From Flavobacteriales bacterium (lineage in GTDB: Bacteria > Bacteroidota > Bacteroidia > M30B66): a stretch of DNA of 64,000 nucleotides. The notes beneath the pieces are model-generated. The model had not been told where the DNA came from and did no database searches. It saw nothing but the letters and a program-made list of their open reading frames with translations. This document shows, one piece after another, positions 1 to 64,000 of this stretch. Each line of letters opens with the position of its first letter. Within the stretch, counting starts at the first letter, position 1. Where the stretch lies: contig JBIPLZ010000421.1 in NCBI GenBank assembly GCA_044369395.1, forward strand, positions 24,847 through 88,846, in the 5' to 3' direction. Position numbers and translations under genes: made by a program.

Positions 1-45
1 ACAATGCACTACTAACTTTAAAAGATGTAGAGTGGTGTAAAAACA

Positions 46-3000
46 TTAGAAGTTTTGTCCGTATACAGTTCCGTAGGTATTTGTACCGTCTTGGAAGAAA
101 GAAAAGATGTCAATCTTTCCAGCAACACTAGTTGCTGTGGGGGTAGTTCCACCTACCCACTTTAAGGTTGAAGGGCTGCTCCATGTTAATGTGTTTACTG
201 CACCGTACACTACTATTACAACAAAGGACTTACCCGCTGTAGAAGCAGGGAGTGTTAGTGTCATGTTTGCATTGGTGGTAAACTTTTGAATGGTTCCGTT
301 AGAAAGGTTTAAGGTGAAGGCAGATCCTGTGCCTGCATCGTAAAGCGTTTCGGTGTAGTTAGTAAAAGTAGGATTAATAAGCGTACCTGTCCATGCGGTT
401 GCGTAATCGGTTGCACTACTTTTTACCAAAAACTGGTTAGTTGTTCCCCCTGCTGGAACTCCCGTAGCAAGCGTTGCTGTAGAACCTTGTACCCACTGGG
501 AGGAAGTACCATCGTTGACATAGGTGTAGATGATGCCTGTGTTGGTGTCGTACCATTGGTTTCCCGCAGTTGGGGAAGCAGGGGCTGTTGCAGAAGTTGT
601 TACCGAACTACCAGCAGTTACAGTAGACCATGAAGGAGCAGATGTTCCATTTGATTGTAATACTTGCCCCGCTGTTCCAGCAGCAAGAAAACTAGTTGCA
701 CCAGATGCTGTGTTGTAAGGAACTTGACCAGCTCCACCGCCAGCGAGACTAGTTGCAGTTGATGCGTTCCCTGTTAACGCTGCGGTGATAGTGCCAGCAG
801 AAAAGTTTCCAGAAGCATCCCTGCGTACTATAGTGCTAACTGTATTTGCAGTAGCCGTGGAATAACTTTCGAGCAAGGAAGCGTTTAAGTTAGCAACCTG
901 TGTGGTTGATGTTACAGTAATCGGTGCTGTGCCAATAGCTACGGTAGAACTTAGAGTTTCGCCAGTAATTTTTTTGTTTGCAGAAAAACTACCATCACCA
1001 GTCAAACTGGCTATATTAGTCGTTCCGCCATAAAATCTAAATGCTCGGTCTGAAGTCGCTGCTGGTATGGAAAACCATAATGAATTAAGTTGAACACCAG
1101 CAGCGTAATCAGTAGATGATGCACCAAGGTCTTTATAAAAAACAACTTTTGTACCAACACTTCGAGTTGTAAATGTTGGTGCACCGTATCCGTTTGTCCC
1201 TAAATCGATCCAGTTATTAGTCGATCCAGAAAAAGTCAATTGGGCCGAAGTGCTTGAACCAGAACCTCCAAGCGTTATTTTACCAGCACTAAAGTCTCCA
1301 GAAGCATCTCGTTGAACTACATAAGAAGCAGTGTTTGCACTTGTTGCGTTTATTCCGATTGTGCCAGTTCCGGTTATTGTCCCACCTGTTATTGGGGAAG
1401 TGGTTGCAATTGATGTAACTGTTCCAGAGCCTGCCGATGACCAGGATAAGACACCGCTTGCGTTGGTAGATAATACTTGGCCCGCTGTTCCATCTGCTGC
1501 GGGGAGTGTCCAAATTACATTTGAATCAATACTATCTGAGGCTTTAAATCCTACATAGTTTTGTCCGTTGGCATATAGTTCTAAAAAACGAAGCTCGTTC
1601 GTTTTACCAGCAGAAGTTCCAGTTGGGCCTAAGAGTACACTTCCGTTACTACTGATTGTAAAAGCATTGAGAAAATTAGAAAAACCATTTGCAAACACTG
1701 GACTTGAGTACACTTGAGCTTGAAATAAATCTCCTGTTTGACCATTTACCCCTAAGACTGTAATTCCATGCCCAGCAGTTGTTCCTGTTAGAACTCTTAA
1801 AGCATAAGAATTACCTATACCTAAAGAAGTTCCAGCAATAGGTGCAGAGTCTATATGTACAGTTGCTGCTCCTGTCATACCACCCATAGTAGAACCAACT
1901 ACACTATATGTTGGAGCCTGTATTCTAATGCCTTTCGCAAATTGTGCTTGTCCCCAAGCAAAAGATACGGTTCTTGCAAGATTAATATCTATATCAATAC
2001 ATTCAGAACCCGAAGTTAGATTAGTGTGTGCAGGGGCTGTTACAGTAAGACATTTAGATGGTGCTGTATTAGATTGACTTAATGGTGCAATAGTAAGGTT
2101 TCTAGTAGTAGCTGAACCAACTGTAGTTATATTTGTTGAACCATTCCAAGTGGACAGTGCTGTGTTTTCAACATTATTAAGGTTTAAACTTGTTCTGCCT
2201 GTCGCTGCTACTAGGTTTGTTGCCCCACCATCCCACTGAAGCCTTTGAGTGTACGCTGAATCCCAATTTGTTTGGGAAGATGTTGTTGGGATTGAATAAC
2301 CCGAAGTTAATGTTACTGCTAATGTTCCAGTTGTTGTAACAGGTGTTCCGCTTACTGATAAACCTGTTGGAACTGTCATTGCAACAGAAGTTACAGTTCC
2401 AGATCCACCAGCGTTATTATAATCAGAAATTAAAACAGGAGTGTTACTTGCATCTCCAATCCATACTTTTTTATCAATTATGTTTGCTGCAAGCTCACCT
2501 TCTAAAAGAGATGTAGGAGTTGCTGTAGTTGTGCTACTTCTTTTTATTCTTATTGTATTTGGGGTAGGAGTAGGAGTAGGTGTGGGTGTGGGAGTAGGTG
2601 TGGTACACGATCCAACTGTTGTTGTTGGTGCAGGGGTTGTTCCATTACCATAAACAAACCATCCAGTTAAAGGTAGTGTAGTAGAATTACCGGATGCGTA
2701 ATAACCCACACCACCAGAATTATAAAAAAGCCATTCGCTATATTCGCTATCAAAAGAAATTGTTGTAGTAGGGGTTCCCGTTTTTTGATAATTTCCGTTA
2801 GCTAAGATTTCATATGTGCCGTTGTAAGTTGTAGTGCCAGCACCTGCCACGCAAACATTATTTAGGTAGGTGTATAAGGAATTTGCAGAACTTGTGCCGT
2901 TTGCCGTCGTAACTTCAACGCTTGCAGTTCCGGTAGTTCCGGCTGGGGTCGTAGCAGTGATACTTGTTGCACTAACCACATTAACATTAGTCGCAGCAGC

Positions 3001-3411
3001 ACCACCAATAGTAACGGAAGTTGCCCCAGTAAATTTGTACCCTGTTATTGTTATTGACCTATTGCCAACAATAGAACCACTAGTAGGGCTAACAGATGTA
3101 ACAAAAGGTGCAGTTGTACAATCACCGCCAGTTATTGTTGGTGCTGGGGATGCACCAGTAATAACAGACCAAGTTGCTAAAAGTGGATTAGCTTGAAAAG
3201 CATTGCCAGCATAAATAGTGACATTATTTTTTTCAAAAACTAAAGTGTCGCCATCGTAATTCCAATAATATCGTGTAGTTGGAGTTCCAACCTTTTCCCA
3301 CGCATTATTTGTACTATTTAAGGTGTAAACCCCATTTACATCTGGTGTACCAGCACCGGAAACGCAATGTGTATCAGCCACTTTAGAAGCTACCTCCGTC
3401 AATATCCACAC
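46..3411 (-). CDS. long tail fibre protein: N-terminal IPT/TIG-like Ig domain, (PT)n linker, then fibre shaft
   Basis: 1121-aa ORF. The N-terminal ~280 aa contain a TIG/IPT-like beta-sandwich signature (PFVTSVSPTSGSIVGNRSITITGYKFTGATSVTIGG...), followed by the linker TPTPTPTPTPTPTP. Residues NTIRIKRSS...LLEGELAANIID then repeat the N-terminal anchor motif of the neighbouring fibre (MANTIRIKRRS...APAELAYN). The rest is Gly/Thr/Ser-rich with ASGxLSWS and QRDASGxFSAG repeats typical of phage fibre shafts. Confidence 0.65.
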   Translation of the reverse strand: MWILTEVASKVADTHCVSGAGTPDVNGVYTLNSTNNAWEKVGTPTTRYYWNYDGDTLVFEKNNVTIYAGNAFQANPLLATWSVITGASPAPTITGGDCTTAPFVTSVSPTSGSIVGNRSITITGYKFTGATSVTIGGAAATNVNVVSATSITATTPAGTTGTASVEVTTANGTSSANSLYTYLNNVCVAGAGTTTYNGTYEILANGNYQKTGTPTTTISFDSEYSEWLFYNSGGVGYYASGNSTTLPLTGWFVYGNGTTPAPTTTVGSCTTPTPTPTPTPTPTPNTIRIKRSSTTTATPTSLLEGELAANIIDKKVWIGDASNTPVLISDYNNAGGSGTVTSVAMTVPTGLSVSGTPVTTTGTLAVTLTSGYSIPTTSSQTNWDSAYTQRLQWDGGATNLVAATGRTSLNLNNVENTALSTWNGSTNITTVGSATTRNLTIAPLSQSNTAPSKCLTVTAPAHTNLTSGSECIDIDINLARTVSFAWGQAQFAKGIRIQAPTYSVVGSTMGGMTGAATVHIDSAPIAGTSLGIGNSYALRVLTGTTAGHGITVLGVNGQTGDLFQAQVYSSPVFANGFSNFLNAFTISSNGSVLLGPTGTSAGKTNELRFLELYANGQNYVGFKASDSIDSNVIWTLPAADGTAGQVLSTNASGVLSWSSAGSGTVTSIATTSPITGGTITGTGTIGINATSANTASYVVQRDASGDFSAGKITLGGSGSSTSAQLTFSGSTNNWIDLGTNGYGAPTFTTRSVGTKVVFYKDLGASSTDYAAGVQLNSLWFSIPAATSDRAFRFYGGTTNIASLTGDGSFSANKKITGETLSSTVAIGTAPITVTSTTQVANLNASLLESYSTATANTVSTIVRRDASGNFSAGTITAALTGNASTATSLAGGGAGQVPYNTASGATSFLAAGTAGQVLQSNGTSAPSWSTVTAGSSVTTSATAPASPTAGNQWYDTNTGIIYTYVNDGTSSQWVQGSTATLATGVPAGGTTNQFLVKSSATDYATAWTGTLINPTFTNYTETLYDAGTGSAFTLNLSNGTIQKFTTNANMTLTLPASTAGKSFVVIVVYGAVNTLTWSSPSTLKWVGGTTPTATSVAGKIDIFSFFQDGTNTYGTVYGQNF

Positions 3412-4579
3412 CGTTGATTGCCGTTGCAGAAAGAACGGTTGTGCCGTTAATCTTTAAAACTTTGCCAGAAGCAAGGTCTAAGTTCTCGCTGCTAGTCCAC
3501 GAAGATGTAGTCGATATCCATGTGAATAACTTATCAGTTAATCCTTTAAGGGTTAAACCCCCATTGTTTGCCCCTGCATCGGTAGTAGACCCTGTTGCAA
3601 GCTCAATGTTTTTATCCGAAACAGTTAATGTGGTTGAGCTAATTGTAGTTATTGAACCTTGAACTTCTAAAGAGCCAGTCACTACTACATTTCCAGATAC
3701 AGTTCCACCAGAACTTGAAAGGTAAGATAAAGGTGGGACATCTGCTGCCGTTAAAGCTCTAAAAGCTGGGATTGCATTTGCACCAGAAGTTGGACCCATA
3801 AGCATGGTATTCATAGCTTGAGCGTTGAATGTAAGACTAATGTTTCCAGAAGTCGTTACGGGCGAAAATCCAACAGTAATGATACTTTGAAGCGGTGCAG
3901 TAATTCCTACGCTAGTTACAGTTCCAGCATTCGGTGTAATATATTCCACATCTGTACCACCGCTATTAACAGCAAGAACTTTGCCACCGTTACTTGTGTA
4001 TGCGGGAAGTAGGTTTGTTCTTGCTGAAGATGCTGTTGTTGCTCCTGTTCCACCTTGTGCTACGGTAAGAGCGGTGGTTAATCCCGTAATAGATGTTATG
4101 TCTGAGTTTGCTCCGCTTGATGCTGCGGATAAGTTTGATCGAGCACCAGATGCAGTTGTAGATCCAGTACCACCTTGAGCTACGCTTAATGCAGTAGTTA
4201 ATCCGGTTAAAGAAGTAATGTCACTGTTAGAACCAGAAGCAGCAGCACCAAGGTTGGTTCTAGCTGACGAAGCTGAAGAAGCTCCCGTACCACCATCAGC
4301 TACAGCAAGGTCAGTGATACCAGAAATAGAACCACCTGTGATGGTGATGTTAGAAAAAGTTTTTGATGCAGAAATTGTTTGAGTAGTTCCCGTGGTCATA
4401 AACGCACCAGAACCAGCTACTGAAACAATAGATGAAGAGTTGCCAGAACCGCCATCACCAAACCCGTAGTAAAGGGTATTGTCGTTTTCGTTATATGCAA
4501 GCTCGGCAGGGGCTAAAGTTGCTGGTGCTCCGGAAGCCCCTGCTGCTGATCTTCTTTTAATGCGAATTGTATTAGCCAT
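3383..4579 (-). CDS. tail fibre protein with tandem ~40-aa AQGGTG...ARSNL repeats
   Basis: 398-aa ORF starting MANTIRIKRRS (conserved fibre N-terminus). It has three tandem copies of ITSLTGLTTALxVAQGGTGxTTASxARxNL. It is adjacent to the collagen-like ORF and the long fibre. Confidence 0.65.
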   Translation of the reverse strand: MANTIRIKRRSAAGASGAPATLAPAELAYNENDNTLYYGFGDGGSGNSSSIVSVAGSGAFMTTGTTQTISASKTFSNITITGGSISGITDLAVADGGTGASSASSARTNLGAAASGSNSDITSLTGLTTALSVAQGGTGSTTASGARSNLSAASSGANSDITSITGLTTALTVAQGGTGATTASSARTNLLPAYTSNGGKVLAVNSGGTDVEYITPNAGTVTSVGITAPLQSIITVGFSPVTTSGNISLTFNAQAMNTMLMGPTSGANAIPAFRALTAADVPPLSYLSSSGGTVSGNVVVTGSLEVQGSITTISSTTLTVSDKNIELATGSTTDAGANNGGLTLKGLTDKLFTWISTTSSWTSSENLDLASGKVLKINGTTVLSATAINGVDIDGGSF

Positions 4580-4603
4580 GGTCAGGAGTCCTTTAGGTTA
4601 AAA

Positions 4604-4843
4604 TTAATAGTTACCGCCGTCAATTGTTTCGGTGTTTACATTAGTCCAAGTCGTACCGTTGTACTTTAAAAATTGGTTGTTAACAGGGCCGATTATATTG
4701 ACATCGCTCATAAGAGCTAGGTTTCCAGAAAGGCCCGGAGGGCCTTGCGGGCCTTGGGTTCCGGTTTGAGATACGGTCAATTGGGTTGTTTGTGTGTTGA
4801 CAGTTACTAGTGTTGTTTGTGGGGTAATAATAATGTCTGGCAT
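4604..4843 (-). CDS. small collagen-like (G-x-y) fibre-associated protein
   Basis: 79-aa ORF with GTQGPQGPPGLSG collagen-type triplets. Its stop overlaps the upstream start as ATGA. It lies within the fibre cluster. Confidence 0.45.
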   Translation of the reverse strand: MPDIIITPQTTLVTVNTQTTQLTVSQTGTQGPQGPPGLSGNLALMSDVNIIGPVNNQFLKYNGTTWTNVNTETIDGGNY

Positions 4844-5190
4844 TAGCGAGTTACCTCCGGTGAAACGACTGCTTCTCCTTGTATCATTCGGGTAACAAAG
4901 CCCGATGCAGATACAGTCTCTAAATCGTAAACATAGGTTTTAGCGATAAGAGCTGCTGTTGTTGATGCGGATAGAAGGAGTCTTACCACACCAGTAAGAG
5001 GGATAATAACTATTCGGCCGTTTTCAGTAGTTAGCTCTACGATAACTTCGGGGGCAGTGTAAGAAGTTCGTAACTGCATACGGGCGGTGTACCCCGTAAG
5101 GTTGACGGGAGTTCCGTCTGCGTTCTTAAAGGCAATCTCTAGAGAAAGATTGGAGCCTTGGTTGATGTTAAGTTCATATATTTCAGCCAT
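4843..5190 (-). CDS. hypothetical virion/tail protein
   Basis: 115-aa ORF in the tail module, translationally coupled to the collagen-like ORF. Confidence 0.3.
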   Translation of the reverse strand: MAEIYELNINQGSNLSLEIAFKNADGTPVNLTGYTARMQLRTSYTAPEVIVELTTENGRIVIIPLTGVVRLLLSASTTAALIAKTYVYDLETVSASGFVTRMIQGEAVVSPEVTR

Positions 5191-5204
5191 AATGCACCTT
5201 TAAG

Positions 5205-5275
5205 GCTAGGATAAGTAGGATTATACATCAAAAAAACGCATGGATCTAGAGTAAAGCGAGAGATTATACAGTTTC
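5205..5275 (-). promoter_or_regulatory. two TGTATAAT extended -10-like boxes between tail genes (minus-strand orientation)
   Basis: Minus strand reads ACTGTATAATCTC and GATGTATAATCCT within 60 nt. Confidence 0.25.
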
Positions 5276-5277
5276 TA

Positions 5278-6534
5278 TTAGGTCATCCAAACGTTAGTTT
5301 TTCCGTCTCTTGACGCATATTCGTAATTTTTAAATAACAAAGAAAAATCTTTGTATTTGTAAACAGTATTTCCGGGTACAGCTCCTGGAGGTAAAATATT
5401 AGTTACGTTGTCGTAAGCTTCTATAGGTGGAAAACCGTTATGGGTTATAAGTTTATAACTTTGACTTCCTTGTAAAACTCTAGCAACAGCACCGGGAAGT
5501 TTTAAATTAGTATCTTTAGAAACTGGAAAATGTTGTAAAAACCAATTATGACCTCTAGGTTCTGTAGTAGGCTGACTTGTATTAACTGCCCCCGGCTCAG
5601 GATCAAAAAACTTCATTTTAAAAGTGATGTCATAAAGACGTTGATCTTCTAACCATCGATAAGGTTTTAACTCTACATTAGTAAGAAGTAATTGACCTTT
5701 TTTTGCACCAAGTGCATCCCAATCATATAAATTTACAGAGCCAATATGTGTTTTAATTGCTGCTGGAATACCGGGAACTTTGTGATGTATTACAACAATT
5801 TCAGAAGCACTTACTATTTTACCCTGAGCTCCTTGAACCATAATACCTACTGGCTCTTTTGTTTTAGCATCTAACAGCGGAAGTCCGTTTTTATCAAACT
5901 CTACCCACTTGTAAGCACCAAAAGGTAAGGATAAAAATTCTGCGGTTGGTTGTTTAAATACAGTAGTAAATTGAGATAATTGATACTCATCTGGTGATAC
6001 AGATTGTGATCCAATAAGTGGTTCTACTCGATAAGTAACTGATTCATAATTAATAGTTATTCTTGCTATGTCATAATAAGATGTTTGTAGTTTTGATCCA
6101 CTGCCTAAACTGTCATATAATATTTGTTGACCTAAACATTCAATGCTTTCTAGTCCAGTAGCAACCATAAAACTTTTTGCTGCTCCACCATTTGGACCAC
6201 CGTTTGATCCGTAGTATACATAATATTGATCGGGTTTTTCTCTTACTATTGTGTTGTCTGTAGGTGTTCCATCAATTGTTGCTGTTCCAAGCATGTATTT
6301 TATAAAAACCCATCTTTGTGGATAAGGAACATCAAAAGTTCTACGAGCACGAAACGTATCACCAGTGTATGACTCTTGTGGAGATCCTGGTCTTTCGTAA
6401 TAAGTTACAGCTTCTGTTCTTGGTTCTGCGGGTGTATTTGGAAAAGCAGAAGCCACTTTATAATTAATAATTGCAACTGACATTTTAAACTCCTTAAGAG
6501 GATGCGCCCATAGGTATTTTGTTTTCTCGAACAC
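5278..6534 (-). CDS. hypothetical distal tail/baseplate protein (probable true start at 6483)
   Basis: 418-aa ORF directly downstream of the tape-measure-like gene. An internal Met (MSVAIINYK) at 6483 is preceded by AAGGAG on the minus strand and removes the overlap with the giant gene. Confidence 0.4.
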   Translation of the reverse strand: MFEKTKYLWAHPLKEFKMSVAIINYKVASAFPNTPAEPRTEAVTYYERPGSPQESYTGDTFRARRTFDVPYPQRWVFIKYMLGTATIDGTPTDNTIVREKPDQYYVYYGSNGGPNGGAAKSFMVATGLESIECLGQQILYDSLGSGSKLQTSYYDIARITINYESVTYRVEPLIGSQSVSPDEYQLSQFTTVFKQPTAEFLSLPFGAYKWVEFDKNGLPLLDAKTKEPVGIMVQGAQGKIVSASEIVVIHHKVPGIPAAIKTHIGSVNLYDWDALGAKKGQLLLTNVELKPYRWLEDQRLYDITFKMKFFDPEPGAVNTSQPTTEPRGHNWFLQHFPVSKDTNLKLPGAVARVLQGSQSYKLITHNGFPPIEAYDNVTNILPPGAVPGNTVYKYKDFSLLFKNYEYASRDGKTNVWMT

Positions 6535-9500
6535 CCTCGTTTACTTTTTCAAGCTCTTTAAGCATGTTTATTAAACCGTGCTCATTCATTTTTTTCAATT
6601 CTGCTGTCATAGGATCATCACCAAGAGCCGATACTTGGATTTTTTTGTATGCTTCTTCTACAGAAGAATAAGAAGATTGTGACTTAGAACTTTGATATGC
6701 CATTGATAATTGTTGTTTAGAATCATTAGCAGGCAATGGTTTTCCGTTAGCATCTTTTTCATTTCTTCGTTTATCACCAAAAGCTAAATTTGAAGTTCCA
6801 CTTGCAATCTTACTTCCACCCCAAGATCCCAGTGCTCCACCTATTAAACCGCCTACAGCACCACCCACCGCAGTTCCAAGAGGTCCTACTAAAGAGCCAA
6901 GTGCAGCACCTGCCCAAGCACCACCCATAGCACCTGCTAAAGCACCACCGCCTGCACCAGCTACTTGAGCTCCTGTGCGTACAACATTTTCTCCACCACT
7001 CATACTTTTAATGTCAGCGTTTTCCATTCCTTCAGAAACACCACCTACAATGCCAGAAAGAATTCCACCTGTCATAGCAGCTCCACCACCTCCAGCTAAT
7101 AGTTTTGCTAAAAACCCAGTAGTTTTTGCACCAGTGGTACTGGCTGCTCCAGCCGTTGCTGCACTTGCCCCCGCTTTAGCAGCTCCCGCTGTAGCAGCAC
7201 CTGCTCCCGCAGTAGCAGCACCTGCACCTGCGGTAGCGGTAGCAGCACCTGCTGCTACTGGAGATACTGGAGGAACGGCTGCTCCTCTTCTTAGCATTAA
7301 AGAACTTGCTAATAAAGCTGCTCGAAAGAATGCAAATCCGTTTATTAAAAGAGATACACCCGATACAAGGGCTCCAAAGAAAGCAATCGCAGGAAGAACG
7401 GCTGCTCCTAAAAGTGCAATGCCTACGCCAAGAGCTAGGAATTTTCCATCTAAAACGCTGTTAACAAGACTGGAAAACATGCTAAACAATCTTCCAGCCG
7501 TTCCCGTACCGTTCATTATTTCCCTTGCCCACGTTTGAATTATTTGTGAAGCTCTAAGAAATACGGGAATTAAAGCCATGCCTACCGCACCCGATAAAAG
7601 CTTAATCGATCCGGTAAACGTAGCAAAAGTATCAGGAGATGCGTTAGCAGTCATACCACTCATGCTTTGACTAAAGCTTTGAATCTTTGCACTAGCTTCG
7701 GTAAGGTTTGATACAAAAGCTCCAAATCTTGTGTTTTTAACAAAATCGTTTAGCTTGTCTTTAAATGGGCCCATTATATCGCCGGAAGAGTAACTACCAC
7801 CAGAAGGTCTGGTAATAGTTGCACTTCCCCCACCAACCACACCGCCCCTTGCCATATGAGAAACACCGCGTTTTTTGTAAGCCCCTAACGCTGCCATCAT
7901 GTAAGGCACATCTTTTTTGGCGGTTATGTATTCTCCCTCTTGTGCCCAAACAGGAGTTTGATCTAAACCTTTAGGCTTTCCAGGAAATGAGTTTTTACCT
8001 CCTACAAATCCACCTAGAAAATGATGTTCTGGCCGTCTTCCACTTCCAGCTTCTGGATCAACAGCAGGTTTGTTTTTTATTAAATCATTTAATATTTCTG
8101 TTAAAGCTTGTAGTTCTTGTTTGAGTTTTTCTATAGCATCTGCACTAGCTTCAATTGCTTTTTTTTGTTTTTCAACTGCTATATCAATGTCTGCATCTGA
8201 AATTTCTGCACCGCTCATTTTTTGAGCTTGCAGTTCTTTTTCTAAATCTTCCGGAGATTTCATATTCTCTAGATCATATTTTTGAGCTTCTTTTATTTCT
8301 ATTTCATTTCTTTTTTCTTTTATTTCGGGAGTGTCTGTAGCATCTTCTTTTTGTTTACTTCTTTCTTTTTGTCGATGTTTTTTTTCTTCTTCTCTTTCCT
8401 CAAATCGTTCAGCTCTTTCAGTATTAAAACGATTAACTAAAAGACCTCCACCTAGTTTACCTAAAAATCCCCCTATAAGAGATCCAATAATTCCTCCTAT
8501 AGGTCCAACTGCTGCTGTACCAAATGAAACACCAACCGCAGCGCCAAAAGCTGCACCCATAACACCTATACTTGTTTCAGCTTGAGGAAGAACTTTTGAA
8601 GGTTTATCATCTGCGGTGTTTTCTATATATTTAATTTCGTACTCAGGGTATTTTTTCTGAATTTGTTGAAAGGCTTCTTCTTCACTACTTGCGTATTCGT
8701 GACCTTCTTTTTCACGAGTAAAATCATTTACGTCTTTATTTGGATTAATTATGTTGTAGTAAAATTCTTTTTCTTTAGAATCATCTTCGGGTTTATTGTT
8801 TTCTAGTTCTTCATATACAGGCGGTTTATTTGATTTAGTTATTTTAGTAAGAGCATATCCTAGTTCTTTAACTTTTTGTTGAGCTTCTTCTTCTGAACTA
8901 GCATTAATAGAATCTTTAACTTCTGTGCCTGTAGAATCCATTGCTTCGTAGTCATATCTAAACTTTGATTTTTTTTCTTTTGTTTCTTCTGTATTAGGAA
9001 TTGCATTAACAATAGAATCTACGTCAATAGTGTCGTGATCTTCGTAAGCATTTCCACTGTAACGGTTAAGAGTTTCGGCTAATACTTCTGCCCAACCTGC
9101 TGGTACTTCTTCTCTAAATCGAGGAATAGCTTGTTTAGATTCTGCATTAATCTTTGTTGTAGCTTCTTCTTTTTTTTCTTCTTGTTTTTCTTCTTTTGTT
9201 ACGTCTGGATTTTTAGTAACTTCTGGTTTTGTATCCTTAGCATCTTCTGTTGTTGCATCACTAGGTTCTGAAATAATTAACGGTTCGTCATCATCTTTTT
9301 TTACTTCGGTAGTTGTTTCAGCGGTGCTGCGTTTAATATCATTAAGTCGGTTTAATTGATTTTGAACAATAACCAGATTGGCTCTAGCGATCTTTTGAAA
9401 GATCGGGTTTGCCATTGTCTTAAGATAAGCTTCTATTTTTTTCTGTTCTTGTTCTAAAGATCCTCTTCCGCTTTCATCTATTCTTTTAACTGCGGTAGGA

Positions 9501-12500
9501 TTTAATGGTTTTACTTCTTTATCTAAATCGCCTCTGTCTGCACCCGTAAAGTTGTCAACTTCTTTTTGAAGTAAATAAGCAACAGTAGCAGGGTCAAAGT
9601 TAGAGGTCTTATCTTTAAATGCTTGATCTCCAGACAAAGAGTGACCCATTAATGCTGCAAGAATCATATGGGAGTTTAATCCCCCAGATCGACCTATCAA
9701 TCCATCAACAGCAGACATACCGTTAAACGCTCCATGATTTTTTTCAAGTTGAGCATTTACTTGTGGAGTTTGCATTAACTCCATAGGTACTTGTATTTGT
9801 GAAGCAGCACTACCGTATAGATCGCCATCTCCCATTTTTCTAGGAACAAATTTAGCTGCTTTATTAGAAGGACGTGCTGGCTCTTTTGTTGGTTCGGAAA
9901 CAATTTCTGGTTCGACTACTGGTGCAGCATTTTCAATGCTTTTGTCATAAGCAGCTTGAGCATTTTTAAGTTCTTCTTCTGCGTTTTCAAAAGCTAAAAT
10001 TTCAGCAGGCGGTTGATTTTCTCTTAATAAAAATGCACGATCTTTTAATTTTTTTTCTTTTTCAAAAGCTATTCGTGCATTAACTAAATCTGCTTTTAAA
10101 TTTTTATTTTTGGGTTTTAAAGGATTTCTATCTGTAGGTTTTATTTTTGGAGTTTCAGCAATGTCGGGGTCAACATCTCCACTTTTAGCGTGTCGAGTAT
10201 CAATTTCATTAGCATTTTCATCGTATCGATAATAACTTCCATTTTCTCCTATATATACTAAATCACTATTTATATTTTTAGATATTGTTCCAGGGATTCC
10301 GGGTTTGAAATTTTTTCTTCTTTCTATTTCAGAATTGATTGTATTTCTTTTTTCTTGTTCTTCTAAAGTATATCCCTCTTCTGATGGCTTCATTTCATCA
10401 AGAACATCCTTGAGTGTTTGAAAACCCCAGTGTTTAATCATTTCTGTAAAATTTGAATATTCGTCAGACTGCTCATTTGTTGGTAAACTTATTGGTTTTT
10501 CTGGTGGTACTACTGGTTTAATAATTGAAGGACGTGGCTCGGGATTTAAATCAATCGGTGGAGTTTTAGGGGTGATACTAATAGTAGGATCAGCGTGTCC
10601 TGTTACACCAAAGCTTGTATGAATTTTGCCATCTTGATAAAGATACTGTAATCCATTCTCTCCAGTATAAACTTCTTCGTTATCTTTATTTTTAGATAAA
10701 GTTCCAGGAATGCCAGGTTTAAAATTGTCTCTTCTTTCTATTTCTTTATCTACGTTAGCGTTATCTTCAATTTCAAAATCTTGCCAATTTGGACTTCCAT
10801 CTGAGTTGTAACCTTTTCTAGGTTCTCGAAATTCTTGCTGTTCTTTTAATTCAGAATACCTATAGTCTAGAAAACGATTTTTCTTTGGTGCTGTTGCTGA
10901 AGAAGTAGTTTCTGGTGCTAATTCTATTTCTAATTCAGCTATAGCTTTATCTATCTCTTTGATTTCGTCTTCGCTTAATGGAGGAGCAGTTGCAACTTTA
11001 GGTTTTGATTTTGCAACATCTTTTGGTGTATTGTTTTCTTTTTCTTTTTTCTTTTTATTTAAAACTCTAAATAACGTTGCTCCCGCTACTCCAGCAGTTC
11101 CTAAAGCAAGAGCTATTAATCTTCCAAAATTTGAACTAGGCTTTTCTTTTGGATTTTCTGAAACCTCTGGGGTTGCTATTTCAGACTCCATTGGAGAAGG
11201 AGTAGGTGCTGGGGATGGAGGTTGGTTTAAAGTGTTGTTTGGAGTTTGTATGTCTCCCGAAGCTTCAACGTCTTTAATGTGTGCTTCTTTTTGAGCACGG
11301 GAAAACTTTCTCCATTTACTAGGATCAATAGATTTTTTAGAAAACAAACCTTTTTTTAAACGAGCAGCTCCTTTCATTAAAGAAAGAGGTTTTTCATTTC
11401 CTTCTATATCTGCAACATGAAGATGACCTTCAGCAGCAAGTTTTTCAGTTAGAGATTCACCGTCTACTAAAATGTCCCCAAGAAGTCGTTGATATTTATC
11501 TAACTTTGGTTTTCCTTCACTATCTACTAAAACTTTTGCTTCAATTTTTTTTGCATTAGCTAATATATTTCTTGCTGCATCTTCTGCTTCTCGTCCACCT
11601 GGCTGATCAAGTTCTCCTGGTCCATGAGCAACTTCCGGAGCATCTCCTTTATTAAGTCTTAATTTACCTTTACCCGTGTCATAAGTATCAGCATCTTTAA
11701 TAAGATTACTAGTAAGAGGATTTTTAACGTTCATTGGAAACGTTACGTATTTTTCTTCTTTTATAGAAGCCGGTTTTTTATTTGTTGAGGTAGGTTTTGA
11801 ATTTACCGGAATAGTAGGTAAAGATAAAGCAGGGGTTGGTTTAGCCGTAGGAGCTGTAGAATAAAACGGAGCTTGTGACCCTGATATAATACTGTCAGGT
11901 GGAACATTTGTTGAGCCTTTAATTCCAACTTTAGGAGCATTAGGATTAGTAGATCGTAACAATGGCGGGTTATTTTTACTGGATTGTTCAATTGCTGATG
12001 GTATAGCTACAATAGTATCTACAACATTTTTAACTATGTTATCAAGATTTTTTTGAGGATCTTCGGGTTTAGGTTCTAAAGGCAGTATTCCACCTTGGCT
12101 GTAAAGACCTCCAGCAGCTAACCAAGCTTGTTCTTTTTTATCTTTTTCTTCTTTTTCTTTTTGATTTTTTTCTTCTAAAGCTGCTGTTTCCTCAGCCGTC
12201 GGTGGAGGGCCTGCAAGTTGTGCTGCTTTTGCATCTTCTTTTTGTTTCTTAAGTGCTGCTACTCTAGCAGCTTCTTTTTCTTTTTCCGCACGGATTTGTT
12301 TAATATCTTCAACAGCAGAAGATGGTTTAGCAGCTTCTTCTGCTTTTCTTTCACGGTCTGCATAAATACTTAACTCTGCTGCATTTGGACTTTTATCTTT
12401 ACGACGATCTTCAATTCCTTTTTGGAAAAAGTTTTCACGGGCTCTTGGGTCGCCTATTACACTTCCTTCAACACCGTTATTTTTATTTACAAATCCCGCG

Positions 12501-15500
12501 GCTCTTTCGTCTTCTAATGTTCCAGCCCCTGCCATAGAAGCCATTAACATTGGAACAATAGCTGCTGCTAACATTGGTCCAGATAAAGAGTTTTTAATTG
12601 CAGCTACAATAGAATATTTAAAATCACCTGCGGGAAGGTTTTGATCTTTTAATCCAGAGACATCATGGCCTGCAATACCTTTTAAAACGGCTGCAAGAAG
12701 TTCTTCAAAAGAAGATAAGTATTTGCCAGAGTCAAAAGCACCTGCTAAATCTCCCGATTTCTGGTTGCTAATTGCTCCGTATGCACCTTGAAGCTCTCCT
12801 CTAGCTTGAGCTAAGTCGGCTCCTTCTGCAAATAAAGCGGGTATCTTATTAGAAAGACCATGAATAAAAGCTTCTTCCATAATTAAAGCTATTACTTTGG
12901 CTCTTGCTTCAGCATCATTTCCTAAAATAGCAGCGTCAGGAATTGCAAGAGTAAGTGATTGTTTTAAGTTATCACCTTCACCTTTTGTTCCTACACGACC
13001 TTGATATTCTCCATCTTTTCCTTTTATGCTTTCACTACGAGATATTTTTATTTTGTCAAATATTTTGTAGATGTTTATGCCCATTTCATTTGAAATGGTT
13101 TTTAATAGGTTTTTTACCCCTTCAACATAAGAAGCATCAGTGACAACTTTATTACCTTTATTTATTCTTAATTCTGCATCGCCTTCTTTTTGATTGATGT
13201 TTTGTATGCTTGAATCTTTTCCGGAATAAAACTTTTTGATAATAGAAGAAACTGTTTCAACAACAGATATTAAATTTTTATCTGGAGTTTTACCAGAGTC
13301 GTTAGCTAGGTTTTTTACTATGCTTGAAACGTTTTCGCTAGGGGGTGTAATTGAACTTTTAAGTTTTTGAAATTGAGAAGCTAACGCTCTAAATATTTGA
13401 TCTTGAATTTCAGTATCAACACTTGCGTCATGTGCTGTACCTTCTGTAATTATTCCAAAAGCTTCTTTTTGAACTTCAATTGTAAATATTGTTTTTCCAT
13501 CTTCAGAAGCTTCTTGTTGTTTTATAGAATCAACAATACCTGATCTGTTTTCTTTTTCTTCTCTTTTTTTTGCTTGATCTAAAGCAATTTTTGTAAGCTT
13601 TGTCTGAAGATCAGAAGTTTTAAAATGTTTTTTTTCTATTTCTATTAATTGTTTAATTATGTAATCAGTGTTTACATTTGCATATGAAGCGGAACCTATT
13701 TCATTTTTTCTTTTATCAACATTTCCAACAATTTTTAACATTGCATTTTTTATTTCGTCATTATTAGCATTAGCTAAATCGTCTTCATATGTTCCTTTTC
13801 GATTAATTGTTGCTGTAGGATCTTTCTCTAACATTTCTGCAATTTTATCTGTTATACGTTTTGCAGCATTTTCTGGAGTTAAAGTATTTCCAGCGTCATC
13901 TTCTTTAAGATACGTTTCATTAAAATCTTTAAATTTTGGGTCTTTGTTTAAATCGAGAGTTTCATCTGCCTTAATAAAAATGTTTAAAGGTTCAACTAAA
14001 TTTTTTCCTAAAGCATCTTTCATAATCATGCTTAATTGAACAATCTGAGCTTCAATTGCATGATTTTCAGAATTAACAGGGGCTGTTGGCGGTGATACTG
14101 TCTCAGCATCTATTGTTATTACATTTTTATTTTTAAACAGATTTCCAATATTGTTTAAATCTAAAAGTATTGAAGATAAGTTTTCATTTGAATCAGAATT
14201 AGAGTCGGAGTCATTATTAGCGTCTATAAGCTTAGTAACTAAATTTTCTGTCTCTAATGTTTTTTGACCTCTTGCTAACGCTTCTTGTGTGCTTTGGGTT
14301 AATGTTGAAACAGGAGCAGATGTATTAGTTGCAGAAGCATCTTTTACTCCATAAACTGAATCTCTTGCATCTTGTTTTTTTTGTCTTCTTGTTTTAAAAA
14401 GATTATCTTTGTTATCAATACCAGCAGCAATTAATGCAAGCTCGGCATCTTTAAACCACTTTTCTATTCCAAGTCGTTCTAAATAATAATTTTTAAGCTG
14501 TTCTAGTTTTTTAAGATACCAGTTATTTTCTTCTGGAGGTTCAATCTTTGCTATTTCTTCTTTAGACAAACCTTTTATTTTTTCTTGATATTCTTTTTCT
14601 GCTACATCATCTTTTTCTTTTTGTCTTTTTTGACGAGGAGAAAGATCCGCATTTTTAATTGCTGCCATAGCTTTTTTATGAGCAGCAGTTACGTTTTCTT
14701 TTTCAGTTAAATAGTTAACATAAGACCGTAAAGGTTTTTGATAATGCTCCCCAAATTTGTTGATGTCTTCAGCTAAAGAGTCGGGTTGATCTAAAAAGCT
14801 TTCGTAAGTTCTCTTATTAAAAGGCTCTAACGGCTTTTCATCATTTTTGTGATTATCTTTGTTAGTTTGCCGTATTGCTTCTAATCTTTCTTGATGGGCT
14901 CGATACTCTATTTCTTTGGCAACTAAATACTCAACGTAGTTGTTTAGAGCACCAGCAGATTCTGTTTGTTCTTTTTTATAAGTATTTACAGCGTTTGCTT
15001 GTTTATAAGCATCAACATTCCCTGGCATGGGAAAGTCTTGTTTTCTTTGTACATCTTTTTCTTCTTTTTTCTTTTCATTTGCTATTCGTTTAGCATCTTG
15101 AAATTTTTCGTATAGCTCAGATTTTGTTTCTAAAAAAGCTTTGTACTTTGCTAAATTTTCTTGATTCCTTTTTACTTCATTAGCATTTCGTTCTGCTACT
15201 ACTTGCTTGCTTTCGTTATAAGATTTTGTCCATTGAGCTTTCTTTTTTAAATATTCAAGGTGTTTTTTTTCACTCTCAGCGTCTTTTGGGCTGGAAACTT
15301 TTGGATCTTCATTAAACGCTTTGGTCCATTGAGCTTTCTTTTTTAAATACTCAATATGATCTCGTTGATCTTGAGTCATACCACTACTGTCAACAGCTTC
15401 TCGTTTAGCTTTTTCTTCTTCGTAAAATTTTGTAGATGCTTCAGATTTCCTTTTAAGCATTTTTACGTAATCAGCTAATATTTCGTCATCGTTAAGAGTG

Positions 15501-15898
15501 GGATCTTTTACGTTGTTTTTTGCAGCGAGTTGTTTACGAATAAGAATCTTTGCGTTTTCACGCATAGCAAAACTTGCAAGAATTTCAGCGTCAGATTTTT
15601 CACCACCACCACTACTACCACTTCTAGCAAAGTGACTAGCAAGACCGCCTCGTTGCCCACCGCCTTGATTGTCGTTACTAAACAGGGATCGAGATGCTCT
15701 CATTTGAAATGCAAGAGCGTGGAATTCTACTGCAATGTGCTTGGCAGAATCTTGAATAGATTCTAATTGAATACTAAAACGGTTTAAAGAAGCGGTCATT
15801 TGAGAGAACTGCTCAAATATTTTTTTGACCGCTTCTGCACCGGTGTAAGGTACTTGTGATAGTTTTGGACGACCGTGTTCTTGTCCTTGACCGATCAT
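6494..15898 (-). CDS. giant tape-measure-like virion protein (3134 aa) with an embedded staphylococcal-nuclease (SNase/thermonuclease) domain
   Basis: It sits after the tail-assembly-chaperone pair and before the distal tail genes. It is highly charged, K/E-rich and coiled-coil-like, with internal tandem repeats. The C-terminal ~500 aa have Gly/Ala-rich hydrophobic segments (GAAVLPAIAFFGALVSGVSLLINGFAFF...; AGAATAGAGAATAGAG). At roughly aa 1270-1400 (about nt 11410-11720) there is an SNase-like signature: DADTYDTGKGKLRLNKGDAPE...KIEAKVLVDSEGKPKLDKYQRLLGDILVDGESLTEKLAAEGHLHV. Confidence 0.6.
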   Translation of the reverse strand: MIGQGQEHGRPKLSQVPYTGAEAVKKIFEQFSQMTASLNRFSIQLESIQDSAKHIAVEFHALAFQMRASRSLFSNDNQGGGQRGGLASHFARSGSSGGGEKSDAEILASFAMRENAKILIRKQLAAKNNVKDPTLNDDEILADYVKMLKRKSEASTKFYEEEKAKREAVDSSGMTQDQRDHIEYLKKKAQWTKAFNEDPKVSSPKDAESEKKHLEYLKKKAQWTKSYNESKQVVAERNANEVKRNQENLAKYKAFLETKSELYEKFQDAKRIANEKKKEEKDVQRKQDFPMPGNVDAYKQANAVNTYKKEQTESAGALNNYVEYLVAKEIEYRAHQERLEAIRQTNKDNHKNDEKPLEPFNKRTYESFLDQPDSLAEDINKFGEHYQKPLRSYVNYLTEKENVTAAHKKAMAAIKNADLSPRQKRQKEKDDVAEKEYQEKIKGLSKEEIAKIEPPEENNWYLKKLEQLKNYYLERLGIEKWFKDAELALIAAGIDNKDNLFKTRRQKKQDARDSVYGVKDASATNTSAPVSTLTQSTQEALARGQKTLETENLVTKLIDANNDSDSNSDSNENLSSILLDLNNIGNLFKNKNVITIDAETVSPPTAPVNSENHAIEAQIVQLSMIMKDALGKNLVEPLNIFIKADETLDLNKDPKFKDFNETYLKEDDAGNTLTPENAAKRITDKIAEMLEKDPTATINRKGTYEDDLANANNDEIKNAMLKIVGNVDKRKNEIGSASYANVNTDYIIKQLIEIEKKHFKTSDLQTKLTKIALDQAKKREEKENRSGIVDSIKQQEASEDGKTIFTIEVQKEAFGIITEGTAHDASVDTEIQDQIFRALASQFQKLKSSITPPSENVSSIVKNLANDSGKTPDKNLISVVETVSSIIKKFYSGKDSSIQNINQKEGDAELRINKGNKVVTDASYVEGVKNLLKTISNEMGINIYKIFDKIKISRSESIKGKDGEYQGRVGTKGEGDNLKQSLTLAIPDAAILGNDAEARAKVIALIMEEAFIHGLSNKIPALFAEGADLAQARGELQGAYGAISNQKSGDLAGAFDSGKYLSSFEELLAAVLKGIAGHDVSGLKDQNLPAGDFKYSIVAAIKNSLSGPMLAAAIVPMLMASMAGAGTLEDERAAGFVNKNNGVEGSVIGDPRARENFFQKGIEDRRKDKSPNAAELSIYADRERKAEEAAKPSSAVEDIKQIRAEKEKEAARVAALKKQKEDAKAAQLAGPPPTAEETAALEEKNQKEKEEKDKKEQAWLAAGGLYSQGGILPLEPKPEDPQKNLDNIVKNVVDTIVAIPSAIEQSSKNNPPLLRSTNPNAPKVGIKGSTNVPPDSIISGSQAPFYSTAPTAKPTPALSLPTIPVNSKPTSTNKKPASIKEEKYVTFPMNVKNPLTSNLIKDADTYDTGKGKLRLNKGDAPEVAHGPGELDQPGGREAEDAARNILANAKKIEAKVLVDSEGKPKLDKYQRLLGDILVDGESLTEKLAAEGHLHVADIEGNEKPLSLMKGAARLKKGLFSKKSIDPSKWRKFSRAQKEAHIKDVEASGDIQTPNNTLNQPPSPAPTPSPMESEIATPEVSENPKEKPSSNFGRLIALALGTAGVAGATLFRVLNKKKKEKENNTPKDVAKSKPKVATAPPLSEDEIKEIDKAIAELEIELAPETTSSATAPKKNRFLDYRYSELKEQQEFREPRKGYNSDGSPNWQDFEIEDNANVDKEIERRDNFKPGIPGTLSKNKDNEEVYTGENGLQYLYQDGKIHTSFGVTGHADPTISITPKTPPIDLNPEPRPSIIKPVVPPEKPISLPTNEQSDEYSNFTEMIKHWGFQTLKDVLDEMKPSEEGYTLEEQEKRNTINSEIERRKNFKPGIPGTISKNINSDLVYIGENGSYYRYDENANEIDTRHAKSGDVDPDIAETPKIKPTDRNPLKPKNKNLKADLVNARIAFEKEKKLKDRAFLLRENQPPAEILAFENAEEELKNAQAAYDKSIENAAPVVEPEIVSEPTKEPARPSNKAAKFVPRKMGDGDLYGSAASQIQVPMELMQTPQVNAQLEKNHGAFNGMSAVDGLIGRSGGLNSHMILAALMGHSLSGDQAFKDKTSNFDPATVAYLLQKEVDNFTGADRGDLDKEVKPLNPTAVKRIDESGRGSLEQEQKKIEAYLKTMANPIFQKIARANLVIVQNQLNRLNDIKRSTAETTTEVKKDDDEPLIISEPSDATTEDAKDTKPEVTKNPDVTKEEKQEEKKEEATTKINAESKQAIPRFREEVPAGWAEVLAETLNRYSGNAYEDHDTIDVDSIVNAIPNTEETKEKKSKFRYDYEAMDSTGTEVKDSINASSEEEAQQKVKELGYALTKITKSNKPPVYEELENNKPEDDSKEKEFYYNIINPNKDVNDFTREKEGHEYASSEEEAFQQIQKKYPEYEIKYIENTADDKPSKVLPQAETSIGVMGAAFGAAVGVSFGTAAVGPIGGIIGSLIGGFLGKLGGGLLVNRFNTERAERFEEREEEKKHRQKERSKQKEDATDTPEIKEKRNEIEIKEAQKYDLENMKSPEDLEKELQAQKMSGAEISDADIDIAVEKQKKAIEASADAIEKLKQELQALTEILNDLIKNKPAVDPEAGSGRRPEHHFLGGFVGGKNSFPGKPKGLDQTPVWAQEGEYITAKKDVPYMMAALGAYKKRGVSHMARGGVVGGGSATITRPSGGSYSSGDIMGPFKDKLNDFVKNTRFGAFVSNLTEASAKIQSFSQSMSGMTANASPDTFATFTGSIKLLSGAVGMALIPVFLRASQIIQTWAREIMNGTGTAGRLFSMFSSLVNSVLDGKFLALGVGIALLGAAVLPAIAFFGALVSGVSLLINGFAFFRAALLASSLMLRRGAAVPPVSPVAAGAATATAGAGAATAGAGAATAGAAKAGASAATAGAASTTGAKTTGFLAKLLAGGGGAAMTGGILSGIVGGVSEGMENADIKSMSGGENVVRTGAQVAGAGGGALAGAMGGAWAGAALGSLVGPLGTAVGGAVGGLIGGALGSWGGSKIASGTSNLAFGDKRRNEKDANGKPLPANDSKQQLSMAYQSSKSQSSYSSVEEAYKKIQVSALGDDPMTAELKKMNEHGLINMLKELEKVNEGVRENKIPMGASS

Positions 15899-15907
15899 AA
15901 GGGCTCC

Positions 15908-16114
15908 TTACAATTTAGGGGAAGGCTCACTATTTTGTTTGTTCCAAAGTTTTTGAGTCTCTTCTTCTGAAAGACCTCTCCAATCTTTGTTAACTTTCCA
16001 AAATAGTTCTTTAGCCGATTGATATTGACCAACTGGTTCGTCTGCCGATTTTGGTCTAAAATACAAGTTTTTAACTTGATAGGGGGTGAGCTTACTTATC
16101 TGCTCAATACTCAA
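15908..16114 (-). CDS. tail assembly chaperone, -1-frame extension (GT-like C-terminal part)
   Basis: A 68-aa ORF is annotated from a TTG, but its frame is open upstream for at least about 50 more codons, overlapping the end of the 147-aa ORF in the -1 frame. Confidence 0.35.
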   Translation of the reverse strand: MSIEQISKLTPYQVKNLYFRPKSADEPVGQYQSAKELFWKVNKDWRGLSEEETQKLWNKQNSEPSPKL

Positions 16115-16158
16115 GTTATATGGGTCACGTAATAACGTCGCAAAGATCTCTGAGATAC

Positions 16159-16602
16159 TTATCCGGCGGCCTGGTTCTGAGCTGCCTCCGGACCACTCGG
16201 GTTTGGGTCGGTGTTCGCCTCTCCAACTTTTTCCATCATTTCTTCTAATCGTGTTTGAACAAGATCATCAATCGTATCAATTTCAATCTCAGGATGATTA
16301 GGAAGAAGACAAATATGAAGAATTTTTTTAAAGTGAGTAAGCGTTTGCATAGCTCTCATACAAGGAGCAGATCCAAATGCGTAATACCCTTCTGCAATAT
16401 CTTTTTGAGTTTGAGCAATTAACTCTGCGTACTCTGTTTGTGTTAAATACTGACGCATTCTTTTTGCAGTCTTAACCGCAGTGTCTTCTAAATACTTTTC
16501 AAAATCACCTTGAATTTTGTATGTCCAAGGAGAGCATGTATACTTTACACCGTTGTGCTCAAAGGTACTACCAAGCCCCAGTGCTTTAGAAATCTCAGCC
16601 AT
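16159..16602 (-). CDS. tail assembly chaperone (G-like, upstream frame)
   Basis: 147-aa ORF immediately upstream of the tape-measure-like gene, in the canonical position. The -1 frame is open across its 3' end and continues into the next ORF. Confidence 0.4.
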   Translation of the reverse strand: MAEISKALGLGSTFEHNGVKYTCSPWTYKIQGDFEKYLEDTAVKTAKRMRQYLTQTEYAELIAQTQKDIAEGYYAFGSAPCMRAMQTLTHFKKILHICLLPNHPEIEIDTIDDLVQTRLEEMMEKVGEANTDPNPSGPEAAQNQAAG

Positions 16603-16611
16603 ATCATTCTC

Positions 16612-17154
16612 CTAAATGTTATAAACTTCATAATCCGGACTATTGTTTTTGCCTGAAAAAGTAATTTTTGTAATGCCTTTAGCTTCAGCAGTCTGAGTAC
16701 ATTGTGTAATTAAAAAGCTGTTAAAAAGCCAATAAGCATTACTACTACCTAAAGCAGGCAACGTTGAAAAATTAGGCGAACTTCGATATTTATCTGGGTA
16801 TAAAGCAAGAGCTATTGTTCTCCCTGCTGTTAATTCAAAGCCACCCGAAAACCAAAATTGAACTCCACCAGAAGTTGAAGCTGTATCATAAAAAGCTTCT
16901 ACATTTACAATAATTTCAGATACAGTTGGAATAGCATACTTAGTGTTTATTTTTTTAGGATTGTTTCGAATACCAGCAGCAATTTGAGCACCTTGAGTGC
17001 TAGTAAGATCTGCTGTTTCAATTGACATGTCAACAGACCATTTATTTGCTTTTATAACTTGCCAAGGTCCGGGAGTTGCTGCTGACGCATGAAGTGGTAA
17101 AGCTGCATAAGTTGCCATAGCAACTCGACCACCCCACCCTGCAATTACTGCCAT
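16612..17154 (-). CDS. hypothetical tail protein
   Basis: 180-aa ORF in the tail module between the tube-like proteins and the chaperones. Confidence 0.3.
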   Translation of the reverse strand: MAVIAGWGGRVAMATYAALPLHASAATPGPWQVIKANKWSVDMSIETADLTSTQGAQIAAGIRNNPKKINTKYAIPTVSEIIVNVEAFYDTASTSGGVQFWFSGGFELTAGRTIALALYPDKYRSSPNFSTLPALGSSNAYWLFNSFLITQCTQTAEAKGITKITFSGKNNSPDYEVYNI

Positions 17155-17214
17155 AATACATTCCTATTTATAAAAGGAGAGCTTAAGTAAGCTCTCCTTC
17201 TATTAAAATTAAAA

Positions 17215-17694
17215 CTAAGCTATTTGAATACCTGTACCACCGGAAACTTTTCCAGCTAAAGTATATTTAATAACTCCGCGAACTTCTGTATCAACGGTAA
17301 GGTTTTCTACAAAAGCATTAAACATAAACTTTTTAGTGTCACCAGCACCTGCGTAGTCAACACCAGAAGCCACGCCTTTGTTAGTAAACAATTGCAATTT
17401 GATATAAGCACCGGGCTTAAGCAGAGGAATAATACCATCAACTGCGTCATAATACGCATCAACGTTAAATTCCAAGTCGGACATAGATTGAACATAACGG
17501 CTAATTGGAGTGTTAGCTCCGTCAGCACCACCAGTTGTTTCTTCAAAAGAAGAAGCATCTTGCAGTTCGGTTTTGTAAGTTACAGACCATTTGGTTGCAA
17601 GTAAAGCAATCGCGTTGCCAACACCTGCACCAGTAGGACCAACAGCTTGAACTAGTACACGACCACGAAAACCGGAAATTGCTGTAGCTGGCAT
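17215..17694 (-). CDS. tail tube-like protein
   Basis: 159-aa ORF with N-terminus MPATAISGFRGRV, similar to the neighbouring 173-aa ORF (MATSLAISGIRAGF). This is the size and position expected for a major tail protein. Confidence 0.35.
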   Translation of the reverse strand: MPATAISGFRGRVLVQAVGPTGAGVGNAIALLATKWSVTYKTELQDASSFEETTGGADGANTPISRYVQSMSDLEFNVDAYYDAVDGIIPLLKPGAYIKLQLFTNKGVASGVDYAGAGDTKKFMFNAFVENLTVDTEVRGVIKYTLAGKVSGGTGIQIA

Positions 17695-17746
17695 TTAGAA
17701 ACTCCTTAATTTTTTATAAACAGGGGGATAAATAAACAACGCTGGA

Positions 17747-18268
17747 TTACTCCCCAGCAAAGCCTACACGAACAATGACAGGGTTTGATCCGTCATTATT
17801 TTGAATTTTAAGTATGTCAGCGGTAGTTAAAGTTACTGGATAACCAGTAGAATCGTTGCAAGAAAGCTGCATACAACCGCCTAAACGAATTCTAATTTTA
17901 TCGGTTGCGTCACCAAAAAAACTTGAAAACGCAGCAGTAGCGTGACCGCCTACATAAATAGATGATCCCGTGCTAAGTGTAGAAGATAGTAATTCAATAT
18001 ACATAAGACGGATTTTAGTAAAAGCAATGCTTGCTCCAAATACGTCTGTAAGTGCTCCAGAAAGATCTAAGTTTGCAGTTGCACCTGCTGCAATAGAAAT
18101 CTCATCTACATAAAATACACTGCACTTACCTTCACCAGTTCCATTTGCAAGAGAACTAGAAAAGTTAAAAGATCCGGAATTAGTGGTGTCAGCTCCTACA
18201 GTAGTAGTTTGGGCTGCACTCCAACCAAAACCTGCTCGAATACCGCTAATTGCTAATGATGTAGCCAT
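17747..18268 (-). CDS. tail tube-like protein (paralog)
   Basis: 173-aa ORF sharing the AISGxRxG N-terminal motif with the 159-aa ORF. Confidence 0.35.
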   Translation of the reverse strand: MATSLAISGIRAGFGWSAAQTTTVGADTTNSGSFNFSSSLANGTGEGKCSVFYVDEISIAAGATANLDLSGALTDVFGASIAFTKIRLMYIELLSSTLSTGSSIYVGGHATAAFSSFFGDATDKIRIRLGGCMQLSCNDSTGYPVTLTTADILKIQNNDGSNPVIVRVGFAGE

Positions 18269-18288
18269 TTAAAAATCTCCTAAGAATG

Positions 18289-18996
18289 TTAAAGAACCCT
18301 CGTTATCATAATATCGTATATTACAGATCCACGAAAGATCAAATTTCCATCTTTATACCGAAAATTTTCACTTCGGACATTTTGTTCAATTGGCTGCATA
18401 GACACGGTTTTGTTGGTTGTTTTTTCAAAAGGCAGGGGTTTCCAGTCAAACGATTCTCTAATTATTTCAAGACATTCATCTATTAAAGCAGCACCCGGAG
18501 CGTAGACTATAAAATCTAAATTAGTGCCTTCAAAATAAGTTGCTTCTGTTGTGAAATTAAAACTACGATCTGAATCTCGAATAATTACATAAGGCATAGA
18601 AAGCGTTTTGCCTTCTATAGATTCAGGAGCTTCATTGGCAAACATTCCTCCAGTAAACTTGCTCATTAAAGAAGGAGTGGAATACCATTTACTTTTAACG
18701 GCTGCTAATATCGAATCGGGATTGTTTAAATCAAGTGATGAAAAAAACGGTAAAGAAATATTATTTTGAGCATCTTTACATACAGCATAAACTTGTTGAA
18801 AACTAAAAGCAGGGCGATTGCTTACACGAAGATCACCAGATTGAAGTAATGATCCGTAATATAAATATTGCTCTGTAAAACTATCAGAACTTTTTGTGTA
18901 AATATCTACAGTGTAGTTTTGTGGAAAAGATGTTCTAACAATAAAAGAAGTAGAGCTTTCTTTTATTAAATCAAAAGAAGGACTTGGTATGCTCAT
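18289..18996 (-). CDS. hypothetical neck/tail-completion protein
   Basis: 235-aa ORF between the head-tail joining genes and the tube proteins. Confidence 0.3.
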   Translation of the reverse strand: MSIPSPSFDLIKESSTSFIVRTSFPQNYTVDIYTKSSDSFTEQYLYYGSLLQSGDLRVSNRPAFSFQQVYAVCKDAQNNISLPFFSSLDLNNPDSILAAVKSKWYSTPSLMSKFTGGMFANEAPESIEGKTLSMPYVIIRDSDRSFNFTTEATYFEGTNLDFIVYAPGAALIDECLEIIRESFDWKPLPFEKTTNKTVSMQPIEQNVRSENFRYKDGNLIFRGSVIYDIMITRVL

Positions 18997-19337
18997 TAAA
19001 GCACCTGTTCCTTTCCTTCAATCATAAATAGTTTGTTTCTACTAGCAATATTCATAAAACCTGTGACTATGTAATAGGTATTAGTTTTTTCTAAACGAAT
19101 CCTGTCACCTCGTTTTGGTTTTAAATCAACATTAGTGTATATCTGATGGGTAATGATTATTTGTCGAGAAGCATACTCTTGTTTTAAAAGAGTTGAAACA
19201 GGTTGAATAGAAGCTGAAATGTTTTCAGAACCTGTTACTGCTTTCCAGTTTTCTCTTTTTGAACCCGCAGAAGCATCTAAGGTTATAACAGACCTTTCTA
19301 ATGTTACCTTTTTGTTTAATAGAAAAGGAGAAAGCAT
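18996..19337 (-). CDS. head-tail joining/head-closure protein
   Basis: 113-aa ORF, translationally coupled and directly after the connector gene. Confidence 0.3.
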   Translation of the reverse strand: MLSPFLLNKKVTLERSVITLDASAGSKRENWKAVTGSENISASIQPVSTLLKQEYASRQIIITHQIYTNVDLKPKRGDRIRLEKTNTYYIVTGFMNIASRNKLFMIEGKEQVL

Positions 19338-20005
19338 TAAAGAGATTGCTCCCTATAGCGAGTTAGTATTTGATCTACTGAAGATAACAATGGATCGTTG
19401 GTTTTTTGTCGAGGATCAAATATTTGATATTCATAATCACCAAGTTTTTCAGATTGAAGAATACTTCCTACTTCTACATTACGTTTCATAAATGATACTA
19501 AAAGGCAAACAGCATACTGAATATCCATAGGTATGATGTTATAACCTGCTGTATAGGTGATTTTTAAATTGCCGTAAGTAGGTCCAATCTCAGAAGCAAG
19601 TTTGCCGGGGTAATAAACCCTGCCTGCTTCCATCCAGACTCCACCAATACGAACAAGAAGGCCAGATTTAGATTCTGTTACACCTGCATCAATGTCTAAG
19701 GTGTAGTGCATACCAGCAGTAAGTAATGTTGCAGGCCCAAAAGAATTTGCGTTATATCCATAATATGCTTGATAGTCTTCGTAAACAGATTGAACAGAAA
19801 TAACAGGGCGGTTACGAAGAATAATTGATCGTTGTGAATTACCTGCATAGTATTCTGTATAAGAAGCAGGCTCCAAATTACGCTTAATTCGATTGCTTAT
19901 AATCGACTCAGCAGCAATTTGGAGCCCTGTTAATTGTGAATTTTGTGTAGCATCAGAACCCGGTATATTGAGAAAGCTCTTTATTTGTGCCAAGCTGGTA
20001 AGCAT
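19337..20005 (-). CDS. head-tail connector protein (gp6-like)
   Basis: N-terminus MLTSLAQIKSFLNIPGSDATQNSQLTGLQIAAESIISNRIKRNL matches the gp6-like head-tail connector pattern (..vK.hL.i..d..d..L..li.aA...i). It lies downstream of the capsid gene. Confidence 0.45.
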   Translation of the reverse strand: MLTSLAQIKSFLNIPGSDATQNSQLTGLQIAAESIISNRIKRNLEPASYTEYYAGNSQRSIILRNRPVISVQSVYEDYQAYYGYNANSFGPATLLTAGMHYTLDIDAGVTESKSGLLVRIGGVWMEAGRVYYPGKLASEIGPTYGNLKITYTAGYNIIPMDIQYAVCLLVSFMKRNVEVGSILQSEKLGDYEYQIFDPRQKTNDPLLSSVDQILTRYREQSL

Positions 20006-20035
20006 GGTATATCCGGGTTCATGGTTTTAATACTA

Positions 20036-20455
20036 CTAAACAACAAGTGCGCCATTACTATCGCCAGCAATTTTCTTGCTTGCAATGATTACAACAGATA
20101 ATGGCAAAGCTACTGGCGAACCTGTTACGGTTGCTACGGCTCTTACATATCGTTTGTTGCGAAGAAGTTTGCCCAAGAACTGGAACTGACCGTTAAGGTC
20201 TGAACCAGAAAGAGTGTCATAACTCTTAAGGTCTACAAAGTTACTGTTGTCATCGCTCTCTTGAACTTTGACAGCAAGGGTTGGGCTTGTTCCACCGGAA
20301 GCAGTTCCGGTTACCAAGAGTGCATTAATAGGGCCATCGGAAAGTTGAAGGTCAATTCCGGTTCCGGTTACTGAAGAAGCAGGAGCTGTTACGGGAGCGA
20401 TTGAAGCTGCACCCATTCCTTGATTCTTTAGATCTGCAATAAAAGTAGCTGGCAT
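20036..20455 (-). CDS. hypothetical head protein
   Basis: 139-aa ORF between the capsid and connector genes. Confidence 0.3.
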   Translation of the reverse strand: MPATFIADLKNQGMGAASIAPVTAPASSVTGTGIDLQLSDGPINALLVTGTASGGTSPTLAVKVQESDDNSNFVDLKSYDTLSGSDLNGQFQFLGKLLRNKRYVRAVATVTGSPVALPLSVVIIASKKIAGDSNGALVV

Positions 20456-20522
20456 GAAAAAATTCCTTATATTTGGGTTTTGAAAACCCAGAGGGGTTTA
20501 GCCTCTGGGCAATTACAACTGA

Positions 20523-21935
20523 CTACGCAATGTTGAGGTTGTCGCAAATTACAAATGATGCTTCATGACGAGGAGCTCCGTCACAATACATGATCCCTCG
20601 ATACCACGTTTGGTCGGTGGTAAACGGTGTATCACCTTGTGTACTGATTTGGAACTCGATAGCACCAGAAAGAGCAATCATATAATCGCTAAAGTCGCCA
20701 CCAAGGATATAGCTCAAGTTAGAAGAGCTACCCTTAGTTCTTGAACCGCTGATCTGGGTAGACTTGTAAACAGGGTTGCCATACAAGTTACCAGGAGTGG
20801 TTCGGCTGTAATCCATGTTCGTGTTTAGTTCACGGAACATGTTGAATACGAATGGACCCTTAGCGTCGTTAGCAACAACAGCATCAGACCTTCTGTTAGC
20901 AATTGCTGCGTAAAGAAGAGGACGCATAAGGAAGGATTTGAACTGTGCGTTCTGTTCTTCCACTTTCGCAATCATGTTTGCAATATCTTCTGGTTGAATG
21001 GTATCACCATTTGTTCCAGTTACCTTTGCAGTGTGACGGCTAATGTTTGCGTAGTTGATAAGACCTTTAGGTTCATTGCTTGAACCAGTTGCTTCCAACA
21101 ACGACTTGTCCAATCGAAGAGCAAGTACACGGCTGATATCCTCTCGCAAGAACATTTCAACCGAGACAGAGCTAAATCGGAAAAGTTCGTTTGGAACTTT
21201 GCACAAGATTCCGAGCTTCTTGGCTTGCAAGAGTACGTCACCAGTTGCAGGTGTTGAATCTTGAACTGCGTTGGATTCACCAACCCAGTAAGCTGTACCA
21301 GCGTTGGTTTGCCTTGGGAAAGTGATTCTGCCGTTTGGTGGCATAGCAATGGTGCGAGCACCAGCACTCATGAACACTTCGTTATTTCTAAGGAGTTCGA
21401 TAAGTTCGCCTTGGATTGGAGGGGCAACTAATGCACCGCCTTGACTTTCGTCAATCCACGACATAGCTTTTTGAACACCCCATTGTTTAGCACGAATGTT
21501 ACGAACTTCTTCACGGTCATAACCAGTAATGCCTGCGGTTACAATATCACGGATATCTTTAGCAAAGCCTTCTTCGCCGGGGATTTCAGCAATGTAATCG
21601 CTGCCAAAAGGAGCCATAATGGTGTTAGTGTGAGCTTTGTTGTAACCAAGACGGTCTACATAAAGCTTTTGAAGAGCTTGAGCGGTTTCCCATTCAACTC
21701 TTGCATTTTCGGGAGAGAGTTCGCCACGAAGAAGACCAAAAAGTTTTACGAAGCTATAGCCTCGCGAACTCATTGAGTTTTCACCTTTGCGAACTTGAGG
21801 AGCGTTAAGTACCGAGCTGTTCCTTGCGGACTTGCTGGTGCTTTCGATTTCACTCAGTTTGTTTTGAAACTTTGCCTGAGTTTCGGTAATGCTATTGATT
21901 GCATCAATAACAGGCTTAATGTTTTTCCCGGCCAT
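20523..21935 (-). CDS. major capsid protein, HK97 fold
   Basis: 470-aa ORF with characteristic HK97-family segments (GGALVAPPIQGELIELLRNNEVFMSAGARTIAMP; WYRGIMYCDG). It is flanked by the prohead protease and connector genes. Confidence 0.8.
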   Translation of the reverse strand: MAGKNIKPVIDAINSITETQAKFQNKLSEIESTSKSARNSSVLNAPQVRKGENSMSSRGYSFVKLFGLLRGELSPENARVEWETAQALQKLYVDRLGYNKAHTNTIMAPFGSDYIAEIPGEEGFAKDIRDIVTAGITGYDREEVRNIRAKQWGVQKAMSWIDESQGGALVAPPIQGELIELLRNNEVFMSAGARTIAMPPNGRITFPRQTNAGTAYWVGESNAVQDSTPATGDVLLQAKKLGILCKVPNELFRFSSVSVEMFLREDISRVLALRLDKSLLEATGSSNEPKGLINYANISRHTAKVTGTNGDTIQPEDIANMIAKVEEQNAQFKSFLMRPLLYAAIANRRSDAVVANDAKGPFVFNMFRELNTNMDYSRTTPGNLYGNPVYKSTQISGSRTKGSSSNLSYILGGDFSDYMIALSGAIEFQISTQGDTPFTTDQTWYRGIMYCDGAPRHEASFVICDNLNIA

Positions 21936-21946
21936 AGTGTTTTCCT

Positions 21947-22165
21947 TTAAACAGGGGATGGGGAGTTTTTAAATTCACCACAAAAAATTTTCGATTCCGT
22001 TTCGGGAAACACACCAAGTGTTCCCCCTTGTAAAAGATGACTTCCTGGCGATGATTGAATCAAAGTCGGAGGGTATCTTCGGCATTGACCATATTCTGTC
22101 TCTGGAACGTTTTTCCAAAAACAACATTGACGACAAGTGCCAGAGATGTCTTTTGACTTTGCCAT
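21947..22165 (-). CDS. small Cys-rich hypothetical protein
   Basis: 72-aa ORF (CRQCC...C) between the protease-scaffold and capsid genes. It has no strong RBS. Confidence 0.25.
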   Translation of the reverse strand: MAKSKDISGTCRQCCFWKNVPETEYGQCRRYPPTLIQSSPGSHLLQGGTLGVFPETESKIFCGEFKNSPSPV

Positions 22166-22170
22166 GGTTG

Positions 22171-24285
22171 TTATCGTTTACCTGTCACTTCAAAAAGACG
22201 CTTGTTTAAGGCATCTTGATTGCTTTTCAAAGCCATCAAAGAATTGATAAGAGTTTTCATCTCATCTTCTTGTTCAGCTTTGTCTTCTTCTTCAGCTTTA
22301 GAAGAAAGAGCGTTGCAGCACTGATCAAGTTTCTCATGGATACCCTTGAGAAGTTCTGTATGAGCAGAACAAGATTCGTGCATAGAGTGTAAAACTTCGG
22401 CCATAGATTTAATAGCAGTATGGGTGGGGTCCTCATTTTCTGCTTTTTCTTCAGATTCATCTTCATCAGAAGCTTCTGCTTTTTCTTCTTCGGAAGCTTC
22501 TTCTTTCTCTTCATCTTCGTCATCGTCTTCAGCAGCTTTTGCTGCTTCTTCAATTTCTTTTTCTTCTTCATCATCTGCTTCGTCAGCATCTTCTGAAGCT
22601 TTTATTTCTTTTTCCTTATCGTCTTCATCTTCTTTTTCATCTTCTTTTTCTTTTTTCTTAGCAGGCTTACCTTGTGCAGGGGGAGGTACAAGATCTTCCA
22701 TTGCACTTTTAAACCAGTTTTTTTCTTTTATGCTCACGGTAGCAAACTCCTTAATGTCTAAATCTGGAAACAACGCTTTAACTTCTTCAAGGCCAGAGAT
22801 ATTGCGATATTCCAGAGGAAGTAAGTATAATACTTTATAAACTTTAGCAAGCTGATTGTAAACCCCTAATTTAAGTTTTTTAGGTATGTCCACACCTTCT
22901 TGCAAAGACAAGAGTACCGCCATGGCCATCTTGACTTCTTTGACACTTGCCTTGACTTTCTCATTTCCTAAACGTTCAAAAATAGAAATGTAAGATTTTT
23001 TCTTTGATCCTTTATTAGGATCGTAAGCCCAATTTTTTAAGGAAATATCTCTTTTAGATATTTTGCACTCTTTAGAAACAGGTTTGCCTTTAGGCATCTT
23101 TCTCATTCTAGAATTAAAGGCAATAGTTTTATTAGCCCATGTAATATGTTTTTTTGTCCAAGATTCTTTCTTAGTTGAAAGGAGTTCTAAGTTTCTTTTA
23201 ATAGGACCTGTACTTAAAGATGCTTTTTTAGAACACTTATTTTCACTCCAAGCTTTTAGCTCTTTGTGTGACATGTTAGTTTCTTTTTTGTACTTAGCAT
23301 AAACTTCGTCACGCTCTTCTTTATCTACTGATTCTTTAGTTTCTTCTTTAATAACTTCTTCAATACCAGGAGTTGGACCTTGAGGTAAAACTCCAATAAT
23401 TTTTACAGTGTCATCTGAAGTTAAAGGCAAGATAGGTGCTTTAAAATAAGAAGATTCTAATGCTGCAAGAGATACAGATTTTTTGACAGACAAGGGAACG
23501 TAAGAAGATAAAGCTTTACGAATAGCAGGCGAAATCTTTTCTCCTTCTACATGACCTCTAGACAAATGAGCTGCAAGAGCTTCTTGATTTGCAGGGATAG
23601 GAACTACAGACCATTCAATCATATCCCACTCTAAAAACCGTAATGCTGGAACACTGTGAGATTGATTGCCACGAAAGTCTAAAATCTCTTCGCCTGTTTC
23701 TAGGTCTACCATATCTTCGCCTTCATCATCCATAATGATAGAAGCTCTAATAGGTAAAAAACCTATAGAAGACGCTTGTAGTTCTTTACGAGCAATAAGA
23801 CGAAATACTATTTCTGACTCACGGGTTTCACCGTGAAAATAAGCGGTAGAATAAATCTTATCGTCAAATATTTCTAAAGTTAAGTTGCCTTCGGGGTCAC
23901 GGGCAGATGCAATAGGAAGCTCTTCGGTTTTGTGTCCAAAAAATACGCGGGGATTTCTGCTGTAGTTTTTAAGATGATTAACGCACCCTCTTGGAATTAC
24001 TATGTCTCCATGACGATCACGGGCAGACGTAGTAATGACAAACCTTGCTGTCATTCGAGAAGTATCAATGACTGGTGGTTCAAGATCGTCAGAGTCAAGG
24101 GCTACAAGGGAAGACGGGGATTCGGATAAACAATGGGCCATGTTTCGGGCATATTGTGCGGAGAAGGGCAATACTCCGGCTTTGGCCATAGAAGAATTAA
24201 AGTGTTTTTTTCGATCTTTAATAAAAGACCGAATTACTTCGGGTGAGGAAACGTCAAGAGATTCGGGAATTTGAAACTTACTCAT
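22171..24285 (-). CDS. prohead protease (HK97/S78 family) fused to an acidic coiled-coil scaffold-like C-terminal region
   Basis: N-terminal region carries the protease signature: RFVITTSARDRHGDIVIPRGCVNHLKNYSRNPRVFFGHK, SSIGF, EWSVVPIPANQEAL. The C-terminal ~250 aa are very acidic with K/E-rich repeats (EDEKEDEDDKEKE...). It lies between the portal and capsid genes. Confidence 0.75.
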   Translation of the reverse strand: MSKFQIPESLDVSSPEVIRSFIKDRKKHFNSSMAKAGVLPFSAQYARNMAHCLSESPSSLVALDSDDLEPPVIDTSRMTARFVITTSARDRHGDIVIPRGCVNHLKNYSRNPRVFFGHKTEELPIASARDPEGNLTLEIFDDKIYSTAYFHGETRESEIVFRLIARKELQASSIGFLPIRASIIMDDEGEDMVDLETGEEILDFRGNQSHSVPALRFLEWDMIEWSVVPIPANQEALAAHLSRGHVEGEKISPAIRKALSSYVPLSVKKSVSLAALESSYFKAPILPLTSDDTVKIIGVLPQGPTPGIEEVIKEETKESVDKEERDEVYAKYKKETNMSHKELKAWSENKCSKKASLSTGPIKRNLELLSTKKESWTKKHITWANKTIAFNSRMRKMPKGKPVSKECKISKRDISLKNWAYDPNKGSKKKSYISIFERLGNEKVKASVKEVKMAMAVLLSLQEGVDIPKKLKLGVYNQLAKVYKVLYLLPLEYRNISGLEEVKALFPDLDIKEFATVSIKEKNWFKSAMEDLVPPPAQGKPAKKKEKEDEKEDEDDKEKEIKASEDADEADDEEEKEIEEAAKAAEDDDEDEEKEEASEEEKAEASDEDESEEKAENEDPTHTAIKSMAEVLHSMHESCSAHTELLKGIHEKLDQCCNALSSKAEEEDKAEQEDEMKTLINSLMALKSNQDALNKRLFEVTGKR

Positions 24286-24287
24286 AG

Positions 24288-25628
24288 TTATCCTCTGTTG
24301 TCATTGGGCGATGATAAAGGTTGGCTAGAAGGAGGGTGTGTACCGCCCATAGGATTACTTGCAATGTTTACTGGAAGTATTGGGCTATCTCCCCAAGCAG
24401 TTGGGAATGGCTCTCTGCCACGCATAACACGAACTTCATTAGGAGTAATCGCACCACACATAAGATCGGTTTGAATTTGTTTTTCAGTAAGCTCTGGATC
24501 GTGCGGGGTAATGTCTTCCCACCAAACTTTTAAAGATTCATCATAACGATGAGCAATCTTTTCAGTAATTACTTGACCAAAGTATCGAAGAATAGGGTTA
24601 ATAGTTTGCTGCATAAATGCAGCTTGTGAAGCCATTACAGAGCCGTAGGTCATTTCTTTGTTAAGACCTGCTGCGGAAGCGGGTACACCAAACAAGGCTA
24701 AAATGTTATCTCGAATTTCTGTAGCGGTTTCACCAAAAAGCATTTCGTTAATCCCTAAAGACAAGGGGTTAACTGAAACTCCTGGAGGTAAAAACATTGG
24801 ACGGTTAGATCGAGTATCACCAGAGTAACGAGACATAAACTTAGCTTCAATACGGCGAAGATCTTCGTCACTAGGGTCTTGAAACTTTCCATCAAACTGT
24901 ACTGCAACAGTTGGAAACGTTCCGTTTTTATAAGAGTGCCAACGAGAGCGATTAATCATTTCAGCGGTATCGCCCCACTGTGCACCTGCCGTTAAAGGAG
25001 CGTAACCATCAATCTTTGAAATTGGGCTCTTATCTTTAAACACTACTATTTCTTCTATTGGAAGAAATTTCCTAAAGTAATTGCCTTCGATAGGACGAAT
25101 TTCATAGCCTTCGATAAGCTTGTCTTTGCCCACAATAGGCCACATCCAATGAGAAGGTACTACCCAGATTGCAGCAGGGAGACCAAGGTCGTTAAGAGGC
25201 ATCCACCAGTAAGCTATGCCAGTAAGGTGATGAAACATGATGGTTTCATACCAAAGGTCATAAGAGGTGTCGGGATCGTTAGGGTCTTTAAGGAGCCGAA
25301 GCAGGGGATGCTTGTTAGGTACTGGCTCAAGGTCTTCGTGAGAAAGCAAGGGAATAAGGGCTTTTTGTTTTAGAAAGTTATGACGGGGTGAGTTCATAGC
25401 GTGATGATAAGTCCACGAAACATTGGGTATTTGAGAAGCTACTTGTCTGGCAATTGCACGAATAGCGATGTAGATCCAATGTTTGAAGTTTCTAACCTGC
25501 TCAATGCGGGAATCTGTCCATGCTGAAACGTAAGGTAAAAAAGAAGGTCCGTAAGACAGCAACGTCGATAGATCCCTGTCTGAAGCTTGGTCAGGAGGGA
25601 GTCGTAATTTGCGTCTACGCTTTGCCAT
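24288..25628 (-). CDS. portal protein (HK97-type)
   Basis: 446-aa ORF immediately upstream of the protease. Its size and position in the portal-protease-capsid order support the call. Confidence 0.7.
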   Translation of the reverse strand: MAKRRRKLRLPPDQASDRDLSTLLSYGPSFLPYVSAWTDSRIEQVRNFKHWIYIAIRAIARQVASQIPNVSWTYHHAMNSPRHNFLKQKALIPLLSHEDLEPVPNKHPLLRLLKDPNDPDTSYDLWYETIMFHHLTGIAYWWMPLNDLGLPAAIWVVPSHWMWPIVGKDKLIEGYEIRPIEGNYFRKFLPIEEIVVFKDKSPISKIDGYAPLTAGAQWGDTAEMINRSRWHSYKNGTFPTVAVQFDGKFQDPSDEDLRRIEAKFMSRYSGDTRSNRPMFLPPGVSVNPLSLGINEMLFGETATEIRDNILALFGVPASAAGLNKEMTYGSVMASQAAFMQQTINPILRYFGQVITEKIAHRYDESLKVWWEDITPHDPELTEKQIQTDLMCGAITPNEVRVMRGREPFPTAWGDSPILPVNIASNPMGGTHPPSSQPLSSPNDNRG

Positions 25629-25655
25629 AGATTTACCCTATAATTAGAATCCTTA

Positions 25656-28382
25656 ATGTATGTATTATGCTTTAAATCTGTAAACGGTTCAATAGGAAAG
25701 GGAAAAGTTATGCTTGAATCTTATATGGAATCACTTTTTACTCCCAAAGACGGTAAAATTAAATCTTCTGATATACATAAAACTTTAACATCTATTATTA
25801 ATCTTCCTTCTAGTTTTACTCCTGAGTCATGGGATAAATGGCTAACTAGTTATGGAGGTAAAGCTAATATACCTAAACCTCTTTTAAAAATACTTGAAGG
25901 GGATCGTAGTGGTAGTAGGTCTGTAGAAATAAGAAAACTAATTACTGAATATGCAGACAGTATAAGAGTTGGAAGTTTTGAACAGGCTCTTGCTATAAAA
26001 AGTTTAAAAGAAGAAATTATTAAAGCTTTTGAAACAACTTTTAATGCAGAAGCTAGTCGCATACAAAGATACACATTAGCTAGAAAAAATAATTTGTTGT
26101 CTATTGCAGAAGAAAATACCATTTTAGGCACTAGTGTAATGCCTGCCTCTAAAGCAGCGGATCAAATTGCATTAATGGTTAAACGTGGTGATAGTTTATC
26201 TAACCTTAAATCATTTATAAATAGAGTAGGAGCAGGCAAAGACTTTATAGTAAATGTTATTAAAAAATTAAAAGATGATAAAAAAGAAGATATCGCAGCT
26301 TTGGTAGGACAAATGGATGCCAAAATAGGAGGTAGTTCTGATTACGAACTTAATCAATTATTAAAATCAATTGAAACAAAAGAAAAAGTAAAGGTTTTTA
26401 TAAGCACCTATTGCAGAACAGAAAGTATTATGAAGCTTATAGAAATGCTTTCTAGTGAGTCATCTTTTAAAGCTAAGACAGGTTTAGACATTTCTATTTT
26501 GCCAGGGATTTTAAATAACAGAAAAACATCTCAAAAAATAAAAGATTTAATATCAGATCAAATTCTTCATAACAATGGTTTTGATAAAGTAATAAAAGAA
26601 ACGGATATGCGTAATTTTATTTTAAACAAACAACAGGAGTTTATAAAAAAGGCAATTGACACCGGAAAACAACCTAGCATTAGAGTTTTAAAAGAAGCAA
26701 TTATTTCAAAAGTTCAATTAAAATTACAAGATAGATATGAAACATTATTGTCAGGGATTGTAGATAAAGGTTTAGTAGGGGCTGAATATTATAGTCAATT
26801 AACTTCAATGATAAACAATCATGTAATAAATGAGCTTTCTTTTATAAATGATTATGTAACTTATCCTACTAGAAAAATATTAGATAAAAATAATAACGAG
26901 ATAACAATTAATTCTCTTCACGTTGATAATGTTGTTTACCCAGAAAGGTTAAAAAGGTTTGGAGCTCCTAAAAAAACCAAAAAGCAAGAAGAGAGAGAAT
27001 CAGATACTGAGTTTTTAAAATTAACTGCTCTTATAAATACCCTGCCCCCAGAAATGAAAGTTGCTCAAAATTTAGTTAAATACAGCATTAAAGCTAAGAC
27101 TTTACAAAAATTACAAAGATTAAAGGCTGAAGGAAAACATTTAAATAAAAACTCAGACGATTTAAAAGAAAGCATTTTTAATGAACACGGACACATTGTA
27201 ATAGGTTCTTTATTTAAAAAAGCTTTAGAAGAGTTAGATGCAAAAACAAGCAGTCCTTATGCAAGCACTGTTTGCTTAAGAGCTATTTTATTTTTAGCTA
27301 AAGGGTCAGGTACTTGGCGGTCTAAACATGCTTATTTATACAAACAAATTTACGAAATGGCCGACAAGCTTCATGCTGCTGCTAAAGAGTCAGGAGTCAC
27401 ACTTGATCAGTTATTAGATCGTCGTCGATTAGAAGATAAAGATCCCGATGAAAATAAAGGACGTAGAAACGACGTAACAAGAGGTCATAGAAAAGATCCA
27501 GATTTTAGTAAAGCAGATTATTTAGACAGGTTACAAATTAGAAATTTGATGAGGGCTATTCCTAAACGGTCAAAAATTATCGGTGAGTATGCTCCACCTT
27601 ATGTTGATTCTAGGGGTAAACCTTTAAGCCCTGCAATTCAAAAACTGTTTGAAAGATACGTTAGTAATATGAAAACTAACGCAGTGTTTCAAAAAATGGT
27701 AGTTGATAACCCTAACGGTATTCATGGACTGTTTATTAATTATTTAACAAGTAAACACGGACAAAGACTGATTAATGATGAAATAGCATTTCGTTTAAAA
27801 GATGTAGATAAAGATCCAGAAGTAAGCAAAGCAATACTTGGGTATGAAAGAGTTTTGTACGGTTTACGCTATGAAAGAATTCAACAAAGTCTTGAAAGTT
27901 CTCTTGGTCATGTAGATAAAAATACTGGATTTTTCATTCCTCAAAAAAGAAGAAATCTGCTAAGTGGTGAAGCAAATAAAGCTGTTAATAAAACTGGACA
28001 ATTTGATGAAGCTAAAAAACAAGAGCTTATGGAAGCAGATAGCTCTGAAGATTATCTTTTTGGTATATCAAAAGTAATTCCACCAAATGTACAAGAAAAG
28101 TTTCAAGGATATTCTTTATTGGGAATGATACATGCTTCAGAATCAGAAGAAGAGCTTTCTATGGTCATGTCTCATATTCATACGTTAATTCCAAAAGATC
28201 ATTTAGATACACTTCAAGAAAACGCATCTGTAAAAATTAGTGATGTTCATTTAGAAAAGCAAACTGAACTAAACAAAAAAACAGAAACAGACCAACAAGA
28301 ATTTTTAAGAAAACAATCTTTAGCAAGGCAACAAGAAATACAGGGGTTAAATAACACTCCCGATGTAACTCGCGGCACTTAA
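25656..28382 (+). CDS. large Lys-rich hypothetical protein (AT-rich island); probable start 25710
   Basis: 908-aa ORF with a markedly lower GC than its neighbours. It has no recognisable motifs. It is followed by a hairpin at CCCCCGTATTAAAGGGG. Confidence 0.5.
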   Translation: MYVLCFKSVNGSIGKGKVMLESYMESLFTPKDGKIKSSDIHKTLTSIINLPSSFTPESWDKWLTSYGGKANIPKPLLKILEGDRSGSRSVEIRKLITEYADSIRVGSFEQALAIKSLKEEIIKAFETTFNAEASRIQRYTLARKNNLLSIAEENTILGTSVMPASKAADQIALMVKRGDSLSNLKSFINRVGAGKDFIVNVIKKLKDDKKEDIAALVGQMDAKIGGSSDYELNQLLKSIETKEKVKVFISTYCRTESIMKLIEMLSSESSFKAKTGLDISILPGILNNRKTSQKIKDLISDQILHNNGFDKVIKETDMRNFILNKQQEFIKKAIDTGKQPSIRVLKEAIISKVQLKLQDRYETLLSGIVDKGLVGAEYYSQLTSMINNHVINELSFINDYVTYPTRKILDKNNNEITINSLHVDNVVYPERLKRFGAPKKTKKQEERESDTEFLKLTALINTLPPEMKVAQNLVKYSIKAKTLQKLQRLKAEGKHLNKNSDDLKESIFNEHGHIVIGSLFKKALEELDAKTSSPYASTVCLRAILFLAKGSGTWRSKHAYLYKQIYEMADKLHAAAKESGVTLDQLLDRRRLEDKDPDENKGRRNDVTRGHRKDPDFSKADYLDRLQIRNLMRAIPKRSKIIGEYAPPYVDSRGKPLSPAIQKLFERYVSNMKTNAVFQKMVVDNPNGIHGLFINYLTSKHGQRLINDEIAFRLKDVDKDPEVSKAILGYERVLYGLRYERIQQSLESSLGHVDKNTGFFIPQKRRNLLSGEANKAVNKTGQFDEAKKQELMEADSSEDYLFGISKVIPPNVQEKFQGYSLLGMIHASESEEELSMVMSHIHTLIPKDHLDTLQENASVKISDVHLEKQTELNKKTETDQQEFLRKQSLARQQEIQGLNNTPDVTRGT

Positions 28383-28564
28383 AAACATTTTAACAACTGC
28401 CATTCTGGCAGAAAACTTTATTAGCCCCCCGTATTAAAGGGGAGCCCCGCCCTATTTGTACTCCTGTTTGTGTGGATGATTTAACACCCCCTACCCCTAT
28501 GTGCGTTATGAGTATGCGTGTTGTGTGCTCAGTGGGGTGTGTTGAATATTTAAAGGAGTCTGAG

Positions 28565-29017
28565 ATGAAGAGTAATGTTATTTTGATTTTGGTTTTATCT
28601 TTCAACATAGCACTCGGCATTTTGGCTGTTCGATACATAAATGAATGTTCAAAAAATATGCCTGAGGTTTGCACTGTTGCTAGTGTTGTAGCTACTGCTG
28701 ATTGGAATGATCAATTTAATGCTCCCGGTTGGACAGTATTTAAAACTACAGAGGGTGAAACAGTATTAAAAATTCACGGAAGTTCGGATGGTTATGTATG
28801 GTTTTATCCTAACAACAGTAGTTGTCCTTTAACTTTAGTGCTTAAAGAGTTAAAAGTAAAAATCACAAAAATTATCTGTTGTCATCCAGCAGTAGTTAAA
28901 GAACGAAGTAATGTTGATGTATCTTTCTTTCAAGAGACTCATCGTTCTTTTGTTTATGCGACTCTTAATATTGTTGAGGGAGAGAATGTTCGGGTTTATA
29001 ACAAAAACCCTAATTAG
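28565..29017 (+). CDS. signal-anchored Cys-containing membrane protein
   Basis: Starts MKSNVILILVLSFNIALGILAV after AAGGAGT. It is the first gene of the repeated promoter-like cassette region. Confidence 0.5.
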   Translation: MKSNVILILVLSFNIALGILAVRYINECSKNMPEVCTVASVVATADWNDQFNAPGWTVFKTTEGETVLKIHGSSDGYVWFYPNNSSCPLTLVLKELKVKITKIICCHPAVVKERSNVDVSFFQETHRSFVYATLNIVEGENVRVYNKNPN

Positions 29018-29150
29018 CAGAGGACACTCCGAAAAGGGTGTAATGCACTACTTAATCTGATCTAGGTTAGGTAACGGTTCCAAGTCCGAGCATATATGGC
29101 TATCTCACTTTGAGGTAGCTGTTTTCGTTTCTAGATCAAGGAGTTTAGTT
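29018..29150 (+). promoter_or_regulatory. repeated intergenic cassette, copy A (post-stop hairpin, conserved AACGGTTCCAAGTCCG box, GCTGTTTT box, AAGGAGT RBS)
   Basis: About 75% identical to copy B at 29293-29419. Confidence 0.5.
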
Positions 29151-29294
29151 ATGGATAATAATATCGTTGGTCAAATTGCATACTTCACAGTTTGTTTTGC
29201 AGTTTTGGTGGTGCTGTTTACTCCTGTTAATGTCTGGTTGTTGGAAAAAATGTTTGCGGTATTAGACAAAGTTTTTATGACTCCAAAAAACTAG
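29151..29294 (+). CDS. small hydrophobic membrane protein (47 aa)
   Basis: MDNNIVGQIAYFTVCFAVLVVLFTPVNVWLLEKMFAVLDKVFMTPKN. Preceded by AAGGAGTTTAGTT-ATG. It is too short for the ORF track. It is flanked by the repeated ~130-bp elements. Confidence 0.45.
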   Translation: MDNNIVGQIAYFTVCFAVLVVLFTPVNVWLLEKMFAVLDKVFMTPKN

Positions 29295-29419
29295 CAGAGG
29301 ACACCTTCGGGTGTAATGCACTATGAAGGCTAGACTTCATAACGGTTCCAAGTCCGGCATATACAGTCATGCTCATGTTGAGTGTGGCTGTTTTTGTTTC
29401 TAGATTAAGGAGTTTTACG
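29293..29419 (+). promoter_or_regulatory. repeated intergenic cassette, copy B (UUCG-tetraloop hairpin GACACC-TTCG-GGTGTA)
   Basis: Shares GCAGAGGACAC, GGTGTAATGCACTA, AACGGTTCCAAGTCCG, GGCTGTTTTTGTTTCTAGAT and AAGGAGTT with copy A. Confidence 0.5.
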
Positions 29420-30034
29420 ATGGCTAATGTTAACTTTTGTGTTGTATGTGGTTCTGAAGTTCTTACCGGTGTTGATGCTGGTGAGGCTTTTGCTATTGGG
29501 TATTGCGAGTGTATCGCAGTGCCAGAAGTTGATGTTTTTGTTTTGGAGGATACTGATATGCCTTGTTGTGTTCCAGATAACAAAACATTCATTTTTTGTA
29601 GCGATTGCGGACATGAGGGAAGTAATCCTTGCAACTGTAAGGGAGTTACAATAGAAGACGAAGAATTCATCTACGTCTATGAAGAAGCAGAGGTTCTTGC
29701 TGCTTCTGTTGGTTGTCAATCATGTAATCAAGCTGCTTGTAAAGGGCCTAATGAACGTGGATACTGTCTTGAGTATTACGACTACGAAAACGAAAAAGCA
29801 CTTCGGAAGTTTCAAGGATTAGAGGAGGATGACCCAGAACCACAGGTAGAAAAAGTTCGCTCCTTTTATGAAGAAGCGTTTTTAATGTTGGCAATCTTGA
29901 CTAGTTTCTTTCGTCTTCTGTATGCCATCTCAACAGGGAAAGTTAATGATCCTTCCTTGGTCATTGCGTGGTATGCGTTTTGCGGTTACTTGATCTTGTC
30001 TTATACCGCAGTCATTCTGTGGTTTGTACTTTAA
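29420..30034 (+). CDS. Cys-rich zinc-binding protein with C-terminal transmembrane anchor
   Basis: MANVNFCVVCGSE...CCVPDNKTFIFCSDCGHEGSNPCNCKG plus C-terminal hydrophobic helices. Preceded by AAGGAGTTTTACG-ATG. Confidence 0.5.
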   Translation: MANVNFCVVCGSEVLTGVDAGEAFAIGYCECIAVPEVDVFVLEDTDMPCCVPDNKTFIFCSDCGHEGSNPCNCKGVTIEDEEFIYVYEEAEVLAASVGCQSCNQAACKGPNERGYCLEYYDYENEKALRKFQGLEEDDPEPQVEKVRSFYEEAFLMLAILTSFFRLLYAISTGKVNDPSLVIAWYAFCGYLILSYTAVILWFVL

Positions 30035-30039
30035 ATAAT

Positions 30040-30177
30040 TTTGACTTAGCTGATAGGCAGCTTGGGAGTTCGACGCTCTCACTAAGTCTTTGATCTGAAC
30101 TATCACGGATCTTGCAGTCATCTACGCTCTTGTAGGTGGCTGTTTTAATTGATAGCTACTCTAAAGGAGTATTGGTT
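30040..30177 (+). promoter_or_regulatory. third upstream element sharing the GGTGGCTGTTTT box and AAGGAGTATTGGTT RBS
   Basis: Partial similarity to copies A and B in the proximal 40 nt. Confidence 0.35.
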
Positions 30178-30444
30178 ATGGCTAATTGTATTTGTGGGTG
30201 TAAACGACCAGTTGAGCAACGGTGCGGTACTGAAGAGTATCTTGATGACGTTGGAGCTTGTAACATTTGCAACGCTCCATGTTTCGGTTACATCTGCACT
30301 CGTTGCGAAACTCTAGAGATAGAGTTGTGTAAAAAACAGGAAGAGGAAATGTTGGAAGTTATGAGAAATGATTTAATTGATCCAATCTTAGATTTTCTTG
30401 ATCCTGACAATATTGAAAATCGTCGAATACAAAATAACGATTAA
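30178..30444 (+). CDS. small Cys-rich zinc-ribbon protein
   Basis: MANCICGCKRPVEQRCG...CNICNAPCFGYICTRCE. Preceded by AAGGAGTATTGGTT-ATG. Confidence 0.5.
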   Translation: MANCICGCKRPVEQRCGTEEYLDDVGACNICNAPCFGYICTRCETLEIELCKKQEEEMLEVMRNDLIDPILDFLDPDNIENRRIQNND

Positions 30445-30470
30445 TAATTAGTTTAGTTGATTTTTCTAAA

Positions 30471-30503
30471 GCTCATGCGTGTTGCATGGGCTTGTTCTGT
30501 TTA
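30471..30503 (+). terminator. intrinsic terminator-like hairpin 1 (GCTCATGC-GTGTT-GCATGGGC then U-rich)
   Basis: 8-bp stem, GTGTT loop, followed by TTGTTCTGTTTA. Confidence 0.5.
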
Positions 30504-30506
30504 TAG

Positions 30507-30538
30507 CCTCTGCGTGTTGCAGGGGTTTGTTCTTTTTA
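30507..30538 (+). terminator. intrinsic terminator-like hairpin 2 (CCTCTGC-GTGTT-GCAGGGG then TTTGTTCTTTTT)
   Basis: Same loop as hairpin 1, with compensatory stem changes. Confidence 0.55.
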
Positions 30539-30554
30539 TACATAGGAGTTTGAT

Positions 30555-33404
30555 ATGTCATTATGGAATTACAGATTGCCAGCAATTGTTTGTTATAAAG
30601 ATAAGCAGCACATTGCTTACCGATTTACCAAGGGAGGAGTGAAAGTAAAGCTCCTTTCTTGGAAAGAAAAGTTTTCGGAGTCGTTCTTCAAAGCTGTTGG
30701 TACTCCTGATAAGAACAGTACCAATGTGATGAATGAACTTGAGGTTAAGACCTTCAACGGTCACGACTACTTCAAAGTAGAAGGCATTGTATTCTCCTGT
30801 TCGACAGGAGATGTAATGAAAGATAACAACATCATTAAGTTGTTTGATGGTGTTGAACTTACCGAAGGTACAGCTCTTAGAGAAGACCCTGAGAACGGGT
30901 TTTATAAGGGTATGTACAACGCTCATGCTCATAAGCGTCATTTAGAAGACAAACAAGCAGGTATTGTGCCTGCTGTTCCAACTACTACAGCACCAGCTTC
31001 GGTGTCTGTGGAGGTGTTTACTCAAGAACCTATAAAGGAGGTAGATAGAGTGAAGCAACATATTCAGCACTTGCTTGATACAGAACGGATCAAGGAGTTG
31101 AGCAGTAACACAAAGGTAAAGGGAGTCTACGGCAGGGATTATCATATGATCCGTGCTGTATCCAAAGGTAGGGCCTATAGGGTCTTCACAATGGACAAGG
31201 GCAAAGATTGCAAAGAAATCCTTCACGCTATGGAGGGCTTCTTAATAATTGCAGTCAACAAACCCGATACCGTATTATTTGCAGTGTCTGAAGAACCCAC
31301 TACGTTCTTAGCGTGGTTCAAGGATTTCGGCTTTGGGATCAAGAAAGGGCCAAAGCTTAGTAAACGGTTATCGCAATTCATTAGACCCTATCTAATGTTT
31401 GCAAGTTTTGGTCCAAAGATTTTTAACATTAAGATCTTAACCAAAGAAAATTGGTCGGGTGATTTCCGCACTGTTGACGGTGCAAATATCATAAGCACAA
31501 GAGCCTTTCGGTTTTTACTCGCAGTAACCGTAGGTAATCTTATAAAAGCCGGTGATCAAGAAGCTGCTGATCTCATTCAGCAGATGGGCGAAGAAAACGT
31601 TGTATTCAACGGCAGGCTTTGGTTGCCAGGATATGGATTCATCAAGGGTCAGTTCTTTGTCTCTCCTTTCATCAAGGAAGATTTTGTTATCCACGAGGGT
31701 AACATCAAGGATGAGATCCGAGTAAATTGTCCATACGCATACCTTGGTATGGACCCACAGCCCGGTAAACTTTCACTCGAGTCAAACGGTCAGGGGTGTA
31801 ACAACTTCCCACCACCGTTTGGGATTGGTCACGGTGTAAAAGTTGCTGATAGCTTGTTGTACAAGAATGTTGTCAAAGCTTGTGATAAAGCTTTAGAACG
31901 TCTTAAGACTGGCAAGCTTGAGACATCTCTCAAAGACCTCTTGATCTTGTTGCAAAACAACTTGATTGAGGAGAGTGAGACTACCAAGGGAAGACTTAAC
32001 CTTGCTCACTGGAGTGAGTTTGATTCTCCTAAATCTAACCCTGCATTGTTTGGCAGGGAAGCTAAAGATGGTCTACGTCGCATGGTTGACTTAGATGAGC
32101 TTAACATCAATGTCAAAGTTGATGGTGGCACATATTGCCAAACAGTTTCAGAGTCAGTAATGGCTTTGATTGGTGTGCCTACTATCATTGAGAAGGGTAC
32201 TGTCCAATACAATTCTCGGTGGATGGTTTACGTCATGAATGACGAGGACTACATTGCTAACCTCCCCAACCATGGTGGTCCTGACATGGACGATAAGTTC
32301 TGTCAGATACTAATGCGACAAGAAGGTTTTGATGGCATTCGATGCTTTATGTATCGGAATCCATCCGACAGGGGTGAGTACAATGTACTTACCTTCAAGG
32401 GTGAGCCACCTGTTAAAATCAGCGAAGTCATCTTACCAGCTAAGATGCCTCTTAAGCTAACCGAGCGGGATTGGAAGTTGCCAGAAGTTCCATCGGCTAC
32501 AAGGCCGAAAGTAGTTTACGTTGATGCAGATTATGCCATCGACGAGTTTTACAAAGAGCTCGATCTAGAGGGTGCAAACCCTGGATTGGGTATCAACGTA
32601 GGCAGCTTGTGGAACGCTTCTAACCCTGACGTGTCGCTTAGAAATAAGCACATGCCTAGCAATGAAGCTCAGGTTGACTCTACCGTTCAGCTTAAAGACG
32701 GTGTTGATATCGTCTTTATCAAAGGCTGCATGGTGAAAACTATGAAGGAGGTTCTTCAATCTACTTGGATGGTCGATCACCGCAGGTTGCGCAACGTCAA
32801 GAAGATGTTCAAGGATGACGCTCACTACAACTCTTGGGTTGCAAAACTCAAGAAGCAAGGCCGTCTTCCCGAAGCTGGCAACTGGTGGACTCGTCTAGTT
32901 ACTGAGTGTGACAAGGTGGTTAAAACCACTATTGAGAAGATTGACCAGACTATCGAGTCAGTCAGACTTCGTAACAATTACAACCTTATCAGCCCTACAC
33001 CTCTTAATGCTTCACAGCTTGAGATGGTTGCTAGGTATGTCTCCAAGATGATGCGTGTTCAAGGTGCGTGTGGTCGCACACCAGAGACTCGCAACACCGG
33101 ACTTAGAAATGCTAAGGACAGCATCACCCAGAAAGGCCACGAATGGATCGCCAAGGGTATGAAAGAACACTTCAACACCCTGTGTGATAAATTCGCAGCA
33201 TGGGGACTGGTTGAGCAAGACGGGGTCAAACTCAGCAGAACTCCTGTTCGTGTTGCTATTGCAATAGCGCACGTAGTTAACAACCACTCCTTCGTAGGTA
33301 GAGAAAACCCAATCGTCACGGATTGGCTAATGGATCGTAAGGAATACTTCAACACCTACTTGAGTATCCTTAAGACCTACAAGAAGGTTACTGCTACTAA
33401 GTAG
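30555..33404 (+). CDS. large hypothetical protein (949 aa)
   Basis: Long ORF with RBS AGGAG. It is preceded by tandem terminator-like hairpins. It contains a KVDGG motif but no convincing family assignment. Confidence 0.5.
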   Translation: MSLWNYRLPAIVCYKDKQHIAYRFTKGGVKVKLLSWKEKFSESFFKAVGTPDKNSTNVMNELEVKTFNGHDYFKVEGIVFSCSTGDVMKDNNIIKLFDGVELTEGTALREDPENGFYKGMYNAHAHKRHLEDKQAGIVPAVPTTTAPASVSVEVFTQEPIKEVDRVKQHIQHLLDTERIKELSSNTKVKGVYGRDYHMIRAVSKGRAYRVFTMDKGKDCKEILHAMEGFLIIAVNKPDTVLFAVSEEPTTFLAWFKDFGFGIKKGPKLSKRLSQFIRPYLMFASFGPKIFNIKILTKENWSGDFRTVDGANIISTRAFRFLLAVTVGNLIKAGDQEAADLIQQMGEENVVFNGRLWLPGYGFIKGQFFVSPFIKEDFVIHEGNIKDEIRVNCPYAYLGMDPQPGKLSLESNGQGCNNFPPPFGIGHGVKVADSLLYKNVVKACDKALERLKTGKLETSLKDLLILLQNNLIEESETTKGRLNLAHWSEFDSPKSNPALFGREAKDGLRRMVDLDELNINVKVDGGTYCQTVSESVMALIGVPTIIEKGTVQYNSRWMVYVMNDEDYIANLPNHGGPDMDDKFCQILMRQEGFDGIRCFMYRNPSDRGEYNVLTFKGEPPVKISEVILPAKMPLKLTERDWKLPEVPSATRPKVVYVDADYAIDEFYKELDLEGANPGLGINVGSLWNASNPDVSLRNKHMPSNEAQVDSTVQLKDGVDIVFIKGCMVKTMKEVLQSTWMVDHRRLRNVKKMFKDDAHYNSWVAKLKKQGRLPEAGNWWTRLVTECDKVVKTTIEKIDQTIESVRLRNNYNLISPTPLNASQLEMVARYVSKMMRVQGACGRTPETRNTGLRNAKDSITQKGHEWIAKGMKEHFNTLCDKFAAWGLVEQDGVKLSRTPVRVAIAIAHVVNNHSFVGRENPIVTDWLMDRKEYFNTYLSILKTYKKVTATK

Positions 33405-33552
33405 CAGATAGTCTCTCTCACTTCTAATCTCCTCGCAAGGCTTCGCGGGATAGTCTTTGGCTCGGAACAAGGCCTTCGCTCGGAAGCCTCGCTCAGTCCA
33501 ACCAAGCAAAACACACGGACAGTAGTAGTCTCTCTAGCATGGTAGCGGTAGT

Positions 33553-33561
33553 GGTGTGGGG
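33553..33561 (+). promoter_or_regulatory. GGTGTGGGG intergenic motif, copy 1 (CGGTAGTGGTGTGGGGA)
   Basis: Exact 9-mer. The 17-mer is shared with copy 2. Confidence 0.4.
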
Positions 33562-33572
33562 AATAGAGGCAT

Positions 33573-33914
33573 ATGGCTTCTATTCAATTATCTACTTATC
33601 AAGGAGTATCTATCGTGCTAGAAAAATTCGCTTTCATTTCCCGTCACATTCCAACCGAAAGCCAAGTTCGCTTGGCCTTGGAAAAAGGAATTGAGCTTGT
33701 TCATGTTGGTGATCGGGACGGGTTCACTATTAACCCGAAAGAATTTATCGCTGCCGATTTTAGAGGAGTCGTGGTCGTTCACGCTCAAGCAGCCCTGACT
33801 TGCTTTAAGTACGGATTCTCTGTCGGCGTGTTTAACAATGTTAACAGGGCTCCTCTTGGTGAGAAGCCAGTGTTCGAGACTACTGAGTTATTCATAACAG
33901 AAAGGAATATCTAA
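33573..33914 (+). CDS. hypothetical protein (alternative GTG start 33615 after AAGGAG)
   Basis: ORF preceded by a GGTGTGGGG motif. The internal GTG at 33615 has the better RBS. Confidence 0.4.
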   Translation: MASIQLSTYQGVSIVLEKFAFISRHIPTESQVRLALEKGIELVHVGDRDGFTINPKEFIAADFRGVVVVHAQAALTCFKYGFSVGVFNNVNRAPLGEKPVFETTELFITERNI

Positions 33915-34150
33915 TGTTCAATTTGTACAAGCCCGTAAGGGCAGGCTCGCATTACGAGTTAGACCTTGATCTTAACTTCATCTGCTTGCATCCATTCGAG
34001 ATGCAAGCACGTGAAGAGGCCGCACGGTCTAATGATGATGAATATCACGGAGGGTACTTCACTCTCCGTGACTTAGTAAAATTCCTCGATCATCACAACA
34101 TGAAACTAGAGGATCTCCGTCACTGGAGTCCACCAAAGAAAGGGGCATAA
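33914..34150 (+). CDS. hypothetical protein
   Basis: 78-aa ORF, ATGA-coupled to the upstream gene. Confidence 0.4.
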   Translation: MFNLYKPVRAGSHYELDLDLNFICLHPFEMQAREEAARSNDDEYHGGYFTLRDLVKFLDHHNMKLEDLRHWSPPKKGA

Positions 34151-34151
34151 T

Positions 34152-34391
34152 ATGGGCATCTACATAGCCCGTTTCCACACAGATTTACTAGTAGAAGACT
34201 ATCCCACTCCTTACGGAGTGGGTGAATACAACGAAGCAGTAGCCTATGTGGAAGACTACTGCAATCGCATAAAAGGAATCGAGCCCCGCTTCGATCTCGT
34301 TCTCTATACCGGAGATGGCAGAGAATATGAACGAGCCAGTATTGAATACTGGAAAAAATACCTTCCTAATCCTCTTCACCCTCAAGGGTGA
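34152..34391 (+). CDS. hypothetical protein
   Basis: 79-aa ORF. Its stop lies inside the intrinsic-terminator hairpin. Confidence 0.4.
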   Translation: MGIYIARFHTDLLVEDYPTPYGVGEYNEAVAYVEDYCNRIKGIEPRFDLVLYTGDGREYERASIEYWKKYLPNPLHPQG

Positions 34392-34406
34392 TGGGGATTT
34401 TTTTTA
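34377..34406 (+). terminator. rho-independent terminator
   Basis: TCACCC-TCAA-GGGTGA stem-loop followed by TGGGGATTTTTTTT. Confidence 0.6.
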
Positions 34407-34517
34407 AAAACCCTGTCGCACTTCGTGCCCACTTTATATTATCCGCTCCCTGTCGCTCGCTCCCTCAGGAGGTAAGCCAATGCTGTTAGTGGTACTTCAA
34501 GTAACCGTGCCGGTAGT

Positions 34518-34526
34518 GGTGTGGGG
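34518..34526 (+). promoter_or_regulatory. GGTGTGGGG motif, copy 2 (CGGTAGTGGTGTGGGGA)
   Basis: Exact 9-mer, upstream of the 34586 gene. Confidence 0.4.
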
Positions 34527-34585
34527 ATACTACCACGCTGTTGTGCGTAAGATCCTATAACTCATCCTATCTAAGGAGTATTCGC

Positions 34586-35131
34586 ATGTTGACTAACGTA
34601 CAAGGACTTATTAACGAACTAACTACCTATCAGATTAATGAAGGGTACAAGCTCGGGGGCAAGGGCCCTGCTATGAAAAAGCTTGCTGGAACTATCAAGG
34701 AGATCTTTCCAAGCTTATCTGATGCAGACAAAGGAATCTTTCTTGCAACAGTAGGAAGAGGCAGGTTCGCAATCAACAAAGACATATGGGATATGTTTTG
34801 CGAAGCTGTAGGCATCGAAGCCCCTGCACCAACACCTACACCAGCTCCTGCTACACTAGCACCGCAGACAAACAAGGTTGCGGGCGAGATCTTGGAGCAT
34901 GTCAAGGGGCACTTGGTAGCCATCAACTTGCTAGACAAGGCTATGGAAGCACAGTTGAATACCATGGATCGTCAAGCTGAAAAACTTGACTCTCACCAAG
35001 CTATCCTACAAAGCTTAGTAGGCATGGTTAGCGACCTACAAAAGCAAGTTGCTGAACTCAAGAAGCCTGCTTCACCCCGAAGAGGAGCAAGAGCTAAAGT
35101 CGAAGACAGTATCGAGCTTGCTTCCGTGTAA
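34586..35131 (+). CDS. hypothetical two-domain protein with APAPTPTPAPA linker
   Basis: Starts MLTNVQGL after AAGGAGTATTCGC. Followed by a strong intrinsic terminator. Confidence 0.45.
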   Translation: MLTNVQGLINELTTYQINEGYKLGGKGPAMKKLAGTIKEIFPSLSDADKGIFLATVGRGRFAINKDIWDMFCEAVGIEAPAPTPTPAPATLAPQTNKVAGEILEHVKGHLVAINLLDKAMEAQLNTMDRQAEKLDSHQAILQSLVGMVSDLQKQVAELKKPASPRRGARAKVEDSIELASV

Positions 35132-35139
35132 ACCAAAAG

Positions 35140-35171
35140 CCTCTACCCGAAAGGGTAGGGGTTTCTTTTTT
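35140..35171 (+). terminator. rho-independent terminator
   Basis: CCTCTACCC-GAAA-GGGTAGGGG then TTTCTTTTTT. Confidence 0.7.
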
Positions 35172-35268
35172 AGAAAACCCTGTCCTCGCTACGCTCGCTC
35201 TGGATTCGTACGCAGTCGTTCCTCCTGCGGGCAATTGGCAAACGCTAGTCGCTGTTACCCCCTGTCTT

Positions 35269-35277
35269 GGTGTGGGG
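35269..35277 (+). promoter_or_regulatory. GGTGTGGGG motif, copy 3 (TTGGTGTGGGGTTTC)
   Basis: Exact 9-mer in a long non-coding region. Confidence 0.35.
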
Positions 35278-35456
35278 TTTCCAACCTTTGGCAAACCACC
35301 ACGGACTTCTAGCGGAAAAAGAAGACAGTATAAAAGGATCTCAATGTCCTTAATGTAACAAGATGGTGGGGAAAAGGTTATGGGGAACTAACTTCATTTC
35401 CTAAATTACCTACTTTATCACATCTTTTACGCTGTTTTTCCGTGTGTGGCGGTTTC

Positions 35457-35465
35457 GGTGTGGGG
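35457..35465 (+). promoter_or_regulatory. GGTGTGGGG motif, copy 4 (TCGGTGTGGGGCTT), next to a GCTGTTTTT box
   Basis: Exact 9-mer, about 60 nt upstream of the 35523 start. Confidence 0.35.
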
Positions 35466-35522
35466 CTTTACGTCGATGCGTACTGCCCTTTTTCGTTTCC
35501 AGTTCTTGTAAAGGAGGTAGTT

Positions 35523-35711
35523 ATGCCACGTAGAAAGTGCCCCGTCAGAGATGTCAGGGTGCAGAGCACAGTGTTGATTGATGTCAGCACCAGTGAGCGA
35601 TTCAAGGTACTCACAAGTGATGAGTACGCATTATTTCTGGAAGGACTTGTTGTCCAATCAGAAGGTCAGAATCAAATGAAAACTACAAAGGAGATTTGCA
35701 ATGTTATTTAG
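35523..35711 (+). CDS. small basic hypothetical protein
   Basis: MPRRKCPVRDVRVQ... after AAAGGAGGTAGTT-ATG. The upstream part of the tracked ORF is probably non-coding. Confidence 0.4.
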   Translation: MPRRKCPVRDVRVQSTVLIDVSTSERFKVLTSDEYALFLEGLVVQSEGQNQMKTTKEICNVI

Positions 35712-36207
35712 TTCCAACAACAGCGTTAACTTTCGTCAAAAACTGGTAGTCCTCGTAGGCTTCCAAGTATGTCTTATACTAATCGCCAATGTGTTTTGTG
35801 CAAACGAAACAGCGGAGGCAATGGTATATGAACTGCAAATGGATGAAATGGCAGACTACTACGAAGGAAAAGAACGAGTCAAAAATAGACTCGCAGAACT
35901 TGATCTACAACGATGCTGCTCAGGCAGAGTTGCAGAAGAAAAAGAGTGCAAAGTAGAACACTGCCACTGCATGGGTATGCCAAATGCTGAGTGCCAAGAG
36001 ATCTGGTGTGACAACCCAGAGATCATAACTGATGAGATATGGTTCATGGATCAAATGGACATCTCACGGATTAATATTGATCGTAAATACAAGGAAGGAA
36101 AATACCTTCTCTTTGTAGATAAGATCGGAAGGGTATTCAGATTTGATTTGTCCTTAGAATCAGAAGAGTATAAACCCCAAAAAATAAAGGAGTTCATACG
36201 TGATTAG
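35701..36207 (+). CDS. secreted/membrane Cys-rich protein
   Basis: N-terminal hydrophobic signal (LVVLVGFQVCLILIANVFCANETAEA) and Cys cluster (CCSGRV...CKVEHCHCMGMPNAECQEIWCD). Confidence 0.45.
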   Translation: MLFSSNNSVNFRQKLVVLVGFQVCLILIANVFCANETAEAMVYELQMDEMADYYEGKERVKNRLAELDLQRCCSGRVAEEKECKVEHCHCMGMPNAECQEIWCDNPEIITDEIWFMDQMDISRINIDRKYKEGKYLLFVDKIGRVFRFDLSLESEEYKPQKIKEFIRD

Positions 36208-36297
36208 TACAACACAAGAAGCGTTCCAATTCTTTGCAATCATACTGTCAGGTTTCATACTCTTTGGAACCTGCATACTATTAGGATATAAATTACT

Positions 36298-36636
36298 ATG
36301 CCTAATCTAAAAGCAAAGTTATTTCTACTACTCACCGGAGGCATACTATTTGTCTCCGGTTGCAGTAAACCCGATGAAAACCTAACTGATTCTTGCTTAT
36401 ACATAACACAAAGAGTTCCAAGCACCAAAGAAGTTTGGGATCAGTTAGAAGAATCTGCAAAGATGGAAAGAAAAATCCGTCGTGCAAACGTAAAAGTAAA
36501 ACAACTCTGGCCTATGCACCCCACAGATATATCCGAATCAAACATACCAACGTTTCTTAGAGATCCGTACAAATGGTATCTATGTAGAGATAACGAGTGG
36601 GAAGTCTATGCCATATCAACCAACAAAGGAAACTAA
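36298..36636 (+). CDS. lipoprotein (lipobox FVSGC)
   Basis: MPNLKAKLFLLLTGGILFVSGCSKPDEN is a classical signal peptidase II signal. Confidence 0.55.
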   Translation: MPNLKAKLFLLLTGGILFVSGCSKPDENLTDSCLYITQRVPSTKEVWDQLEESAKMERKIRRANVKVKQLWPMHPTDISESNIPTFLRDPYKWYLCRDNEWEVYAISTNKGN

Positions 36637-36638
36637 CT

Positions 36639-36809
36639 ATGTATAAAGTTCTAAGCTTGCTTATGATTCCAATCACGTTCTTTACCTTCTTCGGCATAGC
36701 AGACTTCTACGTAGCTAACAACTACACAGAAGGTTCTATGATGGCAGCGTTACTATCTACATTCACTCTAAACTTATGCACACTAGGGTACACCCTTAGT
36801 AGATGCTAA
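36639..36809 (+). CDS. small membrane protein
   Basis: MYKVLSLLMIPITFFTFFGIADFYV... with an RBS-like AAAGGAAA upstream. Confidence 0.4.
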   Translation: MYKVLSLLMIPITFFTFFGIADFYVANNYTEGSMMAALLSTFTLNLCTLGYTLSRC

Positions 36810-36821
36810 TAAGGAGGCTTC

Positions 36822-37097
36822 ATGAGTTTTACCTTAAAAGCAGTGCTAATAACCGCAGCAGTGTCTCTATATTTTTATAACTTCCCTGTCAAAAAATATA
36901 CGGAAGACCCTGTTAGATTAATGTTGATACCTTACAACGTAATGCCAGATCCTAAACATAGGACGGATTCAATCTTAATGGCAGACGAAACAGGTAAGAA
37001 GTATCTACTGAGTTTTAGAGGAATCATAATGGACTGCGAACATTACCTCACACCGCTACGAAACTTAACAAATAAATTAGACCCCTACTACGAATAA
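36822..37097 (+). CDS. small membrane protein
   Basis: MSFTLKAVLITAAVSLYFYNF N-terminal TM helix, after AAGGAGG. Confidence 0.4.
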   Translation: MSFTLKAVLITAAVSLYFYNFPVKKYTEDPVRLMLIPYNVMPDPKHRTDSILMADETGKKYLLSFRGIIMDCEHYLTPLRNLTNKLDPYYE

Positions 37098-37136
37098 GAC
37101 TCCTATCAACCATTAACCCTGCATCACCCTTGAGGT

Positions 37137-37145
37137 GGTGTGGGG
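37137..37145 (+). promoter_or_regulatory. GGTGTGGGG motif, copy 5 (GGTGGTGTGGGGTTTCTTTTT)
   Basis: Exact 9-mer followed by a T-run. It may double as a terminator 3' arm. Confidence 0.35.
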
Positions 37146-37184
37146 TTTCTTTTTGCCCACGGTTTTCCATTTTCGTTTTTCCCC

Positions 37185-37239
37185 TTTTGGTTTGGGGTTT
37201 CGTCATGGGTTCCGGTTTTGGTTTGGGGCTTCGTGGACA
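37185..37239 (+). repeat. two direct copies of TTTTGGTTTGGGG(T/C)TTCGT, 30 nt apart
   Basis: Copies at 37185-37205 and 37215-37235, upstream of the 37287 gene. Confidence 0.4.
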
Positions 37240-37286
37240 CATGCGTGTTCAAGCCCACACTCTAGCATTGAAAGGAGATTGCAGAC

Positions 37287-37508
37287 ATGAGCGTAAGGAT
37301 TCGCATCATCGAAACCGTGCCAACGAAGGCACATAAACGATCACCGCTCTTAGCAAAACTAAGACGCAAGCTGATCAAACTTCAACACCTAAGAGATCAA
37401 GGAACACCAGATCGAATAGGCGAAGAAGACGTTATACAAACCTTAGAACGTAAACCCAAAGTTGCCCGACAATTTTGGCAACAAGGAGGATACCAATGGG
37501 CTGGATAG
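37287..37508 (+). CDS. small basic hypothetical protein
   Basis: RBS AAAGGAG. Preceded by GT-rich direct repeats. Confidence 0.4.
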   Translation: MSVRIRIIETVPTKAHKRSPLLAKLRRKLIKLQHLRDQGTPDRIGEEDVIQTLERKPKVARQFWQQGGYQWAG

Positions 37509-37690
37509 AAATCCTAGCAATCGGACTCATACCCGGAAGCATCAAAGTTTCCCGTGAGTTCGGCAAATTAGACGTGAGCATTACTCCCGCAGTATTTATG
37601 CTCATCGAATTTGTATGCAAAAAAGCAAAAGAACTTTTGACTTCACCGTCGAAGCCAGAAGAACCCACCGAAGTTAAGACGGTTTCTTAA
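37496..37690 (+). CDS. small membrane protein
   Basis: MGWIEILAIGLIPGS... after CAAGGAGG. Confidence 0.35.
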   Translation: MGWIEILAIGLIPGSIKVSREFGKLDVSITPAVFMLIEFVCKKAKELLTSPSKPEEPTEVKTVS

Positions 37691-37719
37691 CACAACAACA
37701 ACAACAAAGGATCATAACA

Positions 37720-38145
37720 ATGGATATCAAAGAAGTAATCGTAAAGTCTAGCCTCAAGCAACGAATCACCGCAGCACTTGTAGCAGGTGCTTTAGGTGGT
37801 GGCTATTACTACAACGCTCACGCAACCGTGTCTCCCCAGCAAGCCGTAACAAGCGGAATGCACAAGGAAAACACAGTTAAGATGACCGTACTTTCCGGCA
37901 AAGATTTCATCGATGGTAAGACTAAAGCACCTAAATCTACAGTGCTTAATGACACAGCAGACTACAAAGCTGCAAGTCTTACTATATACATCGATAGAAC
38001 TCGCTGCCCTAACTTAAATTACGCTAGCCTTCAAGGCAAAACCATTAGCGTAAAAGGATTTGTACAAGAGTGGAAAGGTAAGGACGGCAAATCCAAACCC
38101 GAAATCAAAGTAACTGATCCTTCCCAAATCAGCGTAGTGAATTAA
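37720..38145 (+). CDS. membrane-anchored OB-fold (BOF/YgiW-like) protein
   Basis: N-terminal TM segment, then GKTISVKGFVQEWKGKDGKSKPEIKVTDPSQISVV, which resembles the BOF OB-fold signature. Confidence 0.4.
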   Translation: MDIKEVIVKSSLKQRITAALVAGALGGGYYYNAHATVSPQQAVTSGMHKENTVKMTVLSGKDFIDGKTKAPKSTVLNDTADYKAASLTIYIDRTRCPNLNYASLQGKTISVKGFVQEWKGKDGKSKPEIKVTDPSQISVVN

Positions 38146-38253
38146 TCCCCACTACGAGCACTGAGGAACGAGAGAAGAAGTGCAAGCTAAACCTTCGCTT
38201 CTTCTCTCACACTGTATGACTAACCCAAACACCAAACATTCTAGGAGATTGAT

Positions 38254-38784
38254 ATGAGCAACTTTGAAGCATTTGTAACCGCAAATAGTGCAGCCCAAAT
38301 CCGTGACTCTAAAATCGGAGGAAGGTTTTGGAAAAGGCGAGACAGCTTTACCACTGGTAACACGCTAACACCTTCCAAAACCACACCACCTGAGCTAGAA
38401 GGCAAAACCTTACACATTGCCAAACAAGATGAAGGCTTCACCCTTTACATAGCACACACTGTTGACGCACCCTTTAGTGCAGCAGAAGTATTGTGCCACT
38501 TAAAGGAAACCGAAATCAAAAACAAAGAAGGCCTTGTATCACCAGTCCTTAAAGGGATTGCAATGATCAACGGACAAAGCTCTGAGATTGTTATCAGAGC
38601 CAATAGCCTTCAGCAGAAACAAGACCAAGTAAACAGGGCAATTGCAGATGGTAGAACCAATGCCATCGTAAGCAACCAACCCGATCTTTACATGTCCATT
38701 GCGACATACAGCACTAGCAAAACCAAGCCAGTCGTACCAGCAATGAACAGTAATGAAATGCCAGACGAAGACTTACCGTTCTAG
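38254..38784 (+). CDS. hypothetical protein
   Basis: 176-aa ORF with RBS AGGAG. Followed by an intrinsic terminator. Confidence 0.4.
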   Translation: MSNFEAFVTANSAAQIRDSKIGGRFWKRRDSFTTGNTLTPSKTTPPELEGKTLHIAKQDEGFTLYIAHTVDAPFSAAEVLCHLKETEIKNKEGLVSPVLKGIAMINGQSSEIVIRANSLQQKQDQVNRAIADGRTNAIVSNQPDLYMSIATYSTSKTKPVVPAMNSNEMPDEDLPF

Positions 38785-38802
38785 TATTTGATCGCCCAAA
38801 GA

Positions 38803-38853
38803 TAGCTCTCTAGTGATTCCTGCAAAGGATGAATTAGAGAGCTTCTTTTTTTC
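38803..38853 (+). terminator. rho-independent terminator
   Basis: AGCTCTCTA...TAGAGAGCT inverted repeat followed by TCTTTTTTT. Confidence 0.55.
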
Positions 38854-39003
38854 ATGTGGGCAAGTGAATATAGACAGCACCTTTCTAGTAGTAGTGAGCA
38901 ATCACACCCTACTAGATTGGTGCATTTTTTTGAAAGGTTTCTGTTTGGATTAGGGTTTCTCATATTAAAAACCGCTAAATACTTAACACAAAAGGAGCAT
39001 ACG

Positions 39004-40809
39004 ATGGCAACACTAGTTCATCCATCCGCAATTGAACAAGACGATAAGCTGCTGCATCGGCTAAAAAACTATAGGCTAGCTCCAATAGGAACACCTCTAA
39101 CAAAAGATGACACCTTAATCGTAAGCTGGGATTACAGACACAAGGCTGCAACACTTCTTCCTAGCCGTATGCTAACTGTCATTGTTCTTAATCCCACCAA
39201 CGAAAGCCCAATGATAACTGTCAAAGGTGTGCATGTAGAAAGAAGAAACGGATCTGTAATAATGCAGTCGTATGATAAAAGAGCACAGCAGAATATGTAC
39301 CGGCTCTTTAAAACCATGCCAAACACTTGGGGTGGTAAGACTTGGTTTAACATGGGCAAAGTTTATGACATCTCTAGAACACCATACGCATACCTTCTAG
39401 ATACCCGCCATGCAACTATCATAAACCCTTTCGGAGAAGAATACGAAAAAGATATCACAAGCTATTGTAGACCTATTGACTGCTTACCCTATGTCAGGGA
39501 AGGAAGAACCCCTCGTTACAAACTAACTGCTAACCAGACACCTCTCTTTAAAAGTCTTGCAGATGCTGTAGCAGGCAACGCTGTATCAACCGTAGAGTCT
39601 TTCTATACCACAGAGCTTGGAGAAGTTTCTTTCACTCTTAAGCAATGCTTAGATTACATGCCAAGAGATACAAGCGTAATGGCAGGGATTGCCAACTGGC
39701 CTTATGAGTTAGTACCACGAGCTTACTTAGAGTGGCTTGTAGCAGACGGAGATCTTGGCGACAGTGTAATGTCCACCGCACTACCTGGACCAAACGCTTT
39801 ACGAGATAGCATCTTATCCTTTCTTTCAGAGACTACTATCTTCAAGATGTACAACGGAACACTTGAAGAAGAAGGCAAACTAAAAGTAATCGGAAATACC
39901 AATGACAATCCCATGACTCGAAGCCTGCGTAAACAACACGTCAAGATGGATACAGAAGATAGAGATATGGTACACCGAGACTTCTGTACTTTCGGCTACT
40001 GGATCAAAGACACTTTCGTTCCAGCGGGAACTAGCAGCTACATACCTTTTGAAGCTCACGGGCCTGCAACTTGGCTTGAAGCTCATGATGGTAGAAGAGA
40101 TGCAGAGAGTCTTCCTAAACATCTTAAGACAGGACTTACTGAGTTTGAACGGCAAGAGAAATGGACTCCTACAGAAAAGGAAAACTACGATTGGAAGCCA
40201 GTACAAATAAGCACCAACGTAAACAAAGCATTAGAACATCTCTTTAACCTGCACCAAAGGCTAGATCTCTGGGAACAAAGACATGACTTTCTTCTTAGAA
40301 GAACCGAGCTTGAGATGAGTGAACGAGACAGGGAAGAAATGGACTGGGAGTTTAAAGAGCATGAGCTTGAAATGAAAAGAATCAAAAACGAGTATGTAGG
40401 TATCCTTAGCTTGCACAAAGATTCTATTCCCGCAGCTTGGGGAATCAAAGACCGGATTATTAAGCTTAGAACTGTAGCTAGTTATGATGCTAGGAAGATG
40501 GCAGATCTTATTGAAGACATGCTGGAATATGCAAGCTTAGAAGAAAAGCGTAGCGAAGAAGATCAAATGTACTGGATCTTAGTAACTCAAAAAGTGACAG
40601 AATGGAGAGAGTTTAAGCAAGAGCTAGATAAAGAAAAAGATAAACACTTAGAAGAAGCAAGGCTTATACGACCTGCTATACCTTGGAACATGATGAAAGA
40701 CTTAAACGTAAGCCAGACTGATGACGCTGCATCTTTAAGATGGGCAATTCGATTTGCCAAAACTCAAACCCCTAGCTTATCAAAAAGGAAATCCAAATGC
40801 TTCCAGTAA
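39004..40809 (+). CDS. large hypothetical protein (602 aa)
   Basis: Starts MATLVHPS after AAAAGGAGCATACG. The annotated upstream extension crosses a terminator and is unlikely to be translated. Confidence 0.45.
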   Translation: MATLVHPSAIEQDDKLLHRLKNYRLAPIGTPLTKDDTLIVSWDYRHKAATLLPSRMLTVIVLNPTNESPMITVKGVHVERRNGSVIMQSYDKRAQQNMYRLFKTMPNTWGGKTWFNMGKVYDISRTPYAYLLDTRHATIINPFGEEYEKDITSYCRPIDCLPYVREGRTPRYKLTANQTPLFKSLADAVAGNAVSTVESFYTTELGEVSFTLKQCLDYMPRDTSVMAGIANWPYELVPRAYLEWLVADGDLGDSVMSTALPGPNALRDSILSFLSETTIFKMYNGTLEEEGKLKVIGNTNDNPMTRSLRKQHVKMDTEDRDMVHRDFCTFGYWIKDTFVPAGTSSYIPFEAHGPATWLEAHDGRRDAESLPKHLKTGLTEFERQEKWTPTEKENYDWKPVQISTNVNKALEHLFNLHQRLDLWEQRHDFLLRRTELEMSERDREEMDWEFKEHELEMKRIKNEYVGILSLHKDSIPAAWGIKDRIIKLRTVASYDARKMADLIEDMLEYASLEEKRSEEDQMYWILVTQKVTEWREFKQELDKEKDKHLEEARLIRPAIPWNMMKDLNVSQTDDAASLRWAIRFAKTQTPSLSKRKSKCFQ

Positions 40810-41144
40810 ACCACGGCATCTTTCCACAAGATGAACTCGTTCCGGTAACAACCCTCTGGACATCTAAGAAAGGAACAGGAACTCTCTGGGGCAGACTCAC
40901 AGAAACGATGAGAGTCTTTCTGTTCCCAGGACAAGCTGGAATCAAGAAAGCTAGACTGGCAATCATGGAAAAGACAGACATAGCTTGGTACACGCTTTGC
41001 TCTTTAGAAGATCGTCCTTACGGTTGGTGCGGAGGGTTTGGACTTAGCTATGTAAAGATCAAGCTAAACAACAAAGAAAAACCAACAGACAGTGACAGTT
41101 ATGGCTTGTACTTTTCGCCATACTATAAGGAGAAAGTAGCATGA
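40797..41144 (+). CDS. hypothetical protein
   Basis: 115-aa ORF, translationally coupled. Confidence 0.4.
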   Translation: MLPVNHGIFPQDELVPVTTLWTSKKGTGTLWGRLTETMRVFLFPGQAGIKKARLAIMEKTDIAWYTLCSLEDRPYGWCGGFGLSYVKIKLNNKEKPTDSDSYGLYFSPYYKEKVA

Positions 41145-41410
41145 ACCGTTATAACTATTTCTGGAATGATAGCTACTGGGATATCTACGCAAAGGATATT
41201 GAAGAGGCACAGCAGTTAGTCTTTGACTTGGATAGGATACCTTATGATATAATACATATCCCCACCCTCAATATAAACATGGAGGTAGTTGATGAAGACA
41301 AAAAAGACACGGCAGCAAAAAGCCAAAAGGATATTAAATCTAACAGCAAGAAGAATGCTAGCAAAGCTACTGGCTATGAAACCTATCGACTTAAATCCGC
41401 GAGCATTTGA
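41141..41410 (+). CDS. hypothetical protein
   Basis: ATGA-coupled to the upstream gene. It overlaps the next ORF extensively in another frame. Confidence 0.3.
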   Translation: MNRYNYFWNDSYWDIYAKDIEEAQQLVFDLDRIPYDIIHIPTLNINMEVVDEDKKDTAAKSQKDIKSNSKKNASKATGYETYRLKSASI

Positions 41411-41513
41411 AAGCTATGAATTCTGCGAAGAAGTTAGAGACATGTATGAAAGAAACAGATTCAAAGCAGATAGACTATTAAAGAACTATGACCTAGCAAG
41501 TATCGTGGTGTAA
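41292..41513 (+). CDS. small basic hypothetical protein
   Basis: Strong RBS (GGAGGTAGTTG-ATG). Basic N-terminus. Confidence 0.4.
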   Translation: MKTKKTRQQKAKRILNLTARRMLAKLLAMKPIDLNPRAFESYEFCEEVRDMYERNRFKADRLLKNYDLASIVV

Positions 41514-41515
41514 CC

Positions 41516-41731
41516 ATGTCAAACATGAAATTGATACGAGAAGGACTGGAAGCTGCGGACGATCTATCAGTATTGTTCCGCAGCATATTAGGTGAAGTTA
41601 CTACAGCAAATGATAAGAGAATCAAGAAGCTAGAAAAAATCATCTCTGAAAAAAGAATACTTATTCACATAGCCCTAGCTGAAGCCGTAGCAGCAGAGAA
41701 ATTAACAACCAAGAACAGGACCTCTTTATGA
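41516..41731 (+). CDS. hypothetical protein
   Basis: 71-aa ORF adjacent to the previous gene. Confidence 0.35.
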   Translation: MSNMKLIREGLEAADDLSVLFRSILGEVTTANDKRIKKLEKIISEKRILIHIALAEAVAAEKLTTKNRTSL

Positions 41732-42129
41732 ACGCAATTCTCTCGCATCCATTATTTGCAAGCATGGTATGCGAACATGCAAGAAAAAGTTTAAACAAAC
41801 AAAAACACAAATGTGACTTCTGTTCTTTTACTGGAACAGATTTAGATAACTTTAACGAAGACCTTAGAACCTGTTCTCGCTGCCAAGAGTATATAGAATC
41901 TATGCGGATTTGTGGAATGGACGTAGATGATATAACAAAAAGGTTTGGCTTACTAGGAAGCATACGAGCTATGGAAAACTGCATTGGATCTTGTGCTCCC
42001 ACCAGTGCAATACTTAGTAGTTTTAAAACCTTCTTTAATAAAATGAAAACCATCCCTGAAATACGACAAGCCATTTCAGAAGGAATTGAAAACGAAAAAC
42101 GAAAAAGGGAAAACGGAGCTAGCGATTAA
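41728..42129 (+). CDS. zinc-ribbon hypothetical protein
   Basis: CDFCSF...CSRCQEY Cys pairs. Confidence 0.35.
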   Translation: MNAILSHPLFASMVCEHARKSLNKQKHKCDFCSFTGTDLDNFNEDLRTCSRCQEYIESMRICGMDVDDITKRFGLLGSIRAMENCIGSCAPTSAILSSFKTFFNKMKTIPEIRQAISEGIENEKRKRENGASD

Positions 42130-42481
42130 TTCGGTACTGCTTTATACGGGAAAGATAAAGAGCCGCGTCTTTAACTACGTGAGGGTTATACTGTTTCCAA
42201 TCACGAAGATGACCCCATGTCAAATGACAATTAGGACCGTCCTCGCAAAGAGACAAAAGATTAGAAGGGTCTAACTCTAAATCCGGTCTAAGATGAAACG
42301 GTTCGATATGGTGTACAGAAACGTTCTTACTTTTACCACAAGCCTGACAAGTTGGTTGAGTAAGTAAATGCTTTTTCCTAACACCATCCCACTTAGGTGA
42401 CCGCAAAGAATCCCTTGGAGGTGAGCTTTCAATTTTAGATTTCGCTGCACCAAAAATCATCTCTCTAATTGCTTGAATCAT
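42119..42481 (-). CDS. HNH endonuclease
   Basis: CQACGKSKNVSVHHIEPFH...NLLSLCEDGPNCHLTWGH is an HNH motif with a zinc-binding Cys/His pattern. It lies antisense within the plus-strand block. Confidence 0.7.
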   Translation of the reverse strand: MIQAIREMIFGAAKSKIESSPPRDSLRSPKWDGVRKKHLLTQPTCQACGKSKNVSVHHIEPFHLRPDLELDPSNLLSLCEDGPNCHLTWGHLRDWKQYNPHVVKDAALYLSRIKQYRINR

Positions 42482-42645
42482 AGCTTACTCCTTTAAGTAT
42501 AATTATATAATACTTTAACTATACCTAAAGTCGTTTATTAGTTCCATACTCCGTAAAGGTTTCCTGTTTAATTTTTGATTATTCGGGGATAAATACCTGT
42601 CCACTTCTGTACGCATTTGTATGATCCCAAAACAAAAGGAGCTGT

Positions 42646-43548
42646 ATGAAAGTAGTAGACTTATTTGCAGGAGCTGGAGGCTTTAGCACCGGAGCAGTAC
42701 AAGCTGGGTGTGAAGTTGTATGGGCTGCTAACCACTGGAAAGATGCGGTGCATGTACATGAGTGCAATCACCCCAAGACTTTCCACAGTTGTCAAGACTT
42801 ACAGCAAGCAGACTTTACTACCTTGCCACAGTACGATGTTCTGTTAGCCAGCCCCTCTTGCCAAGGGCATAGCAAAGCTCGGGGAGCGGATCAACCAAGA
42901 CATGATGCAGCAAGGAGTACAGCATGGGCTGTTGTTGCCTGCGTTGAAACCACCAGGCCCAAAGCTTTTGTAGTAGAGAATGTCACAGAGTTTTTAAGCT
43001 GGGAACTATTCCCACAATGGAAAGGCTGCATGGAAAAGCTTGGATATAACTTAGCTTCCAACATATTAAACGCTGCTGACTTTGGTGTGGCTCAATCTAG
43101 GATAAGAGTTTTTATTACCGGATCTAAAGCTCAACCTTTACAAGTTCAAACAAACCCATTTAAAAAACACATACCTTTTAAAGACTTAATTGAAGACGGG
43201 GATTATAAGTGGTCAACCGTTTCTGATAAAGCTGATAGCACTAAAAGAAAATGGGCTAACGGAATTAAAGACCACGGAGATAATTTCTTAATTGCCTACT
43301 ACGGATCTGAACGTGGGGGTAGAAGTATTAAGAAGCCCCTTGGAACAATAACCACGAAGGAAAAGTTTGCTCTTATCAATAGGGATAAGATGCGAATGCT
43401 TTCTTTGAGTGAATACAAAAACGCTATGGGATTCCCAGAAAAATACCTATTGCCTAAAAGCAAGAGCCTAGCACTTCACATGCTGGGCAATGCAGTCTGC
43501 CCTCCCGTTGCAAAAGAGATCCTAACCCAAATGAAAGAGTGTATTTAA
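42646..43548 (+). CDS. DNA (cytosine-5) methyltransferase
   Basis: Motif I DLFAGAGGFSTG, motif IV SPSCQGHS, motif VI ENV, motif VIII QSRIR. Confidence 0.8.
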   Translation: MKVVDLFAGAGGFSTGAVQAGCEVVWAANHWKDAVHVHECNHPKTFHSCQDLQQADFTTLPQYDVLLASPSCQGHSKARGADQPRHDAARSTAWAVVACVETTRPKAFVVENVTEFLSWELFPQWKGCMEKLGYNLASNILNAADFGVAQSRIRVFITGSKAQPLQVQTNPFKKHIPFKDLIEDGDYKWSTVSDKADSTKRKWANGIKDHGDNFLIAYYGSERGGRSIKKPLGTITTKEKFALINRDKMRMLSLSEYKNAMGFPEKYLLPKSKSLALHMLGNAVCPPVAKEILTQMKECI

Positions 43549-43805
43549 TGTCACGACACAACGTTACAGCACACGGTAAAACTTACACCTACGGATACGA
43601 CAATTGCGTTCCCGAATATTATTTGATGAGTATAGATGATAAAGGACAACGGGAGTTTTTAGTTGGAGGTATGGCAAGCTTTGCTGGAACAGCAGGCAAT
43701 CTTTTACAAGAGTTTAAAAGGCAAAAGCTTTTAGGAATCATTCATCCCGAACACATAACCCTTGCAGCACTGGATCTTCCTATTCCCCAAAAGGAGTTTG
43801 TATGA
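43539..43805 (+). CDS. hypothetical protein
   Basis: 88-aa ORF overlapping the MTase stop and the next start. Confidence 0.4.
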   Translation: MYLMSRHNVTAHGKTYTYGYDNCVPEYYLMSIDDKGQREFLVGGMASFAGTAGNLLQEFKRQKLLGIIHPEHITLAALDLPIPQKEFV

Positions 43806-44368
43806 AAATACTTACGCAGATATCACCAGCAAAAGTCCAAAACTTAGTAAGACTTCTATCCGAAAGACTCAAGCTAACCACAGATGTATCCAACTATGCG
43901 CCAGGTAGAAGAAGGTCTTGGCTACAATACGAAGCACCGCTGGGAGCAAGTATGCCTTGGAGAAAAGCTAACAACGACCAAGAGCTATGGGGCGAAATCC
44001 TAGAGATAGGAAAAGAGATAGGCTTCATTCCTGAGCTTGGACTAGCTTCTCTTGGAGGAACTATTAAGCCTCATCGAGATGCGTCTTACGCTGACTACAA
44101 AGCCGTAGGCATTAACTTAGGAGGTACGACTTTTGGATATGAAAAGTCTTATCCAGAATACAAATGGGCTCCTCAAGAACGATTAGTAACACCAGCAGAA
44201 GTAAGTGAGACAGATTTAATAGGCGGGGAAGTGTACGAGTTCAACTGCAAGAACCTACACTGGACAACCAACGTATCGCCCACCCGATGGGCAATTAATC
44301 TTTGGCAAGTATCAAACAAACAAAGAACCCAATACGAAACTTTTAAGGAGATTCACAATGGAAACTAG
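43802..44368 (+). CDS. AlkB-like 2OG-Fe(II) dioxygenase (candidate)
   Basis: GGTIKPHRDASYADY (HxD), then GGEVYEFNCKNLHWT (second His, 62 aa later), then SPTRWAINLWQV (R..N/L..RQ-like 2OG-binding strand). This parallels E. coli AlkB at LSLHQDKDE / GGESRLFYHGI / CRYNLTFRQ. Confidence 0.5.
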   Translation: MKILTQISPAKVQNLVRLLSERLKLTTDVSNYAPGRRRSWLQYEAPLGASMPWRKANNDQELWGEILEIGKEIGFIPELGLASLGGTIKPHRDASYADYKAVGINLGGTTFGYEKSYPEYKWAPQERLVTPAEVSETDLIGGEVYEFNCKNLHWTTNVSPTRWAINLWQVSNKQRTQYETFKEIHNGN

Positions 44369-44603
44369 CCGTCTTGAAAACCCATGGCCAAACGTACCGT
44401 TTTCTTCTAATGGAGCTGCACACTCTAAAGAAACAGTAAACAGTGTGAACGCAATCTTATTGAGGTTAGCGTTTCAAGCAGCAGAAGAACACATCAACCA
44501 AACAAGAATTGGAAATGGGTCAAAATCTTTTGAGAAGTTTAAATTGCAAGCAGAAGAACTAGAAAAAATTTTAGCGTTTTTTAACCCTTCTTGGAAAAAG
44601 TAA
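44358..44603 (+). CDS. hypothetical protein
   Basis: 81-aa ORF overlapping the upstream gene (same operon). Confidence 0.35.
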   Translation: METSRLENPWPNVPFSSNGAAHSKETVNSVNAILLRLAFQAAEEHINQTRIGNGSKSFEKFKLQAEELEKILAFFNPSWKK

Positions 44604-44625
44604 TCTTAACAAACAGGAGTTTGTC

Positions 44626-45180
44626 ATGCCCTACTGGTGTATCAATGCAGTAACACTAAAGCACAAAGACAAAGAGCACCTAGCATTTATTGCAAATGCT
44701 TATAACAACGGCAAGCTGCTTAGTTCTATTCTTAAAGATTCAACAGAAGCAGATCCTAAATTAATAACCGCGTGGCGGTTTGATAACTGGGGAACGTCAA
44801 AAGAAATTCAAAGACCTCACGAAGATGATGTAGAACCACACCAAGAAAAAGATGATGAAGAATGGTTCTTAGATCTAAACTTTGAAACCGCATGGACTCC
44901 ACCACTAAAGCTGTATTCACTGTTAAGTCTTGAAGGCTATAAAGTACAAGCTTATTTTTGGGAATCCGTCAAAGGCTATTGTGGAAGATTCTTAAATAAC
45001 AATGAAGCGTTCTATCCAATTGAGGTACTTGACTCTCAATGGACTTCAGCAAACCTCCCAGCAGATATCGACTTTGCATTAGGAATAACAGAAAGGTTAG
45101 TAGAGTGGGAAGATTATGAATATGAACTTGAACAACAAGATAAAGAAACCTCTGCCTTGTTTCAAGAGAGTTCAAAATGA
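44626..45180 (+). CDS. hypothetical protein, paralog of 46578..47237 (MPxxCxN / NWGT / TAWxPP family)
   Basis: MPYWCINAV..., FDNWGTSKE, FETAWTPPLKLYSL, AYFWESVKGYCGRF match the second copy. Confidence 0.45.
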   Translation: MPYWCINAVTLKHKDKEHLAFIANAYNNGKLLSSILKDSTEADPKLITAWRFDNWGTSKEIQRPHEDDVEPHQEKDDEEWFLDLNFETAWTPPLKLYSLLSLEGYKVQAYFWESVKGYCGRFLNNNEAFYPIEVLDSQWTSANLPADIDFALGITERLVEWEDYEYELEQQDKETSALFQESSK

Positions 45181-45473
45181 TACCAGACTTTGCAAAACCT
45201 AAATTTGAAATAGGTAATACCAGACTGTCTCCCAAGATATCCAAGCTTGCAAAGACTGTTCTGTTAGTAGAGTTGTATCTTGACCGCCATCAACTAGGAG
45301 ACTGGGATAACTCGGAAGAAGATACACAAGCTTTAAACAAAAGTGCTATTGAAACTAACGACTTAGTGATCTCACGGTTCAATACAACTTTTGGTTTGAT
45401 AAAAGTTATGACAAACAAAGATAGAAATAAAACTATCGTGCTGTTTGAAGATGAATATTCACCTGACATTTAA
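45177..45473 (+). CDS. hypothetical protein
   Basis: 98-aa ORF, ATGA-coupled. Confidence 0.35.
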   Translation: MIPDFAKPKFEIGNTRLSPKISKLAKTVLLVELYLDRHQLGDWDNSEEDTQALNKSAIETNDLVISRFNTTFGLIKVMTNKDRNKTIVLFEDEYSPDI

Positions 45474-45485
45474 TGGAGCTTAGTT

Positions 45486-45722
45486 ATGGATGACGAGAAA
45501 ATACAAATGCTTCCGTTTCAATTACCAGAACTTCTAACCTTTATGCTTCTATTTAGAATCCTCACTCATAGAGATGATGGACTAGCTAAAGTAGCAGAGC
45601 TCTTAGACGCAGATGAAATGACTGTTAAAAAACTAAAGATAAGAGTTCACGATTACCTAGAAACACATACAAACAAAGAACTAGACTTTGAACCATTAGA
45701 CTTTAATAAAGGAGAATTATAA
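45486..45722 (+). CDS. hypothetical protein
   Basis: 78-aa ORF. Confidence 0.35.
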   Translation: MDDEKIQMLPFQLPELLTFMLLFRILTHRDDGLAKVAELLDADEMTVKKLKIRVHDYLETHTNKELDFEPLDFNKGEL

Positions 45723-45959
45723 ATGGTAAACATTAAAGACACCATGATTATCAAGAAAATGCAGGAGGCTCTTCATTCATTCAATAAGATGCTCAATCGC
45801 TTTAACCGAAGAGTGTAGACAAGCAGCAGAAACTGCAAACATGTTTCTTATTGTCTACATGCAGATAGTAAAGCTTAGCTAGACAGAAGACATCTCTGAG
45901 CTAAATGATTCCGCTGTCGAACTACACCAAGAGATAGGCAAACTAAGGGAGCTAGTACA

Positions 45960-46304
45960 ATGAGCCACACACCAAGACCGTGGAAGCCAAGCCTCTTTAA
46001 TATTGTTACCAATGTTACCGGACTTATACAAGAAAAACCAAAGGCAACACCACTCAAAGTAGACAAGGGGTTGCTAGAAATACTCGATGATAATGAAAAC
46101 ACTGTTGCTTTCGTAAACCTAGAAGACACATCCCTAAGTGAAAACGATCTTGCCAACGCTAACCTCCTCGCAGCAGCACCAGAGTTGTTAGCAGCGTTAC
46201 GAGAATTGCTTTACGTAACAGAACCAACTTTCGACAACCGGCACGAAAGAGAAGCTGCTATCGATGCTATCAACAAAGCAACAGGAGAAGAAGATGCCCC
46301 TTGA
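45960..46304 (+). CDS. hypothetical protein
   Basis: 114-aa ORF. Confidence 0.35.
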   Translation: MSHTPRPWKPSLFNIVTNVTGLIQEKPKATPLKVDKGLLEILDDNENTVAFVNLEDTSLSENDLANANLLAAAPELLAALRELLYVTEPTFDNRHEREAAIDAINKATGEEDAP

Positions 46305-46560
46305 ACCTTTAACAAATCCAATAGATCTTGAACCTAATGTGCAAGACTTAATGAATAACTTTACAGCTGTAATTGAAAACGCTCGTATAGATGCTATGTG
46401 TTTATACCTTAGACTTAATAAAGAAACAGGGGATCAACAATGGGCTCTAAATGTATTAGATCCTTTAGACGAAATAGAAAACCTACTTAGACGTATTTAC
46501 AAAGCAAAAGCTTGTGCGTGGAAAAGAGGTTCAGATGGTGGAATTATTATATCAGATTAA
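46264..46560 (+). CDS. hypothetical protein
   Basis: 98-aa ORF overlapping the upstream gene. Confidence 0.3.
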   Translation: MLSTKQQEKKMPLEPLTNPIDLEPNVQDLMNNFTAVIENARIDAMCLYLRLNKETGDQQWALNVLDPLDEIENLLRRIYKAKACAWKRGSDGGIIISD

Positions 46561-46577
46561 CTAACAGGAGAATAATC

Positions 46578-47237
46578 ATGCCTAATTATTGCGAGAATGA
46601 ATTAAGAATACGTGGTAATAAAAAAGATGCTTTGGATTTTGTGGAAAAAATTAAACTAAAAGATAGACCTTTTTGTTACTCAGCGTTGTTTCCTATCCCA
46701 AAACCTTTGCAAGAAGTTACCTCAGGAAGCGAAGAAATTTATTATGAAGTCGTATATGGTAAACCACCAGACTGGGTTTTAACTCAAATGAAAGAAGCAG
46801 GGTTTGAAAATCCAGATAAAGAAACAATTATAACTTGGTATGCAAAAAGAAGCTTGTCAGCAAGCGATGCCGTAGAAAAAGTAAAAGCTATTGCAAATAA
46901 GTATAAACAAAACAAAGAAACCTACGGACATTTAAGTTGGTATGGTTGGTGCATATCTAACTGGGGAACTAAATGGGGTGCTTGTGATAGCGAACTGTTG
47001 TGCTCAGAAGAAATAAAACTTAAAGGTAAAGAATCTTGGGAAGTAGAATATAGATTTAATACTGCATGGAGTCCACCTAAAGAAGCTTTGTTGCATATCA
47101 GTGAGATGTTTCCAAACCTAAGTTTTGTTTTGAAATACTGGGAAGGTGGTTGCTGCTTTAAAGGAGTCTTCAAATTTGAGAACGGTGAAGTCTTTAAAGA
47201 TATAACTAAAGAATATACCGGCCACCGTGGTGGTTAA
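46578..47237 (+). CDS. hypothetical protein, paralog of 44626..45180
   Basis: MPNYCENELRIRG, SNWGTKWG, FNTAWSPPKEALLHIS, YWEGGCCFKGVF. RBS ACAGGAG. Confidence 0.45.
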   Translation: MPNYCENELRIRGNKKDALDFVEKIKLKDRPFCYSALFPIPKPLQEVTSGSEEIYYEVVYGKPPDWVLTQMKEAGFENPDKETIITWYAKRSLSASDAVEKVKAIANKYKQNKETYGHLSWYGWCISNWGTKWGACDSELLCSEEIKLKGKESWEVEYRFNTAWSPPKEALLHISEMFPNLSFVLKYWEGGCCFKGVFKFENGEVFKDITKEYTGHRGG

Positions 47238-47260
47238 ACAACTTATATTAAAGGAAACCT

Positions 47261-47548
47261 ATGAGCCCCTACCTAGATTTAATAGATAAGATTTTTCTAA
47301 ACCTAGGGCCTAATTCAATACAGCATAAAGAAATGCAGGCTAACGCTTTAGAAACAGTAATACTATTAGTAAAAGTTATGAAAGAACCTTACTTAGAAAT
47401 ATGTGATATCTTAAAAGAAAACATTTTAGATCATCTAGCTTCTGTGACTGGTATTGAAAAAAAAGAGTTAAAAACCCGTTTGGAATATTGTGTTGAAGAA
47501 TCTATAGAAGACATTGCAGATCAATCTATAAGACACATGTACGATTAG
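47261..47548 (+). CDS. hypothetical protein
   Basis: 95-aa ORF. Confidence 0.35.
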   Translation: MSPYLDLIDKIFLNLGPNSIQHKEMQANALETVILLVKVMKEPYLEICDILKENILDHLASVTGIEKKELKTRLEYCVEESIEDIADQSIRHMYD

Positions 47549-47571
47549 GATTGTATACTATACGCATCTTG

Positions 47572-47630
47572 TTTAACCTTAACTAAGGACTTGTCTTAGT
47601 TCACGCAAACGCTTTAACCTTAACTAAGGA
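47572..47630 (+). repeat. 18-bp direct repeat TTTAACCTTAACTAAGGA x2, the second copy overlapping the RBS of 47639
   Basis: Exact copies at 47572-47589 and 47613-47630. Confidence 0.5.
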
Positions 47631-47638
47631 GAATCCTA

Positions 47639-47911
47639 ATGACATCTACAACCCCTGCACCTACTAAAACCAAAACAAAAAATAAACCAGAAGATGTTCT
47701 TCAAGCTCTTATGGATTTACCAAAGGTTAAAGAAGACCTTTTTGGAAACCTTCCGCTTATGAAAGAAAGTGTTGTCAATGTTTTTGATGACAAGTGGAGA
47801 ATTAATCTTTGGGTTAGCATTCATAATCCAGTAGTTCCAAACGCGGGTCGTATCTTAAAAAGTTATTTTGTTAAATTTGGTAATGGCAGGTTGGAAATTT
47901 TGGAGGATTGA
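47639..47911 (+). CDS. hypothetical protein
   Basis: 90-aa ORF preceded by a duplicated 18-bp element containing the RBS. Confidence 0.4.
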   Translation: MTSTTPAPTKTKTKNKPEDVLQALMDLPKVKEDLFGNLPLMKESVVNVFDDKWRINLWVSIHNPVVPNAGRILKSYFVKFGNGRLEILED

Positions 47912-47913
47912 GT

Positions 47914-48057
47914 ATGAAGATGTTGGCTATTTTGTTGATCGGTTGTGCAGGGTGTACAAAAACATTGGAGTCAAATGCCAACACTGATGTATATCCTCAT
48001 GACCCTAACGTAATTCAAAAGGTTAACCTTGGTATGTCCTTTAAAACGCAATGGTAA
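47914..48057 (+). CDS. small lipoprotein (47 aa)
   Basis: MKMLAILLIGCAGCTK has an LIGC lipobox. RBS GGAGG. Not in the ORF track because it is short. Confidence 0.4.
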   Translation: MKMLAILLIGCAGCTKTLESNANTDVYPHDPNVIQKVNLGMSFKTQW

Positions 48058-48079
48058 ACCCTCAACCACTGGAGATTTT

Positions 48080-48187
48080 ATGTACACATTTATAGCCGGA
48101 GTATTGTTTGGAATATCGTTAGTGATTTACATGGCTAAAGAAAATGCAAAGCATAGTTTTGAACAGAGCTTTGGTCGAAGAAAATAA
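48080..48187 (+). CDS. small single-TM protein (35 aa)
   Basis: MYTFIAGVLFGISLVIYMAKEN... after GGAG. Confidence 0.3.
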   Translation: MYTFIAGVLFGISLVIYMAKENAKHSFEQSFGRRK

Positions 48188-48285
48188 AGGAAGCATAAGG
48201 CCAGCACTAAGAAGCAGGCAGTTCTTTTTCGATGTGGACTGTCTCTTGAGATCCGGTGCTGGTTTTATTACAAGGGAGGAAACCC

Positions 48286-48750
48286 ATGCCACACGTATCG
48301 TTAAGATTAATGCGACAAGATGATATTCCCGCAGTATCTGATATAGGAGCTAGATGTTATAACTCATCCTACTACGAGAGCGACGAATCATTTTTATCTA
48401 AGTGGTGTGGGTATCCTAAAGGTTGTTATGTTGTAGCGGTCAGGGGAAAAGTAATTGCTTATGCGATTACATTCCCCTATTTCAAAGAAGAAGTATTCCC
48501 TTTAAATAGTATGTACACTCCTTTCTTTGCACCTACAGGACATTACTTCCACGACATCAGCGTTTGCCCTGGCTATCGTAAACAAGGATATGCAGGGATG
48601 CTAATAAACAAAGTATGGAATAGCTCTCCTCTTCCCAAGTCCTTGGTAGCTGTAAACAACAGTCAAGAGTTCTGGGAAAGGTATGGGTTTGTGCTAACCC
48701 GCTATGTCAAGTACGGTAAAAGTAAAGCCTCTTACATGCAGTGTTTGTAA
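48286..48750 (+). CDS. GNAT family N-acetyltransferase
   Basis: RKQGYAGMLI (acetyl-CoA binding motif A) and FWERYGF. Confidence 0.55.
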   Translation: MPHVSLRLMRQDDIPAVSDIGARCYNSSYYESDESFLSKWCGYPKGCYVVAVRGKVIAYAITFPYFKEEVFPLNSMYTPFFAPTGHYFHDISVCPGYRKQGYAGMLINKVWNSSPLPKSLVAVNNSQEFWERYGFVLTRYVKYGKSKASYMQCL

Positions 48751-48806
48751 GAAAAACGTATACATATTTCTGACAAAAAAAACTTCTTAAGAAAGGAGGC
48801 ACGGAG

Positions 48807-49871
48807 ATGCCCTATTCAGAACTTCCAACTTCTTATACTCTTTACAAGCTATGGATAGAAGAAAAGAAAAAAGAAGGTAAAGCTAATCATTTAAAAAAGT
48901 TACAAGCCTGTTGTTCCAACCCTATTGATTTTTATACATTTTTTATTAAAGAGTTTACAGGTATGGACTCTATTATGGCTTCTCGTTGTTATGCAGAAAA
49001 AGCATGGTATAAAGTTGGATGTCCATACTATAACATTCATCCAAATTTTATATCCAAGTTATGCAACTGCAACCTATCAAAAATACCAGCTTCCCTTTTT
49101 AAAATGCCACACGAGTTAGAATCTATTCATGTAAGATTTAAAGATTTTCATTCTGAATTCGCATACAGTAGTTCAAAAACAAATAATCTTCGATGGGCAA
49201 CTTCTATATTGGTTTATGAAATACCTGAAAATGAATATAGTAAACGAACAATATCTATTAGTTTAGATATGTTAATGAATCAAAACGACATAGGTAAAAG
49301 TTTAAATATTTATGAACTAAGAACACAAAAAAAAGACGATAGATCTTTATGCATATTTAATATTGTACTTGAAAAAAATCAAAGTTTACAAGACGCTATC
49401 AAAATAGCTATTAGTAAACAGTGTGATAAAAAAGGAATGTCGCTGCCAAGTGATTCTAAGTATGAGATATTAATTAAAAACGTATTAAGCCTTTGCAGCA
49501 CTATTGGATTTCTTTCTGACAATCCTACTATTTGTGAGCCAGATATTCTTGCTGCGGATAGACACCTAATTGAAAAGTCTAACCCTCAAGAACTAGAAGC
49601 TCTGCACCAGAAAGCAAAGAACAAAAGAAAATACGGTTGGAACATTGGTACTGATCGTATGTTTGTAGGACCGCAACCTTTTCAGTTAGCAAACAAATCC
49701 CAAGCTGCTGAAGGAAAAGAACGGGAGTATGCACACATTAGAGCAGGGCATCCTCACGCTGTTCGGTATGGCAAAGGCAAAGAGCTAGTAAAGATTATGT
49801 GGTTTGTACCACTTACTGTAAGACCAGACCTTCCTTTTAAGATAGAACAACAGACCCAAACCACTTTGTAA
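48807..49871 (+). CDS. hypothetical protein (354 aa, AT-rich)
   Basis: Long ORF with RBS AAGGAGG and low GC. No recognisable motif. Confidence 0.45.
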   Translation: MPYSELPTSYTLYKLWIEEKKKEGKANHLKKLQACCSNPIDFYTFFIKEFTGMDSIMASRCYAEKAWYKVGCPYYNIHPNFISKLCNCNLSKIPASLFKMPHELESIHVRFKDFHSEFAYSSSKTNNLRWATSILVYEIPENEYSKRTISISLDMLMNQNDIGKSLNIYELRTQKKDDRSLCIFNIVLEKNQSLQDAIKIAISKQCDKKGMSLPSDSKYEILIKNVLSLCSTIGFLSDNPTICEPDILAADRHLIEKSNPQELEALHQKAKNKRKYGWNIGTDRMFVGPQPFQLANKSQAAEGKEREYAHIRAGHPHAVRYGKGKELVKIMWFVPLTVRPDLPFKIEQQTQTTL

Positions 49872-49883
49872 CAGGAGATAAAG

Positions 49884-50048
49884 ATGAATGAAAATGATGC
49901 TTTTGAAAAATATAAAAAACTTTTTGATGACCCTTCTATAGCTGCTGGATATGAAGCAATATTTAAAGAAGGTTATAAAGCAGGGGTGCGAGATACTTTG
50001 TCTTATCAAGACTTTATAAAAAACATAAAGGTTAAAAATGATAATTAA
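49884..50048 (+). CDS. small hypothetical protein (54 aa)
   Basis: ATG after ACAGGAGATAAAG. Verified to end at TAA 50046-50048. Confidence 0.35.
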   Translation: MNENDAFEKYKKLFDDPSIAAGYEAIFKEGYKAGVRDTLSYQDFIKNIKVKNDN

Positions 50049-50415
50049 AACCTGCGACCTTATAGGTATAGAGCTAGACTTTGTAGTAGCCCAACTTGAA
50101 GCAGTTGATGTAGATGAAGATTGCTATACCTTTGATTGTAACTACAACCCACATAGTAGGTACAGTCCTTCAACAAACTGGGAAGAAGCAGGGGGTATTA
50201 TTGAACGAGAGAACATTGCACTCACTGGTATCTCCTTCCCTTGGTTTGCTACGGAACTAGGCTGGTGGGGACACATCAAAGACGTACGTAACGTTGGAGC
50301 TACTCCTCTTGTTGCAGCAATGCGATGCTATGTGCAAAGCAAATGGGGAAAAGAAGTAAACATGAAAACGGTTTATGAAGCACTTCAAATTGAAAAGGAT
50401 TGGAACAATGTTTAA
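50038..50415 (+). CDS. hypothetical protein
   Basis: 125-aa ORF. Confidence 0.4.
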   Translation: MIIKTCDLIGIELDFVVAQLEAVDVDEDCYTFDCNYNPHSRYSPSTNWEEAGGIIERENIALTGISFPWFATELGWWGHIKDVRNVGATPLVAAMRCYVQSKWGKEVNMKTVYEALQIEKDWNNV

Positions 50416-50583
50416 CAATCCTAATTTAAAACTATCATCCCGAAATCTGTTTCGTGATCATAGAGCAAAGCCAATGTTTATAGGGGTTTGCCATGCGGTT
50501 TTTTGCTATGCTTGCATTGGCTTTTGAATATGGTAGTCTAGTTGAGTCTTGTAGTTACAAACTCTTAAGGGGTATTTAAAAAG

Positions 50584-50880
50584 ATGACTGAGTTTACACC
50601 AGAAGAAAAGATTAATTTTTTAATGGCAATAGATATTATAAATATTCAAGACAGTATAAAAAATACTAATTACGAATTTGTTTGTTCTGTACTTAGCGGA
50701 AAGAATCCTAATTATACACCGTATTCAAGAATGTCAACTGAAGCTTTAAATGAAAGGTTTGATATCATTTATAACAACAGAAATCATTTTAAAAATACTG
50801 TTAAGATTCATAAGCTAACCAGAGATTTAAATTTACTTTGTAAGCCTAAAGGGGATGTAAGCAATGAAACCAAAGCCTAA
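50584..50880 (+). CDS. hypothetical protein (AT-rich)
   Basis: 98-aa ORF overlapping the RHH gene by 17 nt. Confidence 0.35.
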   Translation: MTEFTPEEKINFLMAIDIINIQDSIKNTNYEFVCSVLSGKNPNYTPYSRMSTEALNERFDIIYNNRNHFKNTVKIHKLTRDLNLLCKPKGDVSNETKA

Positions 50881-51103
50881 AAGTAAGACTCCAAAAGAGC
50901 CAATTAGATTAACAAAAGATGACAACCTTTTAATTGGTGTCATACTACATAACAACAAACAAGCAACTAGAACCGAAGCTGTTAGGATGGGTTTAATTTT
51001 AGCTGCCCAACAATACGGAAATGTTAATTGCCTTATTATGCCTGCAATTAAAAAAAAGATTAGAAAAGAAAAACTTGAAGAATCTAAAAAAAATAAAAAG
51101 TAA
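50864..51103 (+). CDS. ribbon-helix-helix (CopG/Arc-like) DNA-binding protein
   Basis: PIRLTKDDNLLIGVILHNNKQATRTEAVRMGLILA follows the beta-strand plus two-helix RHH pattern. Lys-rich tails. Confidence 0.4.
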   Translation: MKPKPKSKTPKEPIRLTKDDNLLIGVILHNNKQATRTEAVRMGLILAAQQYGNVNCLIMPAIKKKIRKEKLEESKKNKK

Positions 51104-51195
51104 TAATATTTTTTTTTATTAATAATTGATTCCTATTTAAGATGAAGTATAGTCATATTGCTGCTTGAAGATTGGCGTCCTCCGGCAGTAATAAA

Positions 51196-51240
51196 CCTCA
51201 GGGGGGCAACCTTGAGGTTTATTTATTTAGATACAATATT
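51196..51240 (+). terminator. rho-independent terminator ending the plus-strand block
   Basis: AAACCTCA-GGGGGGCAACC-TTGAGGTTT followed by ATTTATTT. Confidence 0.55.
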
Positions 51241-51254
51241 AAAAGGATATACTA

Positions 51255-51533
51255 GTGGGACATTTTATTTTTGTTGTACTTCATATTTTGGCTTTCTTGT
51301 GCGGGTTCTTTGGCTTGTTTATTACTATACCACTTCATCTTATATACGCAGTTATGCTTACTCAAGCTAACAACTCGAGAACAAATGTTGTTAAAAAATC
51401 AGAACCGCAAAATATGGGTAGGTTGATAGGATTGTGTATCCGTGTATTAATGATTTTCATTGTTGGAATTGTAGTGTTTGTTTTGTTCTTAGGACTTTAT
51501 TACAGAATAAATGGTCGTGCTCCTTGGCATTAA
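51255..51533 (+). CDS. small membrane protein (GTG start)
   Basis: Three hydrophobic helices. Follows the plus-strand terminator. Confidence 0.3.
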   Translation: MGHFIFVVLHILAFLCGFFGLFITIPLHLIYAVMLTQANNSRTNVVKKSEPQNMGRLIGLCIRVLMIFIVGIVVFVLFLGLYYRINGRAPWH

Positions 51534-51584
51534 GATTTGTATTAAAGTAACCAAAGCTTATTTTTACAAGGGTTTGCTACACGA

Positions 51585-51836
51585 TTACTTTGGTATACGG
51601 CTTTGCATTAAAGTAAGAACCAAGAAGGTTGCGGTAGCTGCACCCGTTGCGTAGGCTATCACTTCAAAGATATCATCTTGCTTACTGTAATACTTGAATA
51701 GGAATACAGATAACACGGCAATAATAAAGCCACACAGGGAAGCGTATACTATCTTGTTATTAAAGATAAAATGCTTTTCCATAGTAAGGAACATTGTCCA
51801 TAGCGCACCACATAAGAAGCATAGTATGTATCTCAT
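51585..51836 (-). CDS. holin-like small membrane protein
   Basis: 83 aa with 3 predicted TM helices. It is the last gene of the minus-strand block. Confidence 0.3.
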   Translation of the reverse strand: MRYILCFLCGALWTMFLTMEKHFIFNNKIVYASLCGFIIAVLSVFLFKYYSKQDDIFEVIAYATGAATATFLVLTLMQSRIPK

Positions 51837-51980
51837 AGCTAATACCCTAGCTCTCTTAAAATGTGAATAAGGTTTGTTACGCTCCTAAGAAAGCCATGAA
51901 CCTCTATTCCAAAGGTCATGAGTTTAATAAGCCCCTGCAATAGTTCGCTCATAGTGTAGCCAGCCTATAACATGGGAAGG

Positions 51981-52175
51981 TTACAAAGCTATACCTCTCT
52001 CTGGTGGAGATGTAGGATCTCCGGTACGAGGATCAAAAGGCCAATCTTCAATGTCAGGACAGATACATTCCCTTGCATGTTCGTCATGGATAGAACAGTA
52101 CCATTCTTCGCAAGACTCACAAATAAACCACACAGGCTCCCCACGATGGGGAGTCTTTTTTTTTTGATCTTTCAT
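51981..52175 (-). CDS. small Cys-rich zinc-ribbon protein
   Basis: CESCEEWYCSIHDEHARECICPD. Its ATG overlaps the PhoH stop (ATGA). Confidence 0.4.
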   Translation of the reverse strand: MKDQKKKTPHRGEPVWFICESCEEWYCSIHDEHARECICPDIEDWPFDPRTGDPTSPPERGIAL

Positions 52176-52831
52176 AACCGTTTAAGAACTTCTCTCACCA
52201 AGGGGTGACGAAGAGACTCTTCCTCCGTGAATGTATGTGTGCAAGCCGTTGCTAAAGAAGACAAGCGTTTCATTACGCTAAGTATGTCACAAGATGTTTT
52301 GTCAGGGTTGTGTGGTTTTACATCAGTTTGATCAGGGTCACATGAGATAAGGACTTTGCTGTTGTTGCCTACACGGGTAAGAAACATTTTGAGTTGAGCG
52401 TAAGTTGCGTTTTGAGCTTCGTCTAAAAAGAGTACGCAGTCTTCAAAAGTGTCGCCACGCATGTAGGCTAAGGGCTGAAAGAGCACGGCTTCTTCCGGCA
52501 ATTTGTAGGTTAATCTTTTTATTAACCGACGTATTGGATCAAAGTACGGGCTGATTTTTTCGTCTACAGTACCAGGCAAAAAGCCTAGAGTGTCACCAAC
52601 CTCTACGATAGGTCGAACTACTAAGATTTGTTTTTTGTTTCCAGATAAAAGTTCTTGGATAGCACAAGCTAAGGCACAGTGCGTCTTGCCACAACCAGCA
52701 GGGCCAGTCAGAAAGATGAGGTCGTGAGTTGGGTAGTCTTTGGCTACTTTAATTTGGGTTGGGTTGGCGGGTTTGAAATGAAATACCGTTTCGTTGAGGG
52801 ATGCAGAGGTATTAGGTTTCTTTTTTGCCAT
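52172..52831 (-). CDS. phoH: PhoH-like ATPase
   Basis: Walker A GPAGCGKTH, LFLDEAQN, and the characteristic GxxxxVVRP / DxxQxD PhoH core. Confidence 0.8.
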   Translation of the reverse strand: MAKKKPNTSASLNETVFHFKPANPTQIKVAKDYPTHDLIFLTGPAGCGKTHCALACAIQELLSGNKKQILVVRPIVEVGDTLGFLPGTVDEKISPYFDPIRRLIKRLTYKLPEEAVLFQPLAYMRGDTFEDCVLFLDEAQNATYAQLKMFLTRVGNNSKVLISCDPDQTDVKPHNPDKTSCDILSVMKRLSSLATACTHTFTEEESLRHPLVREVLKRL

Positions 52832-52845
52832 GATGCTTTCCTTTA

Positions 52846-54387
52846 TTAAAAGTATTCGCCTTCAAGAAAGAGTTTCTTTTTGGGTCTAACACGGAGAGCT
52901 TCTAAGCAGGCCATCCCTAAAGAGATAGCACGGTCATCATGTCGATTAGGTAGATGATCAATCCTAAAACCATAAGACATTACTTTGGTAATGAGTTCGC
53001 AAAACTCATCAACTAAAGTGTGCTTTCCACCGCCTTGTATAAAGATTGTTCCGCAATCGGGATACCAGAAAAGCTTTTTATTAACGACTAAAGATCTTAC
53101 TGTTTGAGCCATCTCATAGTTAGACTTGCCACCGCGAGCTTCAAACTTATGAACAGGAAGCGTTCCTGTAAACTTCTGAAACGTGGATTCCATTTGGTAA
53201 GGGTCAATTACTAAAGAGGTAAGTTCATACTTAGATCGAATGTCATCTATCCAGCGTTCAACGGCTTCAATCTTAACAGGGTTTTCTCGAGAACCCTGCA
53301 TAACGTCCATGCGATCTACATGAAGGGTGTCATCTTCATTGCGGTGTATAAGGGTGCATACAGTTCGATCACGTACTGGACCGTAGTCAATTGAGGCAAT
53401 ATAGGAGACTCCGCTTTGTCCAATAACGTGGGGTGTATAGTCATTAGATACACACTCATCAACTTCTTTACGTGTAAGAAAGTTGCAACCATCAGACGGA
53501 TCAACCCACTCATTATCAAATAAACGGCGAGCTAACTGAGGCGGTACGGTTCGACGAAGGTCATCCATAGCTGCGGAGTCCATCCATGAAGCTAGCTTGC
53601 CCGGTGCTTCGTAAACAAACCAGCGGGGGGAAGACTTAAAAGTTTCAAGCGTGTCATGTTGCCATGTGTACTTAAGGCCTGCGTTGGTGATAACTATAAG
53701 GACTGAGCCTGGTCGTTTCTCTCTACCGGAAAGAAGAGCGTTCCATAGGTCTGGTTTATGCCAATGGGTTAGCTCATCCACAATGAGAAGGTCACCACGA
53801 ATACCGTGAGAAGAAGCAGCGTCTGCTGCAAGGATCTCAATAGAGGAGCCGTTAATGCCGTGGATCTTCCAATTGCGAAAGTCCAGTCGTTTAGCAAGCC
53901 AAGGATTAAGGCGGGATTCATCTTGCATGGCTTTAGCTAATAAGCCTGCTTGCTCTTTGTCGGCTGCTGCAACGTATCCGGTAAAGGAGCGGGTGTTAAA
54001 GGCTAAGGCCCAGTTGATAAGCCTTGCTATGAGAGAAGATTTGTCGTGACCTTTGGGAAGAGTAAGCCAAAAGTTTCGGTGGGCTGCATAGTCTGGTCGT
54101 ATGTTCGCTACGTGCTCTATTGCAGGGAGGATCTTGTTAACAAGAGCCCATTGCCATGGTTCTGCAATTTCTCGAAACAAAGTAGGATCTGGACGTGAGT
54201 CAATGATGACGTGATTGAGATAACGAAAACAAGAAGTTGAAGAAGCTGACTCTGCTAAGAGGTATGCTTGTTGCAATCCTCTACGCAGCTCAAATGTCGT
54301 CTTCGAGTTTTGTATTGCTCGTATGTCGTTTGATGAGTTCTTTTGCATCTTTGTCGGGGAGTTGATAGGAAAGGATTTCTGTTTCAT
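52846..54387 (-). CDS. terL: terminase large subunit
   Basis: P-loop-like LPKGHDKSS, Walker B LLIVDE, and a C-terminal RNaseH-like nuclease segment (ASIDYG...DHLPNRHDDRAISLGMA). Confidence 0.75.
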   Translation of the reverse strand: MKQKSFPINSPTKMQKNSSNDIRAIQNSKTTFELRRGLQQAYLLAESASSTSCFRYLNHVIIDSRPDPTLFREIAEPWQWALVNKILPAIEHVANIRPDYAAHRNFWLTLPKGHDKSSLIARLINWALAFNTRSFTGYVAAADKEQAGLLAKAMQDESRLNPWLAKRLDFRNWKIHGINGSSIEILAADAASSHGIRGDLLIVDELTHWHKPDLWNALLSGREKRPGSVLIVITNAGLKYTWQHDTLETFKSSPRWFVYEAPGKLASWMDSAAMDDLRRTVPPQLARRLFDNEWVDPSDGCNFLTRKEVDECVSNDYTPHVIGQSGVSYIASIDYGPVRDRTVCTLIHRNEDDTLHVDRMDVMQGSRENPVKIEAVERWIDDIRSKYELTSLVIDPYQMESTFQKFTGTLPVHKFEARGGKSNYEMAQTVRSLVVNKKLFWYPDCGTIFIQGGGKHTLVDEFCELITKVMSYGFRIDHLPNRHDDRAISLGMACLEALRVRPKKKLFLEGEYF

Positions 54388-54832
54388 TGTAAAGTGGTAA
54401 TCCTAATCGGGTGTACTCCGCAACAAGCTCGTTGTGGTTGAGGGTTTGTACCGAAGCGTCTAGAGTTACTTCACGCTTTTCGGGAGCGTCAAGGCCCATA
54501 AGCTTTGCACGTCGCTCAGAAACTTTTAAAGCGGTTTCAATTGCACGGGGATTACCTAATTGACATTTAGGCCAAAGGGCGCGGAGAAATTCATCAAGTC
54601 GTTGTAGCTCTAACTCACGGAGTTCTGTAGACATCTCCTGAGTCATGTCACGCCAAGTTGTAAGTTGCTCCACGATTTGATTGTGGATTGTAGGAGTGCT
54701 TACTCCTAAGTGATCTGCTATCTGCCACACCGACCAGCCTGCAACACGAAGCTGCATTATCTGCATGGTTTGTTGGGCATCAATAATCGCATTTGGGTAA
54801 GGATGCGTTTCCGTTATCTGTTTCTTAGACAC
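54290..54832 (-). CDS. terS: terminase small subunit (HTH)
   Basis: N-terminal HTH (VAGWSVWQIADHLGVSTPTIHNQI). Sits immediately upstream of TerL and overlaps it. Confidence 0.55.
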   Translation of the reverse strand: MSKKQITETHPYPNAIIDAQQTMQIMQLRVAGWSVWQIADHLGVSTPTIHNQIVEQLTTWRDMTQEMSTELRELELQRLDEFLRALWPKCQLGNPRAIETALKVSERRAKLMGLDAPEKREVTLDASVQTLNHNELVAEYTRLGLPLYNETEILSYQLPDKDAKELIKRHTSNTKLEDDI

Positions 54833-54907
54833 AAATAATCTCCCTCTTCAGTACCTATAAGGTACGAACTGGTGATTTATCTAGGATAATCGGAGTACAA
54901 AGATATG

Positions 54908-55399
54908 TCAAGTCGTGTATTCAAACAAGTATCCATTTTCTGTTGGACACTCGTATATATTTTTTAAAATCTTAACGCACTTAAAAGCGTTTTCTTTTAA
55001 AAACAAATGGGCAACTAAATCGGATTCTCTAACTACAGAAGTTATTTTGCAGGGATCGTATTGAGTCTTTGAAAAGTCTTTAGCCCATTTAAGCATAGCT
55101 GAACCGTTACCACGTCTACGCATTTTTGGGTGTACAGTCATAGACCAGATAACAACTTCTTTTTTCTTTTCGTTTATCTCTAAAGCGATATAACATATAG
55201 GGGATTTGTCATACTCGAGAAGGACTATCTTAAGTTCATTCTTTTTAAATAGGTTTTCAAAATCTTCATATGTCCAAAGGTCTTCAGAGCCAGAAGCCAT
55301 TTCAAGAAGAAGAAGTTTGTCGATGTCCGCTACCTTTGCTATTACAGCCACGGCAATCTTATCCGAAATCTCAGGTGATAGGTTGTCAGGGGGTAACAT
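54908..55399 (-). CDS. GNAT family N-acetyltransferase
   Basis: VHPKMRRRGNGSAMLKWA (motif A). Confidence 0.5.
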   Translation of the reverse strand: MLPPDNLSPEISDKIAVAVIAKVADIDKLLLLEMASGSEDLWTYEDFENLFKKNELKIVLLEYDKSPICYIALEINEKKKEVVIWSMTVHPKMRRRGNGSAMLKWAKDFSKTQYDPCKITSVVRESDLVAHLFLKENAFKCVKILKNIYECPTENGYLFEYTT

Positions 55400-55484
55400 T
55401 GGACCTACTCCTTTTTAACGGGGGGAGTCAGGTCAGGCCTGACGGTATATCAAAAAGATATTAGCCGTCTGTAATATACTAAAT

Positions 55485-55844
55485 TTATCGAAGCGTTAAT
55501 AGATAACTTAAATGATTAAGTTCTGAAAGCATCTCATCTCTTATTGTTAGTAAGTCGGTGTCTTGTGTTTTATCTATGTCTTGAACAAGATCAATCATAA
55601 GGTAAGACTTAAACCACAAGATTTGCTCAGGGCAACTATTAACGTTTCCGTAAGATGGGCATTGTTCAAAATCTGGTAAAGCTAACCTTGGATTTTTTCC
55701 TTGGTACACTTCTATGTATTTATCTATTAACTTTTTAAAAGATTTGTAAGCGTTATCAAAAGCTACATGTTGTGCATAGCTTTGAGTTTCCCAATGCCAA
55801 ATTAATAATTGAGTTATCCAATGTAAAAAGCAATCACTTTTCAT
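55485..55844 (-). CDS. hypothetical protein
   Basis: 119-aa ORF. Confidence 0.35.
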   Translation of the reverse strand: MKSDCFLHWITQLLIWHWETQSYAQHVAFDNAYKSFKKLIDKYIEVYQGKNPRLALPDFEQCPSYGNVNSCPEQILWFKSYLMIDLVQDIDKTQDTDLLTIRDEMLSELNHLSYLLTLR

Positions 55845-55853
55845 AAAGGCTCC

Positions 55854-56147
55854 TTATAATTTCCAGCGTTCATCACTGTCACTATCACTGTCACTACTAT
55901 CATCGTCGTCCATATCTACTTCATCACCATCGTCGTTATCGGGTCTTCCCATAGCGGTGTTGGTTAGTATCATCTCAAAATACTTTCCAACTAGACTCAT
56001 ACACTGGTCAGGAGTAAAACCTTCAGAAAAACATTTAGAATAAAATATTCGTAAAGCTCTTGGATAGTTGTCTGCAATAAATCCAGACGCTTCGTCAAAC
56101 ATACGAACTCGATCTGGCTCGTCTAAAGGCTCATCATTATTCGACAT
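55854..56147 (-). CDS. acidic protein with poly-Asp/Ser C-terminal tail
   Basis: Ends DDGDEVDMDDDDSSDSDSDSDERWKL. Probable start at MSNNDEP. Confidence 0.35.
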   Translation of the reverse strand: MSNNDEPLDEPDRVRMFDEASGFIADNYPRALRIFYSKCFSEGFTPDQCMSLVGKYFEMILTNTAMGRPDNDDGDEVDMDDDDSSDSDSDSDERWKL

Positions 56148-56649
56148 GTTGTTTACCTTTGATTGTAATAAGACGGCAGTATTCAGCCAAGCATATGGCA
56201 TCAGCAACACCGTCGTGTTCTGTTCTTCTTCTTTCTGGGATCAAATACTTTGAACCATTTTCAAGAGACTTAGCAAACTCAATACTTTTCTTTTTGTCAG
56301 GGGTCGTATAACCAAAAAGTTTTCGTTTCCATCTTTGAGATGTGACTTGTTCAAATGGAATGTATAAAACATCTAACAAACAAATGAGTGATCCAAAACC
56401 ACGTCCAAAAGAAAAAGTTGATACTACACCTTGTTTAGGCATAGCATGAACCTGTTCTATTGCACAGGTATTAATTCGAGATGTAAATCTTGTTATTTGA
56501 AGATACAAATCTTTACAGTCTAAAACCTTTTTATGGTTTTCAACAAGTAATGAGAAGGGGGAGGCATAGCGGACCCCACCTGATATATCCACTATAGCAA
56601 ACGCTCCCCCCAATCCCGGATCTATTCCTAAGAACAGATCTTGGTTCAT
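56137..56649 (-). CDS. RuvC-family Holliday junction resolvase
   Basis: N-terminal LGIDPGLGGAFAIVD motif. Confidence 0.6.
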   Translation of the reverse strand: MNQDLFLGIDPGLGGAFAIVDISGGVRYASPFSLLVENHKKVLDCKDLYLQITRFTSRINTCAIEQVHAMPKQGVVSTFSFGRGFGSLICLLDVLYIPFEQVTSQRWKRKLFGYTTPDKKKSIEFAKSLENGSKYLIPERRRTEHDGVADAICLAEYCRLITIKGKQHVE

Positions 56650-56918
56650 ACAGACCTCTGTGTAATTTGACGTGAGATTTCATATTCAAGAGCTGCAACA
56701 GAATCTCGCAAAGATTTAATTACAGCTTCTTTAGTCATTTGCTTTTCGGGTTTAAAATAAACAGGTTCTTGAAATTGCATACCACCGCCATCTTCAAATT
56801 GAAGAACTGCTCCAAGAACAAGACTTACATTTCCACCTGTTGGTGGCAACGTTTGTTTAGATGCTGTCTTCTTTTCAAGGTTTTGTTTGATTGCAGACTT
56901 TTTACTTTTGGACTTCAT
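56646..56918 (-). CDS. hypothetical protein
   Basis: 90-aa ORF coupled to the resolvase gene. Confidence 0.35.
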   Translation of the reverse strand: MKSKSKKSAIKQNLEKKTASKQTLPPTGGNVSLVLGAVLQFEDGGGMQFQEPVYFKPEKQMTKEAVIKSLRDSVAALEYEISRQITQRSV

Positions 56919-56972
56919 AGCATTCCTTTACTAGGGGTTAAAAACTAAAACAACTGTACCAATAACAATTAT

Positions 56973-57578
56973 TTATTTGGTTGTGGTTGCAGGGGTTGCA
57001 GATCCAGTTGATCCAAATCCTCCGGCTGCACGAGCAGTAGTATCAAGCGTTGCAGCATCTACAAAGTTAAAGAAGCCGCAGGGCAAAATTATTACCTGTG
57101 CAATACGATCACCAGCTTTATAGGTGAAGGGTTCTTTACCCATGTTGGTAAGCATGATTACAATTTCACCACGGTAATCAGTATCAATCACACCGCCAGT
57201 AATAACTAAGCCTTGTGCAGCAAGAGAAGATCTATCACGAATTAAACCAAAGAGTCCTGTAGGGAGTTCAAACCCTACTCCCGTATTTATTTTTTTAGCA
57301 ATTTCTCCGGGCTGAATAACACCATCTTCACAAGAAGAAAGATCAAAGCCTGCATCTGAAGCATACGTTTTAAATGGAGCTTTAGCTGTTAATGAAAACA
57401 GTTTGTATTTAAGAGGAGGCGGTCCTTGGTTTTGTCCACTTTGCATATTAGGATTCATTCCCGGCATCATAGGGTTCATACCCTGCATGTTAGGATTCAT
57501 CCCGCCCATCATCGGATTAAAGTTTGGATTCATATTAGGGTTCATATTAGGGTTCATACCACCAGTAAATGCACTCAT
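56973..57578 (-). CDS. dut: dUTPase (trimeric) with MNPN-repeat N-terminal extension
   Basis: Motifs ASDAGFDL, RDRSSLAAQG, GVIDTDYRGEI, GDRIAQVIILP. The N-terminal ~45 aa are (MNPN)n / GMNPNMQ repeats. Confidence 0.85.
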   Translation of the reverse strand: MSAFTGGMNPNMNPNMNPNFNPMMGGMNPNMQGMNPMMPGMNPNMQSGQNQGPPPLKYKLFSLTAKAPFKTYASDAGFDLSSCEDGVIQPGEIAKKINTGVGFELPTGLFGLIRDRSSLAAQGLVITGGVIDTDYRGEIVIMLTNMGKEPFTYKAGDRIAQVIILPCGFFNFVDAATLDTTARAAGGFGSTGSATPATTTK

Positions 57579-59542
57579 ACTTTTAGTTCCTCTTTTTGTG
57601 CTGTTATTTCGCAAGCTATTCCATCGCAACCAACGTCGTTCATGTCATGTGATTTTTGTTCTGGCCATTGAATTGGTTTTAAATCTTTGGTCATCTCTAA
57701 ATATTGCTCAGGGGTTATGCTCTCATACGGCATCTGAGGGTAAGCTCCTTCTTCTAAAGCGGGTAAAAATGATACCGCTTTAAGTTGTGATTCAAACTCT
57801 TTCAAAAGAGCGTTAAGATTAGGACCTTCTGTAACAGGATCAAAAGTTACTGTTACTGATACGGAGTTATCTGCCCAGTGTTTTTGTAACAAGACTGCAA
57901 GCTCTAGCTGTTCTCTTGCAGAGATGTGTTCTACAGTAGCTACACGTACATCACCCATAACAGGAAACTCTACCACTGTTGTGTGTGGATCTTCTCGATC
58001 TCCCATTTTCATTAGCTCGGTTTTGTAGCCAGCTTCTTTAATAGCTTTTAAATCTGCAAGGTGTGTGGAATATCGAACCCTCCGGATATAGCAATTTCTC
58101 AAGGGATAATGACACCCAGGAGTGCAACCAGCAAGGAGTGAAACTGTTCCAGAGGGTTTGATCGAGGTCTTACGAATACTTTCTCTTACACCTAACCATT
58201 CAGAATAAATACGGTCATAGGTAGATACTGTTTCATAGCCAGCTTCACACCAATCTATAAGAGTCTTTTTAGAGTTGTACGCTAAGAACTGAGCTACACC
58301 AGAAAGAGATGTACCAATTCTACGATTGCGAAGTTGTACAGCATTGGTTTCAGACCAGTGCGTAGGTAATAAAGTAATAGCTTTTGAATACAAGAATGCG
58401 TATTTAAGCGTGTTCAAAAACTCGGGAAGTGTTTTGTGATGCGGAAGATATGTTTCGTTAAGGTTACATACTTCATAAGGTTCTAATAGTTGTTCAACAC
58501 AAGGATTAGATCCTTTAACACGGTAGTCTTTGTTGTCAGGAGTTCCTTGTATTCTTCCCCACTGTTGTGCATTTTGAAGCCAAAAATATCCAGGCTCTCC
58601 ATTAATGCGGGTGCGTTCTGCAATAGCTGAGTAGTCCATACCTAAGCGAGCGTAAACAGAGTTGTTACTAGTCCAGCCGTAAGAAGCTCTCTCAGGGTTC
58701 TTAGAGTAATCTTTTAAATCTAAGTACTCTGGGTCGTCAGGAGACCCAAAGCTTATCTCTGCCGTACGGCGTATATTACCTGCAACTACGCAACGCCCTA
58801 CAAGATTCATAATGTCTACGATATTACGGACAGAAATAGTCTTTCCAGCAGACAAAAGAATAAGAGTTTCAATGTCTTTGAGTAAAGACTTAAGAGGCTC
58901 AGGCCCTTCTGCTACCCCACCAAATCCACGGATAGGAGTACCTTTGGGCCGTATCAAAGAATAGTCAAAGAGGGGTTTTGGATACAAACCGAATCCCCAA
59001 AGTAAAAGCTTGCCCAGAGCTTCTACCCACCCCTCCCTTGAATCGGGTATAAGAAAAGCTTGTGATGATGTAGTTGGAGTCCAAGTTGTTTTGCCTGCAC
59101 CATCGGTGTCAAAGCCACAACCAACTCCCAACATACTAACATCCATTAGAAAACAAAAAGGCTTTTCACGGTCTTCTGCAATGTTTGCAGTGCTTACAAA
59201 AGCACAATTCATTAAAGGCATCGACCCAACTTTATCTACAATGGGAGTACCGTGTACCCACAAGCCTCTACCGGGAGGTGTAAATTTAAAGTTGTAGATT
59301 AATCGAGCCATTTCACCTGCTTCTTTTAAAGCAAGCGTGTGATCAAACGGAAGGTTGTAATGCTTGCAATGATTTTGCAAAATATCAAAAGTTCCATTTA
59401 CGCATCTAGATACCGTGTCAGCCCATGTCTCTTCTTCACGACGGTAGGTTCTTCGGTAAACTAGCTCTCCCAAAGAATTGGGGCCAGACATGAAACCCCA
59501 CTTAGGGGTAGAATTATTAAAAATATCAGGCCTGATAAACAT
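57575..59542 (-). CDS. ribonucleotide reductase, monomeric class II-like (RTPR-like)
   Basis: ~650-aa protein with an NPC.E active-site-like loop (KGSNPCVEQLL) and C-terminal Cys pair CDGIACE. Start taken at MFIRPDIF, since the upstream part is low-complexity and AT-rich. Confidence 0.5.
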   Translation of the reverse strand: MFIRPDIFNNSTPKWGFMSGPNSLGELVYRRTYRREEETWADTVSRCVNGTFDILQNHCKHYNLPFDHTLALKEAGEMARLIYNFKFTPPGRGLWVHGTPIVDKVGSMPLMNCAFVSTANIAEDREKPFCFLMDVSMLGVGCGFDTDGAGKTTWTPTTSSQAFLIPDSREGWVEALGKLLLWGFGLYPKPLFDYSLIRPKGTPIRGFGGVAEGPEPLKSLLKDIETLILLSAGKTISVRNIVDIMNLVGRCVVAGNIRRTAEISFGSPDDPEYLDLKDYSKNPERASYGWTSNNSVYARLGMDYSAIAERTRINGEPGYFWLQNAQQWGRIQGTPDNKDYRVKGSNPCVEQLLEPYEVCNLNETYLPHHKTLPEFLNTLKYAFLYSKAITLLPTHWSETNAVQLRNRRIGTSLSGVAQFLAYNSKKTLIDWCEAGYETVSTYDRIYSEWLGVRESIRKTSIKPSGTVSLLAGCTPGCHYPLRNCYIRRVRYSTHLADLKAIKEAGYKTELMKMGDREDPHTTVVEFPVMGDVRVATVEHISAREQLELAVLLQKHWADNSVSVTVTFDPVTEGPNLNALLKEFESQLKAVSFLPALEEGAYPQMPYESITPEQYLEMTKDLKPIQWPEQKSHDMNDVGCDGIACEITAQKEELKV

Positions 59543-59559
59543 AGGATTCCTTCCTGTTG

Positions 59560-59600
59560 TATTATCATTAAATAATGATTTGTATGATTTGTCAATCTTA
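59560..59600 (-). promoter_or_regulatory. sigma70-like promoter upstream of the RNR gene (TTGACA-17-TTTAAT on the minus strand)
   Basis: Minus strand: TTGACAAATCATACAAATCATTATTTAATG in an AT-rich gap between the polymerase and RNR genes. Confidence 0.3.
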
Positions 59601-59630
59601 TTTTCGGAATTGTTCTTATTTTTATTTGAA

Positions 59631-61805
59631 TTACTTTTCCCAGTAATCACAAAGGGAGAGAGAGCATTCCACGGGAACTTTTTTATCCATTGCGAAGAAC
59701 ATTTCTTCTTCCATAATAAACTTTGCATGATTAGCCTCTTCCGTGTTGGAAACTTCTAGAACAATTTCATCGTGAACAAATGCCACGGGATAAAACTTTT
59801 CACGAACTAGTCTCCAAAGAGCTCTCTTAGCTCCATCGGCTGCAAGGCTTTGAAAAGGTGTGTTACGAGCTTGAGTGTAAGTGCATCCTCCTCGAACTCT
59901 TCCTGTCATGGTAATTGCGTTAGTAGAGAAAAGTTCGTAATGAAAATCCATGCCACCTGTTTTGAGTTTGCTGTTTTCTAATAGATGGTCAAAGTTTTTA
60001 AAACTTAGTTTTAAAAGATCTGTCATTACTTCCCAGCAAGTATCCCACATCTTAGGTTCATATCGAAACTCGTTTTTGTTTTTTAACCTTGCTGCATTTG
60101 AAAGCATGATTGCTGCCATTGGAATGTTTTTACTTATCTTAAGTAAAGGCCCTTCTAAAACTTCTACTGGAACCATAAGGTTATAGGCAAGGTCTTCTAA
60201 AATAGAGTCTGAAAGATACTTTCCAATCTCAGGGTAAATCTGATAGATCAGTTTTTTTCTAAACGCGGAAGCTTCTTCTTTTGTCATGCTTACACCGTAA
60301 GAAGCTTTAGCGTAATCAGCTAAAGAGGCTGCTCCTAAACCTCCTGGGATTCCAAAATTTAGAGCCTTGGCTGCTTGACGAAATGTTTTAAAACTTACGG
60401 GATTTGTTTCTTTTAACTTTTGAAACTCTTCAAGAGTTATCCCTTGAATCATTGCAGCAGTATATACGTGAGGGTCTATGCCTTTACGAATTGTATCTGC
60501 AAGAACAGACGTTCCGAAACGATCTTCACAAATAGCTGCAAGTGTTCGTAGCTCAATAAATGCGTAGTCAATCACTGCAAACTTTTTTCCACTGCGGGGA
60601 ACAAACAAAGATCTGAAAGATTTATCTCCAGGCATTTGTTGAATGTTAGGTTTAGAAGAACTGGTTCTTCCAGTACGCATAAGCACTTGATAGCTGGGGT
60701 GTATTCTTTCTGTAGTGCTTTCTTGAAAGATGTTAAAAAACGATAATAACTTAGAAGTGCTATTAAGACCTAAGAATTTTTTAATAAGTGGATTGTATTC
60801 TTTATAAGGTTCCCAGTCTGAAGTTGAAAGAGAAACAAGACCTGAAGTTTTACCTTCTGATAAAGGTAAAGGAATACCATTATTTAAACATACTTCAGAA
60901 AGAAGACCACGAAGAACTTTTGTACTCATAGAAGGGAGATGAGATTTTTCTGTATACTTTAATCCACCTCCCATTCTCTTAGAGTATCTTTGAAAAAGAG
61001 TAGGGTACTCTTGATCTAAAGATGCAATGTCGTTTTTAATTCCTTCCCTAATAGATAGTTCTTGAAGATTAACTTTACCGGGGTTAAAACCTATTCCATT
61101 GCGAGTGATTTTTAAAAGAGCTATAGCTGCTTTAACTTGAATGTGATGAGTTAAAGGTCCGTACTCTTTTATTTTACTATCCGATATTCCAAACTCATGA
61201 GATAAGTCTAAAGCCTTTTGATACAAAAGTTTGTATATCTTTTGAGTTGCTGCGGAGTCTGATGCAGCGTAATCAAAAAATCCTTGGTCAACTTTAGTCC
61301 AATCTTCGACTTCTAAAAGTTCTCCAAACCTAAGTCGGTAAGGAGATTCTTTGTCTACTGTAAAAGATATGTTTAATTCTTTAGCGTATTGAGAACAAAG
61401 CTTTCCTAAGTTTTGAGGAAAAAGCATACCTTCAGAAGAGCCTGCTTTAGATTCTCCTAAGCCAGTAGCTAGACGAATAAGCATGTCTAAAAACATAGTG
61501 TCATGCAAACGGTTAGATTCTACAAGATTCCAAACGCGAGGGGTTACTTGTTCTAAAACCCAAAAGTCAAAAGCAGCGTTGTGGCAAACAAAAGTGTGGC
61601 TGGTATGAGCTGCAAAAAAAGAGTCTACTTCATAAGGACGAAGTATTATTGTAGACTTTCCATCAGAAACTGTAGCTAAGACAATCTTTGGGTTATCTTC
61701 TTTAGATTGAATTAAAACTGTTTCAGTATCTAAACCTAAAATCTTTTCTTCAAGAATTTTCCCATTCCATCCAAAAGTATAAGGGGTGTTAAATAGTTCT
61801 TGCAT
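59631..61805 (-). CDS. DNA polymerase, family A, with 3'-5' exonuclease domain
   Basis: Exo I LGLDTETV, motif A DYAFIELR, motif B RQAAKALNFGIPGG, motif C VAFVHDEIVLEV. Confidence 0.85.
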   Translation of the reverse strand: MQELFNTPYTFGWNGKILEEKILGLDTETVLIQSKEDNPKIVLATVSDGKSTIILRPYEVDSFFAAHTSHTFVCHNAAFDFWVLEQVTPRVWNLVESNRLHDTMFLDMLIRLATGLGESKAGSSEGMLFPQNLGKLCSQYAKELNISFTVDKESPYRLRFGELLEVEDWTKVDQGFFDYAASDSAATQKIYKLLYQKALDLSHEFGISDSKIKEYGPLTHHIQVKAAIALLKITRNGIGFNPGKVNLQELSIREGIKNDIASLDQEYPTLFQRYSKRMGGGLKYTEKSHLPSMSTKVLRGLLSEVCLNNGIPLPLSEGKTSGLVSLSTSDWEPYKEYNPLIKKFLGLNSTSKLLSFFNIFQESTTERIHPSYQVLMRTGRTSSSKPNIQQMPGDKSFRSLFVPRSGKKFAVIDYAFIELRTLAAICEDRFGTSVLADTIRKGIDPHVYTAAMIQGITLEEFQKLKETNPVSFKTFRQAAKALNFGIPGGLGAASLADYAKASYGVSMTKEEASAFRKKLIYQIYPEIGKYLSDSILEDLAYNLMVPVEVLEGPLLKISKNIPMAAIMLSNAARLKNKNEFRYEPKMWDTCWEVMTDLLKLSFKNFDHLLENSKLKTGGMDFHYELFSTNAITMTGRVRGGCTYTQARNTPFQSLAADGAKRALWRLVREKFYPVAFVHDEIVLEVSNTEEANHAKFIMEEEMFFAMDKKVPVECSLSLCDYWEK

Positions 61806-61813
61806 AAGCTCTC

Positions 61814-63952
61814 CTAGCTATTTTGTACAATGAAAACGTAAGTAGGTGTACCACCAAGTGTTCTGCTAATTTTTTCAATCATTCCAAATCCACGATCTAC
61901 AGCAAGCTTGCAAAGATCTTCAGCATCTTCACGTCCTTTACATTCAAACAATCTTTGTCGATAGATGTCTCTGTAAGAAATGCAACCTTTATGATGAGTA
62001 ATTACATGCTTAATAAAGTTTTCTAACTTGCGTTCATTCGGAGTGTAATTAATTCTTTTTAAAACCCTTTGATAATGTGACCTAAAATAATCTAAAACTT
62101 TTATGGCGCACTGCATTGCAGGGGCTGTAATAGGTTGGTCGATATCATAATCACCAACAGGAAGAGATGCTCCGTGTAAGTAGTGCATTACTAACGCAAA
62201 CCTAGCTAAGATAGCTCTATGTTTTCCCCACGCACTTAAATACTGCGGTGGAAAATTTGGATTACGTATAAGAGCATTTTCTTGTTGATGCCACTGATTC
62301 CAAACCTGTCTTGCTTCTGGAGAAAGCGGTATAGCTTTTGGTTGATATAACTTTGTAATAGCATCTGGACTTTGATTAGGAGCTTCTATTGGGCACAAAG
62401 ATAACAACCGCCTGCTTACTGTTTCCCAAGCTTCTTCTAAATCGTTGTCTGGATTAAAAGAAGAGACGGGGTCAAAACCAAGCATTGTGTTAGGGAAGGA
62501 GAACAAAAGCCTAGCAAAGAACCCGTCATCTTTTCCGCAGTCGTTAGTAAGCTCTGAAAGTAAGTCGGGCTGAATACCTCCTAATACTGTAAGAGCTGGA
62601 CAAGATATTATAAGAGTTTCATTATCTGTTTTACGATCTACTTTAACGTCTTCATTCGACCATGTAGAAAGAAAGAATTCTTTGTCACCACCTTTACCAC
62701 CACGGTATTGATTTAGACTTTTAATCCAAGCTAAGATTTCATCTCTAAAGTACAACATCGATGGATCGTTACGGGTGTTATGACCGTTGTCATGTAGACG
62801 TTTTGCTACAGTTTCAACCGTAATATCTGAAACCCAGTAATGAGTAATAGGCCTAGGGCGTGAAGGAGCGTCTGGGATTTCTGTTCCGTTACGCCTAGCT
62901 TGTTTAACTTCTTCTCTCCAATCAACAAGATCTCTTCCAAATAAAGACATTTCGTTTTCGTAACGGTTAGCATCTTCTTTTTGCATCCTTCTTATCGGGG
63001 AGAGTACACGCTTTGCTGCAGGAGACTTTCCAGAAGACGGAGGTGCTACAATGCAAAAGTATTGATTAGCAAGCTCTGTCCATTTGCTATCTAACTGAAT
63101 AGACCTTGAAGTTCCAAGACATCGAGCTGCTACAGCAAGCATAGCCGTCGCCATAAAGTCTTCGGGGCATTGAATAGATTGTGAGTGTTGATTAATAAAC
63201 TCTCTAAGAATAGGCGGGAACACGTCCATTGGAAATGGTTCTGGTTCCCCTGGATCGAAAAAATTTAGAGGTAAAGACTCCCCAGAATGAATTTCACGGA
63301 TTTTAGATATAGCTTCCTCACCCCAAAAAACGGTGGGGGTTAAGCCTGCTACTAAAATATCATCAATTCCTTTATTTGCGGGATCAAGAGTATCCCACGT
63401 TTCAAACCCAATTTCATATCCTTTAGAAAGAAGCGTTTCTGCAAAAAGTCTTAAAAGTCTAGCTACTCCATTCTTTGAAACTACGTCAGGGTAATCAAAA
63501 GAAAGGAGTGCTTTTTTAACATTAAGGTTTTCTAAAACAGGAAGAGCTGAAAGCCACGCTCCTACACCGGGAATAGATATAGTGTAAACTCCGCTTTTCC
63601 TCCAAGCTAAGTCAGATTTAATTTCCCCTTCAGTGATTCTTACAGTTGTGGTGTTTGTTGGTGGTGACAGGGGGCAATGTACGGGTGTTCCCGCACTTAC
63701 ACCTTCTCTACTTGACCAAATAATATACTTGGGAGCAAACGGCCTGCGGGTTTTCATGCCCATGATGTTGCCGTTAAGATCTCGAATAGGAATAAGCAAG
63801 CCTTTGGGATTAATAGCAAACTGACAATACCCTTCATTTTCTTTGCACGAGCGAAATCCTGGTACTTGTAAAAGGCTTGTACCGTACTTTTTGTTTAGTT
63901 TGTTAAGTAAAGAAGTTTCGTCGTATGTTGTAAGCAAAGATCTGTATTGCAA
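61814..63952 (-). CDS. primase/helicase (Toprim-like N-terminal region plus P-loop NTPase, DUF3987-type)
   Basis: P-loop IVAPPSSGKSPAAK. Architecture resembles plasmid/phage primase-helicases. The N-terminus may extend beyond the window edge. Confidence 0.5.
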   Translation of the reverse strand: MQYRSLLTTYDETSLLNKLNKKYGTSLLQVPGFRSCKENEGYCQFAINPKGLLIPIRDLNGNIMGMKTRRPFAPKYIIWSSREGVSAGTPVHCPLSPPTNTTTVRITEGEIKSDLAWRKSGVYTISIPGVGAWLSALPVLENLNVKKALLSFDYPDVVSKNGVARLLRLFAETLLSKGYEIGFETWDTLDPANKGIDDILVAGLTPTVFWGEEAISKIREIHSGESLPLNFFDPGEPEPFPMDVFPPILREFINQHSQSIQCPEDFMATAMLAVAARCLGTSRSIQLDSKWTELANQYFCIVAPPSSGKSPAAKRVLSPIRRMQKEDANRYENEMSLFGRDLVDWREEVKQARRNGTEIPDAPSRPRPITHYWVSDITVETVAKRLHDNGHNTRNDPSMLYFRDEILAWIKSLNQYRGGKGGDKEFFLSTWSNEDVKVDRKTDNETLIISCPALTVLGGIQPDLLSELTNDCGKDDGFFARLLFSFPNTMLGFDPVSSFNPDNDLEEAWETVSRRLLSLCPIEAPNQSPDAITKLYQPKAIPLSPEARQVWNQWHQQENALIRNPNFPPQYLSAWGKHRAILARFALVMHYLHGASLPVGDYDIDQPITAPAMQCAIKVLDYFRSHYQRVLKRINYTPNERKLENFIKHVITHHKGCISYRDIYRQRLFECKGREDAEDLCKLAVDRGFGMIEKISRTLGGTPTYVFIVQNS

Positions 63953-64000
63953 ACCTTGAGCTAATGAAAGATCAATGCCACGTTTTCCTAAATCTTCTGC

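What the first reader, a model, noticed from the sequence alone, without database searches (positions are those of the whole stretch)
46..4579. Modular tail fibres: an IPT/TIG domain and (PT)7 linker grafted onto a fibre that re-uses the neighbouring fibre's N-terminal anchor motif internally
The 398-aa fibre starts MANTIRIKRRS...APAELAYN. The 1121-aa ORF overlaps its start and contains the same motif (NTIRIKRSSTT...LLEGELAANIID) at about residue 280. This comes after an N-terminal Ig-like TIG/IPT module and a TPTPTPTPTPTPTP linker (nt ~2545-2600). So the long fibre looks like a domain fusion in which an extra carbohydrate-binding-like N-terminal domain was added ahead of a canonical fibre anchor, or a gene fusion of two formerly separate ORFs. 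The 398-aa fibre itself carries three ~40-aa AQGGTG...ARSNL tandem repeats. A collagen G-x-y mini-gene (4604-4843) sits between the fibres and the tail body. This is a host-range determinant region with clear evidence of module shuffling.
Basis: seen in the sequence. Interest (0 to 1): 0.55.

Follow-up and report, generated by a model that had tools for sequence, protein, structure and literature searches.

The report
Tail fibre with extra N-terminal modules
Two neighbouring tail-fibre genes of an uncultivated phage share a small domain that normally sits at the very start of such proteins. In the longer fibre a swappable cassette of three small binding-type domains has been added in front of it, which is a clear but fairly ordinary case of module shuffling in host-recognition proteins.

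Summary
The 398-aa fibre (3383-4579, minus strand) begins with the motif NTIRIKR…ELA.N. The long fibre carries the same ~50-aa unit at residue 285. Ahead of it lie a Pfam-significant IPT/TIG domain and a (TP)7 linker.

Three corrections:
- The long fibre most likely starts at GTG 3381 (1111 aa), so the 29-nt overlap is an ORF-calling artefact.
- The TIG domain is flanked by two copies of an uncharacterised ~85-aa cysteine-bracketed beta domain, here called "CxxGAG".
- The fibre-1 repeats number 2.5, and the "collagen" mini-gene has only four G-x-y triplets.

Comparative data support domain accretion. The motif family is very large (15,656 cluster representatives). It begins at residue 3-10 in 133 of the 150 best hits. 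Syntenic ~100-kb relatives carry no extension, one CxxGAG domain, or a beta-helix plus TIG at the same junction. No separate ORF or internal start was found there.

The most likely function is an optional, flexibly tethered accessory adhesin cassette on a mosaic trimeric fibre. This function is inferred, not shown. I rate it a new variant of a known kind (Ig-like/CBM decoration of phage tail proteins), of moderate interest.

The parts
46..3381 (-). Fibre 2 CDS. Most likely start is GTG 3381, giving 1111 aa. The mechanical ORF call extends to 3411.
   Evidence: ORF list. Junction comparison with eight related loci, and GGAGG 11 nt upstream. Homologues sit on ~100-kb contigs in the same gene order.
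3109..3375 (-). CxxGAG domain copy 1 (residues 13-101 in 1121-aa numbering). An uncharacterised small beta domain bracketed by two cysteines.
   Evidence: Alignment A2 of 14 copies has invariant A8, G9, N14, G15, Y17, Y54, W68, P79 and T80. No Pfam hit.
2866..3108 (-). IPT/TIG (Ig-like) domain, residues 102-182.
   Evidence: Pfam PF01833, E = 1.2e-14, 54.5 bits against cut-off 20.9. 52-72% identical to the TIG domain of P0001 and P0003.
2605..2862 (-). CxxGAG domain copy 2, residues 184-269.
2560..2604 (-). (TP)7 low-complexity linker, residues 270-284.
   Evidence: Sequence, TRF. Relatives have (TP)3-4, poly-T or no linker at the same point.
2404..2559 (-). Internal copy of the N-terminal-type 'anchor' domain, residues 285-336 (NTIRIKRSSTT…GELAANIIDKKVWIG…VLISDY).
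   Evidence: A profile of 18 copies (A1) finds 15,656 cluster representatives; 133 of the best 150 start at residue 3-10. AlphaFold2 pLDDT 91.8, four strands. hhalign to a verified Mtd_N sequence: probability 70%, E = 4e-5.
445..2403 (-). Mosaic shaft of fibre 2, residues 337-989.
   Evidence: Segment-wise identity to different homologues: P0049 80-87% (residues 301-400), P0004/P0003 90-96% (601-650), P0005 94-96% (701-850). P0010 is 93% identical over residues 667-937.
49..444 (-). C-terminal (distal) domain of fibre 2, residues 990-1121, ending …TVYGQNF.
   Evidence: 94-100% identical to P0001 and 92-100% to P0007 over this part. Shared by relatives whose N-terminal parts differ.
3383..4579 (-). 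Fibre 1 CDS (398 aa). N-terminal anchor unit, repeat region, conserved C-terminus …VDIDGGSF.
   Evidence: PHROG tail-fibre families, best E = 3.4e-18. 91% identical to fibre 1 of L013 and 58-77% to six other loci. IMG/VR holds at least 510 related loci.
4430..4573 (-). Anchor unit of fibre 1, residues 3-50.
   Evidence: Aligns with the fibre-2 unit, 37% identity over 52 aa with all invariant columns kept. Score is above the shuffle distribution.
4010..4303 (-). 2.5 tandem 40-aa repeats …[DQ]GGTG..tAs.AR.NL…NSDITS.TGLTTAL.V, residues 93-190.
   Evidence: Matches the same repeat in solved tail fibres 7z47_D (E = 1.8e-9) and 8vbx_R (E = 2e-8), and annotated tail-fibre genes of E. coli phages such as SU10 at DNA level.
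3386..3403 (-). C-terminal motif IDGGSF of fibre 1. Its DGG codons (GACGGAGGT) also supply the Shine-Dalgarno-like GGAGG for fibre 2.
   Evidence: 63 of 63 distinct complete fibre-1-like genes in an IMG/VR sample end in [DN][GC]Gx[FY]. The junctions are conserved.
4604..4843 (-). 79-aa mini-fibre/adaptor gene. Four G-x-y triplets (nt 4724-4762) and a C-terminus …NQFLKYNGTTWTN…ETIDGGNY.
   Evidence: Weak PHROG tail-fibre hit, E = 0.003. No Pfam Collagen hit.
4843..5190 (-). 115-aa conserved neighbour (phrog_1084; phrog_3304, 'L-shaped tail fiber protein assembly').
   Evidence: Present with the same length in L001, L004 and L013.

Best explanation
Fibre 2 is a mosaic tail fibre, presumably trimeric. 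Its conserved ~50-aa N-terminal-type beta domain (the 'anchor', distantly Mtd_N-like) normally begins at residue 3. Here it has acquired an in-frame, exchangeable 270-residue cassette in front of it: CxxGAG domain, IPT/TIG domain, CxxGAG domain, joined by a flexible (TP)7 tether.

The fibre is translated as one polypeptide from GTG 3381, coupled to the stop codon of fibre 1.

The anchor and the body of the fibre assemble as in relatives that lack the cassette. The cassette is therefore optional for assembly. It most likely acts as three flexibly tethered accessory adhesin arms per trimer, adding weak or secondary binding to the host surface next to the C-terminal receptor-binding end.

Shown: the architecture, the canonical N-terminal position of the anchor, cassette swapping between close relatives, and the absence of an internal start.

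Inferred: trimer formation, the docking role of the anchor, and the adhesin function.
For: - Domain map: TIG E = 1.2e-14; two CxxGAG copies that fold confidently (pLDDT 92.4); the anchor unit folds as a compact four-strand domain (pLDDT 91.8).
- The anchor family has 15,656 cluster representatives. 133 of the best 150 begin at residue 3-10. The 17 internal cases, at residues 88-1292, include 14 of the 20 best-scoring hits, i.e. this sub-family.
- In an IMG/VR sample of 63 distinct fibre-1-like genes, the next gene carries the anchor in 42 of 60. It is N-terminal in 40. Only one (L040) has a true extension.
- Syntenic relatives with conserved flanking genes differ only in the cassette. L001 has none, L003 one CxxGAG, L004 and L013 beta-helix + TIG. 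L013 fibre 1 is 91% identical to the window's.
- DNA homology breaks at about 3346-3377 and resumes at about 2562-2586.
- P0001 shares the anchor and proximal shaft (76-90%) and the C-terminus (94-100%), but has a different extension.
- There is no in-frame ATG/GTG/TTG between residues 235 and 285. Promoter-like sites are not above chance.
- Extension modules in relatives are of the binding/enzymatic type: up to 7 TIG domains and parallel beta-helix.
- Short proteins consist only of extension, linker, anchor and IDGGTF: P0151, P0210 and seven IMG/VR proteins.
- CxxGAG also occurs at C-termini (L016, L028) and in stand-alone small proteins, as expected of a portable binding module.
- A pattern scan of one genome from each of 185,579 bacterial and archaeal species found it in one locus only.
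Against: - No experiment or structure shows that the unit docks on the virion or that the cassette binds anything.
- The anchor unit can occur twice in one protein (P0130, P0137). It occurs in three or four consecutive genes of one phage (L009, L010). Both fit a general trimerisation or joining unit at least as well as a single baseplate anchor.
- The top-150 list is biased towards the sub-family from which the profile was built.
Confidence: 0.65

Rival explanations
1. Gene fusion. The cassette was an independent small gene between fibre 1 and fibre 2, and it became fused in frame to fibre 2 through loss of a stop codon.
For: - Stand-alone proteins built on a CxxGAG domain exist: P0122 (162 aa) and P0125-P0128 (104-120 aa).
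- In L007 and L008, P0122 sits directly after a fibre gene with a stop/start overlap.
Against: - In the syntenic relatives examined (L001, L003, L004/L005, L013) and in other backgrounds (L006, L009, L010, L014), no separate ORF lies between the fibre pair. The extension is either absent or already in frame.
- P0122 does not carry the anchor. It carries a different N-terminal-type motif after its own poly-T linker, so it is another graft and not a precursor.
Confidence: 0.12
2. The NTIRIKR unit is not a virion anchor. It is a portable trimerisation or segment-joining unit. It plugs into the conserved C-terminal […][ILV]DGGx[FY] end of the preceding gene product, so the fibres are assembled head to tail in gene order. 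The N-terminal cassette would then sprout sideways from the joint between fibre 1 and fibre 2.
For: - 63 of 63 fibre-1-like genes end in [DN][GC]Gx[FY]. The next gene carries the unit in 42 of 60.
- Stop-to-start gaps range from -1 to 71 nt, so the motif is not conserved merely as an RBS.
- In L009 and L010, four consecutive genes carry the unit. Three end in DGGxF, and the last carries the Collar-type tip instead.
- In the window, the 79-aa protein ends IDGGNY, fibre 1 ends IDGGSF and fibre 2 does not.
- Minimal extension-anchor-IDGGTF proteins look like pure joints.
Against: - The evidence is gene order and motif co-occurrence only, and many of the loci are related by descent.
- 18 of 60 DGGxF genes are followed by a gene without a detectable unit.
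- Proteins ending NNFGGL are followed by a 148-aa protein without the unit.
Confidence: 0.2
3. Annotation artefact. The real fibre 2 starts near the motif, and the upstream 'extension' is untranslated or is a separate product.
For: - The motif is N-terminal in most family members.
- The mechanical ORF call picked a start (GTG 3411) that is probably wrong.
Against: - There is no in-frame start codon between residues 235 and 285.
- The frame stays open through the three domains.
- The TIG domain scores far above the Pfam cut-off. The CxxGAG domains are conserved at protein level and fold confidently.
- 17 independent cluster representatives keep an extension and the anchor in one frame.
Confidence: 0.03

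Closest known systems
Ig-like / carbohydrate-binding-module decorations of phage structural proteins. Examples: Fraser et al. 2006, 'Ig-like domains on bacteriophages' (from my own knowledge; listed as ref. 72 in PMC6949934); BACON repeats in crAssphage gp64 (PMC6949934); CBMs decorating lactococcal 936 phages (PMC6669499, title seen in the reference list of PMC6949934).
   Same: Small Ig-like or beta-sandwich modules are appended to tail proteins. They are variable between close relatives and dispensable for the core structure. They are thought to give accessory binding to host-surface glycans. [quoted passage not shown]
   Different: Here the modules sit in front of a domain that is otherwise at the extreme N-terminus, not at the C-terminus or inside the protein. 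The Ig-like type is IPT/TIG. The accompanying CxxGAG domain is in neither Pfam nor the PDB.
Anchor-branch multi-RBP systems of Klebsiella podophages, with a conserved N-terminal docking peptide or anchor domain (PMC6872550; PMC13352976; PMC12692247).
   Same: Several receptor-binding proteins in one virion, encoded side by side, share a short conserved N-terminal element that mediates attachment. The distal parts are freely exchanged (abstracts seen).
   Different: There is no sequence relationship. In those systems the docking element is at the N-terminus, and no cargo in front of it has been described as far as I know. Attachment has been shown experimentally there and not here.
Mtd_N (PF18454, N-terminal domain of the Bordetella phage BPP-1 major tropism determinant) and the N-terminal cap of the streptococcal phage hyaluronidase HylP1 (PDB 2c3f).
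   Different: Pfam's Mtd_N model does not hit the window's units even at E <= 10. The structural scores are too weak to prove homology. No DGR reverse-transcriptase domain was seen among the 10 larger ORFs scanned; this was not an exhaustive check.
Repeat-containing tail fibres of phage SU10 (PDB 7z47) and gp47 (PDB 8vbx).
   Same: The 40-aa repeat of fibre 1 (…NSDITSLTGLTT.LS..QGGTG…AR.NLG) matches these solved fibres, with E = 1.8e-9 and 2e-8. It also matches annotated tail-fibre genes of E. coli phages such as SU10 at DNA level.
   Different: Only the repeat is shared. The N-terminal unit and the C-terminal IDGGSF end are not found in any PDB sequence.

Membership tests
IPT/TIG domain (Pfam PF01833) | Match to the family HMM above the curated gathering score. 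| tested here: met
   54.5 bits against cut-off 20.9, E = 1.2e-14, residues 102-182 covering profile positions 1-84 of 84.
Mtd_N (Pfam PF18454) | Match to the family HMM above the gathering score. | tested here: not met
   No hit at E <= 10 for the fibre-1 unit, the fibre-2 unit or the P0007 unit. The positive control (L006 512-aa protein) scores E = 6.7e-16.
Mtd_N (Pfam PF18454) | Remote homology detectable by profile comparison or by fold. | tested here: inconclusive
Phage tail fibre (generic) | Encoded in the tail/baseplate module, with sequence similarity to known fibre proteins. | tested here: met
   Gene order is portal - protease - capsid - adaptor … giant protein - small proteins - fibres. 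Fibre 1 hits PHROG tail-fibre families and solved tail fibres 7z47 and 8vbx. Fibre-2 homologues carry Collar domains and other fibre tips.
Phage tail fibre (generic) | Homotrimeric fibre incorporated in the virion through its N-terminal part. | not testable with these tools
   Only monomer predictions were possible. No virion data.
Collagen triple-helix repeat (Pfam PF01391), for the 79-aa mini-gene | A long uninterrupted run of G-x-y triplets matching the family HMM. | tested here: not met
   No Pfam hit at E <= 0.1. Only GTQ-GPQ-GPP-GLS, four triplets. Relatives have three or four.
Accessory Ig-like/CBM decoration of phage virions | The module is dispensable: close relatives with the same core protein lack it or carry another. 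| tested here: met
   L001/P0007 has no extension. L003, L004 and L013 carry other modules, with conserved flanking genes.
Accessory Ig-like/CBM decoration of phage virions | The module binds host-surface carbohydrate or another surface ligand. | not testable with these tools
   No informative structural neighbour for CxxGAG. The TIG fold alone does not predict a ligand.
Fusion of two formerly separate genes | Relatives carry the two parts as adjacent separate ORFs at the same locus. | tested here: not met
   None of the nine related loci examined has a separate ORF between the fibres. Stand-alone CxxGAG proteins exist only in other arrangements.

The most novel reading that the evidence does not exclude
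The ~50-aa NTIRIKR unit and the C-terminal [ILV]DGGx[FY] end may form a widespread 'plug-and-socket' pair. It would let phages chain fibre segments head to tail in gene order. Cargo placed in front of the plug (CxxGAG, TIG, beta-helix) would be displayed at the joints. The minimal extension-anchor-IDGGTF proteins would then be pure joint adaptors carrying adhesins. This would be a natural, modular display scaffold present in hundreds of uncultivated phages.
Probability: 0.2. Interest if true: 0.65.

Novelty: new variant of a known kind. Interest (0 to 1): 0.4.

Why it matters
Tail fibres set host range, and their modularity is what makes phage retargeting possible. This locus and its relatives show that a very common N-terminal fibre domain (more than 15,000 sequence clusters) tolerates large foreign modules in front of it. 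These range from about 85 to about 1,290 residues. Nature swaps these modules between phages whose neighbouring fibre is 91% identical.

This points to a possible engineering site for displaying extra binding or enzymatic domains without touching the receptor-binding tip.

It also defines a small phage-restricted beta domain (CxxGAG) with no Pfam or PDB counterpart. And it documents a conserved gene pair: a fibre ending in DGGx[FY], followed by a gene that starts with the anchor. That pair could guide annotation of tail modules in metagenomic phages.

None of this overturns current ideas about fibre mosaicism.

Tried and rejected
- Nucleotide search of nt 1-8000 against 50,697 GenBank phages found only the fibre-1 repeat, at 65-76% identity.
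- tblastn of the extension plus anchor (335 aa) against the same set found nothing. No cultured phage shows the architecture.
- Pfam on the isolated anchor units and CxxGAG domains gave only noise.
- PDB sequence search with the anchor profile gave only spurious hits to designed repeat proteins.
- Longest-common-substring statistics were useless, because the T/S/G-rich composition gives 7-8-mers by chance in shuffles. I used local alignment and profile searches instead.
- The profile search for CxxGAG homologues in the 5.8-billion-protein set returned only eight small proteins and missed known members, probably because of the word index. It therefore cannot be used for counting.
- TRF did not detect the 40-aa repeats at DNA level.
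- A frameshift fusion of fibre 1 to fibre 2 was considered. The fibre-2 frame is open for only 2-26 codons upstream of the start in relatives, and the junction is a plain stop/start overlap, so I rejected it.
- An internal promoter or terminator was considered. Sites were not above shuffle expectation.
- Rfam found nothing in the window.
- Literature searches for TIG domains in tail fibres, and for the Mtd N-terminal domain, found no paper describing this arrangement.
Full report
**What is in the sequence**

On the minus strand of nt 46-5190 lie four co-oriented genes:
- a 115-aa gene (4843-5190);
- a 79-aa gene (4604-4843);
- a 398-aa gene, 'fibre 1' (3383-4579);
- a long gene, 'fibre 2' (46-3411 as mechanically called, 1121 aa).

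Upstream on the same strand are a 418-aa ORF, a 3134-aa ORF, and a head module with adaptor, HK97-type capsid, protease and portal. The window also encodes TerL, a family-A DNA polymerase, a class II ribonucleotide reductase, a DUF3987 protein and a C5 methylase. There are no tRNAs and no Rfam matches.

The capsid protein is at most 30% identical to that of any GenBank phage. Close relatives sit on metagenomic contigs of 97-100 kb. This is therefore an uncultivated phage of about 100 kb.

**Checking the observation**

Fibre 1 begins MANTIRIKRRS…APAELAYN. Fibre 2 has NTIRIKRSSTT…LLEGELAANIID at residue 285.

- A local alignment of fibre-1 residues 1-50 against fibre 2 picks exactly this place. 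It scores 62, against 36.5 +/- 4.7 in shuffles.
- In an 18-sequence alignment of the unit, fibre 1 keeps all four invariant columns.
- Pfam IPT/TIG covers residues 102-182, E = 1.2e-14.
- The (TP)7 linker is residues 270-284, nt 2560-2604.

Four corrections are needed.

1. *Start codon.* The alignment of the fibre-1/fibre-2 junction in eight related loci shows a conserved stop/start overlap (…GAYGGNGGN NNN TTY TA[A/G]TG GC…). The homologous start in the window is GTG 3381, one base after the TAA of fibre 1, with GGAGG 11 nt upstream. Fibre 2 is therefore 1111 aa, and the 29-nt 'overlap' is an ORF-calling artefact.
2. *Repeats.* Fibre 1 has two full 40-aa repeats (29/40 identical) plus an 18-residue partial third. 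The same repeat occurs in the solved tail fibres 7z47 and 8vbx.
3. *Mini-gene.* The 79-aa gene is conserved in relatives. It has only four G-x-y triplets and no Pfam Collagen hit. Its conserved part is the C-terminus NQFLKYNGTTWTN…IDGGNY.
4. *Missed domains.* The TIG domain is flanked by two copies of an ~85-residue unit, C[VL][SA]GAG…NG.Y…W…PAPT…G.C (residues 13-101 and 184-269).

**The CxxGAG domain**

- Fourteen copies from this and related proteins align with nine invariant positions and two nearly invariant bracketing cysteines.
- AlphaFold2 on that alignment gives an all-beta domain at mean pLDDT 92.4.
- It has no Pfam match.
- A pattern scan found 23 loci in IMG/VR.
- A similar scan found one locus, a MAG contig, among one genome from each of 185,579 bacterial and archaeal species.
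- Besides N-terminal positions, it occurs at the C-terminal end of two other viral proteins (L016, L028) and in stand-alone proteins of 104-162 aa.

It behaves as a portable, phage-restricted module of unknown ligand.

**The 'anchor' unit**

A profile of 18 copies, searched against 1.84 billion cluster representatives, finds 15,656 proteins at E <= 1e-3 and 1,201 at E <= 1e-10.

Of the best 150, 133 have the unit starting at residue 3-10. Seventeen have it internally, at residues 88-1292. These internal cases include 14 of the 20 best-scoring hits, that is, the sub-family closest to fibre 2.

An independent sample gives the same picture. The N-terminus of fibre 1 finds at least 510 loci in IMG/VR, and all 80 best matches begin at an ATG. 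Among 63 distinct complete genes:
- the downstream gene carries the unit in 42 of 60;
- it lies within the first 12 residues in 40;
- one case is a start-codon artefact;
- only one (L040) has a real extension, again a CxxGAG domain.

The unit is thus canonically N-terminal, and an extension in front of it is a rare, derived state.

**Is the extension a graft?**

Four relatives keep the same gene order: giant protein, ~360-400 aa, 115 aa, 67-79 aa, fibre 1, fibre 2. Their fibre 1 is 58-91% identical to the window's. Fibre 2 begins differently in each:

| Locus / protein | What precedes the anchor |
|---|---|
| L001 / P0007 | nothing (anchor at the start) |
| L003 / P0004 | one CxxGAG domain and (TP)4 |
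| L004 / P0003 and L013 / P0049 | a parallel beta-helix plus TIG |
| window | CxxGAG-TIG-CxxGAG-(TP)7 |

DNA homology to these loci ends at the fibre-1 stop (about 3346-3377) and resumes at the linker/anchor (about 2562-2586).

P0001 shares the anchor and proximal shaft (76-90%) and the C-terminal domain (94-100%) with the window's fibre. It has a beta-helix where the window has CxxGAG-1, and it lacks CxxGAG-2.

Other backgrounds go further:
- P0012 has about 1,290 residues before the anchor, with seven TIG domains, two CxxGAG domains and a stretch resembling the beta-helix extensions of P0001 and P0049, which was not confirmed by Pfam. Only about 130 residues follow the anchor.
- P0151, P0210 and seven IMG/VR proteins are nothing but extension, linker, anchor and a C-terminal IDGGTF.

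No locus has a separate ORF between the two fibres. The window has no in-frame start codon between residues 235 and 285 and no promoter signal above chance.

The 'fusion of two ORFs' alternative is not supported at this locus, although stand-alone CxxGAG proteins exist elsewhere (P0122 in L007/L008).

The rest of fibre 2 is also a mosaic. Different segments are 80-100% identical to different homologues, as is usual for tail fibres.

**How it most likely works**

*Shown:* one reading frame; a canonical N-terminal-type domain displaced to residue 285; a cassette of three independently folding small domains on a Pro/Thr tether; and cassette presence, absence or identity varying between phages whose neighbouring genes are conserved.

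*Inferred:* fibre 2 forms a trimer whose anchor unit and shaft assemble as in cassette-less relatives. The cassette is then not needed for incorporation. It would hang as three flexible arms near the proximal end, acting as an accessory adhesin. In relatives with a beta-helix it could be a second binding or enzymatic head. This is the role generally proposed for Ig-like and CBM decorations of phage particles (PMC6949934 and references therein). I give the combined statement a confidence of 0.65. The architectural and evolutionary part is much firmer than the functional part.

**An alternative worth testing**

All 63 fibre-1-like genes end in [DN][GC]Gx[FY]. So do the 79-aa protein and the minimal extension-anchor proteins, whereas the last fibre of each series does not.

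The motif is conserved whether the next start codon is -1 or 71 nt away. It is therefore not just the Shine-Dalgarno sequence that it happens to encode in the window.

In L009 and L010, four consecutive genes carry the anchor unit. Three end in DGGxF, and the last carries a Collar-type tip.

This suggests that the unit may plug into the preceding protein's C-terminus, chaining segments in gene order. The extension would then sit at a joint. The evidence is gene order only, and there are exceptions (18 of 60; NNFGGL-ending proteins are followed by a different 148-aa protein). I rate it at about 0.2.

**Comparison with what is known, and verdict**

Mosaic tail fibres, Ig-like/CBM decorations and shared N-terminal docking elements among multiple receptor-binding proteins are all established. 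The last is documented for the Klebsiella phage anchor-branch systems (PMC6872550, PMC13352976).

What is specific here:
- cargo is placed in front of an otherwise strictly N-terminal domain;
- the IPT/TIG type of Ig-like module is used;
- there is an undescribed CxxGAG domain;
- the fibre-1 (…DGGxF) / anchor-first gene pair is widespread.

I found no cultured phage with this architecture and no paper describing it. I classify it as a new variant of a known kind and score interest at 0.4.

Noticed in passing
window 6494-15898 (minus strand): A 3134-aa ORF has no Pfam family at E <= 0.001. It has long Lys/Glu-rich stretches and a Gly/Ala-rich hydrophobic C-terminal part. Its start region overlaps the 418-aa ORF (5278-6534). 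Counterparts in relatives are 3023-4273 aa. By position it is probably a tape-measure or ejection protein of unusual size.
   Followed up: partly
window 3386-3403; L040-L119 (IMG/VR): The C-terminal motif [ILV][DN]GGx[FY] is universal in the fibre-1 family (63 of 63 distinct genes). It also ends the 79-aa protein (IDGGNY) and the minimal extension-anchor proteins (IDGGTF). A related ending, …FLANNFGG[LF], closes many fibre-2-type proteins.
   Followed up: partly
window 3379-3400; junctions in L001, L003, L004, L006, L009, L010, L013, L014: The fibre-1 stop and fibre-2 start form a conserved TA(A/G)TG-type overlap, which implies translational coupling. The codons for the DGG of the C-terminal motif double as a G-rich Shine-Dalgarno-like element 9-11 nt upstream. 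The window has a 1-nt spacer instead (TAA A GTG).
   Followed up: yes
P0130 (1012 aa), P0137 (223 aa): In some distant family members the anchor unit occurs twice in one protein: once at residue 3 and again about 70-220 residues later. It is therefore not restricted to a single copy per chain.
   Followed up: no
L016 (756-aa ORF), L028 (447-aa ORF): The CxxGAG domain also occurs at the extreme C-terminus of other viral proteins that lack the anchor unit. In L016 there are two copies, the last ending …TITVGACS.
   Followed up: no
L007 1205-1964; L008: A 162-aa stand-alone protein (P0122) has a CxxGAG domain, a T9 linker and a second kind of N-terminal-type motif (P.SP..GQ.Y.FNG..W.WNG), and ends NYGGL. 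It is followed by a 47-aa ORF made of just that motif plus …LANNFGGL. The CxxGAG module has therefore been grafted in front of at least two different 'N-terminal' motifs.
   Followed up: partly
window 2866-3108 and one search hit list: The phage TIG domain is 50-70% identical to single TIG repeats of large bacterial surface proteins (autotransporters, LPXTG proteins) from many phyla. This could reflect capture from bacteria, or simply the consensus-like nature of these repeats.
   Followed up: no
window 4843-5190 and 472-615: The 115-aa protein and residues 933-980 of fibre 2 both hit phrog_3304 ('L-shaped tail fiber protein assembly'), but at different parts of the profile (positions 3-113 and 123-170). 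The meaning is unclear.
   Followed up: no
window 20523-64000: The rest of the window carries the following: an HK97-type capsid, at most 30% identical to cultured phages; a portal; a protease-like 704-aa protein; TerL (52846-54387); a class II RNR (57575-59728); family-A DNA polymerase (59631-61805); a DUF3987 protein (61814-63952); and a C5 cytosine methylase (42646-43548). There are no tRNAs and no Rfam hits. Several ORFs of 650-950 aa have no Pfam match.
   Followed up: partly
L006 (91.5-kb contig), L009/L010 (46.7-kb contig): The fibre-1 / decorated-anchor gene pair occurs in phages with quite different neighbouring tail genes and genome sizes. The pair therefore moves, or is retained, as a unit across lineages.
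   Followed up: partly

Follow-up and report, generated by a model that had tools for sequence, protein, structure and literature searches.

Why should a protein that occupies the place of a phage tail tape measure contain a nuclease fold? The question is raised by the 64,000-nucleotide stretch of DNA analysed here (the window), in which an earlier note, made from the sequence alone, had placed a staphylococcal nuclease (SNase) domain within a giant tape-measure-like protein. The single minus-strand ORF of ~9.4 kb that it described is confirmed, and its ATG has AAGGAG ahead (Table 1). At least 21 independent contigs (JGI, ENA, Logan and NCBI) carry the identical 3134-aa protein, many of them being 94.6-95.2 kb in length; therefore, the ORF is not an assembly artefact. 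No integrase or lysogeny genes were detected in this ~95 kb phage, and no homologue of the protein was found in cultured phages. The K/E-rich composition and the Gly/Ala-rich, hydrophobic C-terminus were both borne out by composition and hydropathy scans, whereas the claim of internal tandem repeats holds at the protein level (178/210, 317/389 and 1720/1858), but not at the DNA level, where TRF found low-complexity arrays only.

The genomic context agrees with a tape-measure protein (TMP): as had been proposed, the giant gene lies between the tail-assembly chaperone pair, a conserved -1 frameshift pair immediately ahead of it, and the fibre genes. The chaperone G-position gene keeps its size and sequence in all relatives, and has a slippery heptamer, CCCAAAC, at 16201-16207; the protein encoded by the overlapping -1 frame ORF and the sequence GACCCAAACC are kept in L001, L006, L008, L009 and L010. 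Further upstream, the genes follow the SPP1 order (portal, protease, capsid, adaptor, head-completion and gp17-like) and include an SPP1-like neck module; the 235-aa product matches PDB entries 5a20_G and 2lfp_A with an E-value of 0.006 (phmmer). The candidate major tail tube protein gave no Pfam, PHROG or PDB match, even with a 13-sequence profile, and searches gave no identification of the candidate distal-tail gene. The synteny is invariant across clades with giant genes of 2433 to 3857 aa. Within the protein itself, PHROG tail-lysin and TMP families match residues 2668-3102, mostly within its Gly/Ala-rich part, and a separate scan of residues 2650-2880 gave no PHROG match, so that direct sequence evidence of TMP homology is weak. 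Proteins of 590-1062 aa share the N-terminal head, the core and the C-terminal tail, and two of them, P0129 and P0092, match PHROG TMP families over the core region; the homology link is transitive, running through proteins that share the core and tail and match these families. Taken together, position, composition, PHROG matches and shared modules support the assignment as a putative TMP.

Table 1. Features of the giant gene and its neighbours (window coordinates)
Feature	Residues	Position (nt)	Strand	Evidence
Giant tape-measure-like gene, 3134 aa		6494..15898	-	ORF list and translation
Conserved N-terminal head	1-200	15299..15898	-	Comparison with relatives
K/E-rich helical repeat region	~100-500	14399..15601	-	Units of type H(I/L)EYLKKKAQWTK
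DEDDh 3'-5' exonuclease-like domain	~588-855	13334..14137	-	AF2, Foldseek, motif conservation
Alpha/beta domain, function not assigned	~880-1095	12614..13261	-	AF2, conservation
Hydrophobic segment 1	1097-1128	12515..12610	-	Hydropathy scan
SNase domain	~1383-1530	11309..11752	-	Pfam, phmmer, AF2, Foldseek, alignment
Hydrophobic segment 2	1591-1613	11060..11128	-	Hydropathy scan
Duplicated ~45-aa module (EIERRxNFKPGIPGT...)	~1715-1903	10190..10756	-	Repeat search
Two small T2SSF N-terminus-like modules	~2305-2425	8624..8986	-	PF28597 T2SSF_N, local HMM
Glycine-zipper hydrophobic segment 3	2442-2488	8435..8575	-	Hydropathy scan
'GGF' motif module	2620-2690	7829..8041	-	Comparison with relatives
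Tape-measure core	2700-2875	7274..7801	-	Conservation, shared with 590-1062-aa proteins
Gly/Ala-rich glycine-zipper region	2876-3050	6749..7273	-	Composition, hydropathy
Conserved C-terminal tail (SSYSSVEEAYKKIQVSALGDDPMT...)	3055-3134	6497..6736	-	Comparison with relatives
147-aa gene, tail-assembly chaperone G position		16159..16602	-	Position, conservation
-1 frame ORF ('T' part) overlapping end of 147-aa gene		15908..16264	-	Conservation in relatives
180-aa gene, candidate major tail tube protein		16612..17154	-	Position only
235-aa gene, weakly like SPP1 gp17 (tail-to-head joining protein)		18289..18996	-	phmmer
401-aa gene directly downstream of giant gene, candidate distal-tail		5278..6483	-	Position

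The SNase-like strings quoted in the earlier note correspond to residues 1402-1495 (nt 11414-11695); its nucleotide range (~11410-11720) was correct, whereas its residue range (~1250-1420) was off by ~130. A Pfam scan of the full-length protein returned zero matches, and the domain was detected only when the segment was scanned separately: a 165-aa excerpt matches SNase PF00565 with an E-value of 3.1e-8 and 34.5 bits, against a curated cutoff (gathering threshold) of 21 bits. The segment also matches staphylococcal nuclease PDB chains by phmmer (E 2e-6 to 6e-5), and its AF2 model (pLDDT 92, pTM 0.86) superposes by Foldseek on staphylococcal nuclease in the PDB with an E-value of 2.5e-11, a TM-score of 0.76 and 26-27% identity. 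Within this fold, D1404, R1414, D1419, E1422 and R1471 correspond to D21, R35, D40, E43 and R87 of staphylococcal nuclease, and all are kept, including the Ca2+-binding residues. The equivalents of D21, R35, E43 and R87 are invariant in all six of the diverged family members, and that of D40 in five, P0007 having D40N; the nucleotide-binding Y113 and Y115 are not kept, and the first beta-hairpin is shorter. The domain forms a conserved island flanked by diverged linkers and, unlike staphylococcal nuclease, it is placed mid-way in a 3134-aa structural protein between conserved hydrophobic segments. Residues ~1383-1530 are a true SNase domain, with a resemblance to the thermonuclease family far beyond chance. 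The contrary view, in which a biased composition and the empty whole-protein scan would betray a fortuitous resemblance within an artefactual ORF, has a negligible probability: it is refuted by the Pfam segment match and by concordant PDB sequence matches, AF2 and Foldseek results, while precomputed PF00565 matches are independently present in two relatives (P0007 and P0009) and the identical ORF recurs on many contigs.

A further nuclease-like domain, predicted to adopt a DEDDh exonuclease fold, occupies residues ~588-855. The AF2 model (pLDDT 78) matches RNase T, ExoI, Orn and 3'hExo in Foldseek, with E-values of 9e-5 to 8e-3 and TM-scores of 0.56-0.66. Its signature residues are D597 and E599 (ExoI), E705 (ExoII position), and H823 and D828 (ExoIII). 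Across 12 proteins down to 26% identity over the module, the DxE and HxAxxD motifs are invariant and the ExoII position is acidic, being Asp in seven of the aligned relatives (P0009, P0010, P0014, P0015, P0017, P0019 and P0020) and Glu in the remaining five; the clade of the 3134-aa protein has Glu. The domain shares with RNase T, ExoI and oligoribonuclease (DEDDh, DnaQ-like) both the predicted fold and the ExoI and ExoIII signatures, but it differs in its long helical insertions, in its ExoII carboxylate, in giving no significant Pfam or PDB sequence or profile match and in being embedded in a putative virion protein. In the alpha/beta domain that follows, E1008, E1009 and H1013 are invariant (EEAFIH), and the equivalent position reads HESIH in P0014, P0015, P0019 and P0020; with a weak hhalign match (E 0.016), this is probably a degenerate zincin-like domain. 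Neither of these two domains, nor the hydrophobic segments on either side of the SNase, had featured in the earlier note.

Rather than being enzymes, both folds might be structural spacers, or nucleic-acid binding modules that hold or steer the leading end of the phage genome within the tail and along the channel. SNase-like domains are used for nucleic-acid binding in Tudor-SN-type proteins, and in assembled siphovirus tails the TMP adjoins the end of the DNA; a binding role would also sidestep damage to the phage's own DNA, and it draws on the Glu at the ExoII position, the D40N substitution and the missing tyrosine pair. Non-catalytic SNase-like domains, however, normally lose their catalytic residues, and here both domains retain their full catalytic sets in proteins down to 26-27% identity over the modules, the pattern expected of active enzymes. 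We consider a binding role unlikely, though deserving of serious attention. Likewise, the purely non-catalytic spacer offered as a fallback in the earlier note is disfavoured, because the Arg, Glu and Asp residues aligned above are all retained.

The remaining modules place these domains within a wider architecture. Identity in the N-terminal head is 66-96% for residues 1-50 and has dropped to 12-86% at residue 200, the most distant giants included; the head is also found in P0010, P0014, P0015, P0017, P0019 and P0020, and in the 1062-aa P0152, which keeps it together with the core and tail. The K/E repeats differ in copy number among relatives (~10 units in L008). Hydrophobic segment 1 sits between the exonuclease/zincin-like block and the SNase, with equivalents in P0007, P0009 and L008, whereas the SNase is followed by a Pro-rich linker and then by segment 2, which is kept in P0007, P0008, P0009 and L008. 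The duplicated module lies in a variable region and is also present in P0014 and P0019; the precomputed T2SSF_N match is flagged as weak, as is the Pfam Gly-zipper_Omp match of segment 3, and the 'GGF' module is seen 3-8 times over in unrelated super-giant proteins. The core consists of a conserved helix (ASPDTFATF..S.K.LSG..G..LIP.F..AS.IIQ) and then hydrophobic helices. Every giant relative (1956 to >3612 aa) has the exonuclease module and a subset has the SNase, mid-size relatives have neither, and in P0005 the exonuclease cassette is swapped. Judged from these comparisons, the family is built as scaffold plus cargo. The scaffold comprises the head, the helical repeats, the core, the glycine-zipper region and the tail; the cargo cassette runs from the exonuclease fold through the degenerate zincin-like domain, the first hydrophobic segment, the SNase and the second hydrophobic segment to the small modules. 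On balance, we favour the view that the ORF encodes the tail tape measure of an uncultured ~95 kb siphovirus-order phage, and that its scaffold carries a nuclease cargo cassette delivered at injection.

The closest precedent is gp96 of Thermus phage P23-45, a 5002-aa TMP with a virion RNA polymerase as fusion partner, for which a role at the entry pore has been proposed (Nat Commun 2024, PMC10770324). Both are giant TMPs with a nucleic-acid enzyme, here a putative one, N-terminal of the ruler/membrane part, and gp96 likewise has metallopeptidase and transmembrane elements. The relationship would be one of analogy, not homology, as no sequence relationship was found (hhalign E 0.37; no tblastn match); moreover, the cargo there is an RNA polymerase and here a pair of nuclease folds, and P23-45 is cultured and biochemically tested, whereas the present phage is known from genes alone. 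Other TMPs carry envelope-acting domains, such as the C-terminal metallopeptidase of T5 Pb2 and the Rpf-like motif of mycobacteriophage TM4. In these, too, the TMP ferries an enzyme domain into the envelope on ejection and has hydrophobic segments that insert into the membrane, but the modules target peptidoglycan; Pfam found no muralytic domain in the 3134-aa protein.

A second comparison is with the polyvalent proteins of phages and conjugative elements, multi-effector giants thought to be delivered with DNA and frequently accompanied by a zincin-like peptidase (Iyer et al. 2017, PMC5512222). The 3134-aa protein similarly has several effector-type domains in one very large polypeptide; in contrast to them, its gene lies in the position of a TMP and it is built on TMP scaffold modules. 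Pfam found no MuF, ArdC or other hallmark polyvalent-protein domain in it, and the SNase is absent from the text of that paper. On a rival model, the protein as a whole would not be a length ruler: only the C-terminal ~500 residues would belong to the tail, and the N-terminal ~2600, including both nucleases, would be a polyvalent pilot or ejection part, cleaved off or stored outside the tail, such as in the portal or capsid. The scaffold modules do form complete 590-1062-aa proteins by themselves, and the HExxH peptidase motif of relatives could process a polyprotein, as Iyer et al. propose for polyvalent proteins. Such a division would also relieve a steric problem that is hard for any tail-resident cassette, namely, that the tail-tube lumen can hardly accommodate three or more copies of folded domains that are 150-270 aa long. 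Yet the head is retained along with the core and tail, even in P0152, the K/E repeat number varies as it does in true rulers, the peptidase motif is degenerate here, and P23-45 leaves its enzyme fused to the TMP; we regard this division of the protein as distinctly improbable.

Since two nuclease domains lie inside a tape-measure protein, the cell probably receives ready-made nucleases from the tail when the DNA is injected. By analogy with other long-tailed phages, the TMP would be held metastable in the tail-tube lumen and expelled before the DNA, whereupon its hydrophobic and glycine-zipper segments would enter the envelope to form a DNA conduit. Because the TMP would leave ahead of the DNA, both modules would reach the entry site pre-made within the first seconds of infection. 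A non-specific nuclease adjoining the phage's own entering DNA would be a hazard, and the model meets it by an assumed topology only: the hydrophobic segments would tether the nucleases and keep them topologically apart from the DNA in the channel. A host system offers a mirror image of this logic: SNIPE, a membrane-bound nuclease, binds TMPs and cleaves phage DNA where it is injected, and the lambda TMP reaches the inner-membrane ManYZ complex during injection (Nature 2026, PMC13190303). SNIPE places a tethered nuclease at the TMP/inner-membrane entry complex; it is, however, host-encoded and defensive, with other domains, and the likeness is one of logic, with no homology claimed.

As for the target, SNase enzymes require millimolar Ca2+, which the cytoplasm does not provide, and a cytoplasmic DNA target is doubtful for this reason. 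The nucleases could instead be counter-defence enzymes that, upon genome entry, destroy host defence RNAs or nucleotide second messengers (for instance, the cyclic oligonucleotides of CBASS, Pycsar or type III CRISPR), rather than chromosomal DNA. Phage nucleases that break down immune signals, Acb1 and Apyc1, reportedly exist; oligoribonuclease and RNase T, both active on short oligonucleotides, are among the nearest structural matches; and pre-made delivery would forestall abortive infection. We saw no likeness to Acb1 or Apyc1, though, and the sequence gives no pointer to cyclic-nucleotide specificity; SNases are, moreover, non-specific, Ca2+-dependent and typically extracytoplasmic, making a counter-defence role very unlikely. 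Under the delivery model that we favour, one module would serve as an endonuclease and the other as an exonuclease, most likely degrading host or competing nucleic acid at the entry site. If so, the phage would gain early host shut-off, nucleotide scavenging or the exclusion of rival DNA.

Judged from its sequence, the 3134-aa giant is real, and is a putative enzyme-carrying giant tape-measure protein (TMP), with nuclease folds as its predicted cargo. The 3134 codons form one ORF, with AAGGAG ahead of the ATG start, and the identical protein is encoded on at least 21 contigs (from NCBI, JGI, ENA and Logan); therefore, it is no assembly artefact. Many of these contigs measure 94.6–95.2 kb, which is probably the full length of the phage genome. 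In the metagenome collections that were searched, the family recurs: 50 blocks of the contig collection index the identical protein, and its diverged relatives stem from separate samples. The earlier note's description of K/E-rich stretches and a Gly/Ala-rich hydrophobic C-terminus agrees with the sequence composition, which also reveals Pro-rich linkers. The repeats are real at the level of the protein; in the DNA, the tandem repeats comprise low-complexity arrays only, the diverged repeats being visible solely in the protein. Additionally, two small modules of the giant carry a weak precomputed PF28597 T2SSF_N tag.

In a relative's locus, L008 (10001–20836), the giant gene encodes more than 3612 aa, with about ten tandem K/E-rich units as against two to four in the window protein. 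Its hydrophobic region is greatly expanded, and the variable part contains a CxxC...CxxC zinc-ribbon.

Approaching the giant from its upstream side on the minus strand, one meets genes for the portal, the protease/scaffold and the HK97-type capsid, followed by a 139-aa gene, a head–tail adaptor (222 aa), a head-completion-like gene (113 aa) and one of 235 aa, then three genes of 173, 159 and 180 aa, and finally a 147-aa gene; downstream of the giant come genes for a 401-aa protein, a fibre-assembly-like protein, a fibre and a 1121-aa TIG-domain protein. The neck genes (adaptor, head-completion protein and gp17-like gene) give weak to moderate matches, the last of these being the 235-aa gene, which weakly resembles the tail-to-head joining protein gp17 of SPP1 (E 0.006). 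By position, the 180-aa and 401-aa genes are candidates for the tail tube and the distal tail, respectively; neither these nor the 173-aa and 159-aa neighbours match Pfam, PHROG or the PDB, even with a 13-sequence profile. A −1-frame ORF overlaps the end of the 147-aa gene, and within this overlap there is a canonical slippery heptamer, CCCAAAC. Five diverged loci share both the context of the heptamer, GACCCAAACC, and the protein sequence encoded by the −1 ORF, and the heptamer is a probable programmed −1 frameshift site that joins the 147-aa gene to the −1 ORF. Frameshifted tail-assembly chaperones with such an arrangement are said, with reference to Xu et al. 2004, to precede tape-measure genes. 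The tape-measure-like position proposed in the earlier note is thus upheld: the giant lies directly downstream of a putative chaperone-type −1 frameshift pair, with the fibre genes following it.

Window positions and giant residues of the features discussed
Feature	Window positions	Strand	Giant residues	Remarks
Giant ORF	6494-15898	-		3134 codons
-1-frame ORF	15908-16264	-		stops 10 nt before the giant's ATG
147-aa gene	16159-16602	-		
CCCAAAC heptamer	16201-16207			
Protein-level repeats			178/210, 317/389, 1720/1858	residue pairs
DEDDh-like exonuclease-fold domain			~588-855	predicted
Putative zincin-like middle domain			~880-1095	alpha/beta
EEAFIH motif	12857-12874		E1008, E1009, H1013	invariant residues
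Hydrophobic segments			1097-1128, 1591-1613	bracket the SNase domain; in all relatives inspected
SNase-like strings	11414-11695		1402-1495	
Other hydrophobic/glycine-zipper segments			2442-2488, 2759-2869, 2933-2951, 3003-3021	hydropathy
'GGF' module	7829-8041		2620-2690	HHFLGGFVGG..P.W..GE.I..
704-aa protein	22171-24285	-		between portal and capsid
908-aa ORF	25656-28382	+		opposite strand; adjoins portal gene
TerL, PhoH, methyltransferase, RNR, PolA, primase-helicase set	42646-43548, 52172-54387, 57575-63952			

The 704-aa protein matches head-maturation proteases at its residues 84–244 only, and is probably a protease–scaffold fusion; its counterparts in relatives range from 601 to 853 aa. 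The 908-aa ORF lies in a region with a local GC of 0.305, and has no match in Pfam or PHROG.

Direct profile matches tentatively relate the C-terminal part of the giant to tail proteins. Residues 2668–3102 match phrog_1047 (E 1e-13) and phrog_794, a TMP family (E 9e-7), the matched families being those of tail-associated lysins and TMPs. These matches rest on the Gly/Ala-rich part, because residues 2650–2880 alone match no PHROG; moreover, no TMP family of Pfam is matched by the giant, either whole or in segments. There is, further, a transitive link. A TMP-core profile (residues 2615–2875), searched against 1.84 billion representatives, found 399 proteins, and local HMMs detect the core together with a conserved C-tail in proteins of 590–1062 aa, in which the N-head is sometimes also seen, and likewise in giants of 1956–4167 aa. 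Two of the mid-size relatives, P0129 and P0092, match four PHROG TMP families (phrog_28, 1533, 1293 and 4704) exactly over the core. The giant further displays traits of the TMP type, namely, a helical repeat region and hydrophobic/glycine-zipper segments, and the number of repeats varies among relatives. Because of synteny and transitive homology, we accept the giant as a putative TMP, short of a formally complete membership.

The staphylococcal nuclease (SNase) domain that the earlier note had read in the middle of the protein proves to be a true one: a 165-aa excerpt scanned alone matches PF00565 with 34.5 bits (curated gathering cutoff 21; E 3.1e-8), and the predicted fold agrees. The SNase-like strings fall within the nucleotide range that had been proposed for them, but the proposed residues, 1250–1420, were misplaced. 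When the whole 3134-aa protein is scanned with hmmscan, no Pfam family is matched, SNase included. With phmmer, staphylococcal nuclease chains of the PDB are matched, the E values running from 2e-6 to 6e-5. For residues 1383–1545, an AF2 model built on six family sequences has a pLDDT of 92 and a pTM of 0.86, and a Foldseek search with it returns staphylococcal nuclease structures as the best PDB matches (E 2.5e-11, TM 0.76, 26–27% identity); the predicted fold comprises an OB-fold β-barrel with three helices. Alignment with nuclease A, in a sequence that agrees with the PDB alignments, indicates that the catalytic and Ca2+-binding residues are retained: D21, R35, D40, E43 and R87 correspond to D1404, R1414, D1419, E1422 and R1471, respectively. 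Across six family members, down to 27% identity over the SNase module, all of these but D40 are unchanged, and D40 itself is replaced (by Asn) in P0007 alone among the six. Two tyrosines of nuclease A, Y113 and Y115, are not kept, and the first hairpin is shorter. The domain as a whole forms a conserved island flanked by diverged linkers. SNase enzymes typically require Ca2+, a need that argues for an extracytoplasmic site for the domain in the giant.

Similar arrangements are found elsewhere. The SNase segment is matched by phrog_8809, a family of 2317 positions with no annotated function, and BFVD holds a few long proteins of uncultured phages with SNase-like domains (e.g. A0A6J5NQ80, 1342 aa); therefore, such SNase fusions sit unannotated in databases. 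Against cultured phages, the segment gives a single weak match, to an Enterococcus phage (E 1e-3), and the matches of the relative P0009 are to free-standing SNase genes only.

A second nuclease fold is predicted nearer to the N-terminus, where DnaQ-type motifs were first suggested, at residues ~590–830, by reading the sequence. For this region, no Pfam family is matched at E ≤ 10 by any of five family members, and the best PDB match of its profile is exonuclease I, across the ExoIII region, at a non-significant E of 1.4. An AF2 model of residues 588–1100 (seven sequences, pLDDT 78) supports the reading: Foldseek matches it to RNase T, exonuclease I, oligoribonuclease and 3'hExo with E values of 9e-5 to 8e-3, a probability of 1.00 and TM scores, normalized to the target, of 0.56–0.66, indicative of an RNase H-like exonuclease fold. 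In 12 aligned proteins, drawn from all clades, the D-x-E of ExoI (D597 and E599) and the H-x-A-x-x-D of ExoIII (H823 and D828) are invariant. The ExoII position, placed by motif alignment, is acidic in all 12; it is E705 in the giant's clade and Asp in seven proteins (P0009, P0010, P0014, P0015, P0017, P0019 and P0020), several of which present it in the classical N..FD..L context. The model and motifs together point to a DEDDh exonuclease-fold domain at residues ~588–855, window 13334–14137, with an essentially intact signature; we withhold full family membership because the sequence-profile test was negative and ExoII was assigned by motifs.

Between the two nuclease folds there is a putatively zincin-like alpha/beta domain with an EEAFIH motif, of which E1008, E1009 and H1013 are invariant. 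At the equivalent site, also between exonuclease and SNase, the distant relatives P0014, P0015, P0019 and P0020 have HESIH, a canonical HExxH, which would make the domain in the giant's clade a degenerate zincin-like peptidase; a processing peptidase may thus have disappeared or changed there. The relationship is faint in profile comparisons: hhalign aligns the domain with the HExxH region of the relatives weakly (E 0.016 over 26 columns), Pfam gives no match to it, and P0019 has a SprT-like match at E 0.16.

The gene order around the giant does not vary between the clades examined, whose giants measure 2433, 3857 and >3612 aa. Local hmmsearch missed the exonuclease and SNase domains of relatives until its filters were switched off; with the HMMER filters off, all giants prove to have the exonuclease module (E 5e-8 to 1e-81), and SNase is found in P0001–P0009, P0013, P0019 and P0020, SNase being absent from P0010, P0014, P0015 and P0017, and both modules from the mid-size relatives. 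The relatives P0005 and P0004 are 95–100% identical over most of the 3253 aa of P0005, the exonuclease module excepted: there, P0005 shares 19–37% identity with P0004 and ~50% with the P0007 clade. Judged by these identities, the exonuclease of P0005 is a cassette exchange inside a tape-measure gene. P0005 also contains a private 200-aa insertion. The family is best described as a TMP scaffold with exchangeable cargo.

The 'GGF' module recurs 3–8 times, at a spacing of ~1000 aa, in more than 100 super-giants of 2000–7872 aa (P0018–P0151) in the representative library. These super-giants are without the TMP core and tail modules of the giant's family.

The window also encodes TerL, PhoH, a class II (B12-dependent) ribonucleotide reductase (RNR), a C5 cytosine methyltransferase, a family A DNA polymerase (PolA) and a DUF3987 primase–helicase; the PolA and RNR ORFs, as listed, overlap by ~98 nt. 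No integrase was found among ten of the larger ORFs in 25–64 kb, those scanned by Pfam, which is compatible with a lytic phage that has its own replication genes. Searches for tRNA genes found none, and there is no close cultured phage, capsid identity being at most 30%; megablast and tblastn likewise found no relatives of the giant among cultured phages. Scans of genome contigs gave no match for the host, and references here to a periplasm presuppose that it is diderm.

The closest tested precedent, and the sole tested fusion of a nucleic-acid enzyme to a TMP that we found, is gp96 of P23-45 (2024). As described in PMC10770324, it is a 5002-aa TMP, the N-terminal part of which is a virion RNA polymerase, with a metallopeptidase and transmembrane elements. 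The two proteins are analogous, not homologous, the likeness being architectural only. Homology was rejected on comparing the TMP-core profile with residues 572–5002 of gp96 (hhalign E 0.37), and a tblastn search of the phage collection with the giant gave no match. The polyvalent proteins of phages (PMC5512222) are also similar in combining at least two effector-type domains in one polypeptide, as SNase and the DEDDh-like module do in the giant. However, their hallmarks (MuF, ArdC-N and an MPTase with HExxH) are absent from the giant by Pfam, EEAFIH standing in place of HExxH, and SNase goes unmentioned in the text of that paper. The literature search yielded no paper that connects TMPs with SNase, and, judged by title and abstract, none of the papers that name both a tape measure and a thermonuclease concerns a nuclease within a TMP.

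The TMPs of other siphoviruses occupy the tail lumen and are the first to exit, entering the envelope and contacting inner-membrane proteins (PMC10770324); the TMP of lambda, gpH, reaches the inner-membrane ManYZ (PMC13190303). By analogy, the nuclease cargo would ride with the TMP and arrive pre-made at the site of entry, where an endonuclease acting together with a 3'–5' exonuclease could plausibly break down the nucleic acid of the host or of a rival. Speculatively, the flanking hydrophobic segments would let SNase and the exonuclease face opposite sides of the membrane. The main difficulties of such a cargo model are the sparing of the phage's own DNA and the fitting of folded domains into the lumen of the tube. 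A bolder form of it strikes us as improbable: the TMP would be a modular effector-delivery platform, with its two conserved hydrophobic segments holding the Ca2+-dependent SNase in the periplasm while the Mg2+-type DEDDh exonuclease faces the cytoplasm at the entry pore. If true, the periplasmic SNase would destroy the DNA of superinfecting phages or incoming plasmids, amounting to an instant, virion-delivered exclusion, and the exonuclease on the cytoplasmic side would attack host DNA ends or defence nucleotides. The giant would then be the phage's own equivalent of SNIPE and similar host nucleases that act at the injection site, and the first nuclease demonstrated to be carried within a tail tube.

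To our knowledge, TMPs are regarded as rulers and channel formers that carry cell-wall hydrolases at most. The TMP of the giant's family has two predicted nuclease folds with conserved active-site residues, on a scaffold-plus-cargo plan for which there is evidence of cassette exchange. Whole-protein HMM scans miss domains in such compositionally biased giants, and similar cargo is, therefore, probably under-annotated. Should the domains prove to be active and to be ejected, long tails would be capable of injecting nucleases made in advance; this would raise the sharp question of how the phage DNA survives its passage beside them, and would provide a model, open to testing, of how the host is shut off at once or rival DNA is excluded.

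Follow-up and report, generated by a model that had tools for sequence, protein, structure and literature searches.

How is the protein in the reading frame between gene G and the putative tape measure gene of this locus produced: from a start of its own, or by ribosomes that have already translated most of G and change frame before its end? The window (the whole stretch of DNA analysed, 64,000 nt) carries, in order, genes for portal, protease, major capsid and head-tail adaptor proteins; two tail-tube-fold paralogs, of 159 aa (17215-17694) and 180 aa (16612-17154, minus strand); G, which the 180-aa gene adjoins on its upstream side; the reading frame in question, here called T; and a tape-measure-like ORF of 3134 aa (6494-15898, minus strand). 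This last begins 10 nt past the T stop and has an AAGGAG Shine-Dalgarno sequence of its own that overlaps that stop. Its C-terminal region (residues 2668-3102) matches PHROG profiles for a tail-associated lysin (1e-13) and a tape measure protein (phrog_794, 8.7e-7); a Pfam scan of the ORF gave no match. G and T thus have the major tail (tube) protein gene on one side and the tape measure gene on the other, as G/GT-type pairs do. A preliminary description of this DNA had proposed such a pair here, upstream of the tape measure gene and joined by a -1 frameshift into a fusion of about 230 aa, and both synteny and comparative analysis now give that proposal strong support; from comparison of the sequences, a G/GT-type ribosomal frameshift is very probably real at this locus, at a different site from the one first suggested.

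Gene G (16159-16602, minus strand; an ORF call) encodes a candidate tail assembly chaperone of 147 aa, the 0-frame product. It runs from an ATG at 16602, preceded by AGGAG at 16613-16609, to a TAA at 16161-16159, the end already given in the preliminary description. The -1 frame, said there to be open from about 16260, is stop-free from 16264, just past a TGA at 16267-16265, until a TAA at 15910-15908, and in this window it has no stop between the A-run discussed below and 16159. The 68-aa ORF with a TTG start noted earlier is present in this frame at 16114-15908 (its offset of 488 nt from the 147-aa ORF is 2 mod 3), and the translation contains the same string, GKSWRGEHRPKPEWSGGSSEPGRRISISEIFATLLRDPYNLSIEQISKL. 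The +1 frame is closed 34 nt past the G stop. Counted from the proposed slip site to the TAA at 15910-15908, the T segment occupies 15908-16207 on the minus strand.

The overlap of the two frames contains a heptamer of the canonical X_XXY_YYZ form in the 0-frame phase of G: C_CCA_AAC, at 16207-16201 on the minus strand, made up of codons D132 (gaC), P133 (CCA) and N134 (AAC). This is the proposed slippery site. The preliminary description had named no textbook heptamer and favored an A-run, but C_CCA_AAC and a second, overlapping in-phase heptamer, A_AAC_CCG (16198-16204, minus strand), are found 21-24 nt further downstream. The second lies only 4 nt from the hairpin described below and occurs in only some relatives (it is absent from L004-L007, L011, L012, and L019, in the numbering used here for related loci); slippage on it would yield an identical protein sequence. 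In-phase heptamers arise by chance at 0.009 per codon in the ORFs of this window, or about 0.3 expected in the 35-codon overlap, so that a heptamer in one sequence is weak evidence; the case for C_CCA_AAC draws its strength from conservation across relatives.

Alignment of homologous pairs, which the preliminary description had recommended for locating a conserved slippery site, shows that 16 of 18 distinct relatives, drawn from viral and metagenome collections, have C_CCA_AAC at one and the same mRNA index, 395; in this set, whose members are not phylogenetically independent, G identity extends down to 46% over the first 140 codons. This conservation is at the level of codons. Among 14 distinct sequences, G has 37 invariant amino-acid columns other than M and W, and only D132, P133, and N134 also have an invariant codon (GAC CCA AAC, 14/14), while the remaining 34 vary; the identical-codon fraction at these three is 1.00 (91 of 91 sequence pairs), vs. 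0.48 overall. Six distant, GC-rich family members have a heptamer at the same place (CCCAAAC in four, CCCAAAA in two); the most distant clade (L014, L027, L035, and L036) lacks one. Two relatives narrow the position further: L020 has a -1-frame TGA directly ahead of the CCC, and in L011 the G stop falls at index 423, which together leave a family-wide slip window of about 28 nt, starting with the heptamer. In the CCCAAAC-bearing loci checked, the G stop comes 21-61 nt past the heptamer (about 78 nt in L032).

Downstream of the heptamer, a 7-nt spacer (CCGAGTG, 16194-16200, minus strand) leads to a putative stimulatory hairpin (16161-16193, minus strand), predicted by folding as GUCCGG-A-GGC, a 13-nt loop, and GCC-G-CCGGAU. 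It is GC-rich, with nine of its 10 positions paired in this window, and its 3′ arm here extends to the first base of the G stop codon; from clade to clade the arm lies before, on, or after that stop. The spacer length is exactly 7 nt in every one of the 16 close relatives that carry CCCAAAC, and 6-7 nt among the six distant members, within the 5-9 nt at which canonical -1 signals place their downstream structure, and the structure itself is supported by covariation. The stem occurs in three unrelated versions (GUCCGG..CCGGAU, GCCUGGAC..GUCCAGGC, and GCCCGGCG..CGCCGGGC), with both sides changed in seven of the 10 pairs and a covariation score reached by none of 500 shuffles. Overall, 86.7% of hairpin cells are paired, compared to 21-45% when the partner strand is slid, a contrast inflated by the derivation of the helix from these same sequences. 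The hairpin is a modest one, at about -14 kcal/mol, but its 42-nt window is in the top 0.5% for stability in this locus, and in the top 0.05-4% in relatives. Folding of the whole 116-nt region is no better than that of shuffled sequences (z = -0.2). As a point of method, the local, position-specific analysis was informative here and the whole-region z-score was not.

Other possible stimulators were also sought. In this window a Shine-Dalgarno-like GGAGAGG (16224-16218) precedes the heptamer by 10 nt, but relatives do not share it: the sequence at that position is GGGGAAGC in L002, TCGGAAGC in L012, and TCGGCGGC in L011, so that the family has no conserved Shine-Dalgarno-like element some 10 nt upstream of the type found in dnaX. 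No conserved complementarity indicative of a pseudoknot was found between the loop and the 40 nt downstream, and an Rfam search at gathering thresholds and a tRNA scan, both over the whole window, found nothing.

The most probable reading of these observations, by a wide measure, is that G and the -1-frame ORF encode tail assembly chaperones paired as in lambda G/GT, and that a programmed -1 frameshift at C_CCA_AAC connects them with the help of the hairpin. Most ribosomes would stop at the TAA at 16161-16159, yielding the 147-aa G protein. A minority would be made to pause by the GC-rich hairpin, 7 nt downstream at the mRNA channel entrance, while the P site is occupied by tRNA-Pro (on CCA) and the A site by tRNA-Asn (on AAC); the two tRNAs would then move back one base, to CCC and AAA, and translation would resume in the -1 frame, ending at the TAA at 15910-15908. 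The predicted product is a GT fusion of 231 aa, consisting of G residues 1-134 and a T domain of 97 aa, with the junction …EANTDPN|PEWSGGSSEPGRRISISEIFATLLRDPYNLSIEQISKLTPYQVKNLYFRPK…. The lambda model suggests roles for both products: G, and GT through its G part, would form a coat on the 3134-aa tape measure protein, and the T domain would bring in the tail-tube protein; the efficiency of frameshifting would set a fixed G:GT ratio. The slipping itself, its efficiency, and the chaperone functions of the two proteins are what we infer here from the arrangement and conservation of the sequences. The predictions are specific at the peptide level: a tryptic junction peptide, VGEANTDPNPEWSGGSSEPGR, should be found in GT only, and a C-terminal peptide, VGEANTDPNPSGPEAAQNQAAG, in G only.

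Translation of T as a separate small protein, from its own start (the TTG at 16114 in this window) and perhaps through coupling to G or a new initiation event past the G stop, is the alternative that fares best, though it is an unlikely one. Gene callers annotate stand-alone T ORFs of 64-91 aa in several assemblies, an ATG is found 5-17 nt past the G stop in L004, L005, L007-L010, L012, and L013, relatives in which T may be initiated independently, and the distant L014 has an ATG overlapping the G stop (ATGA) and no heptamer. The pattern of T conservation points the other way. T protein is conserved among relatives (41-80% identity), and T-frame differences are distributed over codon positions 1, 2, and 3 as 0.37, 0.28, and 0.62, indicating purifying selection in the -1 frame; this conservation begins upstream of the first possible start, the TTG at 16114. 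That TTG, the only start available in this window, has no Shine-Dalgarno sequence, falls within the conserved block EIFxxLxxEPFNLS, and would truncate the conserved EIFATLLRDPYN. No ATG, GTG, or TTG precedes the LTPYQ motif in L006, L017, or L019, and start positions in the remaining relatives are not conserved; the second of the two overlapping ORFs, in the -1 frame, thus appears to depend on the first for its initiation. Independent translation would also leave unexplained the codon-level invariance of GAC CCA AAC, the covarying hairpin 7 nt past the heptamer, and the constant openness of the -1 frame back to the heptamer.

Still less probable is a frameshift at the A-run itself, GGAAAAAG (16232-16228, minus strand; five A's, outside the signal described above), whether by slippage of a single tRNA-Lys on A_AAA or by transcriptional slippage. 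This was the slip site favored in the preliminary description; the run does exist, as part of ATGGAAAAAGTTGG at 16236-16223, although the range first given for it was 3 nt too long at its upper end. The -1 frame is already open at this point in the window (from 16264), and in E. coli an in-phase A_AAA followed by a stimulator is a weak but measurable -1 motif (PMC4066793). Here, however, the 0 frame reads G_GAA_AAA, which contains no in-phase X_XXY_YYZ heptamer and does not allow the P-site tRNA to re-pair, and there is no structure 5-9 nt downstream of the run. Nor is the run kept in relatives: it is broken in L001 (GAATAAAG), L002 (GAATAAGG), and L007 (GGCTAAAG). In L002, L003, L018, L019, and L020, moreover, the -1 frame is not open until mRNA index 392-395, so that a ribosome slipping at the A-run position would meet a stop before reaching the T ORF. 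As to transcriptional slippage, five A's are insufficient for it to be efficient.

That a single G-T gene has been disrupted, through an indel introduced in sequencing or assembly or through recent mutation, with heptamer and hairpin there by coincidence, has a negligible probability: the chance expectation for heptamers in a single sequence and the unremarkable regional fold would allow it, but more than 20 independent assemblies, metagenomic and viral, share both the two-frame layout and the index of the heptamer, over a range of 46-100% in G identity and 35-71% in GC, and in the CCCAAAC-bearing loci checked the G stop always lies at the distances given above.

The G/GT-type frameshift at C_CCA_AAC can be set beside several known systems. 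The lambda site is not known to depend on strong downstream structure, while a conserved, covarying hairpin lies 7 nt downstream of the heptamer here, and the heptamers differ as well (C_CCA_AAC here, G_GGA_AAG in lambda). The likenesses to lambda gpG/gpGT are those of architecture: two overlapping ORFs between the tail-tube and tape-measure genes, the downstream one in the -1 frame and without initiation of its own; an X_XXY_YYZ heptamer close to the 3′ end of G; and a predicted short G together with a G-T fusion (G about 140 aa, GT about 230-280 aa). There is no detectable similarity in sequence or fold to lambda gpG or to the Pfam and PHROG chaperone families, and the tape measure partner here, at 3134 aa, is unusually long. 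In lambda the G:GT ratio is 30:1 and is crucial for assembly, and the -1 frameshift is a conserved feature of dsDNA tailed phages (PMC5009743, which summarizes the lambda gpG/gpGT work of Levin, Hendrix & Casjens, 1993 and Xu, Hendrix & Duda, 2004, 2013, 2014).

The g-t sites of haloarchaeal viruses share the genomic position and the -1 direction, and two of three use an A_AAC second codon, with tRNA-Asn slipping from AAC to AAA (PMC5009743). They differ from the present site in that its first codon is C_CCA; its host is presumably a bacterium, and its proteins are unrelated to theirs. In E. coli, C_CCA_AAG is highly shift-prone (PMC5009743), and A_AAG, rather than A_AAC, is the most slippery A-site context (PMC5009743; PMC4066793). 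In the literature library searched, no phage g-t site was found reported to use exactly CCCAAAC. The combination of heptamer, 5-9-nt spacer, and GC-rich stem-loop recalls the signals of IS3-family orfAB and E. coli dnaX (A_AAA_AAG), except that the Z position here is C rather than G; the likeness to dnaX extends, in this window though not in relatives, to the Shine-Dalgarno-like GGAGAGG. Complementarity between the loop and the downstream sequence is not conserved, and so gives no sign of a pseudoknot such as some bacterial signals have.

The proteins themselves belong to a family not covered by current profiles. G has 21 close homologs, of 143-149 aa, and a profile search gave 923 matches (clusters at 50% identity). 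Pfam and PHROG scans gave no match for G, for the T extension, or for 51 diverse members of the G family; a sequence-profile search of the PDB with the G alignment found nothing relevant, and a BFVD search with G found uncharacterized proteins only. Neither G nor T, then, can be placed in a characterized chaperone family (Pfam Phage_TAC, PHROG, or solved structures). An AF2 model of G (pLDDT 78.8) has a beta-hairpin and helices, with a C-terminus disordered from residue 127. Since there is no sequence or fold similarity to characterized tail assembly chaperones, the function proposed for G derives from gene position and architecture. Phage records gave no match either, to G by tblastn (50,697 records) or to 15800-18300 by blastn in distant mode, and a scan of GTDB genome contigs found no G relatives and hence no clue to a host or prophage. 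The family is from metagenomic phages, many of them apparently freshwater, judged by sample accessions only.

The frameshift reading leaves known biology unchanged, G/GT frameshifting having been described in 1993 and its wide distribution demonstrated in 2004. It would add to annotation a 231-aa GT fusion that gene callers miss, either omitting T or truncating it to 64-91 aa, and would give a candidate function to a large family of "hypothetical" metagenomic-phage proteins without Pfam or PHROG coverage. The heptamer, 7-nt spacer, and hairpin, with its three covarying stems, make a clean comparative example of a stimulator of -1 frameshifting in bacterial viruses, and the set of signals could be used as it stands to test frameshift predictors such as PRFect.

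It is conceivable, though we hold it only tentatively, that the slip site is an ancient, position-fixed recoding site of a large uncharacterized chaperone superfamily, with its motif turning over in place. The versions found at this position are C_CCA_AAC (encoding DPN), C_CCA_AAA (DPK), and, with no heptamer, GAC CCT ACG or GAC CCT TCG (DPT or DPS). If the idea is correct, one would expect of the DPT and DPS clades either a non-canonical frameshift by a single tRNA on a C_CCU tetramer or a switch to independent initiation. Both of these clades keep the T domain in the -1 frame, and in L035, at least, it has no upstream start codon.

This minus-strand region is organised as a siphovirus-type structural module, in which a portal gene (24288-25628; Pfam Phage_portal, 3.5e-41), a protease/scaffold-like ORF (22171-24285), a major capsid protein gene (20523-21935; Phage_capsid, 3e-39) and a head-tail adaptor gene (19337-20005) precede two tandem tube-like paralogs (17215-17694 and 16612-17154), which lie directly upstream of the candidate tail assembly chaperone gene, G. 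The paralogs are 27% identical (E 4e-8), and the 180-aa copy is modelled with a tail-tube fold; the tandem pair suggests that the tail tube is built of both, as related subunits, or that one is the tube protein and the other a tube-like accessory protein. A 139-aa ORF adjoining the major capsid gene (20036-20455, minus strand) has weak PHROG matches, to "major tail protein" phrog_9522 (5.7e-9) and to a PHROG of unknown function (2.8e-14); its position makes a head-associated protein the likelier identity. Downstream of G and its -1-frame segment, T, a tape-measure-like ORF of 3134 aa (6494-15898, minus strand) matches PHROGs at its C-terminal end (residues 2668-3102: tail-associated lysin, 1e-13; tape measure phrog_794, 8.7e-7), while a Pfam search with the whole protein gave no match. 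At 1.5 Å per residue, its exceptional length would imply a tail of roughly 470 nm. Residues 1412-1517 (~11348-11665) include a weak staphylococcal-nuclease-like segment (PDB phmmer, E ~1e-4). The order tube, G, T (-1), tape measure is the position that defines a G/GT pair (Xu et al., 2004, as summarized in PMC5009743 and PMC2628397).

G itself (147 aa, minus strand) runs from an ATG at 16602 to 16159, with its TAA at 16161-16159. The preliminary description had proposed a -1 frameshift linking it to a 68-aa ORF with a TTG start (16114 to 15908, minus strand). This start lies 488 nt past that of G (2 mod 3), placing the 68-aa ORF in the -1 frame, which in the window is stop-free from 16264, directly past a TGA (16267-16265), to a TAA at 15910-15908. 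Both ORFs and the open frame are as described, with the same translation, and gene order and comparison with relatives uphold the frameshift as a phenomenon. The 3134-aa ORF starts at 15898, 10 nt beyond the T stop codon, which its Shine-Dalgarno sequence (AAGGAG) overlaps.

That earlier interpretation is only partly supported, being right about the phenomenon and wrong about the site, which it had placed in an A-run. The run is present (ATGGAAAAAGTTGG, 16236-16223, with five A's at 16232-16228), but its 0 frame reads ATG GAA AAA GTT, i.e., G_GAA_AAA, with no X_XXY_YYZ heptamer, and it varies among relatives. Some 21-24 nt 3′ of it are two overlapping in-phase canonical heptamers, C_CCA_AAC (16207-16201, minus strand) and A_AAC_CCG (16204-16198, minus strand), overlooked in the preliminary description. 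In a single sequence this is not much above chance: the window is AT-rich, and its ORFs have 0.009 in-phase heptamers per codon, or ~0.3 expected in the 35-codon overlap, so that support must come from relatives. In-phase CCCAAAC occurs once among 15,091 codon positions.

Aligning homologues to find a conserved slippery site, as had been suggested, was productive: CCCAAAC stands at exactly mRNA index 395 (counted along G) in 16 of 18 distinct sequences, as the codons GAC CCA AAC of D132-P133-N134, and is kept even in clades whose G, compared over its first 140 codons, shares only ~46-55% identity with that of the window. A_AAC_CCG is limited to a subset of relatives. Among 14 distinct sequences, 37 amino-acid columns of G (other than M or W) are invariant; the codon varies in 34 of these, and is invariant only at columns 132, 133, and 134. 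When two sequences share a residue, they also share its codon with a probability of 0.48 overall vs. 1.00 at codons 132-134 (91/91 pairs), with 0.26-0.86 at the nearby invariant residues E120, E121, K125, A129, and N130. A slippery site should leave such a signature, which cannot be put down to protein constraint alone. In the related loci L002/3, L018, L019, and L020, index 392-395 is where the -1 frame first opens, with a TGA directly 5′ of CCC in L020, and the earliest G stop is at index 423 (L011), leaving a shared slip window of ~28 nt that begins at the heptamer. A Shine-Dalgarno-like GGAGAGG (16218-16224, minus strand; codons G127-E128-A129) lies 10 nt 5′ of the heptamer, the distance at which such an element stimulates frameshifting in dnaX; L002, L012, and L011 do not keep it.

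In the window, a 7-nt spacer (16200-16194) separates the heptamer from a hairpin (16193-16161; GUCCGG-A-GGC / 13-nt loop / GCC-G-CCGGAU) whose 3′ arm ends at the first base of the G stop codon. A hairpin begins exactly 7 nt past the heptamer in all CCCAAAC-bearing relatives, in three stem versions: GUCCGG…CCGGAU, with internal variants such as GUCCGACGG…CCGUCGGAU; GCCUGGAC(U)…(A)GUCCAGGC; and GCCCGGCG…CGCCGGGC. Clades differ in whether its 3′ arm falls before, on or after the G stop. The 42-nt hairpin window ranks in the top 0.05-4% of its own locus by stability in all 14 cases tested, while the whole 116-nt region folds no more stably than shuffles. In the alignment of relatives used for covariation, the 10-pair helix is 86.7% paired, vs. 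21-45% with the 3′ partner slid by 1-3 columns, and 7 pairs show double-sided changes; none of 500 shuffles attains the covariation score, for a helix derived from the same, mutually related sequences. A search for conserved complementarity between the hairpin loop and downstream sequence found none, and so gives no hint of a pseudoknot.

The -1 product is 41-80% identical to the window's in relatives, with the motif …E/DPFxLSxEEIGxLTPYQVKNxYFRPKE…KELFWKVxxxWxxLSEEE…LW, and the -1 frame extends 245-410 nt beyond the G stop in all of them, while the +1 frame closes within 13-82 nt. Differences in T by codon position (0.37, 0.28, and 0.62 for positions 1, 2, and 3) are as expected if purifying selection acts in the -1 frame. 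The first possible T start in the window (TTG 16114) is inside the conserved block and is not preceded by a Shine-Dalgarno sequence; in L006, L017, and L019, neither ATG nor GTG nor TTG occurs before the conserved LTPYQ, and start positions in other relatives are not conserved. Where gene callers report T, it is as N-terminally truncated ORFs of 64-91 aa. T thus appears to be coding and to depend on G for initiation.

The best explanation, and a very probable one, is a programmed -1 frameshift at C_CCA_AAC stimulated by a hairpin. In a tandem slip, which the hairpin 7 nt 3′ of the heptamer would promote, the P-site tRNA-Pro would move from CCA to CCC and the A-site tRNA-Asn from AAC to AAA. 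The predicted fusion would comprise G residues 1-134 plus 97 more (231 aa; junction …EANTDPN/PEWSGGSSEPGRR…); slippage on A_AAC_CCG would yield an identical protein, since CCG and CCC both encode Pro.

The G profile matches 923 cluster representatives at 50% identity (E ≤ 1e-3; 307 at E ≤ 1e-10), nearly all of ~130-190 aa among the matches listed. None of 51 sampled members matched a chaperone family in Pfam or PHROGs; this is a large G-like family without annotation or a covering Pfam or PHROG model, and the BFVD structures nearest to it belong to uncharacterised proteins from uncultured Caudovirales. Many members have a DP[N/K/T/S] motif at residues ~132-140, then a P/A/S/T-rich tail. Eight distant, GC-rich members (58-71% GC) were examined as DNA. 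Three (L030, L031, and L033) have GAC CCA AAC, and L032 has CCCAAAC at index 410. L029 and L034 (G starts at locus positions 1501 and 154) instead have GAC CCA AAA (C_CCA_AAA, DPK) at index 395. In each of these six, a GC-rich hairpin lies 6-7 nt 3′ of the motif, and a T-like -1 ORF is recognisable or at least a candidate (weakest in L033). C_CCA_AAA with a hairpin in L029 and L034 indicates turnover of the motif at a recoding position that has itself stayed fixed.

The DPT members (L014 and L035, GAC CCT ACG) and DPS members (L027 and L036, GAC CCT TCG) have no X_XXY_YYZ heptamer at these codons (~132-134 of G), and T is still in the -1 frame. An ATG overlaps the G stop in L014 (ATGA) and lies 2 nt past it in L027, which also has an in-phase C_CCC_CCG heptamer further on; in L035 the conserved T block has no upstream start codon. 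T may be initiated independently in these clades, or a non-canonical slip such as C_CCU tetramer slippage may operate, C_CC.U being one of the Z_ZZN tetramers effective in E. coli (PMC4066793).

The architecture is that of the textbook lambda G/GT frameshift. In lambda, G coats the tape measure protein and the T domain recruits the tube protein, at a G:GT ratio of 30:1 (PMC5009743). C_CCA_AAG is reported to be highly shift-prone in E. coli, and haloarchaeal virus g-t sites use A_AAC second codons (PMC5009743); no report of C_CCA_AAC itself at a g-t site was found in the searchable literature. The AF2 model of G (pLDDT 78.8) has an N-terminal beta-hairpin, then five helices, and is disordered from residue 127, the region of overlap and hairpin. 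No relationship of G to any characterised chaperone was detectable, and it is outside all described chaperone sequence families. By analogy, G/T is filed with the frameshift-defined G/GT class and would work like its lambda counterpart, from which frameshift efficiency and chaperone roles are extrapolated. As an added case of a known phenomenon, it is of modest interest.

With the conceptual fusion as query, a protein search recovered 21 G homologs (40-100% identity, 143-149 aa), all unannotated and none fused, and viral and metagenome contigs, when scanned, yielded 28 loci (18 distinct sequences). No tRNA gene, and no Rfam family at gathering threshold, was found in the whole 64-kb window. 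The tail region has no DNA or protein match in 50,697 GenBank phage records and G no relative in GTDB genomes, so that metagenomes are the only known source of the phage lineage; the accessions of the samples point mostly to freshwater.
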